Assembly (NCBI RefSeq): GCF_963921235.1 | Contig: NC_086097.1 | Span: 124,126,001-124,190,000 of the forward strand | Length of the DNA stretch: 64,000 nt | Direction: 5' to 3' | Origin: Mobula hypostoma | Lineage: Eukaryota | Part shown: one piece after another, positions 1 through 64,000 of the stretch | Position numbering within the stretch: position 1 is the stretch's first letter | Layout of the letters: every line of letters starts with the position of its first letter | Translations under genes and position numbers: made by a program | Notes under the pieces: generated by a model | Told to the model about the DNA's origin: nothing | Database searches by the model: none | Seen by the model: the letters and a program-made list of their open reading frames with translations, nothing else

Positions 1-430
1 AAGGTGGAATGTACATCGCTACCAGGAAGATGGTGCAAAACTCCCTAAGCAGATAAAATGGACGGCATTTGACCACTGGATGTTCCAGGTCGGGAGAACA
101 GGACTGAGACAGAACCGCCACATGTGTGCACCACAATGAGTTAGTCACGAAGCATACTCCACCTCCTCTACCTTTAAAAGACTGAGATATCCTGTCTTTA
201 TGGGGAATGGTGAAGCCATCGGGCTGCAACACTGCATCAGAAATGGTGGGGACAGCCATGTTTCCATGCAGCAAAGTACACAGCAGTCCTTGATATCCCT
301 CTGGTAAAGCAATCTTACTCTGAGGTCTTCGATTTTATTTTGCAGAAACTGTATATTCGCCAGCTGGATAGTCAGGAGTGGTGGTCTAAGGCCTCAGCAT
401 TTTGATCTTACCTGTAGTCCAGCATGCCGT
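1..430 (-). mobile_element. Degenerate Rex1/Babar-type LINE, endonuclease (APE) region
   Basis: The minus strand reads, with frameshifts, RPPL.TI.LANIQ.LQNKIEDLR.RLLYQRDIKDCCVLC..ETWL...KGRGGGVCF...SCSPDLEH..VKCRPFYL.REF..IFLVA.YIPP. Confidence 0.8.
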
Positions 431-727
431 CTCTGCTTCCATATTCTTAAAGGGGAACTGCACTTGCAATCTGAGCCTGCGATCCAGGATCCATTGATTT
501 TGCATATTTATAAAATTTTTAATATGTGTCAACATGATGTTGTTTACCGAAGTACCCATGGCTATGAATGTGCATTTCAGGAATATTTGATAATTCCCAT
601 CAGATAGAGTCACCTCTTATCGGCACTATCTTATTTTTGTTGGCTTTGGACATATTTTAATAACCATTAAGCTGCAGGTTTTAAAAAGATGTTACAGTTC
701 ACATTTTACTAAGGCAGAAAATGACGA

Positions 728-1228
728 AAGGTCACCTCATTATAGGGAGGATGTGGAAGCTTTAGAGAAGGTACAGAAGAGATTTACCAGGATGCTGCCT
801 GGATTAGAGAGCATGTCTTATGAAGATAGTTGAGCGAGCTAGGCTTTTCTCTCTGGAATGGAGGAGGATGAGGGGTGACTTGCTAGAGGTGTACAAGATG
901 ATAAGTGACATGGATCGATTGGGCAACCAGAGACTTTTTCCTAAGGCAGAAATGGCTAATAACCAGGGGGCATAATGTTAAGGTAATTGGAGGAAAGTAT
1001 AGGGGGGTCTCAGAGGTAAGTTTATTACACAGAGAGTGGTGGGTACGTGAAATCTTCTGCCAGGGTGGTGGTAGAGTGATACATTAGAAGTATTTAAGAA
1101 ACTCTTAGATAGGCACGTGGATGATAGGAAAATGGAGAAGTACGTAGGAGAGAAGGGTCAGTTGATCATAAAGTAGGTTAAAAGATTGGTACAACTTTGT
1201 GGATTGAAGAGATGTAATGTTCTATGTT
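728..1228 (+). mobile_element. CR1 LINE 3' fragment
   Basis: Decayed RT C-terminus (SPHYREDVEALEKVQKRFTRMLPGL...RGDL.EVYK...TRGH) ending in a tgttctatg tail. Confidence 0.85.
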
Positions 1229-1538
1229 TTATATCTGCGTAATAAATATAAATAAATGTGCAGAGAGAATCTTAATGATTGAATATAGAGAGATTCATTT
1301 GGAAATTCTGCTTGTGATGGGACAGGGAATGCATGTTGACCAAAGGTAAGGTGAGGAGAAACATGAGAGGGGAAGCGTATCTTAATTAAGACCATATTTT
1401 GGCGAGACAAATATATGAAGAAGAAAGTAACAGGTACATTTACAATGTTAACTGAAGGGTATGAGATGACAGTATGAATATCTTGCCTTATTTTTATCCT
1501 GAGAGTATCATGTAATTTTCTTTTTTTCACTTCTGTAG

Positions 1539-1691
1539 GGCATTGGAGCTGCAGCCATTTTCTATAAAGCCACTTTTGCGACGAGCTATGGCCTACGATT
1601 CCATAGAGCGATATCGACAAGCCTATGTGGATTATAAAACGGTCCTTCTCATAGATAATAGGATCCAGGTTGCAAATGACAGTGTCAACAG
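1539..1691 (+). CDS. SPAG1: SPAG1 internal coding exon (end of middle TPR block)
   Basis: Polypyrimidine-tgtag acceptor and AG|gtaaga donor; 153 nt (1+150+2). Encodes ALELQPFSIKPLLRRAMAYDSIERYRQAYVDYKTVLLIDNRIQVANDSVNR, recognised as SPAG1 TPR sequence. Confidence 0.93.
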
Positions 1692-2348
1692 GTAAGAACT
1701 ATTGCATTAAATAAATATAAATATTTTGGGCAATTATTTTTATTGGACCTATAGACAACAATAAAGTAAATACCCTAAAACCTTAACACATAGGAGCAGA
1801 ATTGGGACATTTAGCCTGTCAAATCTGCTCTGCAATTCCATCATGGCAGATTTATTATCCTTCTCAACCCCATTCTCCCCATAACATTTGATACCTTTAC
1901 TAATCAAAAATCTATCAACCACTGCCTTAAATATATTCCAAATACTCAACCTCCACATCTGGCTAAAGAAATTCCTCCCTCAACGTCCACTCTATCTTTG
2001 CCTTTCAATATTTGTTAGGTTTCAGTGAGATTTCTTTCCCCCCCCCCCCAACCCCCACCATTCTTTGTAATACCTTTTGGCCAAGGAATTCCTTTGCACA
2101 AAAAACACCACCTTGTATTCTGCTTGTGTAGCCTACAGTCCAAAGGTACGAGTATTGAATTTTCCAGTTTCTAGTAACCCACATCCTCTTTCTATTTCCC
2201 ACCAGTCCACCCAGGTTCTCTCTCCTTTTCTTCACCTTTTGTTCAGTCCGTTCCCTTTACGGGCTTCATCTGCTCATCATTCCCTTCCTCATCATGTTCC
2301 AACTATCACCTCCCAGTTCCAATCCCACCTTTCTCCTGCACTGTAATA

Positions 2349-2918
2349 CACTCAGTGGCTACTTTATTAAGTACCTCTTGTACCTAATAAAGTGGTCACT
2401 GAGTGTATGTTTATGGTCATCAGCTACTGTAACCCATTCACTTGAAGGTTCAAGTTCACGTGTTGTGCATTTAGAGGTGTTTTCCTGCACACCACTGTAA
2501 CGTGTGATTAATTGAGTTACCATTGCCTTCCTGTCAGCTTGAAACAGTCTGGCCATTCTCCTCTGACCTCTCTCATTAACGTGGCATTTTCACCACAGAA
2601 CAGCCACTCACTGGATTTTTTTTTTTTGTTTCTCACACCGTTCTCTGTAAACTCTAGAGACTATTGTGCATGAATATCTCAGAAGATCAACAGTTATGAG
2701 ATCCTCAAACCAACCCATTCGGAACAACACTCATTCTGCAGTCAAAGTCACTTCTATCACATTTCTTCCCCATTCTGATGTTTGGTCTGAACAACAACTG
2801 AATCTGTTGACCATAACTGCATCCGTTTATGGATTGAGTTGTAGCCACATGATTGGCTGATTAGATATTTGGATTAATGAGCAGCTGTACAGGTGTGCCT
2901 AATAAAGTAAACACTGAC
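2349..2918 (-). mobile_element. Tc1/mariner deletion derivative, copy 1
   Basis: TA-flanked TIRs of consensus CACTCAGTGGCCACTTTATTAGGTAC at both ends, with a double-TIR hairpin at 2349-2405. Internal minus-strand transposase N-terminal remnant RMARLFQADRKAMVTQLITRYSGVQEN.SK.TTR. Confidence 0.85.
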
Positions 2919-3994
2919 TATAAACCAGCCATCTTTTCTCTTTCCCCTTTCCCCGCATCCAATCCTTATGTCGGGCCTCAACCCCAAGCATCAACATATT
3001 CCTTTTGCTTCCACAGATGCTGCTTGACCTAGTAAGTTCTTCCAGTAGTATGCTGCAGACTCCAGCATCTGAAATCTCTAGTTGCTCCAATACAAAACAG
3101 TATTGTGCCATTGGAAATCCAGTTAACTTAGAGTACAGCAATATAGCAATGCTCTCTGTATTTGTGAACACACATTGGAAAGTTCAGCACCTGACATTTT
3201 GTTTGCAGGAATTGTATCTTCCAAAAAAACATTTTGCTCTTAGAACAGTAACGAGGAGGAATTTCTTTAGCTTCAATGGTGAATCTGTGAAACTCGTTGC
3301 CACAGATGTCTGTTGAGGCCAATGCATTGGGTATATTTAAAGTTGAGGTTAATAGCTTCTTGATTAGTAAGGGTGGCAAAGGTTATGGGGAGAAGGCAGG
3401 AGAATGGAATTGAGAGAGTTGATAAATCAGAGATTATAGAATGGTGGAACAGACTCGATGGGCCAAATGGCCTAATTCTGCTCCTGTGTCTTCTGGTCAT
3501 TTCCAATGTAAAAATTCCTCAATGTTCATCAGCAATAATGTAATATGGAACATCTCCATTGCAATTTTTAACCTCATTGGCTTTTTTAAAAAAAAGTTCT
3601 TCACAAAATAGCCAGGTCTCACTAACCCCACTTCATCTAAAACTGCGCCACTTGCACGCCAACACTCAATTTGTGATCCTTTTCCTCACTTAGATATCTG
3701 GCCACCCAAAACTTCATTTATAATCTTGTGCATGCCCTGACTGCTTGCTTCCACAGATGTCAAAATCAGTCGCACTCTTTTCTAGTTCAGGATTTTATTC
3801 CAGTAGGCTACTGCTGATACATGCAATATCTTATAGTTTGCTGATTACAGCTGTATTAGACAGGTCACCTAGACTGCAGTCTCATGCAGAGCAGACTTTA
3901 TTTGCTTTTTTTCAGTCCACATGACACAGGTATTCCCCACAATTAAGGTTTTGCGAGATTGCAGTCTTAGATCTCCCTGGTAACCTCATCCCAA

Positions 3995-4762
3995 GTATAG
4001 GGAAGTGTATGGTCATGTACTTTGGTAGAAAGAATAAAGGCATAGACTATTTTCTAGCTGGGGAGCAAATTCAGAAATGGGAGGTGCGAAGGGATTTGAG
4101 AGTCCTAGTGCAGAGTTCCCTAAGGGTTAACTTGCAGGTTGAGTCGGTGGTAAGGAAGGCAAATCCAATGTTAGTATTTATTTTGAGAGGACTAGAATAT
4201 AGGAGTAAAGATGTAATGCATTGGTCAGACCGCATTTGGAGTATTGTGAGTAGTTTTGGGCTCCTTATCTAAGAAAGGATCTGCTGGCACTGGAGAGGGT
4301 CTGGAGGAGGTTGACGAGAATGAACCCAGAAATGAAAGATCGAACATATGAGGAGTGCTTGATGATTCTGGGCCTTTATTCACTTGAATTTAGAAGAACA
4401 AGGGGGAAATCTCCTACTGAATATTGAAAGACAGAGATAGAATGGACATGCGGAGGATGTTTCGAATAGGGCACTGCCCCAGAATACAAGCATGCCCCTT
4501 CAGAACAGATATTAGGAGGAATTTCTTTAGCTAGAGAGTGGTGAATCTGTGGAAGTCATTTACACAGATGACTGTGGAGGCCAAGGGTATACTTAAAGTG
4601 GAGATTGAAAGGTTTTTGATTAGTAAGGACATCAGAGATTATGAGGAAAAGGCAGGAGAATGGAGAATAGAATGAGAGGGATGATAAATCAGCCATGATG
4701 GAATGGCGGAGGAGACCCAGTGGGCTGAATGGCCGATTTCTGCTCCTATACCTTATGTTCTA
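3995..4762 (+). mobile_element. CR1 LINE 3' fragment
   Basis: ORF 4009-4272 is a decayed CR1 RT C-terminus (VMYFGRKN..DYFL.GE...RDLRVLVQSSL); the CR1 3'UTR follows. Confidence 0.85.
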
Positions 4763-6973
4763 AGCACTCCTTCCTTTGAGGGACTCCATGGTCCAGCTAT
4801 AGGTCCTGTTCTTACCACTGAGAGCATTATCACAATTCTTTCCAGTCATTGCAGTATAGAGTGAATTAAGAGCAAAATTGTTTGTAGCTAGAAGGACAAT
4901 GCTTTATTGCAGTAAAAGCTGGCTGCAGAAATCACATCTATGAGACTAAATGATGGCAGTCAATAAGAACAAAGTTAAAACAGACATAGTATAGTGTTAC
5001 ACAATGTAAGCTGATAACTACCCAATGACTACAACAAATAAAGATGTCAGCATTTTTGCAACTTCTACAAATAGCATTAAGGGGCCCACAATGCAGTTTT
5101 CATTCCATTAAAGTTTGGTAATGTAATTTGTAGACTTTCATATATAGTCATAGGCTTGAATCACCCAGCCCATTGTGGTGGGTGGTCATGAATGACTTGT
5201 GGTGAGGAACAACTTGCTGAACCTGCACCGGGTGCACCTCGCCCAGGAACTCTTTAAATGGGGAGGAATTGTTGTGGAAGTTGAGTTTATTTTTGATTTT
5301 TATTCATTTTAATTATTCTTTAAATGCAATTTTAAGAGATTCGGTTACATTTTCAGTTTTTGACGGTTTTGCAATCAGCTAAGCCAGAGAGCATGACTTG
5401 GCACATTGATATTTTTCCATTTGTTTTGCGGTTGGGGCTCTTTCTGGGATTGTTTGACTGCTTCTGCACAGGCTTGTGTGACTAAGCATGGGGCCAGTAC
5501 TTAACTTTGCAGATTGCCTAGTGTCAACTTACTGACACATTTTCCTTGTACATCAAATGAATTATCAGCAGAAGAATCTGGCTATATATACTCTTCTGAG
5601 GAGTAAATAAGAACACTTACAGGAAACTTAGAGATGGTTGGGGGGGGTGTGGGAGGAGGGGAGTTAACAGTCAGATCTAGACTGCTATTTTAAACAAATG
5701 CTTGTGGAATAAAGCTGAAAAAATCAACATGCCTGTAATTGCTGGACTTTAGAATGGGGGTGGGGATCTCATTGAAGCCTAACGAATATTGAAAGACCTA
5801 GATATAGTGGATGTGGAGAGGATGTCTCCTATAGTGGGGGAGTGTGGGACTAGATGACACAGCCTCAGAATACGAGGATGTCTCTTTAGAACAAAAATGA
5901 AGAGGAATTTCGTCAGTCAGAGGGTGGCGAATCGGTTGAATTCGGATGGCTGTGAAGACCAAATCATTGGGTGTATTTAAAGCGTTGGTTGATAGGTTCT
6001 TGATTGGTTCAGACCAAGTGAGATGAAGGGTCTTGGCCCAAAACATAGACTGTTTATTCCTCTCCATAGATGCTGCCTGACTTGCTGAGGTTCTCCAGCA
6101 CTTTATATAAGAGGGAAGATGTGTGCCACTAGTAGATCCCTGATGCAGGGTCTTGACCCAGAATATCACCATTCCTTTGCCTCCGCAGATGCTGCTTGAC
6201 CTGCTGACTTCCTCTAGTGGTTCAAATGTTGCTTCAGATTCCCAGATCCATGAGATTTATTTTATTTTATTTTATTGATATACAGCACAAAGTAGGCTCT
6301 TCCAGCCCTTCGAGCCATGCTGCCCAGCAATCCCCCAATTCAATCCTAGCCTAATCACAGGACCAATTAACCTACCAACTGGTACATCATTGAACTGTGG
6401 GAGGAAACCCATGCGGTCACAGGAAAAATATACAAACTCCCTACAGGCAGTGGCGGGAAGAGAAGTATTATTTAAAAGGGAATAAATTGCAGAACTCTGT
6501 AGTGCAGAGGAATTTGGAAAAACTGGTGCATGATTTGCATGAGTCTTTCCTGGAGGTCCAGCAAGTATTGGGAAAAATCTATTGTCTAATAATGTTAAAG
6601 TTCAAAGTATATGTATGTCACCATTTACAACACTGAGGTTTATTTTCTTGTGGGCACTTACAGTAAATAAATACAAGAAACACAATAGAATCAATTAAAG
6701 CCCGCACCCAACAGGATGGACAAACAATTAATGTGCAAAAGACAACAAACTGCAAATACAAAAAGAAAGAACAAAACAAAATAAGTAATAACTATTGAGA
6801 ACATGATGTGCAGGGTCCTTAAAAATGAATCCATAAATTGTGGGAACAGTTCAGTGATGGGGTGAGTAAAGTTATTCCCTCTGTTTCAAGAGTTGAAGGG
6901 TAGTAACTGTGGTGTGAGTCCTGAGGCACCTGTACCTTCTCCGATGGCAGCAGTGAGAACAGAGCATGACCTT

Positions 6974-7415
6974 TGTAAGAACAAACTGAAAAATTACACA
7001 GAGTTGTTTTTTGAAATAATGAGCAGTTTATTAAAAACTGGTGCACACCAGTAGATCAGTCAAAGCTGATCTACCTGAGCACGAAGTTGGTAGAGGTTTT
7101 ACATCCTCAATTGTTGAGATTACCAGTAAAACTATATTTTGATAATAGAATGGTGGCTACAGGAAGACTTAATTAAATAATGGACTAGGTTCTGATTACA
7201 GGGTAAAATGATTATCCATGGGTCTAACAGTAAATCCAGTTTTCTATTACAACAATGTAACATACTTAATGAAATTCCTGAACCTTGGATGTCATCACTG
7301 CTGCATTCCATGTCTCTATTTCAAGGCTTTGTCTGTGGTTCCCTGTTACCACATTAGCACAATCCATATCCCCATTTACTCGTTATTAGCCCTCACTATT
7401 CTTCCCCCTACAACA
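6974..7415 (-). repeat. 3' LTR of the ERV
   Basis: Starts TGT after a purine-rich stretch just downstream of the env stop, has AATAAA (7032-7027, minus) and ends ...TTCTTACA at 6974. No partner LTR is available to confirm the boundaries. Confidence 0.6.
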
Positions 7416-7463
7416 GTCTCCATTCTTAGCCCATGGCCTAAAATGGCTAATAAGGCCTAAAGG

Positions 7464-9590
7464 TTAGATCCCATAGTTTAGCCTACGCCAACGCTTTACC
7501 TGCCGTCACAGTACAAACACTAAAATAATAATGGTCATTAAACAATCAGCTGTATAACATCGATAATATGAGAGATGAGTCGAATCCAGTAGTGGGTTTG
7601 TGCATTCAAGGCCCAATTCCAAATATTGTACCAAAATGAGGGGTTCTCTACAGCTACCTTCTCATGATCCATTATCCTTAGCGACAGTGCATCCCATTTC
7701 TTAATGACTTCCTTATCCTGTTGGATGATCTTTTCCCATTCAGCAATGTAGAATGGGCAGTAGTTCTGTGGCTACATGCTTGTGCAATCCTTCGTCTGTG
7801 TTACTACCATAAATGGTAAGCTGCAGCTCCAGTGTCCCTTCTGCAACTGGCTTAGGCAAATTCTGTCCCACAATCATTAATTCAGTTGAGACATCACTGA
7901 TTGCCACTTTATAGCCAGTCAGATTGCATTGTAGCCGCCCCTTGTAATATGGTCTTGCTGATATTGCGGTGTAGTAGATGTTGTTCACCAAAGCATTCTT
8001 CAAGTTTTGTTATTAACTGGCAATGTGGACAGGGAACAGTTATTATATGCCGTTGTTCCTTTTCGCGCCTTGTAGCGCATTGGATGGCATTTTTGATTTT
8101 TTTTTTAATGAGGCTGAGTTGCTAGCTCGACGCTCAGCCCAGCATGGATGGAAAGCGTTCAAGGACCCAGCCGGATTCAAACTCCAGACTATTCACCTTG
8201 GCGTCTGGGGCTGATACCATATCACTGGCCAGCATAGTTATATATAGCAAAACCATATTCCGTCAGGCTTCTTCATACAGTCTGCCCTGGACATGCCCCA
8301 TTTGATGACGTTGTATCAAGCTCTTCCCCCGCCTTCCCCCAGACTAGTGTAACTCGATTGTGTAAACCAACATATCTTAGAGATATCCAAGTTCCTTCAT
8401 AGTGTTTTCCAACATTGTGCACTCTCATAAGAGAGTATGTGTAATTGCCACTGTGTCAGGGAATGTGGAGGACTGCTGCAATGTACAGTGGATCCCTCTC
8501 ATTTTCGAGCCTGCCATGACATCATTAGTCAGAGTGAGATCTGAATGTCGCACATTGGGGCGGCTTCACCCACCCATTCTTCCAGCTGGTTGTCTGATAT
8601 CCAATCCGGGACTCTGTGGCCTTCCAACTGCAGACTGTTTGTCCCAACTATAGACAAAAGCCAGGCAGCGTATGTTGTACAGAATACATTTTTTGTTTTA
8701 GCGTTGGGTGTCATTGTTCACTCTATCAACAACTTCATTAGTTATATCCTTTGATGACTACAATAACTGGAGAGTTTCCAACTACTTCCGTCCCTTGCTT
8801 CCCTATTCTATTAACTTGCCCCAAGTAATTTTGTTTTGTAATCCCCTTCAACTTCCGCTGGAGGGAACTGTTTTGCATATTTATTTCTGCTATATCTAAA
8901 GTATTGACTGTGGAGACCCCCGCTGAATATCCTGCTCCTAACACTCTATCAAGCCCCTTTTCCTTCTCCACCTTTCTGTCCTAATCTCACTATGAGTATC
9001 TTATCCATAGAGTAAACATTGGAAAAGGCAATTCGTACTGTCCTCGCAAAAGCTAGGGAATTATAAAGCAGTCAGGTTAAAGACTATCTGCATGTGGCTG
9101 TAGCCTGGTACTAGAGTAATCCTTTCGCCTGTATTTTCCAATACTAACCCTATAGCCTGTATGTCTCTGGCCCTCACTACACTGTAGTGCTCTTGTGGGA
9201 ACAGAAGGTCCTACAGTGATTGATTCCCAAATGGAGCAGCCCTGTCGCTTTGCCGTACTGGTGATTCATTGGGAATGGTTCATTAGTCCCGTGTCTTGGC
9301 ATGACAAATACAAACATGGGATCCCTCTCTCGCACACCAGATTTCCCCTGAGTGCTGTGCAGTTTTCATATGTCCATTTCACATCACTGCATGCTATCAT
9401 GTCGTCCCTGTTGAATTGCATAGCATTTATATGCCCCACAGCTGGTCGTTCTTTGTTACTCACTCAGTTTAGAGTCTGCAGTTTACTTGCTCTTCAGAGA
9501 TGTCTCAAAAGATTATCACATTCAATTATCCAAATTCTTCTGAGTGTAGTTTGTCAAATTCCATGTTTTCTGTTCCTGTGGAAATATGTT
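7464..9590 (-). pseudogene. env: Retroviral env pseudogene (class I fusion protein)
   Basis: Furin site RRKR (8967-8956), then GL..LGAGYSAGVSTVNTLDIAEIN (fusion peptide and heptad start, one frameshift). Trp-rich juxtamembrane SFWYNIWNW...HYWIRLISHII, hydrophobic TM (VIQLIV/LMTIIILVFVL) and basic tail RQVKRWRR. Many stops and frameshifts. Confidence 0.72.
8050..8233 (-). mobile_element. tRNA-derived SINE inserted in env
   Basis: Minus-strand A-box/B-box-like head (tggccagtgatatgg...gagtttgaatcc), internal A-run, and imperfect flanking duplication (agttattatat/agttatatat). Confidence 0.7.
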
Positions 9591-9847
9591 TGCATTGTTA
9601 AATCATTCCTGCCCAAGGTATCTTTTCAGGTGGAACCAGTGTTTCCAATTTGGCCCTTCTTTAGTTTTCACTAGGGCACACATTTCTCCAGTCAGGAATA
9701 CTATAAATAATCCCATCCATCTGGGTTGTAGTTCCAAGTTTCGCTAGTACAACTATAACCATTATTTCTGGCAGGTTGCCCTTCACTTGGGCATTCTTGC
9801 GTTCGCAGTCCTGTACTCTTTGTCTATCAATGAGTTACCCATTTAGA

Positions 9848-11485
9848 TAAGACCATGACACCATAAGACATAGGAGCAGAATCATTGAGTCTGCTCTCCA
9901 TCATGGCTGATCCCGGATCTCATTCAACCCCATACACCTGTCTTCTCACTGTAGCCCTTGATACTCCAACAAATCAGGAATCTATCAACTTCCACTTTAA
10001 ATATAGCCATGGACTTGGCCTCCACTGCTGTCTGTGGCAGAGCATTCCACAGATTCATCACTCTTTGGCAAAAAAAAATTACCCCTTACATGTGTTCTAA
10101 AAGGTCACCCCTCAATTTTGAGGCTATGTCCTCTAGTTCTGGATACCCCTACCACAGGGAACATCCTCTCCACATCCGCCTTATCTAGTCCTTTCAACAT
10201 TCAGTAGGTTTCCATGAGGTTTCCATGTATTCTTCTAAATTCCAGTGAATACAGACCCAAAGCTGCCAAATGCTCCTCGTGTGTTAACCCCTTCATTCCC
10301 AGAATCACCCTCATGAACCTCCTCTGGACTTTCCAATGACAATACATCCTTTCTGAGATAAGGGGCCCAAAACTGTTTGACAATACTGCAAGTGCAGGCT
10401 GACTAGTGTCTTATAAAGCTTCAGCATTATCCCCTTGTTTTTATATTCTAATCCCCTTGAAATAAGAGCCAATATTGCATCTGCCTTCTTTACCACAGAC
10501 TCAACCTGTGAATTAACTTCCTGGGAGTTTTGCACGAGGACTCCTAAGTCCCTTTGTACCTCTGATGTTTGAATTTTCTCCCCATTTAGATAATAGTCTG
10601 CACTATTGGTCCTTTTACCAAAATGCATTATTGTGCATTTCCCAACATGTATTCCATCTGCCTCTTTTTTTTCCCATTCTTCCAATTTGTCTAAGTCCTG
10701 CTGCAATCGCATTGCTTCCTCAGCACTACCTACGCCTCCACCTATCTTCGTATCATCCACAAACTTGGCCGCAAAGCCATTAATTCCATTATCTAAATCT
10801 CTGACAAACAATGTGAAAAGTAGTGGTCCCAATACTGACCCCTGAGGAACACCACTAGTCACTGGCAGCCAACCTGAAAAGGCCCCCTTTATTCCCACTC
10901 ACTGCCTCCTGCCTGTCAGATATTCCTCTATCCATGCCAGTCTATTTCCTGTAATATCATAGGATTTTATCTTGTTAAGCAGGCTTATGTGAGGCACTTT
11001 ATCAAATGCCTTCTGAAAATCTAATTAAATGATATTTGTTGCCTGTCCTTTGCCCACCCTGCTTGTTACTTCCTCGAAGAATTCTAACAGATTTGTCATG
11101 CAAGATTTCTTTTTCCAAAAATCCTACTGACTTTGACTTATTTTATCATTAGTCTACAAATACCCCAAAAACTCATCCTTAATAATGGACTCCAACACTT
11201 TCTCAACCACTGAGGTTAGGCTAACTGGCCTATAATTTCCTCTCTTTTGTCTTCCTCCCTTCTTAAAGAGTGGAGTGACATTTGCAGCTTCCTAGTCCTC
11301 CTGGACCATGCCAGTGATTCTTGAAAGATCATGACTAATGCTTCCATTATCGCTTTCAGGACTCTAGATGTAGTCTGGTCTAGGTGACTTATCCACCTTA
11401 AGACCTTTTGAGTTTGCCTAGCACTTTTTCCTTTATAATAGCAATGGCATTCTCTCCTGCTCCCTGACACCCACAGACCTCTGGC
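9848..11485 (-). mobile_element. 5'-truncated CR1 LINE inserted into the ERV integrase
   Basis: RT motifs SGVPQGSVLGPLLF and KFVDDTK (ORF 10311-10898); tail repeats (cataagac) near 9848-9872. Confidence 0.92.
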
Positions 11486-12394
11486 ATGCAGATGAACAGC
11501 TAACCCCTGTACAGGCTGGGTAATCTGGTCCTTACTATGGCAGCTCTTCAGTCCTCCTGTGATCATATCCTCTGGTAGTTGCATAGCCCATCCTGTCATT
11601 AATTCAAAAGCAGTAAATCTTGTCCCATGAGCAGGGATCACTCATAGTTTCATCAACACTGTTAGTAATACCCTAGACCAACTTGTCTCTGTCTCCATTA
11701 AAGCCTTCATTAGGCTCCCTTTTAAGGTGCATTTCATTCTCTCAGCCATGCCAGAGTTCTGAGGTCAGTCTGGAATGTGCAGCATCTGTTTCTCTGTTGG
11801 TGTAAAAAGTTCTTCCACCCTGGACTCTGTAGCGCTATTCCCTACTGCCTTCTGAGGTACCCGCTGCTGTCTCGTTACAGGGTGGAGATTGTGAATCTTT
11901 ATTACGAGTCCCATACTCATCAGCTGCATCAGCCCAATCGTCCTAATCTACAACATGTTCTGGGGGTGCGCATCTTACACTACCTATCATCTGCCTTGAA
12001 ACTGGGGAGATCTGAGCTCGTTTTGCAAGCACTATTCTGTGGTAATTGCTCATTAATGCTGTTACTTTTACTACAGCCTTTTCATATTTGCCCTTCTCTT
12101 GTCCCTTCTACCAAGCAATTTGTTCAGGGTTGTTCCATTCAGATTGTAACCCTTCTTTACCATATTTTGTATCAACTAACGATTAGGAGCTCTACCGTCT
12201 GTCTGGGGGAATCCTTCTGATTCTTACACTTCTTTCTCAGTTTTCTCCAGCTTCCCTTTTTCTCCCCTGGCCATATGTTCGTGTCATTTCCAGCTCCCAC
12301 GTCTATATCTCAAATAGTTGGTTAGTCAATCAGTTTCCCAAATCAATTGCAACCTATAACTGCCTGGACCCCATCTGCTAGTTACTAACCTTAC

Positions 12395-12720
12395 AATGTC
12401 TGGACATCTTACAGTGTGCACTTCCCACAGATATAGTCAACTGGGACACCATGAGGTTCTCTGTCTTCCCACATCTTGCAGGAAGAGCATTCTTCTGCCC
12501 TGACCGCCATTTCATCTACACATTCAAAGGTCACGATTAATAGGAAAATAAAAACTCTACCCTGATTCTGACCTGCTATCACCCGTGCCTCCTCACCCAA
12601 GACTCCCCAGCCAAAGCCTAGCCACCTCAGCACTGACCCACTTTCACAATAGCCACTCCACATGACCGTACCATCTATTTATTGGCAAAACACATGGCAA
12701 CTCAGCCAGTCTGAAATCCT
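12395..12720 (-). mobile_element. CR1 5' end/ORF1 zinc-finger fragment
   Basis: ECSSCKMWEDREPHGVPVDYICGKCTL is homologous to the ORF1 N-terminus of the full-length CR1 at 25269-25730. Confidence 0.8.
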
Positions 12721-13169
12721 CTGCTGTACGGGATACTGCAATTGGAGAACAAGCTGTCAATAGCAAATAATGTTTTAAAAGCTGCTGGCTTCTCCCCTCT
12801 GTTGCTCCAGCTGCTGAACTGGAGAAAAACAAGATCAGTTTTAATCTTTTCCATGAATTTAAATTGTTGCATTTTTGGGTCTAAATGATAGTTTGTTTCA
12901 AAAACTATTACCTTTTTGACACAGGCAGATCTCTGGCCCTAGCTGTGCCCTCTGTCTATGTCCATTTATTGAATTCTGGAAAAGGAGCCTTTGTAGTGTA
13001 TGGCCTAAGACCCTGCTACACTTGGTTATTCCAGGATCCAAAGGTCCAGCAGTATCTGGCCCAATGTGGCATATAGTAGTGAGACAGTCAGTCATGTTAC
13101 TTGTCAGCTGGATTATGCTGAACCTGGCCTGCCATGCAGAAACGCTGAATGTTGTTACATCTACCAATA

Positions 13170-13878
13170 TAATGCCAGAATCAGGTTAATTATCACTGAC
13201 ATATATCATGAAATTTGTTGTTTTGTGGCAGTAGTACATAAAATATACTATAAATTATAATTTAAAAATGTATAAAAGTAAATAGCGCAAAAAGAAAGCA
13301 AAAATAGTGAGGTAGTGCTCATAAGTTCATTATCTGTTCAGAAATCCAATGACAAAATGGTAACAAGCTGTTCACAAAACTTTGAGTGTGTGTCTTCAGG
13401 CTCCTGTACCGCTTCTCTGATGTGTAGTAATGAGAAGGGGGCATGTCTTAGGTGTTGGGGCGGGGGGATCCTTAATGACAGATGCCACCATTTTGAAGCA
13501 TCACCTTTTGAAGATGTCCTTGATGGTGGAGAGGTTAGTCCTCATGATGGAACTGGTTGAGTCTACACTCCTCTGCAGCTTTTTCTGATCCTGTGCAGTG
13601 GCCCCTTCCCCTTCATACCAGACAGTAGAATGCTCTCCATGATACAGAAACGTACTAGTCTTTGGTAACATACTAAATCTCTTCAAACTCCTAATGAAAC
13701 ATAGCTGCTGGTGTGCCCTCCACATAATTGTGTCAATATGTTGGGCTCAGGTTAGATCTTCAGAAATCTATCCAGTCCTGTCCTCTCGATGACAACTGGT
13801 GTGTGAAGTCCGCAATCAGATGTTGAGTGCAAGGTTGTTGTTGTGTCACCACTCAACTAGCTGATCTATCTCACTCCA
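13170..13878 (-). mobile_element. Rex1/Babar-type LINE 3' fragment
   Basis: RAHQQLCFIRSLKRFSMLPKT...VWY...TAQDQKKLQR.VDS.SSI...LSTIKDIF is the typical Rex1/Babar RT C-terminus. Related fragments lie at about 6590-6973 (-) and 15800-16200 (+). Confidence 0.8.
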
Positions 13879-14130
13879 GTGCACTAATCATAATAGTATT
13901 AGAGCTTTTATCAATTTTCATGTTTACATAGCAAAGAGTTTTCCTGTAATGAAGTGAGTTCAGTGCTGACAACTGGCTTAGCTAGTCTGTGTACAGCAAG
14001 ATCCCATAATAAAAATGCGATTATGGACTAGATAATAGTTGAGTTAATACTTTTTTTCTTTGTTTTTTTTCTTTGTCCACATATGTTTTCATATTCATTC
14101 ATCATCTCTCTGTTTAAAATTGCTCTAGAT

Positions 14131-14207
14131 TAGGGGTTCCCAACCTGGGGCCCATGGAGCCCTTGCTTAATAGTATTAGCCCATGGCATAAAAAGGGTTG
14201 CGAACAT
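14131..14207. mobile_element. Short hAT-like MITE remnant
   Basis: taggggttcccaacct...gggttgcgaaca imperfect terminal inverted repeats of CAGGGGTTCCCAAC type. No TSD confirmed. Confidence 0.45.
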
Positions 14208-17200
14208 TCATTTTGTATGTACCTTAATCCCACTGGGGTTTGCACATGATTTGTTGCAATCCCACTGACACTCATTCAGGTGTATTCTTAATGTGCACTG
14301 TGTGTTTGCAAGCTAATTTCTGCCTTGTTTGCAATTCCTTCCTTTCATATGCTGTTATTTCTCTCTTCCATGCTCATGAGAACACATACTATTCATGATT
14401 TTTCTCCACGAATTTTGCCAAATACAGATTAGATTACATTAGGCTAGCTTTATATGACACGCATCTATCAAAGCATACAGTGAAATTTGTTGTTTGCATC
14501 AGCAATCAAAGGTGTGAGGATGTACTGTCACCATGCTTCTGGCACCAACATAACATGCCCACAACGTATGTCTTTGAAATCTGGGATAAAAGTGGAGCAT
14601 ACAAACAGTGGTGGAACTGAACCCCAGTTCCATCACTGGTGCTGTAAAGCATTACGCTTACCACTACGCTACTCTGCTGCAAATAAACAGTTACTTTGGT
14701 ACTGTATTCTCTTTCACACAAAATAGTGAACTAATGTTGAGAAAACCTAGCATCTTACCCTATTTAAAAATATGGCATATTCTTACCATCCCATTTTCAA
14801 GAAATTCTGAGTTATTGAATGACGAGAAAGAATGTAAAAAATTCAATGTGGTTAATTTAATGCATATTTTAAGTCTGAGTTTAAAAATACAGTCTCCAAG
14901 AAATATTTGTTGATCTTTTAGAGAGACTTTGTCAAGTATAACTGGGAGGGAATGTGTAAATAGTACAAAATTTGATAAAATCACTGAGTATTAATAGGCT
15001 AGTATTGTAGTTTAGAACAAATATTAATTCTCCTATCTGCTCAAAAATCACCACCACAACACACTTTCCTAAAATCACCAACTGTTTTTTACTCCTGACT
15101 TTCACCGGTAGGTCTCCACGCCTGAGCGATTAGATTTTTTTTCTGCCCCTCAGTAATTAACGGGTTGCTCAAAATACCTAAACAGCTCACGGCCTTCTGA
15201 AAATACATAAAAGATGCTTGCTATAACCATTGGACAAAAGCAACTGATGTACCATTCATATTTTTTTTCAGAATCAGATTCATTTACATCCAAACAAAGA
15301 GTGAAATGTGTTGTTTGTGTTAACAACCAACACAACCTAATGATGTGCTGGGGGGCAGTCTGTAAGAGTCACCACACATTCCAGCTCCAACATTGCATGC
15401 CCACAATGTTCAGTAAAATTTGAAAATTAGCACCAATAATTTGATTTTAAAATGCTTTGAAGTAAAACATCTGAAGAGAAACAGGAAACCAGTCCTACAG
15501 CATGGCAGATATTTCAAGTGTACAAGAAGTAGTTTATACATTGTATACAATACTTAAAGCCCAATGTACTAAATCTCTCACCTTTAGAAATGGAAGATTT
15601 ACATAGTGTAAATGTGATGTTCCAGTTATTTTACTCTATAAATAATGCATACAAGTGCCAGGCCAAGATATTTTCCAACAAGACAGTCTAGCTACCTAAC
15701 CTTGATATTCAATGACTCGCCATTGCTGAATACTCCTCCATCCTGGAAATCACCATTCATTAGAAATTCAACTGAAGCAGCTAAACGCGTACATTGTTTG
15801 AGTATTAAAACTGCCCAAAGTATCCCTGGCACCAGCCTACCTGTCATTAAGGACATGTATACAGATAGATCAATAACTTGATGTAGGATCCCATCCACCC
15901 TTCTTATGGACTGTTTATCCCACTCCCATTAGAGACGAGGCTACGCAACATACGTACCAGGGCCACCAGACTGAAGAACAGTTACTTCCAACAGGCTGTC
16001 AAGCCGGTCAACACCACCACCTCCACCAATACATGTACATCTCCTAGCATCACTTTACAATCAGTCCGTGTATATAACAGTTACTTGTACATTGTGTTTT
16101 AAAGGATTGCTTTTTTTTATATTCCGTTCTTTATGCTTGTTGTGTGTGTTCTTTTATGCTGCATCAGATCTGGAGTAACAGTCATTTTGTTATCCCTATC
16201 TTGAATCGTGATCTTGGCAAAGACGGTATTTGAGCCATCAAAGAGCCTTTCCAGCATCCTCGATATACAAACTAGGAGTATAATAAAATGTTCTCCATCC
16301 GTTTGCATCAGTGCAGCTCAATATCATTTTATTTAGAGATGCAGCACAGAACAGGCCCTTCCGCCCAACGAGCCGCATTGTTCAGCAACCTACCTATTAG
16401 CTCTAGCCTACATGAGGACAATTTACAATGACCAATTAGCCTACTAACCACTCTGTCTACAGACTGTGGGAGGAAACCGGAGCACCTGGAGGAAATCCAC
16501 GTGCTCACAGAAAGGTCATACAAAATTGTTACAGAGGACGCTGGAATTAAACTCCGAACTTTGATGCCCCATTTTATTGTTATTTTATCCAACACCCTAA
16601 ACATCAGCTTCCTCCACCATTGTAGCTATAGCATATGTCATTTCCAAAACATAGTGCAGTTTTTTTCTTGGGCTACTGCCGCAGTACCTCCCAAGCCTGT
16701 GACATTTATCACCACAAAGGTCAAGTGCACCAGGTGCAAATTTCCTTCAAGTCATGTATCATCCTTTGAACTGTAGACCAACCTATAGACTCACTTTCAA
16801 AGTTCGGAAGTATGTTGCTCTCCATCAGCATGGTTGGATGTGAACTCTGCCAGAAATGTTTGTATCTTTGCACTTTCAGTCTTGAGAAAGTATGGCACTC
16901 CCTATAAAACTGGCCAGTTCTGTTCCTATGTCTTATGGTCTTATACTTTTATGAAAGAAATGCCTGCTTGTAGTAAAAGAATACTGAAGCAGAACAGCAA
17001 CACACTGAAGAGCCTGCCCCTTCTCAAGTTCTCGAACCATTCAAAAAATAGCATCTCTTTCATAGGAAATGCAGCCACATCATCCTATTAATATCTTCCC
17101 TGTGCCCTTCACAAATATGTCTTATATTTTGCACATAACTCAGAAATGCTATGACACCCGAGCATTCCCTGTGCATATTTGAAATTCTGTGGAAATTAGT

Positions 17201-18424
17201 TAATACTAAACAAACATCAAGTATCTAGGTTTTGTTTCTTAAATGATCCACTTTGGTGATGTTGTAATGCATAATGATTTAAAATTAGCCAGCTGCTATA
17301 TATAGATTTTAACTCAACAGGCAGCATGTGAACTAATTAGTTGATTGGTATGCAAGCATTAAGATCACTTTGTCGGAACAGCTGTACCTGGATAAATCTG
17401 TCGCCATTTGTGGGCATTGCAAGTCTATAAGTTTTCAACAGCTTATAGGAAGCTCACATGGGGCTCAGTATGAGGGTGCTGGCATCCTGCGAAATAGCAT
17501 CATCATCTGTATTCATTTCGTAGTTTGGAAGCACTGACTTCCTGAGAAATAACGTCATTTTCTATGTTCCTCTCTGGCATGCCTCTGTAACAGGAAGCCA
17601 CCTCTAAAGTCAACATGATGGTGGATTTAATTACATACAAGTAGATCATTTGATCTAACCACTCCATACTGCTGTTAAGTTTTACTCAGGCTGCTTCCAT
17701 TCTTCATCAGCATAACCCTCCATACTATCGGAGCATGAGACATAGGAGCAGAATTAGGCCATTTGGCCCTTCAAGTCTGCTCTGCCATTCCATCATGACT
17801 GATTTATTATCCCTCTCAATCCCATTCTCCTGTCTTCTCAGGAAAATCATGGGTTTGGGGAGCTGACACAGTAAGAGGAGTTATAGCCTGCATAGATAAA
17901 CCATGATCATATTGAATGGTGAGGTAGACTTGAGGGTCAAGTAGCTTACTTCTATATTTTTGTGTGCTTGAAAAGTATATGATAAACTTCTTAAGTTAAG
18001 TATATTATACAATGTTGACGGAACAATGCCAGTAGTGGTTGAAAAGTTTATGGTTACACCACGATAGCATTTAATCAGTGTAAGGCAATCATCAGTAAAG
18101 AAAATTAAATACTGATCTATACCTGGACAACATTGGATTACATATTTCAGAATATTATACTTTGTTGTACAGATGATTAATGTGGTGGACTATTCTGGCT
18201 GTCGTGCGTCCTGATGAATGTTCTCAACCTGAAACGTCAACTGTTAATTCTAATCCATGGATGCTACCTGACCTGCTCCAGCATTTTGTGTGTGTTGCTA
18301 GGGGTTTCAATGCATTAGAATAGGTTTAGAGAAGTCTTAAAGGGTGTTATTAAGTGCAAAAGAACAAGCAATTAATGAAAATTCAATGGTTAAACCTTCT
18401 GTTAAAAAAGAAATAAGTTGATGC

Positions 18425-18427
<3 letters not shown>

Positions 18428-18479
<52 letters not shown>
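18428..18479. repeat. (GT)26 microsatellite
   Basis: Perfect dinucleotide run of 52 bp. Confidence 0.98.
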
Positions 18480-18480
<1 letters not shown>

Positions 18481-18532
18481 AACCCCGAAGTTAACAAACC
18501 ATATAATTAATATAATAAATGAGACTGATGGT

Positions 18533-18740
18533 TTGTTGTTGTTTAGTCATTTAGTCAAGTCTGATACTTCGTGACCTCACGGATCATAGGGTTTTCATAG
18601 CAAGATACGGAAGTAGATTGCCAGGCCTTTCTTCCATGCAGGTACTGCTGCTGCCCCGGTTGGGACCCGGATGGGTTTGAACTCAGGACCATCTGCCTTA
18701 AAATTCAGTGCTGATGCCACTACACCACCAACTGGCCCAA
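18533..18740 (-). mobile_element. tRNA-head SINE with RTE/BovB-type tail
   Basis: Head ggccagttggtggtgtagtgg...gagttcaaacc; tail ccgtatcttgc...aaaaccc...ggtcacgaag...gacttgactaaatgactaaacaacaac. tgatggt is repeated on both flanks. Confidence 0.75.
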
Positions 18741-20515
18741 GTGTGATGGTAGAAATATAAAATTAGCATGTCCTCTGCAAGAGACTGAACAAATGCATTT
18801 CCAGATAATACCGATAATTTTGAGCCATTTGTTACTCTTGAAAGAATTATATCAATGTTCAGATTCAGATTCATTTATTTGTCAAATATAAATGTATTAT
18901 TTCCATTAACAACCAACACAACTTAAAGACGTGCTGGGGGCAGCCCACAAATGCCGCCACACATTCCAGTGCCAACATTGCATGCCCGCTATGTTCACTG
19001 AACAACACAAGCAACAACAACAGAACAATGATAACAAAATAATATTCTTTGTTCATGACTCAGGGACTTGCAAACGATGGGCGGAGACTTTCCCAGTAGA
19101 CTTGCAGATCCAGGGCTTCAGCCACCGAAACACAACTTAATGGTCAATAACTAGAATTAAGAATTGCACAATAACATAGCTTGATTTCTTTTGAGGCATA
19201 AGATTTTGGTTAATTTTATATGTATGAGAGAAGAGGGAGATGGATTATAAATTTGATGTTAACCAGTCTTCATCTTCCACTTTAGGATGTGGACAAATAA
19301 TCAACTCTCTAGATCTGGTTCATTATTTAAATATTTTAATTAGACTGCATGCTCCAAACTTAACCATAATTTGCCTTTCAAAGCATAAAGGCCAAGTTAC
19401 ACAAGGCTCAGGTGAAGGTAAGCCTGAATGCAGTTGAATGTACAGCTCTGTTTCTGAGTCAGAGAATAAGAGAGACTTCTCTCCTGCTCAACTCACCTAA
19501 CCAAACCCCACTCCCCTCCATACTGCATGAGGCAGCTCTGCTTCCTCTATACAACTGGACACTCCTTGTGCTCTACCAACACCAACTCCCAGCTCCCCAT
19601 CAAATTTCTCACTTGTCCTTGATCCGTTGTTGACAATCTTGAGCAACAAACACAAAATACTGAAAGAACTCAACAGGTCAGGCAGCAGCAATGGAAGGGA
19701 ATAAACAGTTGACATCTTAGGCCAAGACCCTTCACTGGGACTGGAAGGGAAGGAAGAAGAAGCCAGTATAAGAAAGTGGGCTGTAGGGAAAGGAGTATAA
19801 GTTGGCAGGTGATAGCTGAAGCCTGGTGAGGGGGAAGGGGCCATCTTAACTCACTTCCATATTTTATCTCTAGCTCTACACCTTGGAGTATCACGACCAG
19901 ATCTGTACTTTTCTGCAGGAATCCTCATCTGCACACCTGACAAAAAGTATTTTCATATCATAGTACAATATGCCTTGAAGGGTCTTGACCCGAAATGTCA
20001 ACTGTTTATTCCCCTCCATAGATGCTGCCTGATCTGATGAGTTCCTCCTACATTCCTACGTTCCATGTGTTGCTGTGGATTTCCAGCAGCTGCAGAAGCT
20101 CATGTGTTTATGGTCATCTGTAGCTACTGACCTCCATATGATCCTCCCTCTATTCCTTCTTCTGTCTTTCCTTTTGACCACGCAAGGTACATGGTAGAAT
20201 AACATACGTGAAATGCTGGAGGAATTCAGCAGGTCAAGCAGCGTCTATGGAGACAAATAAACAGTTGATCCCTTCATCAGGAATGCATGATAGAATATTG
20301 CTGCCCCATAAATCTGGCCTGATTCTCTGCACAGCACATTTTCAGACATTTTACAATTTCTAGATCTCTGTCGTTCTTTAACTTAAGACGTTCATGGCTG
20401 ATGCTGAAAATTTGGTTAGCACATTTAGATAATTTTGTATTAAAGTGTGTGTTTTCTAAAATAGTTCCCTTGACTAGTTAAAACTATATCCAGTGACTGT
20501 GGGATTGCCTTTTAG

Positions 20516-20718
20516 GATAACTAAAGCATTAATAGAAGAAGATGGATCAAAATGGAGAGAAAAGCTGTCACCAATCCCAGTGGTCCCTGTTTCAGCACAG
20601 ATCCAAAGAGGGGAAGACAATTCCATAACCACGGTAATTGGAAACAAGTCTCAAATTACCAGTGGAAGTGAAGATCAAGATCCAGGCTGCAGCAATGGTA
20701 CAACACATCCAGACTTGG
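20516..20718 (+). CDS. SPAG1: SPAG1 coding exon (post-TPR helix and linker)
   Basis: ttttag acceptor and G|gtaaga donor; 203 nt, phase-compatible with both neighbours. Encodes ITKALIEEDGSKWREKLSPIPVVPVSAQ..., the conserved WREKL.PIP motif of the SPAG1/TOMM34 family. Confidence 0.92.
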
Positions 20719-20968
20719 GTAAGAAAATGACTATTTAATATACAAAAATATTTGATTTTTGAAAATTTTGATTTTTCAAACATTCCATATCATAGCTTGC
20801 CTACAGAGCTACAGTAAGCGTTACTGATGGGACAAAAGCTGTTGCATTTGTGTATGGTGACCTTCAGTTAATGACTACTAGTCAAATTGTTAACCGGAGG
20901 GACCTTGGATTTGTAGCGGTGAATCTGAGTCAGTGTAGCTAATCATATGGGTCAGGTTGATCTGTAGT

Positions 20969-21589
20969 AGCAGTAGCAGTAGTGCAATCACTTGAATGGA
21001 GTGTGATGCTTTCCTATGGGGATGTCTATTAGTGGGTTTTCGGATGTCCGTCGAATCAATCTTGGATCGCCGTATACTAGTGCAGCACCGGCAAAAGTAA
21101 CCACCCTTCTCCTTCAGTTGCTATTTGTAAATCCAACATCATGGATCCTGAGCTCATTCAGACCTCATAGTCCTGTCCCCCTTCGTCACTACTGATTGCC
21201 ACGGGACCTAATCCAGGATGGTTGGGTGGATTTCCTTAATGTAGAAGCTTTGTGTGTAACTTTAACGCGGTGAGGTGGATGCATGGGCTAACACCACATT
21301 GTCCATGACAGATCAAGGGCAGGGTCCAGCAGCAAGGAATGCAAGAAGACTGGGGACCCTTCAGTGCTGCATCCTTCCTCCACCTTCACTGACACCGATA
21401 ATGTGTCATCATCTTCTGCCAGCACCACCCTGAGGACTTGATTGGATTGGTCTTTGTCTGGAACCTCCTCCTTGACCTTACCCCATTGGTGACCCGATCA
21501 GGAGCTGAGCACCAAATGGTGTCACTGTCAGGAACTCAGGCATTCACAAGCCTCTCCCTCATAACAAGATGGCAATCCTCAGAGATGGC
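20969..21589 (-). mobile_element. Non-autonomous RTE-derived element (5' end joined to 3' end)
   Basis: 12-bp TSD ttgatctgtagt (20957-20968, 21590-21601), (CTA/CTG)n tail and RTE-type 5' leader. A second copy lies in the opposite orientation at about 30345-30800. Confidence 0.78.
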
Positions 21590-21790
21590 TTGATCTGTAG
21601 TGTGCTACTGCAGAAGGAATATGGTATCAGAAGTGGCAACTTTGATTTCAGTTGGACTGTCCATTCAGATAAGGATAACATTCTTGTAGTAACTGTGTTC
21701 AACAAGACATGAGTAAGGAATGACTCATTTCAACTTCTTCCTAAGAAGACTGTAGGAGAAATCCTGTCCTGCTTATTTCTAATTAGGCAT

Positions 21791-24700
21791 TAGAACCATA
21801 GAAACTACAGCACAGAAACAGGCCCTTTGGCCCTTCTTGGCTGTGCCGAACCACTCTCTGCCTAGTCCCACTGACCTGCACACGGACCATATCCCTCCAT
21901 ACACCTCCCATCCATGTATCTGTCCAATTTATTCTTAAATGTTAAAAAAGAACCCGCATTTACCACCTCGTCTGGCAGCTCATTCCATACTCCCACCACT
22001 CTCTGTGTGAAGAAGCCCCCTCTAATGTTCCCTTTAAACTTTTCCCCCCTCACCCTTAACCCATGTCCTCTTGTTTTTTTCTCCCCTTGCCTCAGTGGAA
22101 AAAGCCTGCTTGCATTCACTCTATCTATACCCATCATAATTTTATATACCTCTATCAAATCTCCCCTCATTCTTCTACGCTCCAGGGAATAAAGTCCTAA
22201 CCTATTCAACCTTTCTCTGTAACTGAGTTTCTCAAGTTCCGGCAACATCCTTGTAAACCTTCTCTGCACTCTTCCAAGCTTATTTATATCCTTCCTGTAA
22301 TTTGGTGACCAAAACTGAACACAATACTCCAGATTTGGCCTCACCAATGCCTTATACAACCTCATCATAACATTCCAGCTCTTATACTCAATACTACGAT
22401 TAATAAAGGCCAATGTACCAAAAGCTCTCTTTACGACCCTATCTACCTGTGTCGACAGTTTTAGGGAATTTTGTATCTGTATTCCCAGATCCCTCTATTC
22501 CACTGCACTCCTCAGTGCCTTACCATTAACCCTGTATGTTCTATGTTGGTTTGTCCTTCCAACGTGCAATACCTCACACTTGTCAGTATTAAACTCCATC
22601 TGCCATTTTTCAGCCCATTTTTCCAGCTGGTCCAAGTCCCTCTGCAGGCTCTGAAAACCTTCCTCACTGTCTACTACACCTCCAATCTTTGTATCATCAG
22701 CAAACTTGCTGATCCAATTTACCACATTATCATCCAGATCATTGATATAGATGACAAATAACAATGGACCCAGCACTGATCCCTGTGGCACACCACTAGT
22801 CACAGGCCTCCACTCAGAGAAGCAATTTTCTACCACCACTCTCTGGCTTCTTCCATTGAGCCAATGTCTAATCCAATTTACCACCTCTCCATGTATACCT
22901 AGCGACTGAATTTTCCTAGCTAACCTCCCATGTGGGACCTTGTCAAAGGCCTTACTGAAGTCCATGTAGACAATATACTGCCTTCCCTTCATCCACTTTC
23001 CTGGTAACCTCCTCGAAAAACTCCAACAGATTGGTCAAATATGACCTACCACGCACAAAGCCATGTTGACTCTCCCTAATTAGCCCCTGTCTATCCAAAT
23101 GCTTGTAGATTCTGTCTCTTAGTACTCTCTCCAATAACTTACCTACTACTGACGTTAAACTCACCGGCCTATAATTTCCCGGATTACTTTTTGATCCTTT
23201 TTTAAACAACGGAACAACATGAGCCACTCTCCAATCCTCCGGCACTTCACCCGTAGACAGCAACATTTTAAATATTTCTGCCAGGGCCCCGCAATTTCAA
23301 CACTAGTCTCCTTCAAGGTCCCGGGGATTTATCCACTTTAATTTTCCTCAAGACAGCAAGCACCTCCTCCTTTTCAATCTGTACAGTTTCCATGGTCTCA
23401 CTACTTGATTCCCTCAATTCCATAGATTTCATGCCAGCTTCCTTAGTAAATACAGACACAAAAAACCTATTTAAGATCTCCCCCATTTCCTTTGGTTCCA
23501 CACAAAGCCGACCACTCTGATCTTCAAGAGGACCAATTTTATCCCTTACAATCCTTTTGCTCTTAATATACTTGTAAAAGCTCTTTGGATTATCCTTCAC
23601 TTTGACTGCCAAGGCAATCTCATGTCTTCTTTTTGCCCTCCTGATTTCTTTCTTAAGTATTTTCTTGCACTTCTTATACTCCTCAAGCACCTGATTTACT
23701 CCCGTTTCCTATACATTTCATACAACTCCCTCTTCTTCTTTATCAGAGTTGCAATATCCCTTGAGAACCAAGGTTCCTTATTCCTATTCAATTTGCCTTT
23801 AATCCTGACAGGAACATACAAACTCTGCACTCTCAAAATTTCCCCTTTGAAGGCATCCCACCTACCAATCACATCTTTGCCAGAGAACAACCTGTCCCAA
23901 TCCACGCTTTTTAGATCCTTTCTCATTTCTTCAAATTTGGCCTTCTTCCAATTCAGAACCTCAACCCTAGGACCAGATCTATCCTTGTCCATGATCAAAT
24001 TGAAACTAATGGCGTTATGATCACTGGAACCAAAGTGCTCCCCTACACAGACTTCCGTCACTTGCCCAATTCGTTTCCTAACAGGAGATCCAATATTGCA
24101 TGCATCCCCTCTAGTTGGTCCCTCTATATACTGATTTAGAAAACTTTCCAGAACACATTTTACAAACTCTAAACCATCTAGACCCCTAACAGTATGGGAG
24201 TCCCAATTAATGTATGGAAAATTAAAATCCCCGACCACCACAACTTTATGTTTCCTGCAGTTGTCTGCTATCTCTCTGCAGATTTGCTCTTCCAAGTCTC
24301 GTTGACTATTGGGTGGTCTGTAATACAATCCCACTAATGTGGCCATACCTTTCCTGTTTCTCAGCTCCACCCATAAGGACTCAGTAGACAAGCCCTGTAA
24401 TCTGTCATGCCTGAGCACTGCTGTAATATTTTCCCTAACAAGCAATGCTACTCCCCCACCTTGCATTCCCCTGGCTCGATCACATCTGAAACATCAGAAC
24501 CCTGGAATATTAAGCTGCCAGTCCTGCCCCTCCTGTAGCCAAGTTTCACTAATTGCTACAACATCATAATTCCACGTGTCAATGCACGCCCTCAACTCAT
24601 CCGCCTTCCCCGCAATACTCCTAGCATTGAAATATATACACCTCAGAAGATTTTTACCACCACTCACAACCTTTCTATCAGCGGATTTGCTTAAACTTTC

Positions 24701-25963
24701 AATATCATTTATCTTCACCCCAGCCACACTGTCAGCTCTGGCACTCTGGTTCCCATCCCCCTGCAAATCTAGTTTAAAGCCTCCCCAATAGCACTAACAA
24801 ACCTCCCTGAAAGGATATTGGTCCCCCTGTGGTTCAAGTGTAACCCGTCTCTCTTGTACAGGTCCCACCTGCCCCAGAGGAGGTCCCAATGATCCTGAAA
24901 TCTGAAACCCTGCCCCCTACACCAGTTCCTCAGCCACTTGTTCCTCCTCCAGAGCATCCTATTCCTACCCTCACTGGCACCTAGCACAGGTAGCAATCCT
25001 GAGATTACCACCCTGGAGGTCCTGCTTTTCAACTTCCTACCAAGCTCTCTATACTCACTGTCCAGGACCTCTTCACTCTTCCTTGCTATGTCATTGGTGC
25101 CTATGTGCACCACAACATCTGGCTGGTCACCCTCCCACTTCAGAATGTCATGCAATCGATCAGAGACATCCTTGACCCTGGCACCTGGGAGGCAACAAAC
25201 CATCCTGGATTCTCTGTCACGACCACAGAACCTCCTATCTGCACCTCTAACTATTGAGTCCCCTATCACTACCACTCTCCTCTTTCTCCCCTTCCCTTCT
25301 GCACTGCGGAGCCAGACTCAGACTGGAAAGGCCTGCTACTGCAGCTAATCCCAGGTAAGTCATCCCCCCCAACAGTATCCAATGCGGTATACTTGTTGCT
25401 GAGGGGAATGGCCACAGGGGAACCCTGCTCTGCCTGCCCTTTCCCCTTCCCTCGCCTGACAGTGACCCAATTTCCTGTCCTCTGCTCCTTTGGCGTAACT
25501 ACCTCCCTGTAGCTACGATCTATAATCTCCTCATTCTCCCGAATGATCCGCAGGTCATCCAGCTCCTGCTCCAGTTCCCTAACGCGGTTTGTCAGGAGCT
25601 GCAGCTGGATGCACTTCTTGCAGGTGTCGTTGTCAGGGACACCGGAGGGCTCCCTGACTTCCCACATCCTGCAAGAGGAGCATTCCAACATCCTGCCTGG
25701 CATTCTCTCTACGCTAGACAATCTGAGCAAAATACTTACTGGAACCTACCCTGGCCTGTGCCTGTTCTCGGCGAAGCCTGTTTGAGCCAAAGCCGTCCCA
25801 CTCTGACTCAGTCCACTCTGACGATGTCCGCTGTATATGGTGGTCTGCTTTTTAAACCTTGGCGTGCTACGTCACGCGCCTGCGCAGTGCAGACCCTTCT
25901 CCCCGAGCAGTTCTTTAAAAAAAAATGACTTTTTCGACCCGAAATTCTTCCGCTCACTTCTTC
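21791..25963 (-). mobile_element. Near-full-length CR1 LINE (ORF1 zinc finger/coiled coil/SGNH esterase; ORF2 APE-RT), frameshifted
   Basis: ORF1 pieces CSSC...CKKC, VIGDSIVRG and VHIGTND...DGLHLN. ORF2 pieces NARS, SETWL, GDFN, SDH, NYRPVSLTS, SGVPQGSVLGP and KFADDTK. CpG-rich 5'UTR and tttctatggttcta tail. Confidence 0.96.
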
Positions 25964-26881
25964 AGCTACTTGCTTCTACTCCCATTCAGTGGAAAGTGTC
26001 ATCAACAGTGCCATCAAGCAACATTTACTCACCAAAAACAAGCTAACCATTTTGGGATTCAAGGAACAAAGATCAACTTTATGTCCCATATGCATTTACA
26101 TGTATTAGGAATTTGCTGTGTGTATTGGTGCAACATACAACAATAAAACAACAATCCACAATTATAAAGAATAAAAATGAGTTTAAAAAATAAAGTTAGA
26201 GGTTAAAGTACAGATATGGAATAAAATGTGCATAAATGCATTGATAACGGCATGTATTTACAATGTAAGTAGCATTATGAAAAGTGGTTTATCGAACTTT
26301 AGGCCTCAACACTGTCCTGGTTGAAAAGTGAATGATAGAGGTTAATTTCCAGGTGGAAGGGACTGCCCGTAATATTTGACTCCATTTAACTCAGTGCAGA
26401 TCATGCACTGAATGCTGGTAAAGCTAAAGTTCAATGTTAAGAAGTATTCCAATGGTCTGACATACTTTGCTCAAAGGAAGATGCTCATGGTTTTTGCTGA
26501 ATGTGGTTTCTTAGGCCCAACCATCTTTAGCTTCTTCACCTTCCTTCTACCATAAGATCTGAAATGGGATGTTCACCTATGATTGCAATTATGTCAATAT
26601 CTCAGAAAATGAAATAGTCCATGCCTTTGTACAGAAGATAGAGACAACATAAAGGCACAGACTGAGAAGTGACGAGTAACATTTGCACCACAAAAATGCC
26701 AAGCGTTGACCTTCTCCAACAACAGGAATAACAGCACCTATACACCATGTTCAGTGCCGTTACCAGTACTGTCACTTAAAAAAAACATTTAACTGATACA
26801 ATCATATAAAAACTATAGCTACACAACCAGGTCAGTGCCTCAAATGACACTCAAAAGCCTTTTATCTTCAAGAGACAAGAA

Positions 26882-27180
26882 TAGATTCGATTAGCTATAT
26901 TTGTCACGTGTACATTGAAACATACAGTGAAAAGTGTCGTTTGCCTCAAATCAAATCAGCATAAATTGTGCTGGGGGCAGCCCACCACACTTCTGGCGCC
27001 AACATAGCAGGGCCACAACTCACAAACTCAAACCCGTACATCTTTGGAATGTGGGAGGAAACCCAAGTGGTCACAGGGAGAACATACAATTCCTTACAGA
27101 CGGTGGCGGGAAATGAATCCCGACCGGTGATCGCTGCCGCTATAATAGTGTACACTGAACGCTACGCAACCGTGCCACCT
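26882..27180 (-). mobile_element. V-SINE (representative copy)
   Basis: tRNA-like head (ggtggcacggttgcgtagcg...ggattcatttcc) plus V-domain core (ttgtatgttctccctgtgaccacttgggtttcctcccacattccaaaga). Similar copies at about 6255-6460, 14430-14670, 16325-16560, 31005-31222, 32395-32708, 36120-36360, 37665-37878, 46055-46283, 51158-51465 and 54572-54845. Confidence 0.8.
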
Positions 27181-27295
27181 TTAACTCAAATGGGATGGAT
27201 TTGCCAGCATGAATACAGCTTCAATAACATTCATGGAGCTTGGTACCATTCAGGATGAAGTAATCTGCTTAATCAGCACCCAATCCACCACTCTA

Positions 27296-27849
27296 CATTC
27301 AGCGGCCGTTTATTTGGTACAAGAGGTACCTAATAAAATGACCACTGAGTATATGTTTGTGGTGTTCTGCTGCTGTAGCCCATCACTTCAAGTTTTGATG
27401 TGTTGTGCATTCAGAGATGCTCTTCTACCCACCACTGTTTGGAACACATGGTTATTTAAGGTACTGTCACTTCCTATAATGTTGAAGTTTAGTATTTGGC
27501 CATTATCCTTTGATCTCTCTCATTAACAAGGTATTTTTGCCCACAGAACTGCTGCTCACTGGATGTATTTTATTTTTCACCCCATCCTCTATAAATTCTG
27601 GAGACTGTTCTTGAAAATCTGAGGAGATCAGCGATTTCTGAGATACTGAAAACACTCTGTCTGGCACCAACAATCATTCCATGGTCAAAGTCACATAGAT
27701 CTCATTTCTTCCCCATTCTGACGTTTGGTCTGAACAACAACTGAACCTCTTGACCAAGTCTGCATGCTTTTCTGCATTGAGTTGCTGCACTTGGTTGACT
27801 GATGAGATATTTGCATTAACAAACAGGTGTACCTAATAAAGTGACCAGT
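27296..27849 (-). mobile_element. Tc1/mariner deletion derivative, copy 2
   Basis: Colinear with 2349-2918 along its whole length, including the terminal double-TIR hairpin at 27296-27351. Confidence 0.85.
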
Positions 27850-27927
27850 ATATATATCATGCTTCTCAAATCTTTGTCAATAAAATCTTACTTTACAAGT
27901 TCATTTTTTTGTATAAACTTCTTATAG

Positions 27928-28069
27928 GTAAAGATGTAGAAGAACGTTTTATGTCCTTAAAGCAGCAAGGGAACGGTTTTGTGAAAAAGACACAGTACAA
28001 GGAAGCCATCACAAAGTATAGTGAATGCCTAAAACTGAAATCCAATGAATGTGCAATTTACACAAACAG
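27928..28069 (+). CDS. SPAG1: SPAG1 coding exon (start of last TPR block)
   Basis: cttatag acceptor and AG|gtaagg donor; 142 nt (2+138+2). Encodes KDVEERFMSLKQQGNGFVKKTQYKEAITKYSECLKLKSNECAIYTNR with the carboxylate-clamp K..GN and N. Confidence 0.93.
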
Positions 28070-29321
28070 GTAAGGAGCACGGTTACAAGGATTTGTTTAA
28101 ACACAACTTGCATGTATTCTTTTTTTATAAAGAGCATTCCTGTAGGAGCTGACTCATAAGAATAGCATGAAAACTTAGTTTAACACACCCAACTGTTTGA
28201 AATCTGTCCAGCCCTGGGGGATTTTTAGGTGGATTAGAAAATGAGTTTAAGGTTAGTCAGCTGGGATTCTCGTGATTACTCCTTTTCATACAAGTCATTT
28301 TTTCCCTTGACTATTTCAATTTTGAGGCACTTAATGGAGGTACTGAGTCTCCTATTCAGTTACATTTAGTGTATACAAGATCAGGAATGTAGCAATGTCA
28401 GGCTGGGTAACAGCTTCTAACTAACTGTTAAGACTTCTTAACACCCTGCTGCGGTTCAGCACACATGTACATTCTGTCTAAATGCCCTGCCGCCCCCACT
28501 TCCCAACTCACAGACACACTCTCATCCTGCACTGGTCACTTTTCATTTTTATGCTGCTATTTCACATATTTATTGGACTGCTTGCTTCCTCATAATAGTG
28601 CCGGTAACATTATACTCTCTTACCTCATATTTTATATCAACCCACAATCTTCAGGCCACGGCACTCAGGAACTTGTGCTAATATTTTTGTGTGATTGCTT
28701 GTGCTGGATCATAACTATATGTACTGCATTTTGTACCTTGGTCCCAGAGGAACTATGTTTCATTTAGCTACATGTATGTGTATGTTTGAATGATGAATAA
28801 ATTGAGCTTGATCTGAAAGGATTATTCTCAATGATTATCTATTCCATTGCTTTTGGAAAGGCCTCTATTCCTTCTCCTACTTAGTAATGTTTAAATGCTT
28901 TAGTTAGGCAAGCTTATAAAGGAAAAATTGTTCTTTAATTGATACTAAGTCTTTGAGCAACCGTTTGGTTTTAATGGTGTTAATGCCAAAGCTAAATGAT
29001 ATGTGATGTAATTGTGTGTCAGAATGAAAGATGGGGATGACGGTCTGTTGTAGCATGCCTGTATTCTGGAATGAAAGCAAGCCAACCTTGATAACAAAGG
29101 CCTGTCTATCAAAAAGAAAGACAAAGGGGTTCTTATAAAGGTGTGTGTAAAAATACAAATTCACTGTTTAAAACATGAGTTTTAAAGGTCCTCTTGAAAA
29201 TGCAAACTCAATGCTTAAAACATTAATATTAGCTAAGAATTTCTTAAAATCTTTCAAGCCATACTACAGAAGAGTAATAAAGTTAAATAAAGACTAATCT
29301 ATTCTTCTTTATTCTTCCTAG

Positions 29322-29448
29322 AGCATTATGTTATCTGAAACTTAGTCAATGCAAGGAGGCTGAAGACGATTGTAACATAGCTCTGCGGGTGGAACCCACA
29401 AATATAAAAGCATTGTATCGAAGGGCTCTGGCTTATAGAGGATTGAAG
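29322..29448 (+). CDS. SPAG1: SPAG1 coding exon (TPR)
   Basis: ttcttcctag acceptor and AAG|gtaagg donor; 127 nt. Encodes ALCYLKLSQCKEAEDDCNIALRVEPTNIKALYRRALAYRGLK with the clamp K...R. Confidence 0.93.
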
Positions 29449-30344
29449 GTAAGGCACATCAAATAAATACTGGAATTTTATCCACTACTGGCATTAATAG
29501 TTTTGCTGCTATCTGGAGATCTTGGAGGCAGAAATAGATCATCACTACCCTTTTACTCATCGATTGACGTTTATGGCCCAATTAAGCAGTCTTGCTCCTT
29601 AATTCAAGGTCAATCTGATTTTTAAAAAATTCTGCAAGCATGAATCATGCTTGAAGTAGACATTTTCACAGAAATAGACATTAGGAACCTTGAACAAGTA
29701 ATGCTAGTGTCTGAAGAGTGAAAAATTATGGGTTTGAGGGATGAGAGGGCAAGAAGCAGACTTTCAAATTAAAGAATATAGCAAAGGGATTATAATTGAA
29801 TTGAGACTCCCTTTTGGCAGGTTGAGCAATATACATTACTCAGATGCTGCAACTACATTAAGAAGCAGTCCCAGTTACCGGTAGGTTCAGGGGGTCTGAT
29901 CAGATATGCCTACCTGTGGTCCAAGAGCAGTTACTCCTATACATACAGACACTTGTGCTTACACTGACATTCACTTTCTTGACAGATGGTTGACAATTGG
30001 GTTTGGACCTTGCCTATTGTTTACTTATCTCCTAGTCAGCTCCAGTTAGCTGAGCAAATCCTCTGCCGTTTTACTGAACCTAGTGTCAGAGTAGAATCTT
30101 CAACCTGTGATCAGAATTTGAGGGAAAGCAGCAAGATAAATGGAGACTAACTTGGCTGTTAGTTCACCTAGATTAGCTTTTGCTTCTCATGATATCAAAG
30201 TGCCTGTTTTACTCCACACCCATAATCAATGAATTCTACAGGAAAAACCTGTTTGTTCATCTTGGCACTCTAAGTTCTAGGTGGACAAGTATTGTTCCAC
30301 TTCTTTTGATGCTATCCCATTTCAGATATCTAGATACATTCTTT

Positions 30345-30800
30345 TCTGAGGATCATCATCTTGTGGTGGAGAAACTTGAGTTCTTGAGATTCCAAGTGCA
30401 TTGCCATCTGGTGTGTAGCCATCTGATGCTTAACTCCTGGTAGGGTCATCCATGGTGTTAAGGTCAAGGGGAAGGTTTCAGACAAAGAGCAATACAGTGG
30501 TGGAGCTGGTGGAAGATGTTGACACATCACAATGGCAGTGAAGGTGGAGGAAGGCTGCAGTAGTGAAGGGTCCACAATCGTCTTGCATTTCATGCCACTG
30601 GACCTTGACCCCGATCAGCTGCCTGTGAATGAGCCTTCCCACATTAACAAAGACATGCACAGTCTTCCTCCATTAAGGGAATCGACTCTAACATCCCAGT
30701 TATGTGGATCCCTGATCGGCCTCTACAGCCACCTGAGGACCCACCAATAGGCAACCTCTTAGGAAAATATCATACCTGACTTGAGTGATCTCACTACTAT
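30345..30800 (+). mobile_element. Non-autonomous RTE-derived element, second copy
   Basis: Leader ggatcatcatcttgtggtggag...ggtagggtcatcca...cagacaaagagc. Ends with the RTE C-terminal remnant CGSLIGLYSHLRTHQ and a ctactat tail. Confidence 0.72.
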
Positions 30801-31650
30801 TGAGATGCTTTGCAACAATGGAATTTACTGATACTTTTGTAAACTGAATTTTGTGGCTCTGGTTACTTCACCAGAATTATTTAATTCTGCACTGCTATTG
30901 TGAATATGTTTCTAGGCGTCTTTTTGTAGGAGGAGGAACGTGGTCAAAGGAAGCATACCAGATAAATGTATTTGCACCTGAGTCACTTGATAATTTAAGA
31001 TGTAGGGTGTCACGGTAGCAGAGCAGTAATGCTATTACATCACTAGTGACCTGGATTCAATTCCCGTCGCTGTCTGTATGGAGTTGTGTTTCTACTGGAT
31101 GCTCCGGTTTCCTTCTGCATCCCAGAGACCTTCGGATAGTGGGTCAATTGGTGACGTGGTATAACTGGGCGGTGCAGGTCTTTGGGCTGGAAAGGCCTGC
31201 TACTGTACAGTATCTGTAAATATTTCACCTGCATGTAGTGATAGGAAAATGCAAGCTACAGTCGCTAAAGTAGGTTATTGTCAAAATGTATCTAGTCTTG
31301 CAACTAAATTGGAAAACCAATTCAACTATACTTTTATGGGTAGAGTTAGGTGGAAGAGTTGAGGTCCCATTAATCAATTACATTAAGATACTTCCATTTA
31401 ACAAATTGTAAACACAAGAGATTCTGTATATGCTGGAAATCTAGAGTAACACACATGTCATTCCCCATTCTGCCTCCTAGCTCTCACTTCATCCCACCTT
31501 CCTCCCCTACCCATCTTCCTCTTACCTAGCTTCACCTATCACCTTCTTCTAACTTGTAATCTTTTCCCTCCCACCCCACCTTCATATTCCAGCGTCTTCC
31601 CCCTTTCTTTTCAAATCGTCAACTCTTTATCCCTCTCCATAGATGCTGCC

Positions 31651-32036
31651 GGGGTTGGCAGATGGGGCTCGTCAGCTGTGGCTAGCAGCTCATCTAGGAG
31701 AAGGAAGTCTCTAATCAAATCTCCGCTGCCTTGCAACTATGCCTACTCATGGGGAAGACTTTGGGAGTAAACACTGAGGGAAAAACCTGGAGCTGGAGTC
31801 CCTAAGGCAGTCCTACATTGAGTCCAGTGGTGACTGTCAACCCCTGCGATGCTGCTGGTACCAAACTGTATTGGTTGCTGCCTTTCCTTTTGGTTCATCA
31901 GATGCGTGGAGAGGGGGAGCTTGTTACATGGGCAACAGCTTGCTCTCCATAATGTACTGCCCAGTCTTGCGTATCTAGATAGCGAGAATATAATATCCAT
32001 GGTCAACTCTGACCAATGGAGGCCTCACCTCACCTC
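31651..32036 (+). mobile_element. Short retroposon (probably RTE-derived) inserted into a Penelope terminal-repeat remnant
   Basis: 10-bp TSD agatgctgcc (31641-31650, 32037-32046) and (CCTCA)3 tail. The ctaggagaaggaa...aaatc motif resembles RTE leaders. Confidence 0.7.
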
Positions 32037-33756
32037 AGATGCTGCCTGACCTGTTGAGTTCCTCCAGAATTTAGTGTGTGTAACAATGAACAAATGCATT
32101 TTGTAGATCGGAGAATGACAACTCTGGTGTTTCTTTTGTAATTCCAAGCATGGAAACACCTTTAAAATGTCACTGTATCTGGGTAGACTTTGACAACCTG
32201 GAGTCTGGGGAAAGGAATCATTCAAAAACAGGGACGAGGCCAGCCATTTATGATCAGTAATGTCCTGTTTTGCACAGGGCCTCAACAAATAGTTGGGTAA
32301 CCTCTCCCACATGGAGAATCTTTTCCATAGTACACTGGGAAAAGAAATCTGCTCTAAAGGATGTGCAGGCTTTGGAATATATAAAGATGATCTTTAATAC
32401 CTTTATTTGACATATGTGCATCAAAACATACAGTAAAGTGTGTTGTTCTGTGTCGTCAACCAACGAAGTTTATGCTGGGGCAGCTAGCAAGTGTCACTAT
32501 GCTTCCAGTGCCAACATAACATGCCAACAATTCACTAACCTTAACAGTATGGAATGTGAGAGGAAACCGGAGCACCAAGAGGAAACCCACATGGTCACAG
32601 GGAGAACATTTAAACTCCTCAATAGACAGCGATGGGAATTGAACCCAAATCGGTGATTGTTGGCGCTGTACAGCAGTTGAACTAACCACTATGTTACTGT
32701 GCCATCCCTTTGATCTGCCCCAAAGAGCCACAAACATTTGATATAACGATGCTAATGATTCCATTCTCTCCTCACGAAACTCTGCCTTGATGAGCACAAA
32801 GTGCCACGCAACACATTATTAACCTCTTATTTGACAAAATAGTTCCACATTATTGTTTTTATTGCATGTCCATTTGTGGAATTTCAGCAACATCAAAAAG
32901 AATATCTTTTCATTAGCAATGTTGTAGAAAACCTTTCCACCATTTTTAAGATCAACACAATGAACTGTCTGATATCCATATAATAGACCTACTTGCTTCT
33001 ATCCATGTTTTAAATTGGTTGTTGGCTTTCCTGGATCAATAATTTAAAATTAAAATTAAAAACATTTTTCATGCAAATCCTATCAAAATTTGATCTCTGT
33101 GCAAAACAACACACAATTGAGCTCACCTTTCAGTTTCTACTCCTTTGTCCATTTTGAGTTCCACTCCTACCTTCTCAACTTCAATGTCACATAGGAGCTT
33201 GAGACATTCGGGCTTCTTTGCTCACATTCTGTTGTAAAGATTGTTTTTTCTATTTTACATCATAATCTGCTATTGAAATTTCTTTGCCATTCTGGTGTGA
33301 TTTTTCAAAGTCTATTTTGTGCTTCAGAGATTACAATAAATGTAGAAATGTTAACATCCCCTTTCCCAAATCATCCTATTTTGGCTTTTAAACTTCATCA
33401 GCTCCCTATTCTGCAGACATTTACCTCCACATTGCACACCTTTTAAAGGGGAAAGGTCTATAGAAACATGAATTGTAGTTGTTAAACATCATTTTCTTTC
33501 ATTATAATTGATTAGCCATATAAATCTCAATGAAGCAATGATTTAACCTTGTCTTATTATCTTATGAATTTGTGTGTGGTTCCAGCAATAGAGGCAGTAG
33601 TTACTCGGATTTGTGCTACTGGCATAAAGATTAATCGAATGCCATACAATTTCGTGGATTACAATCATTTTCAAAACAGTAGGGAGTGATTAAGTAATGG
33701 AAACTAAGGATACACAACTAATTTGAAGTAGTGTATAGGCACACTGACGGGAATGA

Positions 33757-35635
33757 TGACATAAGACCATAAGACACAGGAGTAGAATTAGGCCATTTGA
33801 CCCACCAAGTCTGCTCTGCCATTCAATCATCGCTAATCCTTTTTCCCCCTCCTCAGCGCCACTCCCCAGGCTTCTCCCGGTGATCTTTGATGCCATGTCC
33901 ATTCAAGAACCTATCAAGCTCTGCCTGGCCTAGCCTCTGCAGCTGCCTGTAGTAATAAATTCCACATATTCACCACCCTCTAGGTAAAGAAATTTCTCTT
34001 AAATATGTATGCCCCTCTACCCTGAGGGAATGTCCTCTTGTCCTAGACACCCTCACCATGGGAAACACCCTTCCCACATGTACTCTGTCTGGGCCTTTCA
34101 ACATACAAAAGGTTTCAATGAGATTCTCCCCCATCCTTCTAAATTCCAGCGCGTACAGACCCAGAGCTATCAAACATTTCTCGTATGATAACCCTTTCAT
34201 TCCCAGAATCATCCTCTGAACCCTCTCCAATGCCAGCACATCTTTTCTTCAATGAGGAGCCCAAAAATGTTCACAATACTCAAGGTGAGGACTCACCAGT
34301 GCCTTATGAAGCTTCAGCATTTCATCCTTTCTCCTGTATTCTAGACCTCTTGAACTGAATTCTAACATTGCTTTTGCTTTCCTCACAACCGACTCTACCT
34401 ACAAGTGAACCTTTAGGGTGTTCTGCACAAGGACTCCCAAGTTCCTTTGCTTCTCAGATTTTTTGGATTTTCTCCCCATTTAGAAAATAGTCTGCACATT
34501 TATTTCTACTACCAAAGTGCATGACCATGCATTTTCCAACATTGTATTTCATTTGCTGTTTTTCTTGCCCAATCTCCTAATCTGTCTAAGTCCTTCTGCA
34601 GTCTACCTGTTTTCTCAACACTACCTGCCCCTCCACTAACCTTCGTATCATCTGCAAACTTGGCAACAAAGCCATCTATTCCATCATCTAAATTACTGAT
34701 ATACAGCATCAAAAGAAACGGTCCCAACACCAACCCCTGCAGAACACCACTAGTCACTGGCAGCCAACCAGAAAAGGCTGGTAGCCAACCATTGGCTGCC
34801 TCCTACCAATCAGCCAATGCTCTAACCATGTTAGTAACTTTCCTGTAACACTATGGGCTCTTAACTTGGTAAGCAGCCTCAGGTGTGGCCTTCTGAAAGT
34901 CCAAGCACACAACATCCACTCCATCCCCTTTATCTATCCTACTTGTAATCTCCTCAAAGAATTCCAATAGGTTTGTCAGGCAATATTTTCCCTTAAGGAG
35001 ACCATGCTGACTTTGTCCTATCTTTTCCTGTGGCACCAAGTGCTTCGTAACCTCATCCTTAATAATTGACTCCAACATCTTCCCAACCACTGAGGTCAGG
35101 CTAACTGGTCTATAACTTCCTTTCTGCTGCCTTCCTCCTTTCTTAAACAGTGGAGTGACATTTGCAATGTTCCAGTCCTCTGGCACCATGCCAGAGTCCA
35201 ATGATTTTTGAAAGATCATTACTAATGCCTCCACAATCTCTACCACTATCTCTTTTAGGACCCTAGAGTGCAGTTCATCTGGTCTGGGTGATTTATGTAC
35301 CCTAAGGTGTTTCCTAAGCACCTTCTCCTTTGTAATAGTAACTGTACTCATTTCTCTTCCCTCACACCCTTCAACATCTGGCACAGTGCTAGCGTCTTCC
35401 ACAGTGAAGACTGATGCAAAATACTCATTTAGTTCATCTGCCATCTCCTTGTCCCCCATTATTATTTCTCCGCCCTCATTTTCAAGCAGTCTTATATCCA
35501 TTCTCATCTTTTATTTATTTTTTACAAACTTGAAAAAGCTTCTAACATCCACGTTGATATTATTTGCTAGCTTGCATTCATATTTCATCTTTTCCTTCCA
35601 AATGATTCTTTTAGTTGCTCTCTGTAGGGTTTTAC
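33757..35635 (-). mobile_element. 5'-truncated CR1 LINE
   Basis: ORFs 34851-35507, 34509-34757 and 33970-34239 are consecutive decayed ORF2 pieces (YRPVSLTS, KFADDTK); cataagac tail repeats. Confidence 0.93.
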
Positions 35636-37453
35636 AGGATGCAGGGGGGATATGTTCAAATTTGAGCTCTCAGTGAGGCAGAAAGCAAAATCAGCGTAGT
35701 TAAAATGAGGGATTTTAGATATTTTTTATACTATGAGGGAGCAGGATAGATCAAGCATAGTAACCACAAGTTTTTAAGGTGCATTTGTCATTGATTTCTG
35801 AAACATTATGCCTTAGAACCACAAGGAGATAAGCAGACTAGATTTAATGGTAAGTCACAAAGCAGAATGAGTTAACAATCTGACAGCACGCAAGTATCTT
35901 GCAAATAATGATAGTACTATTGAAGCAGACTTAATGCAATCGATATTGCACCTGAGAAACAACAATAATCTTCCCCCATTCTGCTCTGTGATTACCTAAC
36001 TTTACACATTCTGTGCTGGCACGTCATTCAATCTTTGATATTGATTCCTCTTTCTTTACTCGGGTGTCCTTGATTGAATTTGATACTCAGTATAAACAGG
36101 GGTCAGTAAGTAGAGTCATAGACAGACAGTACAGAACAGCTCCTGCAGTCTATTGAGTCCGTGCCGGCCATCAACCATCCTACACTAATTCTGTTTTTCA
36201 TTCTCCCATGCTGCCAGTAAATCCTTTCCAGATTCTACAACTCACCAACACACTAGGGGTGATTTATTGTGACCAATTGAAGTCTGAGCTGCATGTTTTT
36301 TTATATGTGGGAAGAAACCAGGGCAGCCAGGGGAAACATGGGTGGTCGCAGGTAAAACGTACATAATAGTTCGGCACGGACGAGATGGGCTGGAGAACCT
36401 GTTTCTGTAGTGCTATCATGACTCTATGATTGAAACTAGGAAGTTGTCACTGTTCCACTTATTCCATGTTGTTTATAGATTCGTACAGTAACTATCTACT
36501 GGGCTTGTTTTCCTGCATTCTCCTCTGAATCTAACCAAACGTACCATCTGGCTGCTGAGAAGGGGTGGAAATTAGATGGGGCACCGTAGCCAGGGATACA
36601 TAGAAATGGGTGCTGTTAGTAATTCTGAGGCAGGAGGGAGAGGCTGTGCAGAAGAAAACTTATGACAAGACTTTCTTAGAAAGCTCAGAGTAGTACTTCT
36701 GTGTTCATAGTCCTGAAGGGAACCTAAAACAAAAATTAAGCCTTATCTTCCTGGACATCTTCCAACCTGCATCCTAGTTCAAAATGGTTTTGGCTGTCAG
36801 GGAGGCTGTCTCAGCTCCAGCTAAAGTTTGCAGATCAAACTATAATCTGCATAGTTAAACATAACCCTGCTGTTTTCTAGGTGATTTATTGACCTCCTTT
36901 TTAATATTGGGACATAACAATGTTAAAGGCAATAAGCAGTTGGCATCATTTAACTCCCACCTTGTTATTCCCCTCGCTTGTACTTGTACGTCTTTCAGCA
37001 GTCAAAGTTAAATTTTGTGCTTCAAATTCAATTCTTCCAGAAAGCTAACTAACATACACCAGTTTCCTGGAATCTGAATTAAAACGCAGAGCCTTACAGT
37101 ACAGTGCAGGCCCTTTCGCCCATGATGTTGTGGTGACCTTATAACCTGCTCTAACCCTTCCCTCCAATTTTCTATTATCCATGTCTTATCTAAGGGATTT
37201 TAAATGTCCCTAATGTATCTGCCTCTACCACCACCCCTGGCAGGGTGCATCATGCGCCCACCATTCTCCATGTAAAAAAACTTAACCTCTGACATTCCCC
37301 CAATACTTTCCTCCTTAAAATTATACCCCCTGGTATTAGCTATTTCTGCCCGAGATTGAGACTCCTGTGGCAAGCCCAAAACAAAGTTCCTATTTAATAT
37401 GCAACTATGCTTGCTACAATTTCTGTTCTGTTAAAAGATTTTCTTTTCTCCAG

Positions 37454-37627
37454 AACTACACCGCCAGTATCAAAGATCTCAATAGATTACTGGAGCTTGA
37501 CTCAAATGTTACTGAAGCACGGAAAGAATTGCTGGAGGTGTCTGAAATTCTGGAAAAATTAGGGAGTGGATCCTTCTCCAAGACCAGCAGTCAAGAAAAG
37601 CAGAGAAAAAATATCCAGATACAGGAG
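37454..37627 (+). CDS. SPAG1: SPAG1 coding exon (end of TPR, RKxIxIxEV motif)
   Basis: ttttctccag acceptor and GAG|gtatgt donor; 174 nt, phase 0-0. Encodes NYTASIKDLNRLLELDSNVTEARKEL...QRKNIQIQE. Confidence 0.92.
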
Positions 37628-39839
37628 GTATGTGTTTTATTCTAAACCACCTTATAATTTGGCTTTGGCATGGTATTGTAGCAGTTAGCACCAATTACAG
37701 TGCTAGTGATCAGGATTCAATTCTGTGAGGAGTTTGTACATTCTCCCTGTGACCACGTGGGTTTCCTTCAGGTGCTCCGGTTTCATCCCACGTTCCAAAG
37801 ATGTATGGGTTGGGGTTAGTGAGCATGTTATGTCGGCACCGGAAGCATGGCGACACTTGTGGGCTGCCTCAGACTGTGAAGTAAAGCTACCACTCTAACT
37901 ATTCCCTCCCTCCATGCAGTGGCTTCGGGGTACACCACCTACCACCCAATGCCCTTAACATACCCACTTCAGGTATGATAACGCCACTTCCCAAGCCCGT
38001 GATTTGTACCACTAAGAAGGACAAAGGCAGGAGATGTGTGTGCAGTTTCCTCTTCTAGTATATTTAAAGTAGGGGTTGATAGGTTCTTGATTATTAAACT
38101 CCTGACAAATTCAACACTATGAGTGCATTGGCAGCAGGATGTAACAGTTCTGAAGTGCAGTTGACCATTATCTTCTGGTGAGCATTTAGCAACGATGTCC
38201 TGTAAGTAAATAAAAATTGAGCATGGTCTGTAAATTGTAGTGTAATTACAATTTTATAATCTCAATGAATTGAAGAAAATTGTAAAGTTAAAATAGGAAC
38301 ATAAAAAGCCTGCCAATTATGGTGAATTTGCCTCATCCCAGTTAACAAGATCTGTACTTTTCAGTATTGAAGAACCAGGCAGTTTATGCACCTTTTATAA
38401 TAGTTGTAGCTGTATTGCTGGAATTCCTCTGACAAAGTAGCACTATTTTATTCCATATTCCTTATCTATACTTTAAACTCTAATTTTATTTTTATATAAT
38501 TCTTTACTACTTATAATTGTTAAACATTGTTTTTTGTTTTCAACATTAGCAAATTACTAATGCCATGTAAATGTGTATGGTGAATAAAGTTGATCCTGGA
38601 TCCTTGAACTGGGTGGACGAAGAAGGGCTGAGGAGCGTTACTGCTTCAAAAATAAGCTTGCCAGGTTGTTAACTAAGAAGATCCATTGTACATTGTACTA
38701 AGGAGTTCAGAAATTTGAAATAAGACAAAGAGGCTGACAGCACTCTGCATAATGGAAGTATTAATCAAGCTGATTGGAGTCAGGAGAGAGGATGGCAACT
38801 TCTGTTACAGATCGAGATTAAAGGGATTGATTGATTGTGATCATTGAGTACCTGGCACAAAGGTTCAAAGTCCAGACTGAGCTGATTTAAAATATAGACC
38901 CCCAATGTGGTCCCTTTATTCATATCTGATTCAAAATAATGATATAATTGGGAATTTAAAAATTAACCATCCATGTTTTTTTCATAACCTCTCCAATAGC
39001 TCTCAGCTGGACTGAATAATGTTCTGCAAGTAAACACAATGTTATTTAGCAGTGAACACTAAGACGGTGCTTAAATCTTTTTTTAAAATATTCACTCTCA
39101 AAAGTTGTTTACTTGAAGTACTAAATTTAATTTCATCCACCAGTCTTTTAAAACTGCAAATGAATGTGATGTGTTAGTCTGATAAACAAAGCTAGGCCCA
39201 GTGTTTAGGATAAAGAAGTTTAACAATCAGGAAGGAAGATATTAAAGATCAAAACTATACAAGAGACAAAATCCTAACTTTTACCAAATAAAATTAACTT
39301 AAAGTGCACTATTTTATCAGTGTTTTCACTTTGTTTTAATTAAGTTAAAGCAAGAAGTAGTTCACAATTTTCTTTGGACGATTTGCTGCATGTCACTTTG
39401 CTTAGCTGAATATTTCCCACTCAAATGAACTCCAATTTTCAAGATGTTCAACTTATTTTAAAACAATTGAAGTTAAAATACTTTGCCAGGCATCTAACTT
39501 CAGTCAAAGTGACGAATCATTTTCTCATTTAATGTAATCCAAGTTGAGCACTCCTGGTTTTTTTTTTTGCTGCCTTTCCTGAAAGTGAATGCATTTCTAC
39601 TTTTGGAAGTCTATGGAATCTCAGCCAAATAAACATTCTTATAGCGTGAGTCTGGCTTGTGAGAAATGGCAGGGTACTAAATTTCAACTGTTAGAACAAT
39701 GTTCAACTTATCATAACTTGACTAAAATTATTCCAATTTAACACAGACCTTCCTGATACATTTTTGTGGTTCAGTGTATTACACACCATCGAATTGTTTC
39801 CTTATTAACATCTTAAATTTGAAGAAATGTGCACTATTA

Positions 39840-40275
39840 GACCGCAAGTCATTTGGACCATCGAGTCTGCTCTGACATTCCATCATAGCTGATTTATTAC
39901 ATCTCTCATCCCTTTCTCCTGCATTCTCCCCATAACCTTTGATACCCTTACTAATCAAGAACCTATCAATCTCCACTTTAGATATACCCAATGAGTTGGC
40001 TTCCACGACCATCTGTGGCAATGAATTCCACAGATTCACCACCCTCTGGATAAAGAAATTCTTCCTCATCTCTGTTCTACATGGACACACTTCTATTTTG
40101 AGGTTATGCCCCCTGGTACTAGACTCCCCCACTATTGGAAACAACCTCTGAATATCCACTCTATCTAGGTCTTTCAGTATTCAGTAGATTTCAATGAGAT
40201 CCACTCCTGTTCTAAACTCCAGTGTGTAAAAGGCCCAGAGCCTTTTACACTCCTCGTATGTTAACTCTTTCATAA
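39840..40275 (-). mobile_element. CR1 3' fragment
   Basis: RLFPIVGESSTRGHNLKI...RKNFFIQRVVNLWNSLP. Further short CR1 3' ends lie at about 1790-2030, 3225-3500, 5745-6010, 43180-43550, 44770-45470, 47405-47575, 50535-50790, 51715-51930, 53803-54010, 54855-55425 and 56925-57455. Confidence 0.85.
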
Positions 40276-40749
40276 ACAAGCTCTGAATAAGTTGCAGCCT
40301 GCAAAACAAAATTTTCAGATGCTGGAAAATTGAAATAAAAATAAAGTGCTGAAGATGCTCAGGTTATCCGCCAGCATCTATCTAGGAGAAGTCCACTTAT
40401 GACGGTATTAAAATCTCACTGTTTGTCTGTACACTACAATATAAGCATTCACCTATCCAAAATCCTTTGGCGCTTACACAGTAGAAAACAATCATATGTT
40501 GTCATGTATCTCAAATCAGTATGGGATCGTAGTTCTTTCATTGAGAAACCTGTGCCAGCAAAAATATTAGAAGCTTCTCTTGTGTTTTAAAACAGTGCTG
40601 GTATCATGGTATCATGGGTCAAGAGTGATAGGGAGCCCAAATTTTTAATGGACTGCCCATTTTTAGCTTAAGCTAAAATTAAGCTTAGTTTTCTGTATTT
40701 CTTCAACGCCTCATCAGAAAGGAAGTACAGGAGCCCAAAGACACACACT

Positions 40750-41225
40750 CAACATTGGACTGGCTTCAGACAATGCTTTCAATGACTGCATCCTCCAAAT
40801 CTTTATTTTCATTGTAACATTCAAGATGATTGTTGATTGTTGAAATCGTTCGATTTTCACTCTCAGCTGTTTATGGCATTCTCAAGCTTGAAATCTTGAA
40901 ACCGCAGTGAGCAAAACAGTCTGAATGGTTTGGTGCTTTTTTCTCGCCAACTATCAGTGACAAAAGCACTGCTTTTTGAACACGAACACGTGCAACTGAC
41001 GCTATTTAAAAAACATTCGCTCTAAGCATGGTGGGGCGTCTCATGGCCGTGACTGACACTAGTTAGAACCTGTCAGCAACAGTTTCCAGCCCCAATTAAG
41101 TAGCATAGTGTCTCAAATAAACGAAGGCAGTCCCAGCAATTTTTTCACTTAGTTTTTGTTCTTTAAGAGTTGTCCCAAATAAATGGCTGCCCGGATTAAT
41201 CGATGGCCCAATTAACCAGAATCAT
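40750..41225. mobile_element. Possible pogo/Tigger-like DNA transposon remnant
   Basis: The terminus cccaaataa..ggctgcccggattaatcgatggcccaattaaccagaatc resembles Tigger-type subterminal repeats. Only one end is visible. Confidence 0.4.
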
Positions 41226-41412
41226 TAACAAATTAACAAATTTGCAAATTTCACAACAATGATAGCAAACCTTATTCTGATTCTGACCTCCCCCAAAATC
41301 CAATACCCGAGCTTCAAAAAAAATTACAAAATTATTGTTTACAGCTTTTCTCTTCGTTTGGCGCTAATATGTAGTGTTGCTGCCGAGTTATTCCCATCTT
41401 TATCTCTTCAAG

Positions 41413-41826
41413 GTTGCTGACAGTGATGAAGAGGAGAATGAAGGCAAAACTACTGCTGATCATGAAAGTATACGCAGTCTCAACATTGGACAAGTAGATC
41501 CCATGGTAACTGAATGTCCTTCAAATGGACAAGTGGCTTGTGGAAATTCTCGTTCACCTTCAGAAAAAAATAATCATTTCAAGCCTACAAATGCATATGA
41601 ATTTGGCCAAGCCCTGAATGCGTTGCAGGCTAAGGTAGATCTTGCTGGATGTGCAGAACTGCTGAGGAATGTAGAACCTGAAGATCTACCATCCATGATG
41701 AGCAATAAACTGGAAGCTGACTTGTTCATTATGATTATTCAGGCTATGAAGGAACACCTTTTAGTACAGTATCCCGGCCTTGTGTATCAGCATCTTGTTC
41801 ATCTGTGTAAAGCAGAAAGATTTAAG
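41413..41826 (+). CDS. SPAG1: SPAG1 coding exon (linker and most of RPAP3_C-type domain)
   Basis: ctcttcaag acceptor and AAG|gtatgt donor; 414 nt, phase 0-0. Encodes ...KPTNAYEFGQALNAL...DLPSMMSNKLEADLF...VYQHLVHLCKAERFK. Confidence 0.93.
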
Positions 41827-42325
41827 GTATGTGTTGCTTAAAACACTGCTACTTTTAAAATTGTATAGAATATATGAACCATTCCACCTAATGGTTTTTA
41901 ATGCTCCATACCAGTTTCCTCAGTTCACCTAATAATGTTCTTCTATTCATTTCGCCTTCAACACCCCCTTTCATACCAAAGTTCTTCCTAAATTCAATAT
42001 TGCATTTATTTGTGTGTCCACAAGTAAATAGTCTCCATATCTACCTTGTCAAATCTGTTGACAATGTTTAAGATGTTTTAACTGATCACCTTTCAACTTT
42101 TTAGGAAAAGAATCATAATGCTATTTAATCTTCCATGGTAGGTATTTCCTCTTAGCTATAGAATCAGCCACCTAATTCCTTCATATATTTTCTCTGGAAT
42201 TTTCATGTAATTATAAGGCTAGGATAGAATGAAGTAATCCAGAAGTTGGGCTCGCCAGTGATCAGTATAAATTTAAGCTGCATTCTTTTCATCTAGAAAG
42301 GAATACCTCCTGTACCTAATAATGT

Positions 42326-42721
42326 TGTTCATCCTTCGCAATCGAAGATGTCCATGGCTTCAAAGTCAAATGGGAGATTGGTGGCTGTGGGTCCGGAGGT
42401 GACTGACGAGGCCAATCCGGGCCCTGAAGGTTTGCCCACATGTGGGACACAAGTGGGTGGGTGCTGTCGTGGCAGTGGATGCTGCTCGGGCCTTGCACAC
42501 AGCACGCTTTCGTTGCACCTCGATGATGCACCTGACTTCAGCTGCACAGGCTCCTGTGGTGATCTTGCTGCACCAAGCTGGACGGTCGAGGGCAAGCATC
42601 TCCCACGTTTTGATGTCGACACCCAGGCCTTTGAGGGACGCTTTGAGGCAGTCTTTGTAACGTTTCTTCTGCCCCCCGACTGAGCGCTTGCCCTGACACA
42701 GTTCTCCGTACAGCAGCTGCT
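42326..42721 (-). mobile_element. 5'-truncated RTE-clade LINE, young copy
   Basis: Uninterrupted KQLLYGELCQGKRSVGGQKKRYKDCLK...HLCPTCGQTFRARIGLVSHLRTH, a gaacaaca tail, and a perfect 13-bp TSD tacctaataatgt (42313-42325, 42722-42734). Confidence 0.92.
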
Positions 42722-45700
42722 TACCTAATAATGTAGCCACTGAGTGTAAGGTCATGGTCAGAGATGAGCAATGTATCACCTTCATTAATTAAGATGACTG
42801 GTATGTAGTTCACCAGTGTTCTGTTCTGTTTTAACATTATTAAATATTAACTGCTGGCAGGGAAACAGTCTGACATGACCATGACTGAGGCTTTAAGTAA
42901 AGCTTAAAAATCAGTAGGTGCCCACTGGAATAGTGAACATTTTTTGACAGTACTAGTCAAGGAAGAAGGAGAGAAAGTAAACAAAAAGAGGTCCTGATGA
43001 TGGGTCATGGCTCAAAACATCGACTGTTTTTACCTTTCCTAGTTACTGCCTGACTTGCTGAATTCCTCCAGAATTTTGTGTGTGTCACACCACAAAAAGA
43101 GAACTGTTGAATTTAAGTGTCAGCAAAAACAGCTGGTAACGAAGTTGACTGTTCTTTTGGGAGTTAAACTTAGAATATTAAACATTACAGCACAGTACAG
43201 GCCTTTCAACCCATGATGTTGTGCTGGCATTTTAATATACTCTAAGATCTATCTACCCCTCCCCTCCTACATGGCCCTCCTTTTTTCTATCATCCATGTG
43301 CCCATAAGTACATCTGCCTCTATGACCACCCTGATAGAGTGTTTCACACACCCACCACTTTCTGTGTTTAAAAAGAAATCTCACCTCTGACATCCCCCCT
43401 ATACTTTCCTCTATTTACTTTAAAAATATGCCCCCTCATATTTCCGCCCTGGGAAAAAGTCTCTGGCTGTCCACTAGATCTATGCCTCTTGTTATTGTGT
43501 GCATTTGTATCACACCACCTCTCATCCTCCTTCGTTCCAGAGAAACCTTGCTTCCAACAATGAAGTTTGAAACTGATTAAAAATATCTTCAATGTAGCTG
43601 AAAAGCAAGTTCAAAATACATTTATTATCAAAGTATGTAGACCATATACAACCTTGAGATTCATCTTCTTCCAGACAGCTACAGAACAAAGAAACACAAT
43701 AGAATTCATGAAAAACCCAACAGCACAGAGTCATACATCCAATTTTCAAAAAAAAGAACTAATCATGCAAACAAAAAATAGGAAACAAACAAACCAGAAC
43801 AAGAGCAGAAGAGTCTCTGAAAGTAAGTCCATAGCCATGTAGCCAGTTCAGCATGGCAGCTGGTCAGAAATCTGGTAGCCACAGGCCACAGCCATGGAGC
43901 CAGGTTCAGCGCTGAAGCAAGTACCAATGGCTGCAGGCCACCTCAGAGGCAGTTCACTAAAGTGAGTAAAGCCCCTCAGAGGACTGAGCTGAACACTGTT
44001 CTGTCCTCTGCCCTCAGCCTTGTCTCCTTAATCTTTTTAAACTGGTTCAGTTCTTAAGTTGTTCAGACCTCGGATCATAATCCACTGTCAGGCCTGGGCC
44101 CCAAGGCCGCTCTAGCAAGTGCCACCACGGCTGTGCCTGTGTTCTCAAGAGTCCAGTGCACCAAATATTTCAGGGTACCACAGAAATGACAGGTCGTACA
44201 GAAGGTTCAAAAGTACACCTACCAACAGGAAATTACAGGCCGCAGATTGCCGTGATCATGGTCCAAAGGAAGTATACTTAGAAGAATTGTTAGTAGTTTT
44301 GTTTGCTGCCTGCAAAGCATCGTCAATGTCTCATCAGTGCCATCTTCGCCAGGAAGGCTTGTTTGTGTGAAAACTCGAGGTTAGGCCAGACATTTCCACC
44401 CTGGGATAAACACTGACCTTAATCTGCCCTAATTTCCCCAGTATTAACTGGGATTTGGAAAAGCCTAAAGGGGCAGAATTTTTGTTGTTTATCTGGGGGC
44501 AGTTTTTGAATTCAGTATGTAAACAAACATATGAGGAAAAAGCTTTTCCAAATCTTGGAGAATGTAGCTAGGTCGGATGGAGGGAGTGTCAATGATGGAT
44601 TAATTTGGAGATGGTTTTTAACAAGATAGTTCTAAATTGGACATAGTTTTTCAAAAGTACTACTGTATTTTTTTATTTTCTTGTAAATGCCTTCAAGAAA
44701 ATGTATCTGAAGGTGGTATATGGTGACATTTTGATAATAACTTTACTTTGACTTGGACTTCGGTCACCATAGACTAAGGATGGAAGGAGTGCAGAGGAGA
44801 CTCACCAGCATATTGCCTGGGATGGAGCAGTTCAGTTATGGGGAGAGACAGGAGAAGGTATGTAGGTCTGCTCTTCATGGGCACAGGACGTTAAGGGGGT
44901 CATGACAGGAGTACATAAAATTACAAGGGTATAGATAGGGTAGACTTCCCCAAATATAAACAGTGGTAGATAACACCTGAGGACATAGATTTAGGGTAAA
45001 TGGGAAGAGTTCTAGAGGGGATATGAGGGGCACCTCCCCCAGTGAGCAGCAAGTACATAGAATGCGCTGTCTGAGAGTTGAAGCTGGATTGCTGACACCA
45101 TTTTAGAAGGCTCTAGATGAGCACAGAAGGCTGTGCACTGAATACTGGGAGATGGGATTAATATAGAAGGCTGGCAGCTAGTTGGAATGGCTGAATAGCC
45201 TCTTTCCACACAACTATTATATGACTCTGTAAGGTGTGTTGTCTTTAGCAGTGTTTGCCTTGTTTATAGAGTCTTAGAGCATTGCAGCACCGAAAGAGAC
45301 TCTTCAGTCCATCTAGTCCGTGCCAAACAATTATTCTGCCAAGTTTAATGACTCGCATCCGGACCATAGCCCTCCATATCTCTCCCATCCATGTACTCCA
45401 GACATCTCTTAAGTGTTGAAATCGTTCATGTACTTATCCAAATGTCTGTTAAGTGTTGAAATTAAACCCACATTTTGTGTATTTTGACCATCACCTTTCT
45501 ATACTGTACAAGGTGGTAAATGGTGAACTACGGGCCCAGCCATGATAGGGGATGCCATAAAGTTCCTGTGCTGAGCCAAAGTCGGGAGTTGCTCTTGCAT
45601 GGGGAGTTGACATACTGGGAGATGAGACAACCAAAAGTAGGCACTTGGCTCCCCCAATCTCTATATGGACCCTTAAAAATAATTTTCATGGATTTGTCCC

Positions 45701-46570
45701 CTTAAATGAGGAGTGTAGATGGATGTCCCCGTCCCCTTTTAGACCCTCCCCTTCCCAATTACAGTTAATCCTGTTGTTTTCACTGAATAGAGCACATGGG
45801 TATAAAATAATCCCAGCATGACATTTGTGATTTTTGCCCTTTGTAAATAAAGTGTCTGCACATGATGTGGTCAGTGTTGGAAGGGACCTACTGGTGTCAC
45901 TGCCTGTCTAAACACAGAGCAAGACCGTAGTCAGGGAACTGCTCCCATGTGTTGTTAAGTATAGCAATTGATTCATATGGTGCTGATTATAGATTATATA
46001 TATATATATCAAGTGGATACATTTCTATAGATCGGTTTTACAAAGAGATTTCATTTTATTTAAAGATACAGCATGGTAACAGGCTCTTCCAGCCCAGCAA
46101 GACTGTGCCACCAAATTACACCCATGTGACCAATTATTCTACGAACTCCTACATCTTTGGAGTGTGGTGAGAAGCCGGAGCACCAAGAGGAAGCCGAGTT
46201 ATGGGGAGAACATATAAACTCTTTACAACCAGTGGCAGGAATTGAACTCATGTTGCTAGTGCTGTGATAGCATTATGCTAACCGCTACACTACTGTGCCA
46301 CCCCTTATTCAGCAGTACTTTTACAGGGCAGAAGATTCTGAATGGGTGCTGAGCAATAGGGTAAGCACAAGTGTGAGGGGGTCATGGGGAGATGAAAGCA
46401 AATTTCCCAAGGAGCTGTTTGTGAAGAGAAAGGGCAAGCATGCCAAATGTGCTGTGAGCTGATTGGAGAGGACAGGGCTAGGAATCCCAGGAACGGCCTT
46501 CAGTAGTGTAGCTGACTGAATAAGAGCGATATTTAAAGATGTTACCAAAGCATGTATGGAGGGAAATAAA

Positions 46571-46608
46571 CAGTCACCATTTCAGACCGAAACCCTTCAT
46601 CAGGACTG
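46571..46608 (-). ncRNA. Minimal type-I hammerhead ribozyme motif (degenerate), Penelope terminal repeat
   Basis: Minus strand CAGTC-CTGATGA-A-GGG-TTTCGG-TCT-GAAA-TGGT-GACTG: stem I (CAGTC/GACTG), core and stem II are present, but the cleavage triplet is mutated. Confidence 0.6.
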
Positions 46609-48177
46609 AAAAGGAAGGCAGCTTGCAACAAGACCCCTGTTTGTAACGTTGAGGTTGAGACAGTGGAACTGCCCCAATGGAATGGCTTTTCCACTTTAAA
46701 AACTCTTTCACACAAATTTCCTGTCATCATAGGACACAATGGACAGCCACCGTATTCCCCTCCATAGACGCTGCTTGACCTGCTGAGCTCCTCCAGAATT
46801 TTGTGCTTGTTGCTGTGGATTTCCAGCAGCTGCAGAGTATTTAGTGTTTATATCTAAAGCTGTGTTTGAAGGAGATACAGTAATTGGCAATCACAGAAGA
46901 AGCTTGACATCAGTTGTCTGATGCACAGTGAAACCTAATCAGGGTAAAATGTATAGAAATGATGGCAGAAGCAGACCGAGTGGTTTCTGATTTGTGGAAT
47001 TTGTAATCCCAAAGACAAAGAGGATGAATATCTCCGCAGGTCCACAGTGATAAAAGCATACATCAAGAGGGTGGTGAGAGAGGGGCTCAATGATAGTTTG
47101 AAAATGAAATAACAGCCTTATACTTTTTTGGTGTAGGCAAAAAATTAATTATCTGCATTTGTTAGGCCTCACATAGTAAAAGCATTTCATCTGCAAAGTC
47201 CCACAAAGTTTGCCTGATCTTGACCAAGACTTTAATATGAAAGGGATGATGACTTTTATGAATATTAACCCGTTCTTGGCCATAAAAGATCCCATGTGGA
47301 TATTTACAGAAAAGCTGGACATTCTCCCAATATCACGATCTCCATGATGTCTAAAACAAATTAACCAGTTGTTTACTGGGTTGCTGTACTTTGCCATGTA
47401 CCCGAAAGTTATTGGGTGTATTTAAAGCGGAGATGGATAGGTTGTTGATTAGTAAAGGTATCATAAGTTAGGGGGAGAAGGCAGGCAAATGGAGTTGAGA
47501 GGGATAATAAATCAGCCATGATGGAAGAGCAGGCTTGATGGACCGAATGGCCTTATCTCATTTGGTCTTATGGTTTGTCGTGAGGGTGAAATCAGTGTAT
47601 GTAAAATAAAAGCTTTTCCCGCCCTCCCCAAATATATATTGGTCAAAAGTAGTTGCGTCAGTTCACTACATGTACTTTTTAGGGCAAATTATGTGAGTTT
47701 GTTCCACTTAATACAAAAAATTTTGATATAATTTTAACTGCCAAATTGTTTCATACTGGAATCAAGGCAATGGACCAAGCAAATATTTGAAAAATCTCCA
47801 TCTTTCAAGTCTTCAGGAACCTGATATTCAACTTCTCAATAAAAAAAAAAATTACTTCTGCTTTTCCCACAGGTTTTTAGCATGGTTGAGTCCGACCAGG
47901 CAGATGGGCATCACCAAGTAAATAGTGTACATACCTTATCTTGGTTTTCAAAAGGAAACCCTGAAGTTTGTGCTAAACCACAACAGATGAAAACTACTGG
48001 ATAAAGGAACTACTTCTGTTTAAAAAAAGTGAAACTAAAGCTTGTGACTAGAGCTTTACATTTAGTTTGCAAAGTAACTACGTACAGTGGTTATATGAAG
48101 CATATGCATAAAGCATCCTCTGAAGTAAGAGGTTCTATCATGGATAGGGACTGCATCCCATTTGTTAATAGAAGTAC

Positions 48178-50428
48178 AGCACAAGCAGTTCTGCAGTTGC
48201 TGGAAATCTGAAACAAAATACTGGAGGAACTCAGCAAGTCAGGCAGTATCTATGGAGGAAAATGAACAGGCAACATTTTCCACCAAGGCTCTTCATCAAG
48301 ACTAAAAAGGAATGGGGCAGAAGCTAGAATAAAAAAGGTGGGAGAAGAGGAGGAGCACAAGCTGGCAGGTAGTATGGGAAACCAGGTGAGGATTGGAAAA
48401 AGGGTGATGCTAGGGAATGCTGTGGGAAGCTGGGAAGTGATAAGTAGAAGAGGCAAAGGGCCTCCTTGATCTTGTGAAATTGGTTCTTATGTTCAGCAAC
48501 TTCTCTTTTGAGTCCTCGCACTTTATCCAAACCCAGCGTAAGCATTATAACAAAACTAAACAAACCACATGGGCATTCGCATGGTCCCCAGCTATGCCTG
48601 CCTTTTCATCAGCTTTATGGAACAGTTCATGTACCAAATCTATACTGGCACCACTCCCAATTTTTTTCTGCACTACGTTGGCAACTGCATTGGTGCTGCT
48701 TCATGCTCCCATGTTAAGCTCTTCAAATTTATCAACTTTGCCAACAATTTCCACTCTGTCCTCAAATTTTCTTAGTCCATTTCTGATACCTCTTTCCCCA
48801 TTCTTGATGCCTGTCTCTGGAGACAGATTATCTGCTGGCTTACATTACAAGACCACAGACCTGCACAGTCACTTTCTGCAAACACTTCCAATCCTGTCAG
48901 TTGTGAGAATGCTATTCTCCGGTCCTCCAGATGCGGCCTTCTATATATTGGTGAGACCCGATGCAGGCTGGAAGACTGTTTCGCTGAACACCTTACGCTC
49001 TGTCTGCCAGAGAAAGCAGGATCTCCCAGTGGCCACACATTTTAATTCCACGTCCCATTCCCATTCTGATATGTCTATCCACAGCCTCCTCTACTATCAA
49101 GATGAAGCCACACTCAGGTTGGAGAAACAACACCTTATATTCCGTCTGGGTAACCTCCAACCTGATGGCATGAACATTGACTTCTGTAACTTCCGTTAAT
49201 GCCCCACCTCCTCTTCGTACCCCGTCCGTTATTTATTTATCTTTTATCATTATTAATTTTTTCTCTCTCTCCTTTTTCTCCCTCTGTCCCTCTTACTATA
49301 CTCCTTGCCCATCCTCTGGGCTTCCCCCCTCCCCCTTTCTTTCTCCCTAGGCCTCCCGTCCGTCCCATGATCCTTTTATATCCCTTTTGCCAATCAACTT
49401 TCCAGCTCTTAGCTCCATCCCTTCCCCCGCCTGTCTTCTCCTGTCATTTTGGATCTCCCCCTCCCCCTTTCAAATCTCTTACTATCTCTTCTTTCAGTTA
49501 GTCCTGATGAAGGGTCTCAGCCCGAAGCGCGACTGTACCTCTTCCTGGAGATGCTGCCTGGCCTGCTGCGTTCACCAACAACTTTGATGTGTGTTGCTTG
49601 AAATTCCAGCATCTGCAGATTTCCTCGTGTATAATTCCCTTCTCTCATTTCCTCCTTTGTTCAGAAAATGGAGTTTTTCCTACATTGCTATCAATGCTGC
49701 CCTCGACCATATCTCATCCATTTCCCACTTATCTATCCTCACTCCATCCCTCTCTGACAGAATAGGGGATAGGATTCCCTTTGTCCTAACCTACCAGCCT
49801 GTGAGCCTCTGTATCCAGCACATCATTCTCCACAACTTTTGCCATCTCCAGCAGGTCTGTCCATGGCCTCCTCTACTACCACGATAAGGCCAGATAAGTT
49901 GAAGGAGCAACACCTGATATTCCTTATTGGTATCTCTAACCTGACACCATCACCACGGATTTCTCTGACTTCAGGTAGCCACTCTCCTCTGTGTTTCTGG
50001 TCCCCTTGCCCATTTGCTTTTCCTTATTCTGGTGGCCCTCTCACCCCTTCCTCTTCCCCTATTTCACCCCTATAGAAGCCCATCACCTCCTGGTTACACA
50101 CCTCTTTCCCTTTGTTCCATGATCCATTCTGCTCTCCTATCAGATCCCTTCTTCTTCAACCCTTTATCTCATCCACCTACTATCTCCCAGCTTCTAACAT
50201 CATTCTCTTTCAACCCCTTCCTCCACCCACCAACCTTCCACCTCTCACCTGGTCTCACTTATTACCTGCTAGCTTCTGCTCCGTCCCATTCCCTACTTGT
50301 TTATTCTGGCTTCTACCCCCTTTCTTTCTACTCTTGATGAAGGGTCTTGGCCCAAAAAGTCAACTGTTTATTTCCTGCAAGGATGCAGCCTGACCTGCTG
50401 AGTTCCTCCAGCATTATGTGTGTGTTGT
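48178..50428 (+). mobile_element. Penelope-like element cluster (inverted terminal repeat, RT remnant, GIY-YIG remnant; a younger 3' fragment nested at about 48920-49630)
   Basis: RT remnant ELVL...NFSFESSHFIQ...MG.RM.PSYACLF...FL.Y...CIG. Endonuclease C-terminus YIGETR.RL.D.FAEHLRSV...PVATHFNS..HS.SD...RLE.QHLIFRLG.LQP.GMNIDF. Pyrimidine-rich 3' region with CTGATGA...GAAA motif, and an inverted copy of the terminus at 48178-48460. Confidence 0.88.
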
Positions 50429-52189
50429 CATGGCAGAACTGCAGGTTGGTGATTACACCATTCCAAGTCTCATCACACTGCAACCAAATTGCTAACAATA
50501 ATCTATTTACAGTGACTGTAATGACCTGACTTCTGAAAGGTGAAAGGGGAACATGAGGGGAAACTGCTTCACTCTGAGGGTGGTGAGAGTGTGGAATGAG
50601 CTGCCAGCAGAAGTGGTGGTGGATGCGCGTTCGATTTCAGCATTTAAGAACTGTTCGGATAACTACATGGATGGGAGGGGTATGGGGGGCTTTGGTCCAG
50701 GTGCAGGTCGATGGCACTGGGCAGAATAATAGTTTGACACAGACTAGATGGGCTGAAGGGCCTGTTTCTGTGCTGTGGTGTTCTATATGACTCTTTTGGC
50801 ATTTTATGTCTGAAAGATGGATCTCAGAGATGGGGCTAATAAGTATTAGGGTCAATCTCTACAATCCCATGACAGGATACTGACTGAGGGCCTGGAGAGG
50901 AGCTCAAAGTCATGCACACTGTATGATAAGGGAATTCCATACTTCTCATATCCTGGGCAAGCATTGGTGCAGAAAGGGTCATCACCTGCAGGAGCTCAAG
51001 TCCTAGGTTTTAAGGGTCACTTATGGTCCACCTGAAAGACAAAGCATTTGGCTGGGTTGTCACCTTGCAGCTTAGAAGAGTGCAGGCAGGGAAAAACTAG
51101 GTGACTAGTAGGCAGCCAAAAAACAATACAGGTAGGTAGATATTTCGGGATTGAAAAAGATTAGCTTTTTTTGTCACCTGTGTAGCGAAACATACAGTGA
51201 AGTGTGTCATATGCATCAAAACAGCAAGGATTGGGTTGGAGGCAACCCACAAATGTTGCCACACTTCCAGTGCCAACATAGTATGCCCACAGCTCAGTAA
51301 CCCTCACCATACAACTTTGGATTGTGGGAGACAACCAGAGCATCTGGAGAAAGCACACTAGGTCACAGGGAGAACATGCAAACACCTTGCAGACAGCAGT
51401 GGGAATTGAATTCCTATCTTGCAGTTGGCAGCTGTAAAGTGTTGCTGTAACTGATCCACTGCGGTCATCTTACTCTAACCAGGTCTGAATGTCTGTGGGG
51501 GAAGAGGGCTCCCTGTGTAAAGCCTTAAGCCAAGTCCAAAGCACCATGGCTGGCTTAGCTCCCCAGTGTAGGAAGTAATATCTTTAGGGGATTCCATAGA
51601 TATGCACGCAAACTACTCAGTGATCCTAGGATGCGATAGTGCCAGCATCATAGGTATTCTGTCACAGCTGCAGAAATTCTGTCAACATAAGATGAATAGC
51701 TGATAAGATCCAACAACATTTTTCACAGAGGGTGGTGGGTGCCTGGAACACCCTGCCAGTACTGGTGGTAGAAGCAGGTAAATTGGGGACATCTAAGAGA
51801 CTCTTAGATGGTTGAAAGAAAAATGATGGGCTATGTAGGAGGGAAGGATTAGAATGATCTTAGAGTAGGTAAAAGGGTCGGCACAATATTGTGGACCAAA
51901 GGGCCTTTACTGTTCTATAGTATATTCTATGTTAATATTTTAAAATAGGACTATTTTTTGAAAGTAAGATGATCTTTGAATCAGTACAATAAGTGCTGTA
52001 ACTGGAAGATGGGTGAGTAACTGGGAAGAGAGTGCAGGAAGCAGTGGTTTAAGTTTCTGCAACATTGGGACCAGCTGTTGTTGAGAAGTTGGGATGGATA
52101 CTCAGCAGGGCCGGGGTATCAACCTTGCAATTTATTTGTGCTCTTGGGAAGGGTTGAATCTATTGTGGCAGATTACTATAAAGGAAATC

Positions 52190-52800
52190 AGAAACACAAG
52201 AAATTCTGCAGATGTTGGAAATCCAGAGCAACACCCAGAACATGCTAGGAAAACTCAGCAGGGTAGGCAGTCACCTCAAGAAATCAATAAGCAGCTGATG
52301 TTTCAGGCCTAGATCCTTCACAAGGACTGCGAGGTAAGGGGGAGAAAGCCAGAATGAGGGGGTAGGCGGAGGGAAAAGATACAAGCCCGAAGATGATGGA
52401 TTAAGTCAGATGAGGAGGTAGGTAGGTGGGTGGGGGAGGGGGATGAAGTAAGAAGCTGGGAGGTGATAGGTTGAAAAGGTAGAGTGCTGGAGAAGAATCT
52501 GATAGGAGACAAGAATAAACCGTGGGAGAAAGGGATGAGGAGGGGCACGAAGCGGTGGTAATAAGCTGGTCAGAAGAAGAGAGGTGAGAGGGGAGCCAGA
52601 GTAGGGGATGAAAGAAGAGGGAAGGGAAGGGAAGGGGGAATAATTACTGGAAGTTAGATAAATCAATGTCTATGCCATCAGGTTGGAGGCTACCAAGATG
52701 GAATATGAGGTGTTGCTCTTCAAAACTGGGAGCGGCCTCCTTGTGGCAGTAGAGGAGGCTACGGACCTACATGTTAGACTGGGAATGAGGATTGGAATTC
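52190..52800 (-). mobile_element. Penelope-like element 3' fragment
   Basis: Minus strand encodes EEQHLIFHLGSLQPDGIDIDL, followed by the same pyrimidine-rich terminal repeat. Confidence 0.8.
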
Positions 52801-55800
52801 ATTCAGAGTGAGAAGCAGCTGGAGAAGCAGTCTATCGATTACTTGTACTGTACCAGGGATCCTTGGTGGGTCCAAACTGGGAGGCCCAAAAACAGAGCTG
52901 GAAATCATATGGAACAAGATGGGGCAAAGACAAATGTCCAAGAAGGGCATGTGGCTGTGGTATCAAGTCTGGGTGAGCACATGGTCGAAGAGTCAGAGAG
53001 CAGCAGATAGCACAGAGGGGGACCAGTTAGAGAGGGTCTCACTAAACTCCCGTCAAAGAGAAGATTTAAGCTTTTTCAGGGTAGCCATACATCAGAGACT
53101 TTCACAGTAGGAGCAGCAAGAGATTCTGCAAATGCTGGAAATCCAGAGATACAGGTGTCTTGAACCACATTGTATCATGGATCTCTAGAGGAGCTTAGAA
53201 AGCAAATTTTAAGGCAAACACCAACAAATGCAAACAAACAATAGTAATGTGGAAGATTCAAATTTTTCAAATTAGTGACGTACAGTGTAAAAAGGTTTAA
53301 AGGGCATAAACACAGTAGATTCTGCAGATGCAGGGAATCCGGAGCAACACACACAAAATGCTGGAGGAATTCAGCAGGTCAGGCAGCCTATTATGGAGAG
53401 GAATAAACAGTTGATGTTTCAGTCCTGATGATGGGTCTTGGTCCAAAACATTGACTCTTTATTCCTCTGCATAGATGTTGCCTGACCTGCTGAGTTCCTT
53501 CTTGATTTCAGGAGAACTTTTCTAGGCTGTGTTAGTGAGTCCAATCAGGTGGATAGGAATGAAGCTGAGCTGGTGGAAGACATATCAATGGCAGAACAAA
53601 TTTGGGGTAGTTGTAGAGTTAGTGTAGTTTATTGAAAAGGACACATTCGGAGGAATGATTGTCATCTGTGTTAAATCAAATTTTACCAGACCAATAACTG
53701 TTTTAGCAAAGATAGATTGTAAGTATAATAAGTAACTACTTGAAGATAAATAAGCAACTATCAATGAGGATTCATGGAGTTCATGGTAAACAAAGGAAAA
53801 GGTCATAAAACCATAAAACGTAAGAGCAGAATTAGGCTATTCAGTCCATCGAGTCTGCTCTGCTATTCCACCTCTCAACCCCATTCTCCTGCCTTCTACC
53901 TGAAACCTTTGACTTCCTTACTGATAAAGAACCTATCAACCTCCACTTTAATTATACCCAACGACATGGCCTCCACAGCCATATCTGACAATAAATTCCA
54001 GATTCACAACTTTTAAGGCTGGTACTCGCAAATTTAGAGTCCCTGGATCGTGAGTTACATAGAGGGTAAAATAAATCAAAACAAAAGGCATGAGCCACAG
54101 AGGAAAACCTGTAATAGAATAGAAGGAATAATAAGATTAGCATCTGTGGAGATGGATAATCAGAAGGTCTGGATAAAATACTGTATACCCCGTTTCCCAA
54201 ATCTATTACAGAAATGTTCTCAGAGGGTCAGAGAAATACTAACACTGTATGGCTGTTTACAAAGTCAGTCAAAAGCTGGGTTACTACTAACCAGTTAGTT
54301 TAGCTAGTAGACAAATTATTAGAATCCATTCCAAAGTACACTACAGAATTCTGTGGCCACTATTACAAAACCCCTGCACTTAACAAAGTAGCACCACCAC
54401 TTTGACGTTCCTTGTCAGACTCACCTTGTGTACTGATAATCAGTACGTTGCGTCACTTTATGCACAATCAGCTTATGTATACAAGCTAATCTTATATATT
54501 TATATTTATTGTGTTCTTTCTGCAGGGGAATCCAGGGCAATAATCTTTACATAAAATCATAGAACAAAGTAGAGTGGCATAGCAGTCAGTGTGATGCTAT
54601 TACAGCTGGGAGTGTTCCAGAGTACAGAGTTCAATTCCAGCGCCATTCTGTCAGGAGTCTGTACGTCCTCCCGGTGGAATGTGTCAGTTTTCCCCAGGTG
54701 CTCCGGTTTCCTTCCATAGTCCAAAGATCAGGTTAATTGGTCATTGTAAATTGTCCCTTGATTAGGTTAGGTTAGTTGGGTTTGTTGGAAGTTACGAGGC
54801 GTGACTTGGGCTGGAAGGGCTTACATTGTGCTGTGTAACTTAAGATAAAGTAAACACTACAGTACAAAAACAAGTCCTCAGCCCATCTAGTCCTTGCCAA
54901 ACTGTTATTCTGCTGAGTGCCATTGACTTGCACCTGGACCACAACCCTCCATACTCCTCCATCTATGTAGTTAACCAAACTCCTCTTAAATGTTAAAATC
55001 AAACCCACTTCTGCTGCAGCTCGTTCCATGCTCTCACCACCCTCTGAGTGAAGAAGTTCTCCTTTCACCCTTAACTCATGACCCGTGATTCTAATCTCAC
55101 CCAATCTCCGTCAGAAAAGCCTGCTTGCATTTACCCTATTTATACCCCTCATAATTTTGTATGCTTCTATCAAATCTCTCCTCATTCTCCTACACTCCAG
55201 GGAATAATGTCCTAATATATTCAATTGTTCCCTATAACTCAGGATCTCAACATCCTTGTAAATTTTCTCTGTACTCTTCCAGTCTTATTGATATTATTCC
55301 TGCCGAAAAGGGACCAGAACTGCACACAATACTCTAAATTAGGCCTCACCAACATCTTATACAACTTCAATATACTATCCCAACTCCTGTACTCAGTATT
55401 TTGATTTATGAAGGCCACTGTGCCTTCAAAATCACACCTGCTTCACCCCAGTCAATGCAATGTTTTCTTTGCACATGAAATAGCAGATCCAAATGGTCCA
55501 ATTTGACCCAAGAAAATCATTCTTGAAAGATTAATAAATTGGATGATCAATTGAATTAGTCCATTTGTTTTGAAGATAGTGAGTCTAATATTAGAGGATC
55601 AGGAACATCATACATCATCATAACAAGATGAACTTGTACACAAAACTGAATATGATTTTACAAAACATTCAAATATTTTAAAGCAAAATTACAGTATATG
55701 CTTTATAAAATTCACTTATAAAATTAGATTGCAATGGCTAGATAGTGCTAACAGCTTGTTTTTAAATTGCTCATGTAATTTATGGCTGATCTTAATTTTA

Positions 55801-55816
55801 TATGATTTTTGTGCAG

Positions 55817-55945
55817 ATTGCATCAGCGATTGCTGGTAAAGAAAGAGATCAAGTAGAAGAACTCTTTAGCAGTTTGCTACAGTTGAAGAGCACCGAGTTT
55901 ACCTCTGAAGATGTACGAAATCTAGCAAGAAACTATGATATATAG
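55817..55945 (+). CDS. SPAG1: SPAG1 terminal coding exon
   Basis: tttttgtgcag acceptor, phase 0. Encodes IASAIAGKERDQVEELFSSLLQLKSTEFTSEDVRNLARNYDI-stop, matching the RPAP3_C end pattern (LF..L......F..ED...L...Y). Followed by AT-rich, repeat-free 3'UTR-like sequence. Confidence 0.88.
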   Translation: MASAIAGKERDQVEELFSSLLQLKSTEFTSEDVRNLARNYDI

Positions 55946-56395
55946 TACTTTTTTTTAGGAGTCACAATATTAATATATTAAAATGCAACTCAGGTGGCTA
56001 GAAACTATGGAACTCTTATCACTTGCAGCCTCGTCACTTTTATTGTGTTAATTCTTTGTTGAACCAAAAGAAATGACATAAATGTCTTTCAGTGAAGCAC
56101 CTCACTGTACCCCATTCAAGTAGGTTTCATTCATCCACAGGAATGAGCTGATTATTTACTTGAGGAACATAGCCATTTTCAAAGTTGTGGCCTCATTTCT
56201 CCAATGAACTAGTACAATGTATCTATTCCTCCTGTTGAACAGTTTCAGATCCCCATTGATAAAACAAGAACAAAGAACAATTACTTTGTTTTTATCAACT
56301 CTGTTCTACCTTTCAGGGTTTTAGGTTTTCACAAAGCCCAAGTTTCAGAATAGTTTTATTAAAAGAGATTTTTCCTTTGCTTAGTCCTTTATTAG

Positions 56396-56655
56396 AATAA
56401 ATGGTTTGTGCTTGTGGAATGCTTGGTGAAGGCTACTAATTTATTCATACTCATTGGAATTAAGCATATTTGCTACCGATAAAACCTTGAATACTAAATA
56501 TAGAATGCAGTAAATCTGTAGTTATGTACAACTTTAGTACAAGATATTGCCAGTCTGTGATAAAACCTCCTGCACTATGATGCACTCTCTCAGTTAAGAT
56601 CAAAGACCTGTAAAAAATATTTCAGCCTGTTATGTTATTGCACTGTAGGAATAAA
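56396..56655 (+). promoter_or_regulatory. Candidate SPAG1 polyadenylation signals
   Basis: AATAAA at 56396-56401 (followed by GT-rich tggtttgtgcttgtg) and at 56650-56655, about 450-700 nt after the stop codon. Which one is used cannot be determined from sequence. Confidence 0.5.
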
Positions 56656-59600
56656 CCATACTTGTATTGATCACTCTTCTTGCCAAAAAATTTTTCTCAA
56701 CAACTTTGCAAGATATTTGCAGAGCCTTGGCTAAAGATCTTATACAATGATGCTGACTTGTGTAGTCTCTTCATTTCTTAACATTAGATTTGATTTCAGT
56801 TTCATTATTACTGTCTTCTAAGCATTTATCTGTGGGAGTGTATTCTGTCATCTTCACTAGTCCTTAGAGCTGTACAAAACCCTTCATAATGAATGTGAAG
56901 TGAAAGAACATTTGGTTTGGGTGTTAGACCCTAAGACATATGTGCAGAATTAGATCGTTGGGCTCATCCAGTCTGTCCTGCTATTAAATCATGGCTGATT
57001 AATTATCCCTCTCAATCACATTCTTCTGCCCTCTCCCCATAACCTCCGACTTCCTTACTAATCAAGAACCTATCAATCTCTACGTTAAGTATACCCAATG
57101 ACTTGGCCTTCACAGATTCACCACCCTCTGGCTAAAGGCGGCCCTCCTCATCTCTGTTCTAAAGAGATGTTCCTCTATTCTGAGACTCTGTCTCTGGTCC
57201 TTGACTCCTCCACTACAGAAAACAACCTCTCCACATTCACTCTATATAGACCTTTCACTATTCGACAGGTTTCAGTGAGATTACCCCTCCCTCAATCCTC
57301 CTAAACTCAAGCACATACAGGCCTAGAGCCATCACACACGCCTTATACGTTAACCCTTCCATTCTCAGAATCATTCTGATGAACCTCCTCGGACCCTCTC
57401 CATTTTCAGCACATTCTTGCTTGGATAGGGGCCCAAAGCTGCCCACAACACTCTAAGTAAATGTTAATCAAAAGTTTAGTTATTTCCCAGTATTACAAGT
57501 GGTACAATTATTACAACATGCATCTTAAAGGCTAACACTACCATCAGGAAGCAACCGTAATTTACAAGCACAGTTAAGCCGTCCTGCTGATATACATGAA
57601 CCATGGCCCAAAAGCATTCAGAAGGTGAAGACATGTTTCCTTCCATCCAAGGTGAGTAGTTAGAAAAGAATGCAGCCAAATTAGTTATACAATTAAATAG
57701 TTCTGGGTAACTTTAGATAGATAAAAGTAACATTGCCTTATGGGAACAGAACAGAGTCAAAGTGATAGAGTACACTGCAAGTCTTTTAATGACGTAATAA
57801 ATTGGCTTCAAAGTTTAGTCATCCATTTCCCATTGTAAAATATTTTGTCAGCTTACTAATTGGAAAGCTACCCTGATGATGGAAAAATAAAGTGCATACA
57901 TTTCAAAAAGTGTAGAATTGGATTTTGGAAATCCATTTTAAAAGGTTAATGTGAAATTTTCAGAATTTGAGCAAATGTTGCCAATTGCAGATACGCTCTC
58001 GTGTCTTGTATTTTCAGAATCAAGTTTATTATCACTGCCTTATGTGACACAAAAGTTATCGTTTTGCAGTAGCAGACCATGCCAAGATAAAATTACTATT
58101 ATCTTTTATACACAGCACTCCCATCAGTGAATGAGACTGAATCTTCTGTAGTCATGTGAACAGCAGAGACACAGCTGATCATCTGTACTGGGAACTATCC
58201 CATTTTATAGATGGCCATGGCTCTCCCTCTATATTGAGCAAAAATGGGAACGAAGCCTTAGCTATCCAATTACATGATTCTTCATACAATAGTTAATTCT
58301 CTAACTTTTCGCTATAATCAGAAGCTTTCATACTCTTTGTTAACAGTGACTAGAATCACTGCTTTTTGGATTTCCGGTTTACCACCTAACATGAAGTCTA
58401 CAACTGCGCCTGGAATAATGTCCAAGTTAATTCTCTCCCTCACTGATGCATTATAACGTCTTCATTTCATCCCACACTAATATTTCCAAGTGGCTGCTTT
58501 TGAAAATATTTTCTCTTTGGTGTCTTTACTGATCTCCCTCACAGAACCATAGAAAAGTACAGCACAGAAACAGGCTGTTCAGCCCATCTCATTTGTTTAA
58601 ACTGTCGAGCTATTTTAACTGTCTATTCCAATTGACCTGCACCAGATCTGTACCCCTACCATCCACATACCTACCCAAACTTGCCCGAAATGTTGTATTC
58701 AAGCTCGCATGCACCACTTGCACTGGCAACTAGTTCCACACTCTCATGACCCTCTGAGTAAATAAGTTTCATGTTCCTCTTAAACTTTTCACCTTTCACC
58801 CTTAACCCATGATCTCTAGTTGTAGTCCCACCCAAACTCTGAAAAAAGCCTGCTTGCATTTACCCTATCTATGCAACTCAATGTTGTATACCTCTTTCAA
58901 ATCTCCTACATTCCAAGGAATAGAGTGCTAACCTATTCAATCCTTCAACATAACTCAGGCCCTCCAAACTCAGCAACAACCTTGTCAATTTTCAACCTTA
59001 CTTACATCTTTCCTTTAGGTAGGTGACCAAAACTGCACACCATACTCCACATTAGGCCACACCAACGTCTCTACAGCTTCAAGATCCATTCTCCTGTACT
59101 TAATACTTTGATTTACGAAAGCCAATGTGTCAAAAGCTTTCTTAACAACCCTATCTACCGGTGATGCCACTTTCAGTGAATTATGGACCTGTATTCCCAG
59201 ATCTTTGTTCTACGGCACCCCTCCATCCCCTATCATTTACTGTGCAAGACCTACCCCTGATTGGTCCTACCGAAGTCTAACATCTGACGCTTCTCTGCAT
59301 TAAATTCCATCTGCCATTTCTCAGTCCATTTTTCCAGCTGGTCCAGATCTCGCCGCAAGCCATGATAGTCTTCCTCGCTGTCTACTACACCTCCAATCTT
59401 TGTGGTATCCACAAATTAGCTGATCCAGTTAACCATGTTATCCAGATCATTGATATAGATGACAATCAACAACCCAGCACCAATCATGGGCCTCCAGTCA
59501 GAGAGGCAACCATCTACTACCCCTCTCTGGCTTCACCTATAAAGCCAGTGTCTAATCCAATTTACTACCTCATCTTGAATGCTGGGCGACTGAAACTTAT

Positions 59601-60519
59601 TTGACCTTCCATGCGGACCTTGTCAAATACCTTGCTAAAGTTCATGCAGACAACATCCACTTGCCTTCATCAACTTTCCTGATAACTTCCTTGGGAAAAA
59701 GTCGATAAAGATTGGTTAAACATGACCTACCATCCAGGAAGCCATGCTAACTATCCCCAATCAATCTATGTCTATCCAAGTACTTATATATGCAGTCCCT
59801 GAGAATACCTTCCAATCTTCCCCACTACTGATCTCAGGCTCACTGACCTATACTTTCTTGGTTTATGTTTAGAACTTTTCTTAAACAGCAGAACAACATT
59901 GGCTATCCTCCATTCGTCTGGCACCTCACCAGTTGCTAAGAATGATTTAAATGTCTCTCTAGGCCTCCGGTAATTTATCCTCTTGCCTTCCACGCGGCTT
60001 GAGGGAACATCTCGTCAGACCCAGGGTATTTATCAACCCTAATTTGTCTCAAGACAGCAAACACCTCCTCCGTAATCTCTATAGAGTTCATGAAGCTGAT
60101 GCTGTTTTGCCTTACTTCTATAGACTCTGTCTCCTGAGTAAATACAGATGCAAAAAAAAAATGCATTTAAGATTTCCCCCATCTCTTTTGGCTCCACACG
60201 TGAATTACCATCTTGATCTTCCAGAGGACCAATTTTGTCCCTTGCAATCCTTTTGCTCTTAACATATCTGTAGCATCCCTTAGGATTCTCTTTCACCTTG
60301 TTTATGGGTAACATCATGCCTTCTTTTAGCCCTCCTGATTTCTTAAGTGTTCATTTGCATTTCTTATACTCCACAAACACCTCATTTGTTCCTACCTGCA
60401 ATGCACCTCTTTCTCCCCCCCCCCCCCCCCCCACCAACCAGGGCCTCAATATCTCTTGAAAATCAAGGTTCCCTACATCTGTTATATTTACCTTTTATTC
60501 TGACAGGCACATACAAGCT

Positions 60520-61660
60520 TCAAGACCATACGACATAGGAGGAGATTTAGACCATTTGGCCCATCAGGTCTGCTCCACCATTTAATCATGGCTGATACTT
60601 TTTTCTTTCCTCAGCCTCACTCCCCAGCCTTCTTCCCGTAACCTTTGATGCCAAGTCCAATCAAGAACCTATCAAACTCTGCCTAAAATACACCCAACAA
60701 TCTGGTCTCCATAGTTGCCTGGGGTAATAAATTCCCCAAATTCACCACCCTCTGGCTAAAGAAATTTCCTGCAACTCTGTTTTAAATGGACGCCCCTCTA
60801 TCCTGAGGCTGTGCCCTCCTGTCCTAGACTCCCCCACCATGGGAAACATACTTTTCACATCCACTCTATCTAGGCCTTTCAACTTTTAACAGGTTTCAAT
60901 AAGATCACCCCCCCCCTTCTAAATTCCAGCAAGTACAGGCCCAGGTATTTCTTATATGCTAACCCTTTCCTTCCCAGAATCATCCTTGCGAACCTCCTCT
61001 GAACCCTCTCCAATGCCAGCACATCTTTTCTTAAATGGAACCCAGATCTGTTCACAATACTCGAGGTGAGGCCTCACCAGTGCTTTATAAAGCCTCAGCA
61101 TCACATCCCAGCTCTTGTATTCTAGACCTCTTGAAATGAATGCTAACATTGCATTTGCCATCCTCACAACCGACTCTACCAGCAAGCTAACCTTTAGGGT
61201 GTTCTGCACAAGGACTCCCAGGTCCCCTTCGAATAACAGATTTCTGGATTTTCTCCCCATTTAGAAGATAGTGCGCACATTTATTTATTCTACCAAAGTG
61301 TATGACCATGCATTTTCCAACATAGTATTTTATTTGCCACTTTCTTGCCCATTCTCCTCATCTGTCTTGTCCTTCTGCAGCCTGTTTCCTCAATACCACC
61401 TGCCCCTCCAACAATTTTATCATCTGCAAACTTGACAACAAAGCCATCTAATTCACCATCTAAAACACTGATACACAGCATAAAAAGCAGCCCCAACACC
61501 AACCGCTATGGAACACCACTAGTCACTGGCAGCCAACTAGAAAAGGATCCTTTTATTCCCACTGGCTGCCTCCTACCAATAAGCCAATGATCTAACTATG
61601 CCAGTAACTTTCCTGTAATACCACGGGCTCTTAACTTGGTAGGAAGCCTCACGTGTGGAC
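60520..61660 (-). mobile_element. 5'-truncated CR1 nested inside the older CR1
   Basis: Has its own tail (aagaccatacgacata) and decayed RT (KFADDK, VRPHLEYC). Similar to the 33757-35635 copy. Confidence 0.88.
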
Positions 61661-61809
61661 TCCTTGTATTTTCAGAATTTCACCTTTGAAGTCCTCCACT
61701 TATCAAGTACACTTTTGCCAGAAAGCAGCCATACTTGCCAAATCCTTTCTGGTACCATCAAAATTGGCCTTTCTCCGATTTAGAATCTCAAACCGCTGAC
61801 AAGACCTGT

Positions 61810-62003
61810 AAACACAAAATACTCTGCAGATGCTGGGGTCAAAGCAACGCTCACGACACGCTGGAGGAACTCAGCAGGTCGCGCAGCATCTGTGGGAACA
61901 GTCAACGTTTCCGGACGAAGGGTTCCAGCCCGAAACATTGACCGACCGTTTCCACGGGTGCTGCCCAACCTGCTGAGTTCCTCCAGCGTGTTGTGAGTGT
62001 TGT
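61810..62003. mobile_element. Palindromic Penelope terminal-repeat unit
   Basis: Perfect 15-bp TSD gctgacaagacctgt (61795-61809, 62004-62018). Two inverted arms (cacgctggaggaactcagcagg / cctgctgagttcctccagcgtg) surround a hammerhead-like core. Confidence 0.85.
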
Positions 62004-62472
62004 GCTGACAAGACCTGTCCTTGTTTGCATCTAGTAATCACAATGCTATTAGTTTCAAAATGTTCACCCACATAAACTGTCACCTGCACTGTCTCATCCC
62101 CGATATCAGATCAAGTATCGCACTCTCCCCCTTGGTGGAACTTCTACATACTGATTAAGGAAACTTTCCTGAACAAACTCTATCCCATCTAGTCTTTTTA
62201 CAGCATGTGGAAAGTTAAAATCACCCACCATAAGAACCTTGTGTGTTTCTTTCAACAGTCTGTAAACTCTCTACAAATTTATTCTTCAAAATCCCTCAGA
62301 CTGTTGGGTGGTCTGTAATATAGCCCCATTAACGTAGTCATACCCTTCTTATTTCTCAGTTCCACCCATAATGCCTCACTAGACAACTCCTCCAGTCTGT
62401 CCTGACTGAGCATTACCTTGATATTTTCCCTAACTAGTAACCCCAACCCTCCTCCTTTAGTCCCTCCTGTTT

Positions 62473-64000
62473 CATAGAAACATAGAAACATAGAAAATAG
62501 GTGCAGGAGTAGGCCATTCGGCCCTTCGAGCCTGCACCGCCATTTATTATGATCATGGCTGATCATCCAACTCAGAACCCAGCCTTCCCTCCATACCCCC
62601 TGACCCCTGTAGCCACAAGGGCCATATCTAACTTCCTTTTAAACATAGCTAATGAACTGGCCTCAACAGTTTGCTGTGGCAGAGAATTCCACAGATTCAC
62701 CACTCTCTGTGTGAAGAAGTTTTTCCTAACCTCGGTCCTAAAAGGCTTCCCCTCTATCCTCAAACTGTGACCCCTCGTTCTAGACCTCCCCAACATCGGG
62801 AACAATCTTCCTGCATCTAGCCTGTCCAATCCCTTTAGGATCTTATACGTTTCAATCAGATCCCCCCTCAATCTTCTAAATTCCAACGAGTACAAGCCCA
62901 GTTCATCCAGTCTTTCTTCATATGAAAGACCTGCCATCCCAGGAATCAATCTGGTGAACCTTCTTTGTACTCCCTCTATGGCAAAGATGTCTTTCCTCAG
63001 ATTAGGGGACCAAAACTGCACACAATACTCCAGGTGTGGTCTCACCAAGGCCTTGTACAACTGCAGTAGTACCTCCCTGCTCCTGTACTCGAATCCTCTC
63101 GCTATAAATGCCAGCATACCGTTCGCCTTTTTCACCGCCTGCTGTACCTGCATGCCCACTTTCAATGACTGGTGTATAATGACACCCAGGTCTCGTTGCA
63201 CCTCCCCTTTTCCTAATCGGCCACCATTCAGATAATAATCTGTTTTCCTATTTTTGCCACCAAAGTGGATAACTTCACATTTATCCACATTAAATTGCAT
63301 CTGCCATGAGTTTGCCCACTCACCCAACCTATCCAAGTCACCCTGCATCCTCTTAGCATCCTCCTCACTGCTAACACTGCCACCCAGCTTCGTGTCATCC
63401 GCAAACTTGGAGATGCTGCATTTAATTCCCTCATCCAAGTCATTAATATATATTGTAAACAACTGGGGTCCCAGCACTGAGCCTTGCGGTACCCCACTAG
63501 TCACCGCCTGCCATTCTGAAAAGGTCCCGTTTATTCCCACTCTTTGCTTCCTGTCTGCTAACCAATTCTCCACCCACACCAATACCTTACCCCCAATACC
63601 GTGTGCTTTAAGTTTGCACACTAATCTCCTATGTGGGACCTTGTCAAAAGCCTTTTGAAAATCCAAATATACCACATCCACTGGTTCTCCCCTATCCACT
63701 CTACTAGTTACATCCTCAAAAAATTCTATGAGATTCGTCAGACATGATTTTCCTTTCACAAATCCATGCTGACTTTGTCCGATCATTTCACCGCTTTCCA
63801 AATGTGCTGTTATCACATCCTTGATAACTGACTCCAGCAGTTTCCCCACCACCGACGTTAGGCTAACCGGCCTATAATTCCCCGGTTTCTCTCTCCCTCC
63901 TTTTTTAAAAAGTGGGGTTACATTAGCCACCCTCCAATCCTCAGGAACTAGTCCAGAATCTAACGAGTTTTGAAAAATTATCACTAATGCATCCACTATT
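62473..64000 (-). mobile_element. Young CR1 LINE with intact RT ORF (runs off the window)
   Basis: Uninterrupted 474-aa ORF 62572-63996 with NYRPVSLTS, LDFQKAFD, SGVPQGSVLGP and KFADDTK. Perfect (CATAGAAA)3 tail at 62473-62496; CpGs retained. Confidence 0.97.

Follow-up and report, generated by a model that had tools for sequence, protein, structure and literature searches.

The endogenous retrovirus (ERV) remnant at 7050–12330 on the minus strand of the 64-kb stretch of DNA analysed here (hereafter the window) probably derives from a canonical, non-lokiretroviral fish retrovirus whose env encoded an F-type class I fusogen; the remnant occupies an intron of a TPR/RPAP3_C gene in antisense orientation. 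The remnant is that of a long-dead provirus with a decayed env, and the copy is functionally inert now. By all motifs tested, the env remnant is not gamma-type. With the F-type readings taken jointly, an envelope that is non-gamma and worked like F is likely, and the F-type reading of this particular env is plausible but unproven, its support coming from motifs compared by eye and not from a database match. Comparisons with published elements refer to the accessible parts of the cited sources.

The ERV is placed in an intron because it is flanked by plus-strand exons of one gene, which encode TPR at 1540–1689 (E 2.8e-4) and RPAP3_C at 41368–41838 (E 1.7e-18); we take this gene to be SPAG1. On the minus strand, the element runs from a K/E/R-rich piece through one half of the integrase core, a LINE, the integrase C-terminal domain (CTD), and env with a SINE in it, to a polypurine tract (PPT) and an LTR-like end. 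The features of the element and its host gene, in window coordinates, are:

1540–1689, about 20520–20720, and 41368–41838, plus strand: host-gene exons, TPR and RPAP3_C (middle exon by eye only)
11790–12330, minus strand: K/E/R-rich sequence of the low-copy family, probably a piece of gag (gag label by eye only)
11490–11790, minus strand: integrase core, C-terminal half (PQNSG...ER motif)
9846–11490, minus strand: 5′-truncated LINE, presumably of CR1 type, inserted in the integrase (RVT_1, E 1.9e-10)
9618–9845, minus strand: integrase linker and MLV-like CTD (MLVIN_C, E 0.048, under the curated cut-off)
9151–9590, minus strand: signal-like start (uncertain) and Cys-rich extra N-terminal module of about 120 codons, recognised by length compared with lokiretrovirus (loki) Env
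9073–9150, minus strand: 26-residue strand motif (G-x-V-L ... Q-I-V-F-x-L), in by-eye, unscored register with the first loki Env motif
8956–8967, minus strand: furin site RRKR, from the sequence
8891–8941, minus strand: fusion-peptide-like G/A/S-rich stretch LGAGYSAGVSTVNTLDI, with a G-x-S-x-x-N-x-x-x-I pattern
7772–8890, minus strand: remnant of a long, Cys-containing C-subunit ectodomain over three frames, with an HR1 candidate at about 8890–8790
8050–8233, minus strand: SINE inserted in env
7589–7771, minus strand: membrane-proximal part with an amphipathic stretch (HR2 candidate) and a Trp-rich segment at 7613–7636; 77-codon open stretch
7480–7588, minus strand: TM-like stretch and short basic tail (tail by eye), interrupted by stops and by a change of frame near 7540
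7396–7409, minus strand: PPT, read directly from the sequence
7050–7395, minus strand: LTR-like 3′ end, starting with TG immediately past the PPT; far edge uncertain, about 7042–7060

The succession of integrase core, integrase CTD, env, PPT, and LTR-like end favours the proposed origin. The provirus would have lost its pol core by deletion as well as its 5′ LTR, and would have received the LINE in its integrase and the SINE in its env. The element shows no protease, RT, or RNase H (Pfam was blank in three frames of 11400–12600), and Rfam returned 0 matches over 6500–13500. The LTR-like end reaches a summed depth of 1,700–5,600 (bins 7022–7443), compared with 14–28 in the single-copy flank at 12719–12900, and contigs across 7058–7402 match it at about 85% identity; this depth, about tenfold or more above that of env, suggests a pattern of solo LTRs. 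A second copy of this end is absent from the 64-kb window, the 5′ LTR is missing, and a sequence scan found neither AATAAA nor TATAA in the LTR-like end. Two small inverted repeats occupy its outer edge (7039–7072). At the other end, the piece at 11790–12330 contains 26% K/E/R in the frame with the fewest stops, resembles the env bins in depth, is covered by up to 12 contigs per site, and has no Pfam match.

Other repeats accompany the element. The LINE in the integrase has a depth of over 200,000 and many copies within the window. A separate LINE at 21862–25745 (minus strand) is near full length, with long open stretches, an RT match at E 9.1e-27, and, by eye, an ORF1-like part with zinc-finger-like and esterase-like motifs; it is younger than the ERV because it is more intact. 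Near the upstream end of the ERV remnant, 12417–12492 gives a short match of 74% to the 5′ ORF of this LINE at 25610–25685. Further retroelement-like open stretches lie at 42297–42788 and 48444–49199, and these we take to be RTE-like and Penelope/GIY-YIG-like, respectively.

Depth and contigs were obtained from 4 of the 24 listed runs, which represent organisms A, B, C, and E in four studies; part of 7100–9800 is contained in 20 of the 24, with a word share of 0.89–0.94 in organism A, which may be the source of the window, and about half in organism B. No RNA run is listed as a carrier of this part, which has no bearing on expression. Depth is no copy number here, and copies were counted at an identity of at least 80%. 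Outside the SINE, the env bins have a summed depth of 30–290 compared with 14–28 in the single-copy flank, up to 11–13 contigs occur at one site, and paralogous env pieces in the same run are about 83–84% identical (57 differences over 8431–8768 and 55 over 9350–9694). The ERV is a member of a low-copy family because its env depth lies above that of the flank, several contigs occur per site, and such paralogues exist. The locus itself is common to the four organisms: organism B carries it with 13 differences and 5 gap letters over 8129–8907, SINE included, organism C with 23 differences over 8335–8859, and organism E with 26 differences over 7690–8107, where the SINE junction is bridged by 58 letters; a contig of organism E extending into the flank has 49 differences over 12070–12876. 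Since the same locus is present in B, C, and E, the ERV insertion and the env SINE predate a split of about 6% divergence.

All env landmarks are minus-strand features, and each has a frame of its own. The first-pass annotation of this DNA had placed RRKR about 210 codons into env, followed by a G-rich peptide and, with a SINE at 8050–8233 subtracted, by about 400 codons up to a Trp-rich segment and TM, and had seen neither CX6CC nor an immunosuppressive domain (ISD); each of these claims held. From 9590 to the end of RRKR there are 212 codons, LGAGYSAGVSTVNTLDI follows at 8941–8891, and, with the 184 nt of the SINE subtracted, RRKR is separated by 378 codons from the Trp-rich stretch and by 394 codons from the TM-like stretch. 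The SINE is evident from a summed depth of 24,000–40,000 in bin 8077–8287 compared with 30–290 in the adjoining env bins, from an imperfect target duplication of about 12 nt, and from tRNA-like boxes seen by eye. CX6CC, CX5-7CC, and ISD patterns occur 0 times in each of the six frames of 7300–9900, an absence that weighs less in a decayed copy. With 212 and 394 codons on the two sides of the site, the layout differs from that of gamma-type Env, which has a long SU and a short TM ectodomain.

Decay is visible throughout the env gene. The three minus frames of 7450–9600 contain 43, 36, and 36 stops, the longest open stretch spans 89 codons, and a frame break must lie between RRKR and the fusion-peptide-like stretch at 8941–8891 because their frames differ. 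The HR1 candidate is weak, with at best 5/10 hydrophobic a/d heptad positions; the TM-like stretch at 7588–7541 attains a best 19-residue hydropathy of only 1.56 and has stops at its end; and Pfam gives no family match for the membrane-proximal part at 7589–7771. A furin site with G-[LVIT]-S-x-x-N-[STA]-x-x-[LIV] within 60 nt occurs once in the 64-kb window, at env, whereas 1000 first-order Markov simulations, each of 2127 nt, produced it 0 times, although this pattern was devised after viewing env and loki Env, so that the chance test is post hoc.

Searches for an F-type or other relative of env were blank. Three whole minus frames and 11 env pieces gave 0 env-type matches in Pfam, the only matches being off-target at E 0.014–0.13, and four env queries against PDB sequences gave 0 relevant matches; a porphyranase (E 0.23) was rejected as irrelevant. 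An 80-aa open env stretch had 0 matches among 1.84 billion protein representatives; in a 5.8-billion protein collection, 0 of 5731 candidates of near length and 0 of 1141 of shorter length matched; and the ESM Atlas, viral contigs, and metagenome contigs were blank for env. A single-sequence model of the 80-aa stretch shows one helix at residues 30–53 with a mean pLDDT of 50.5, and fold searches of BFVD and PDB with two low-confidence env models (pLDDT 50.5 and 37.8) yielded no match at E<=0.001. The extra N-terminal module, considered as a candidate Ig fold and modelled at low confidence (pLDDT 37.8), matched nothing in Pfam or PDB, and its fold search was equally blank. These blank results are weak because the gene is broken and each query covered just a single frame or a short fragment of it.

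By eye, the ERV env resembles loki Env, which its authors matched to PF00523 at E 2.2e-7 (PMC7947760). In the five Env proteins of the accessible supplement of that source, read by eye, the layout of signal, RXKR, fusion peptide, coiled coil, and TM is also that of the ERV env, in which signal and coiled coil are weak; the 26-residue stretch at 9150–9073 is in register with the motif after the loki signal peptide; the G-x-S-x-x-N pattern follows RXKR in four of the five and in the ERV; CX6CC is absent from all five, as in the ERV; and the C-subunit measures about 400 residues by eye, compared with 394 codons. These Env motifs and this C-subunit length would suit membership in the lokiretroviruses proper; the ERV would then be their first representative from a cartilaginous fish, its integrase having diverged and the N-subunit of its Env being longer. 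Such an origin would also accommodate an MTG-x-x-M-x-LP stretch of the integrase that is common to loki and the ERV, and the thin sampling of the loki screen, which lists only six chondrichthyan assemblies, none with what appears to be the mark of a positive species (PMC7947760). It is nevertheless quite unlikely. Lokiretroviruses are unreported in Chondrichthyes in the accessible part of that source, and RXKR lies at about 115–125 residues in the five loki Env compared with 212 here, which makes the N-subunit of the ERV about 90 residues longer. The distance from 9560 to the strand motif is 137 codons compared with about 30 in loki Env, that from the strand motif to RXKR is 65 residues compared with about 88, and the Trp-rich pre-TM segment of the ERV is unseen in the five. 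Furthermore, three integrase motifs (LPxHLLY, K[LIM]SPV[AV]Y, and WVHxNQ), which are our by-eye reading of the published sequences and not the authors' definition, occur in 14/14 loki Pol ends compared (14 of the 24 consensus sequences in PMC7947760, one Env row and three RT rows being excluded) and nowhere within the window. The integrase linker measures about 78 codons, whereas a by-eye count for Loki-Bsp gives 91. The CTD weakly resembles that of MLV, and PDB offers a single match for it, integrase p46 of 2m9u (E 0.67), which aligns collinearly across the PRW...W..H motif. The MTG stretch is non-discriminating because it is also present in CmiERV scaffold 2 of the snakehead-retrovirus (SnRV) clade. 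The loki-like lineage proposed in the first-pass annotation was thus not sustained, given the integrase without the three motifs, the weakly MLV-like CTD, and the longer N-subunit, whereas its F-like env was upheld in layout and in two motifs that agree by eye with loki Env, and not in any profile, sequence, or fold match to a fusion protein. The preferred reading of a canonical, non-loki lineage, suggested by the sequence of the integrase, has points against it as well: the missing loki motifs may reflect decay, and the element is without RT and therefore permits no tree.

All integrase matches are sub-threshold, the core pointing to foamy virus and the CTD to MLV. The core piece has no Pfam match, and its best PDB matches are foamy virus integrase (E 0.039–1). 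With its best value of 0.039, and with a foamy Env that is built around the F core and likewise contains RRKR (Fernandez et al. 2024, PMC11468914), a foamy-like ERV (spuma, clade Tu) can be envisaged in which the large receptor-binding insertion of Env had been lost or was never acquired, but it is a very doubtful source, since the few retroviral integrases in PDB mean that the core match does not place the lineage, the CTD match is MLV-type, and neither Pfam nor PDB gives a foamy Env match. Foamy Env would share with the ERV an F-type core, RRKR, and a long C-subunit; in foamy Env, however, RRKR comes only at 567–570, preceded by a long leader and by a receptor-binding domain (225–555) inserted before the furin site (PMC11468914), whereas the extra module of the ERV precedes the F2-like strand, the site lies at about 212, and the env contains no such long leader and large domain. 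This difference in furin-site position excludes a standard foamy Env. Since foamy Env itself has the F fold (PMC11468914), a match to it would leave an F-type reading intact, and the refutation by such a match that the first-pass annotation proposed is ill-posed. Paramyxo/pneumovirus F (PF00523) resembles the ERV env in that its N-subunit is short, its C-subunit long, and its fusion peptide placed at the site of cleavage, but has no detectable match to it in any search. The F-type Env of errantiviruses, which are invertebrate Ty3/gypsy elements, has the same short-N/long-C layout, and the accessible part of the source found no intact vertebrate homologues (PMC13524379). An improbable but less remote reading is that of a non-gamma Env of another fold, or of a gamma-type Env decayed beyond recognition, with the F look being a coincidence of short motifs; the database and fold searches, all blank, and the post hoc motif test are in keeping with it. 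About 394 codons from the cleavage site to the TM-like stretch, with low-copy family depth throughout except at the SINE, count against it; a gamma TM ectodomain is about half of that length. Two separate motifs in loki order and register also count against it, while gamma-type Env in six cartilaginous fish (bioRxiv 2021.11.23.469661) and a gamma-type env in CmiERV scaffold 2 lend it some support. The SnRV clade (clade Huo, class III), the other affinity suggested in the first-pass annotation and still a candidate, is a canonical retroviral clade that occurs in all major vertebrate groups (PMC6001957) and includes CmiERV lineage I of the elephant shark (PMC4422223). Its member CmiERV scaffold 2 (PMC4422223), in hand translation, has an env with ISD and CX6CC and a WxHxNQ-type integrase end, all absent from the ERV here; it shares the MTG stretch and, weakly and by eye, its gag resembles the upstream K/E/R-rich piece. 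It was rejected as a member of the same family as the ERV on account of its gamma-type env (ISD and CX6CC). As CmiERV scaffold 2 is gamma-type, env type would vary within the SnRV clade if F-type members exist.

For the preferred reading, an F-type fusogen of a canonical retrovirus, a mechanism can be proposed by analogy. The env product would have begun with a signal and the extra module, about 120 residues long, followed by an F2-like part of short length and RRKR; beyond the cleavage site would come the fusion peptide, HR1, the long ectodomain with its Cys residues, HR2, the Trp-rich segment, and TM. Furin cleavage at RRKR would free an N-terminal fusion peptide, as in class I fusogens (PMC11468914); HR1 would then form a trimeric coiled coil onto which HR2 folds back (PMC11468914), and collapse of the HR1/HR2 hairpin would fuse the membranes as in F proteins. 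The extra N-terminal module would most likely be the receptor binder because retroviruses are without a separate attachment protein.

In published schemes, orthoretroviral Env is sorted into gamma and beta types (bioRxiv 2021.11.23.469661), and F-like Env is treated as a mark of lokiretroviruses (PMC7947760), to which foamy Env was added by structure (PMC11468914). A search of the openly accessible literature found no fish ERV outside the loki and foamy groups for which an F-type Env is described, and the accessible parts of PMC2717909, bioRxiv 2024.03.17.585361, PMC11521997, PMC13709493, and PMC8227577 do not address F-type Env in fish ERVs. The present copy is a poor witness, being broken throughout, without RT, and without a database match. 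We therefore suggest only tentatively, as a possibility that is less likely than its denial, that the remnant represents an undescribed old lineage of canonical retroviruses in cartilaginous fish, equipped with an F fusogen and its own N-terminal receptor-binding module. A canonical-type integrase beside an F-type env, fixed before the four organisms split, would be a dated instance of a third envelope type in fish retroviruses and would bear on the question of which fusogen retroviruses began with. If true, the published idea of unrelated env sources for loki and canonical retroviruses would be weakened, and F-type Env would be the ancestral retroviral envelope, to which varied binding modules were added, and not a speciality of loki and foamy viruses.
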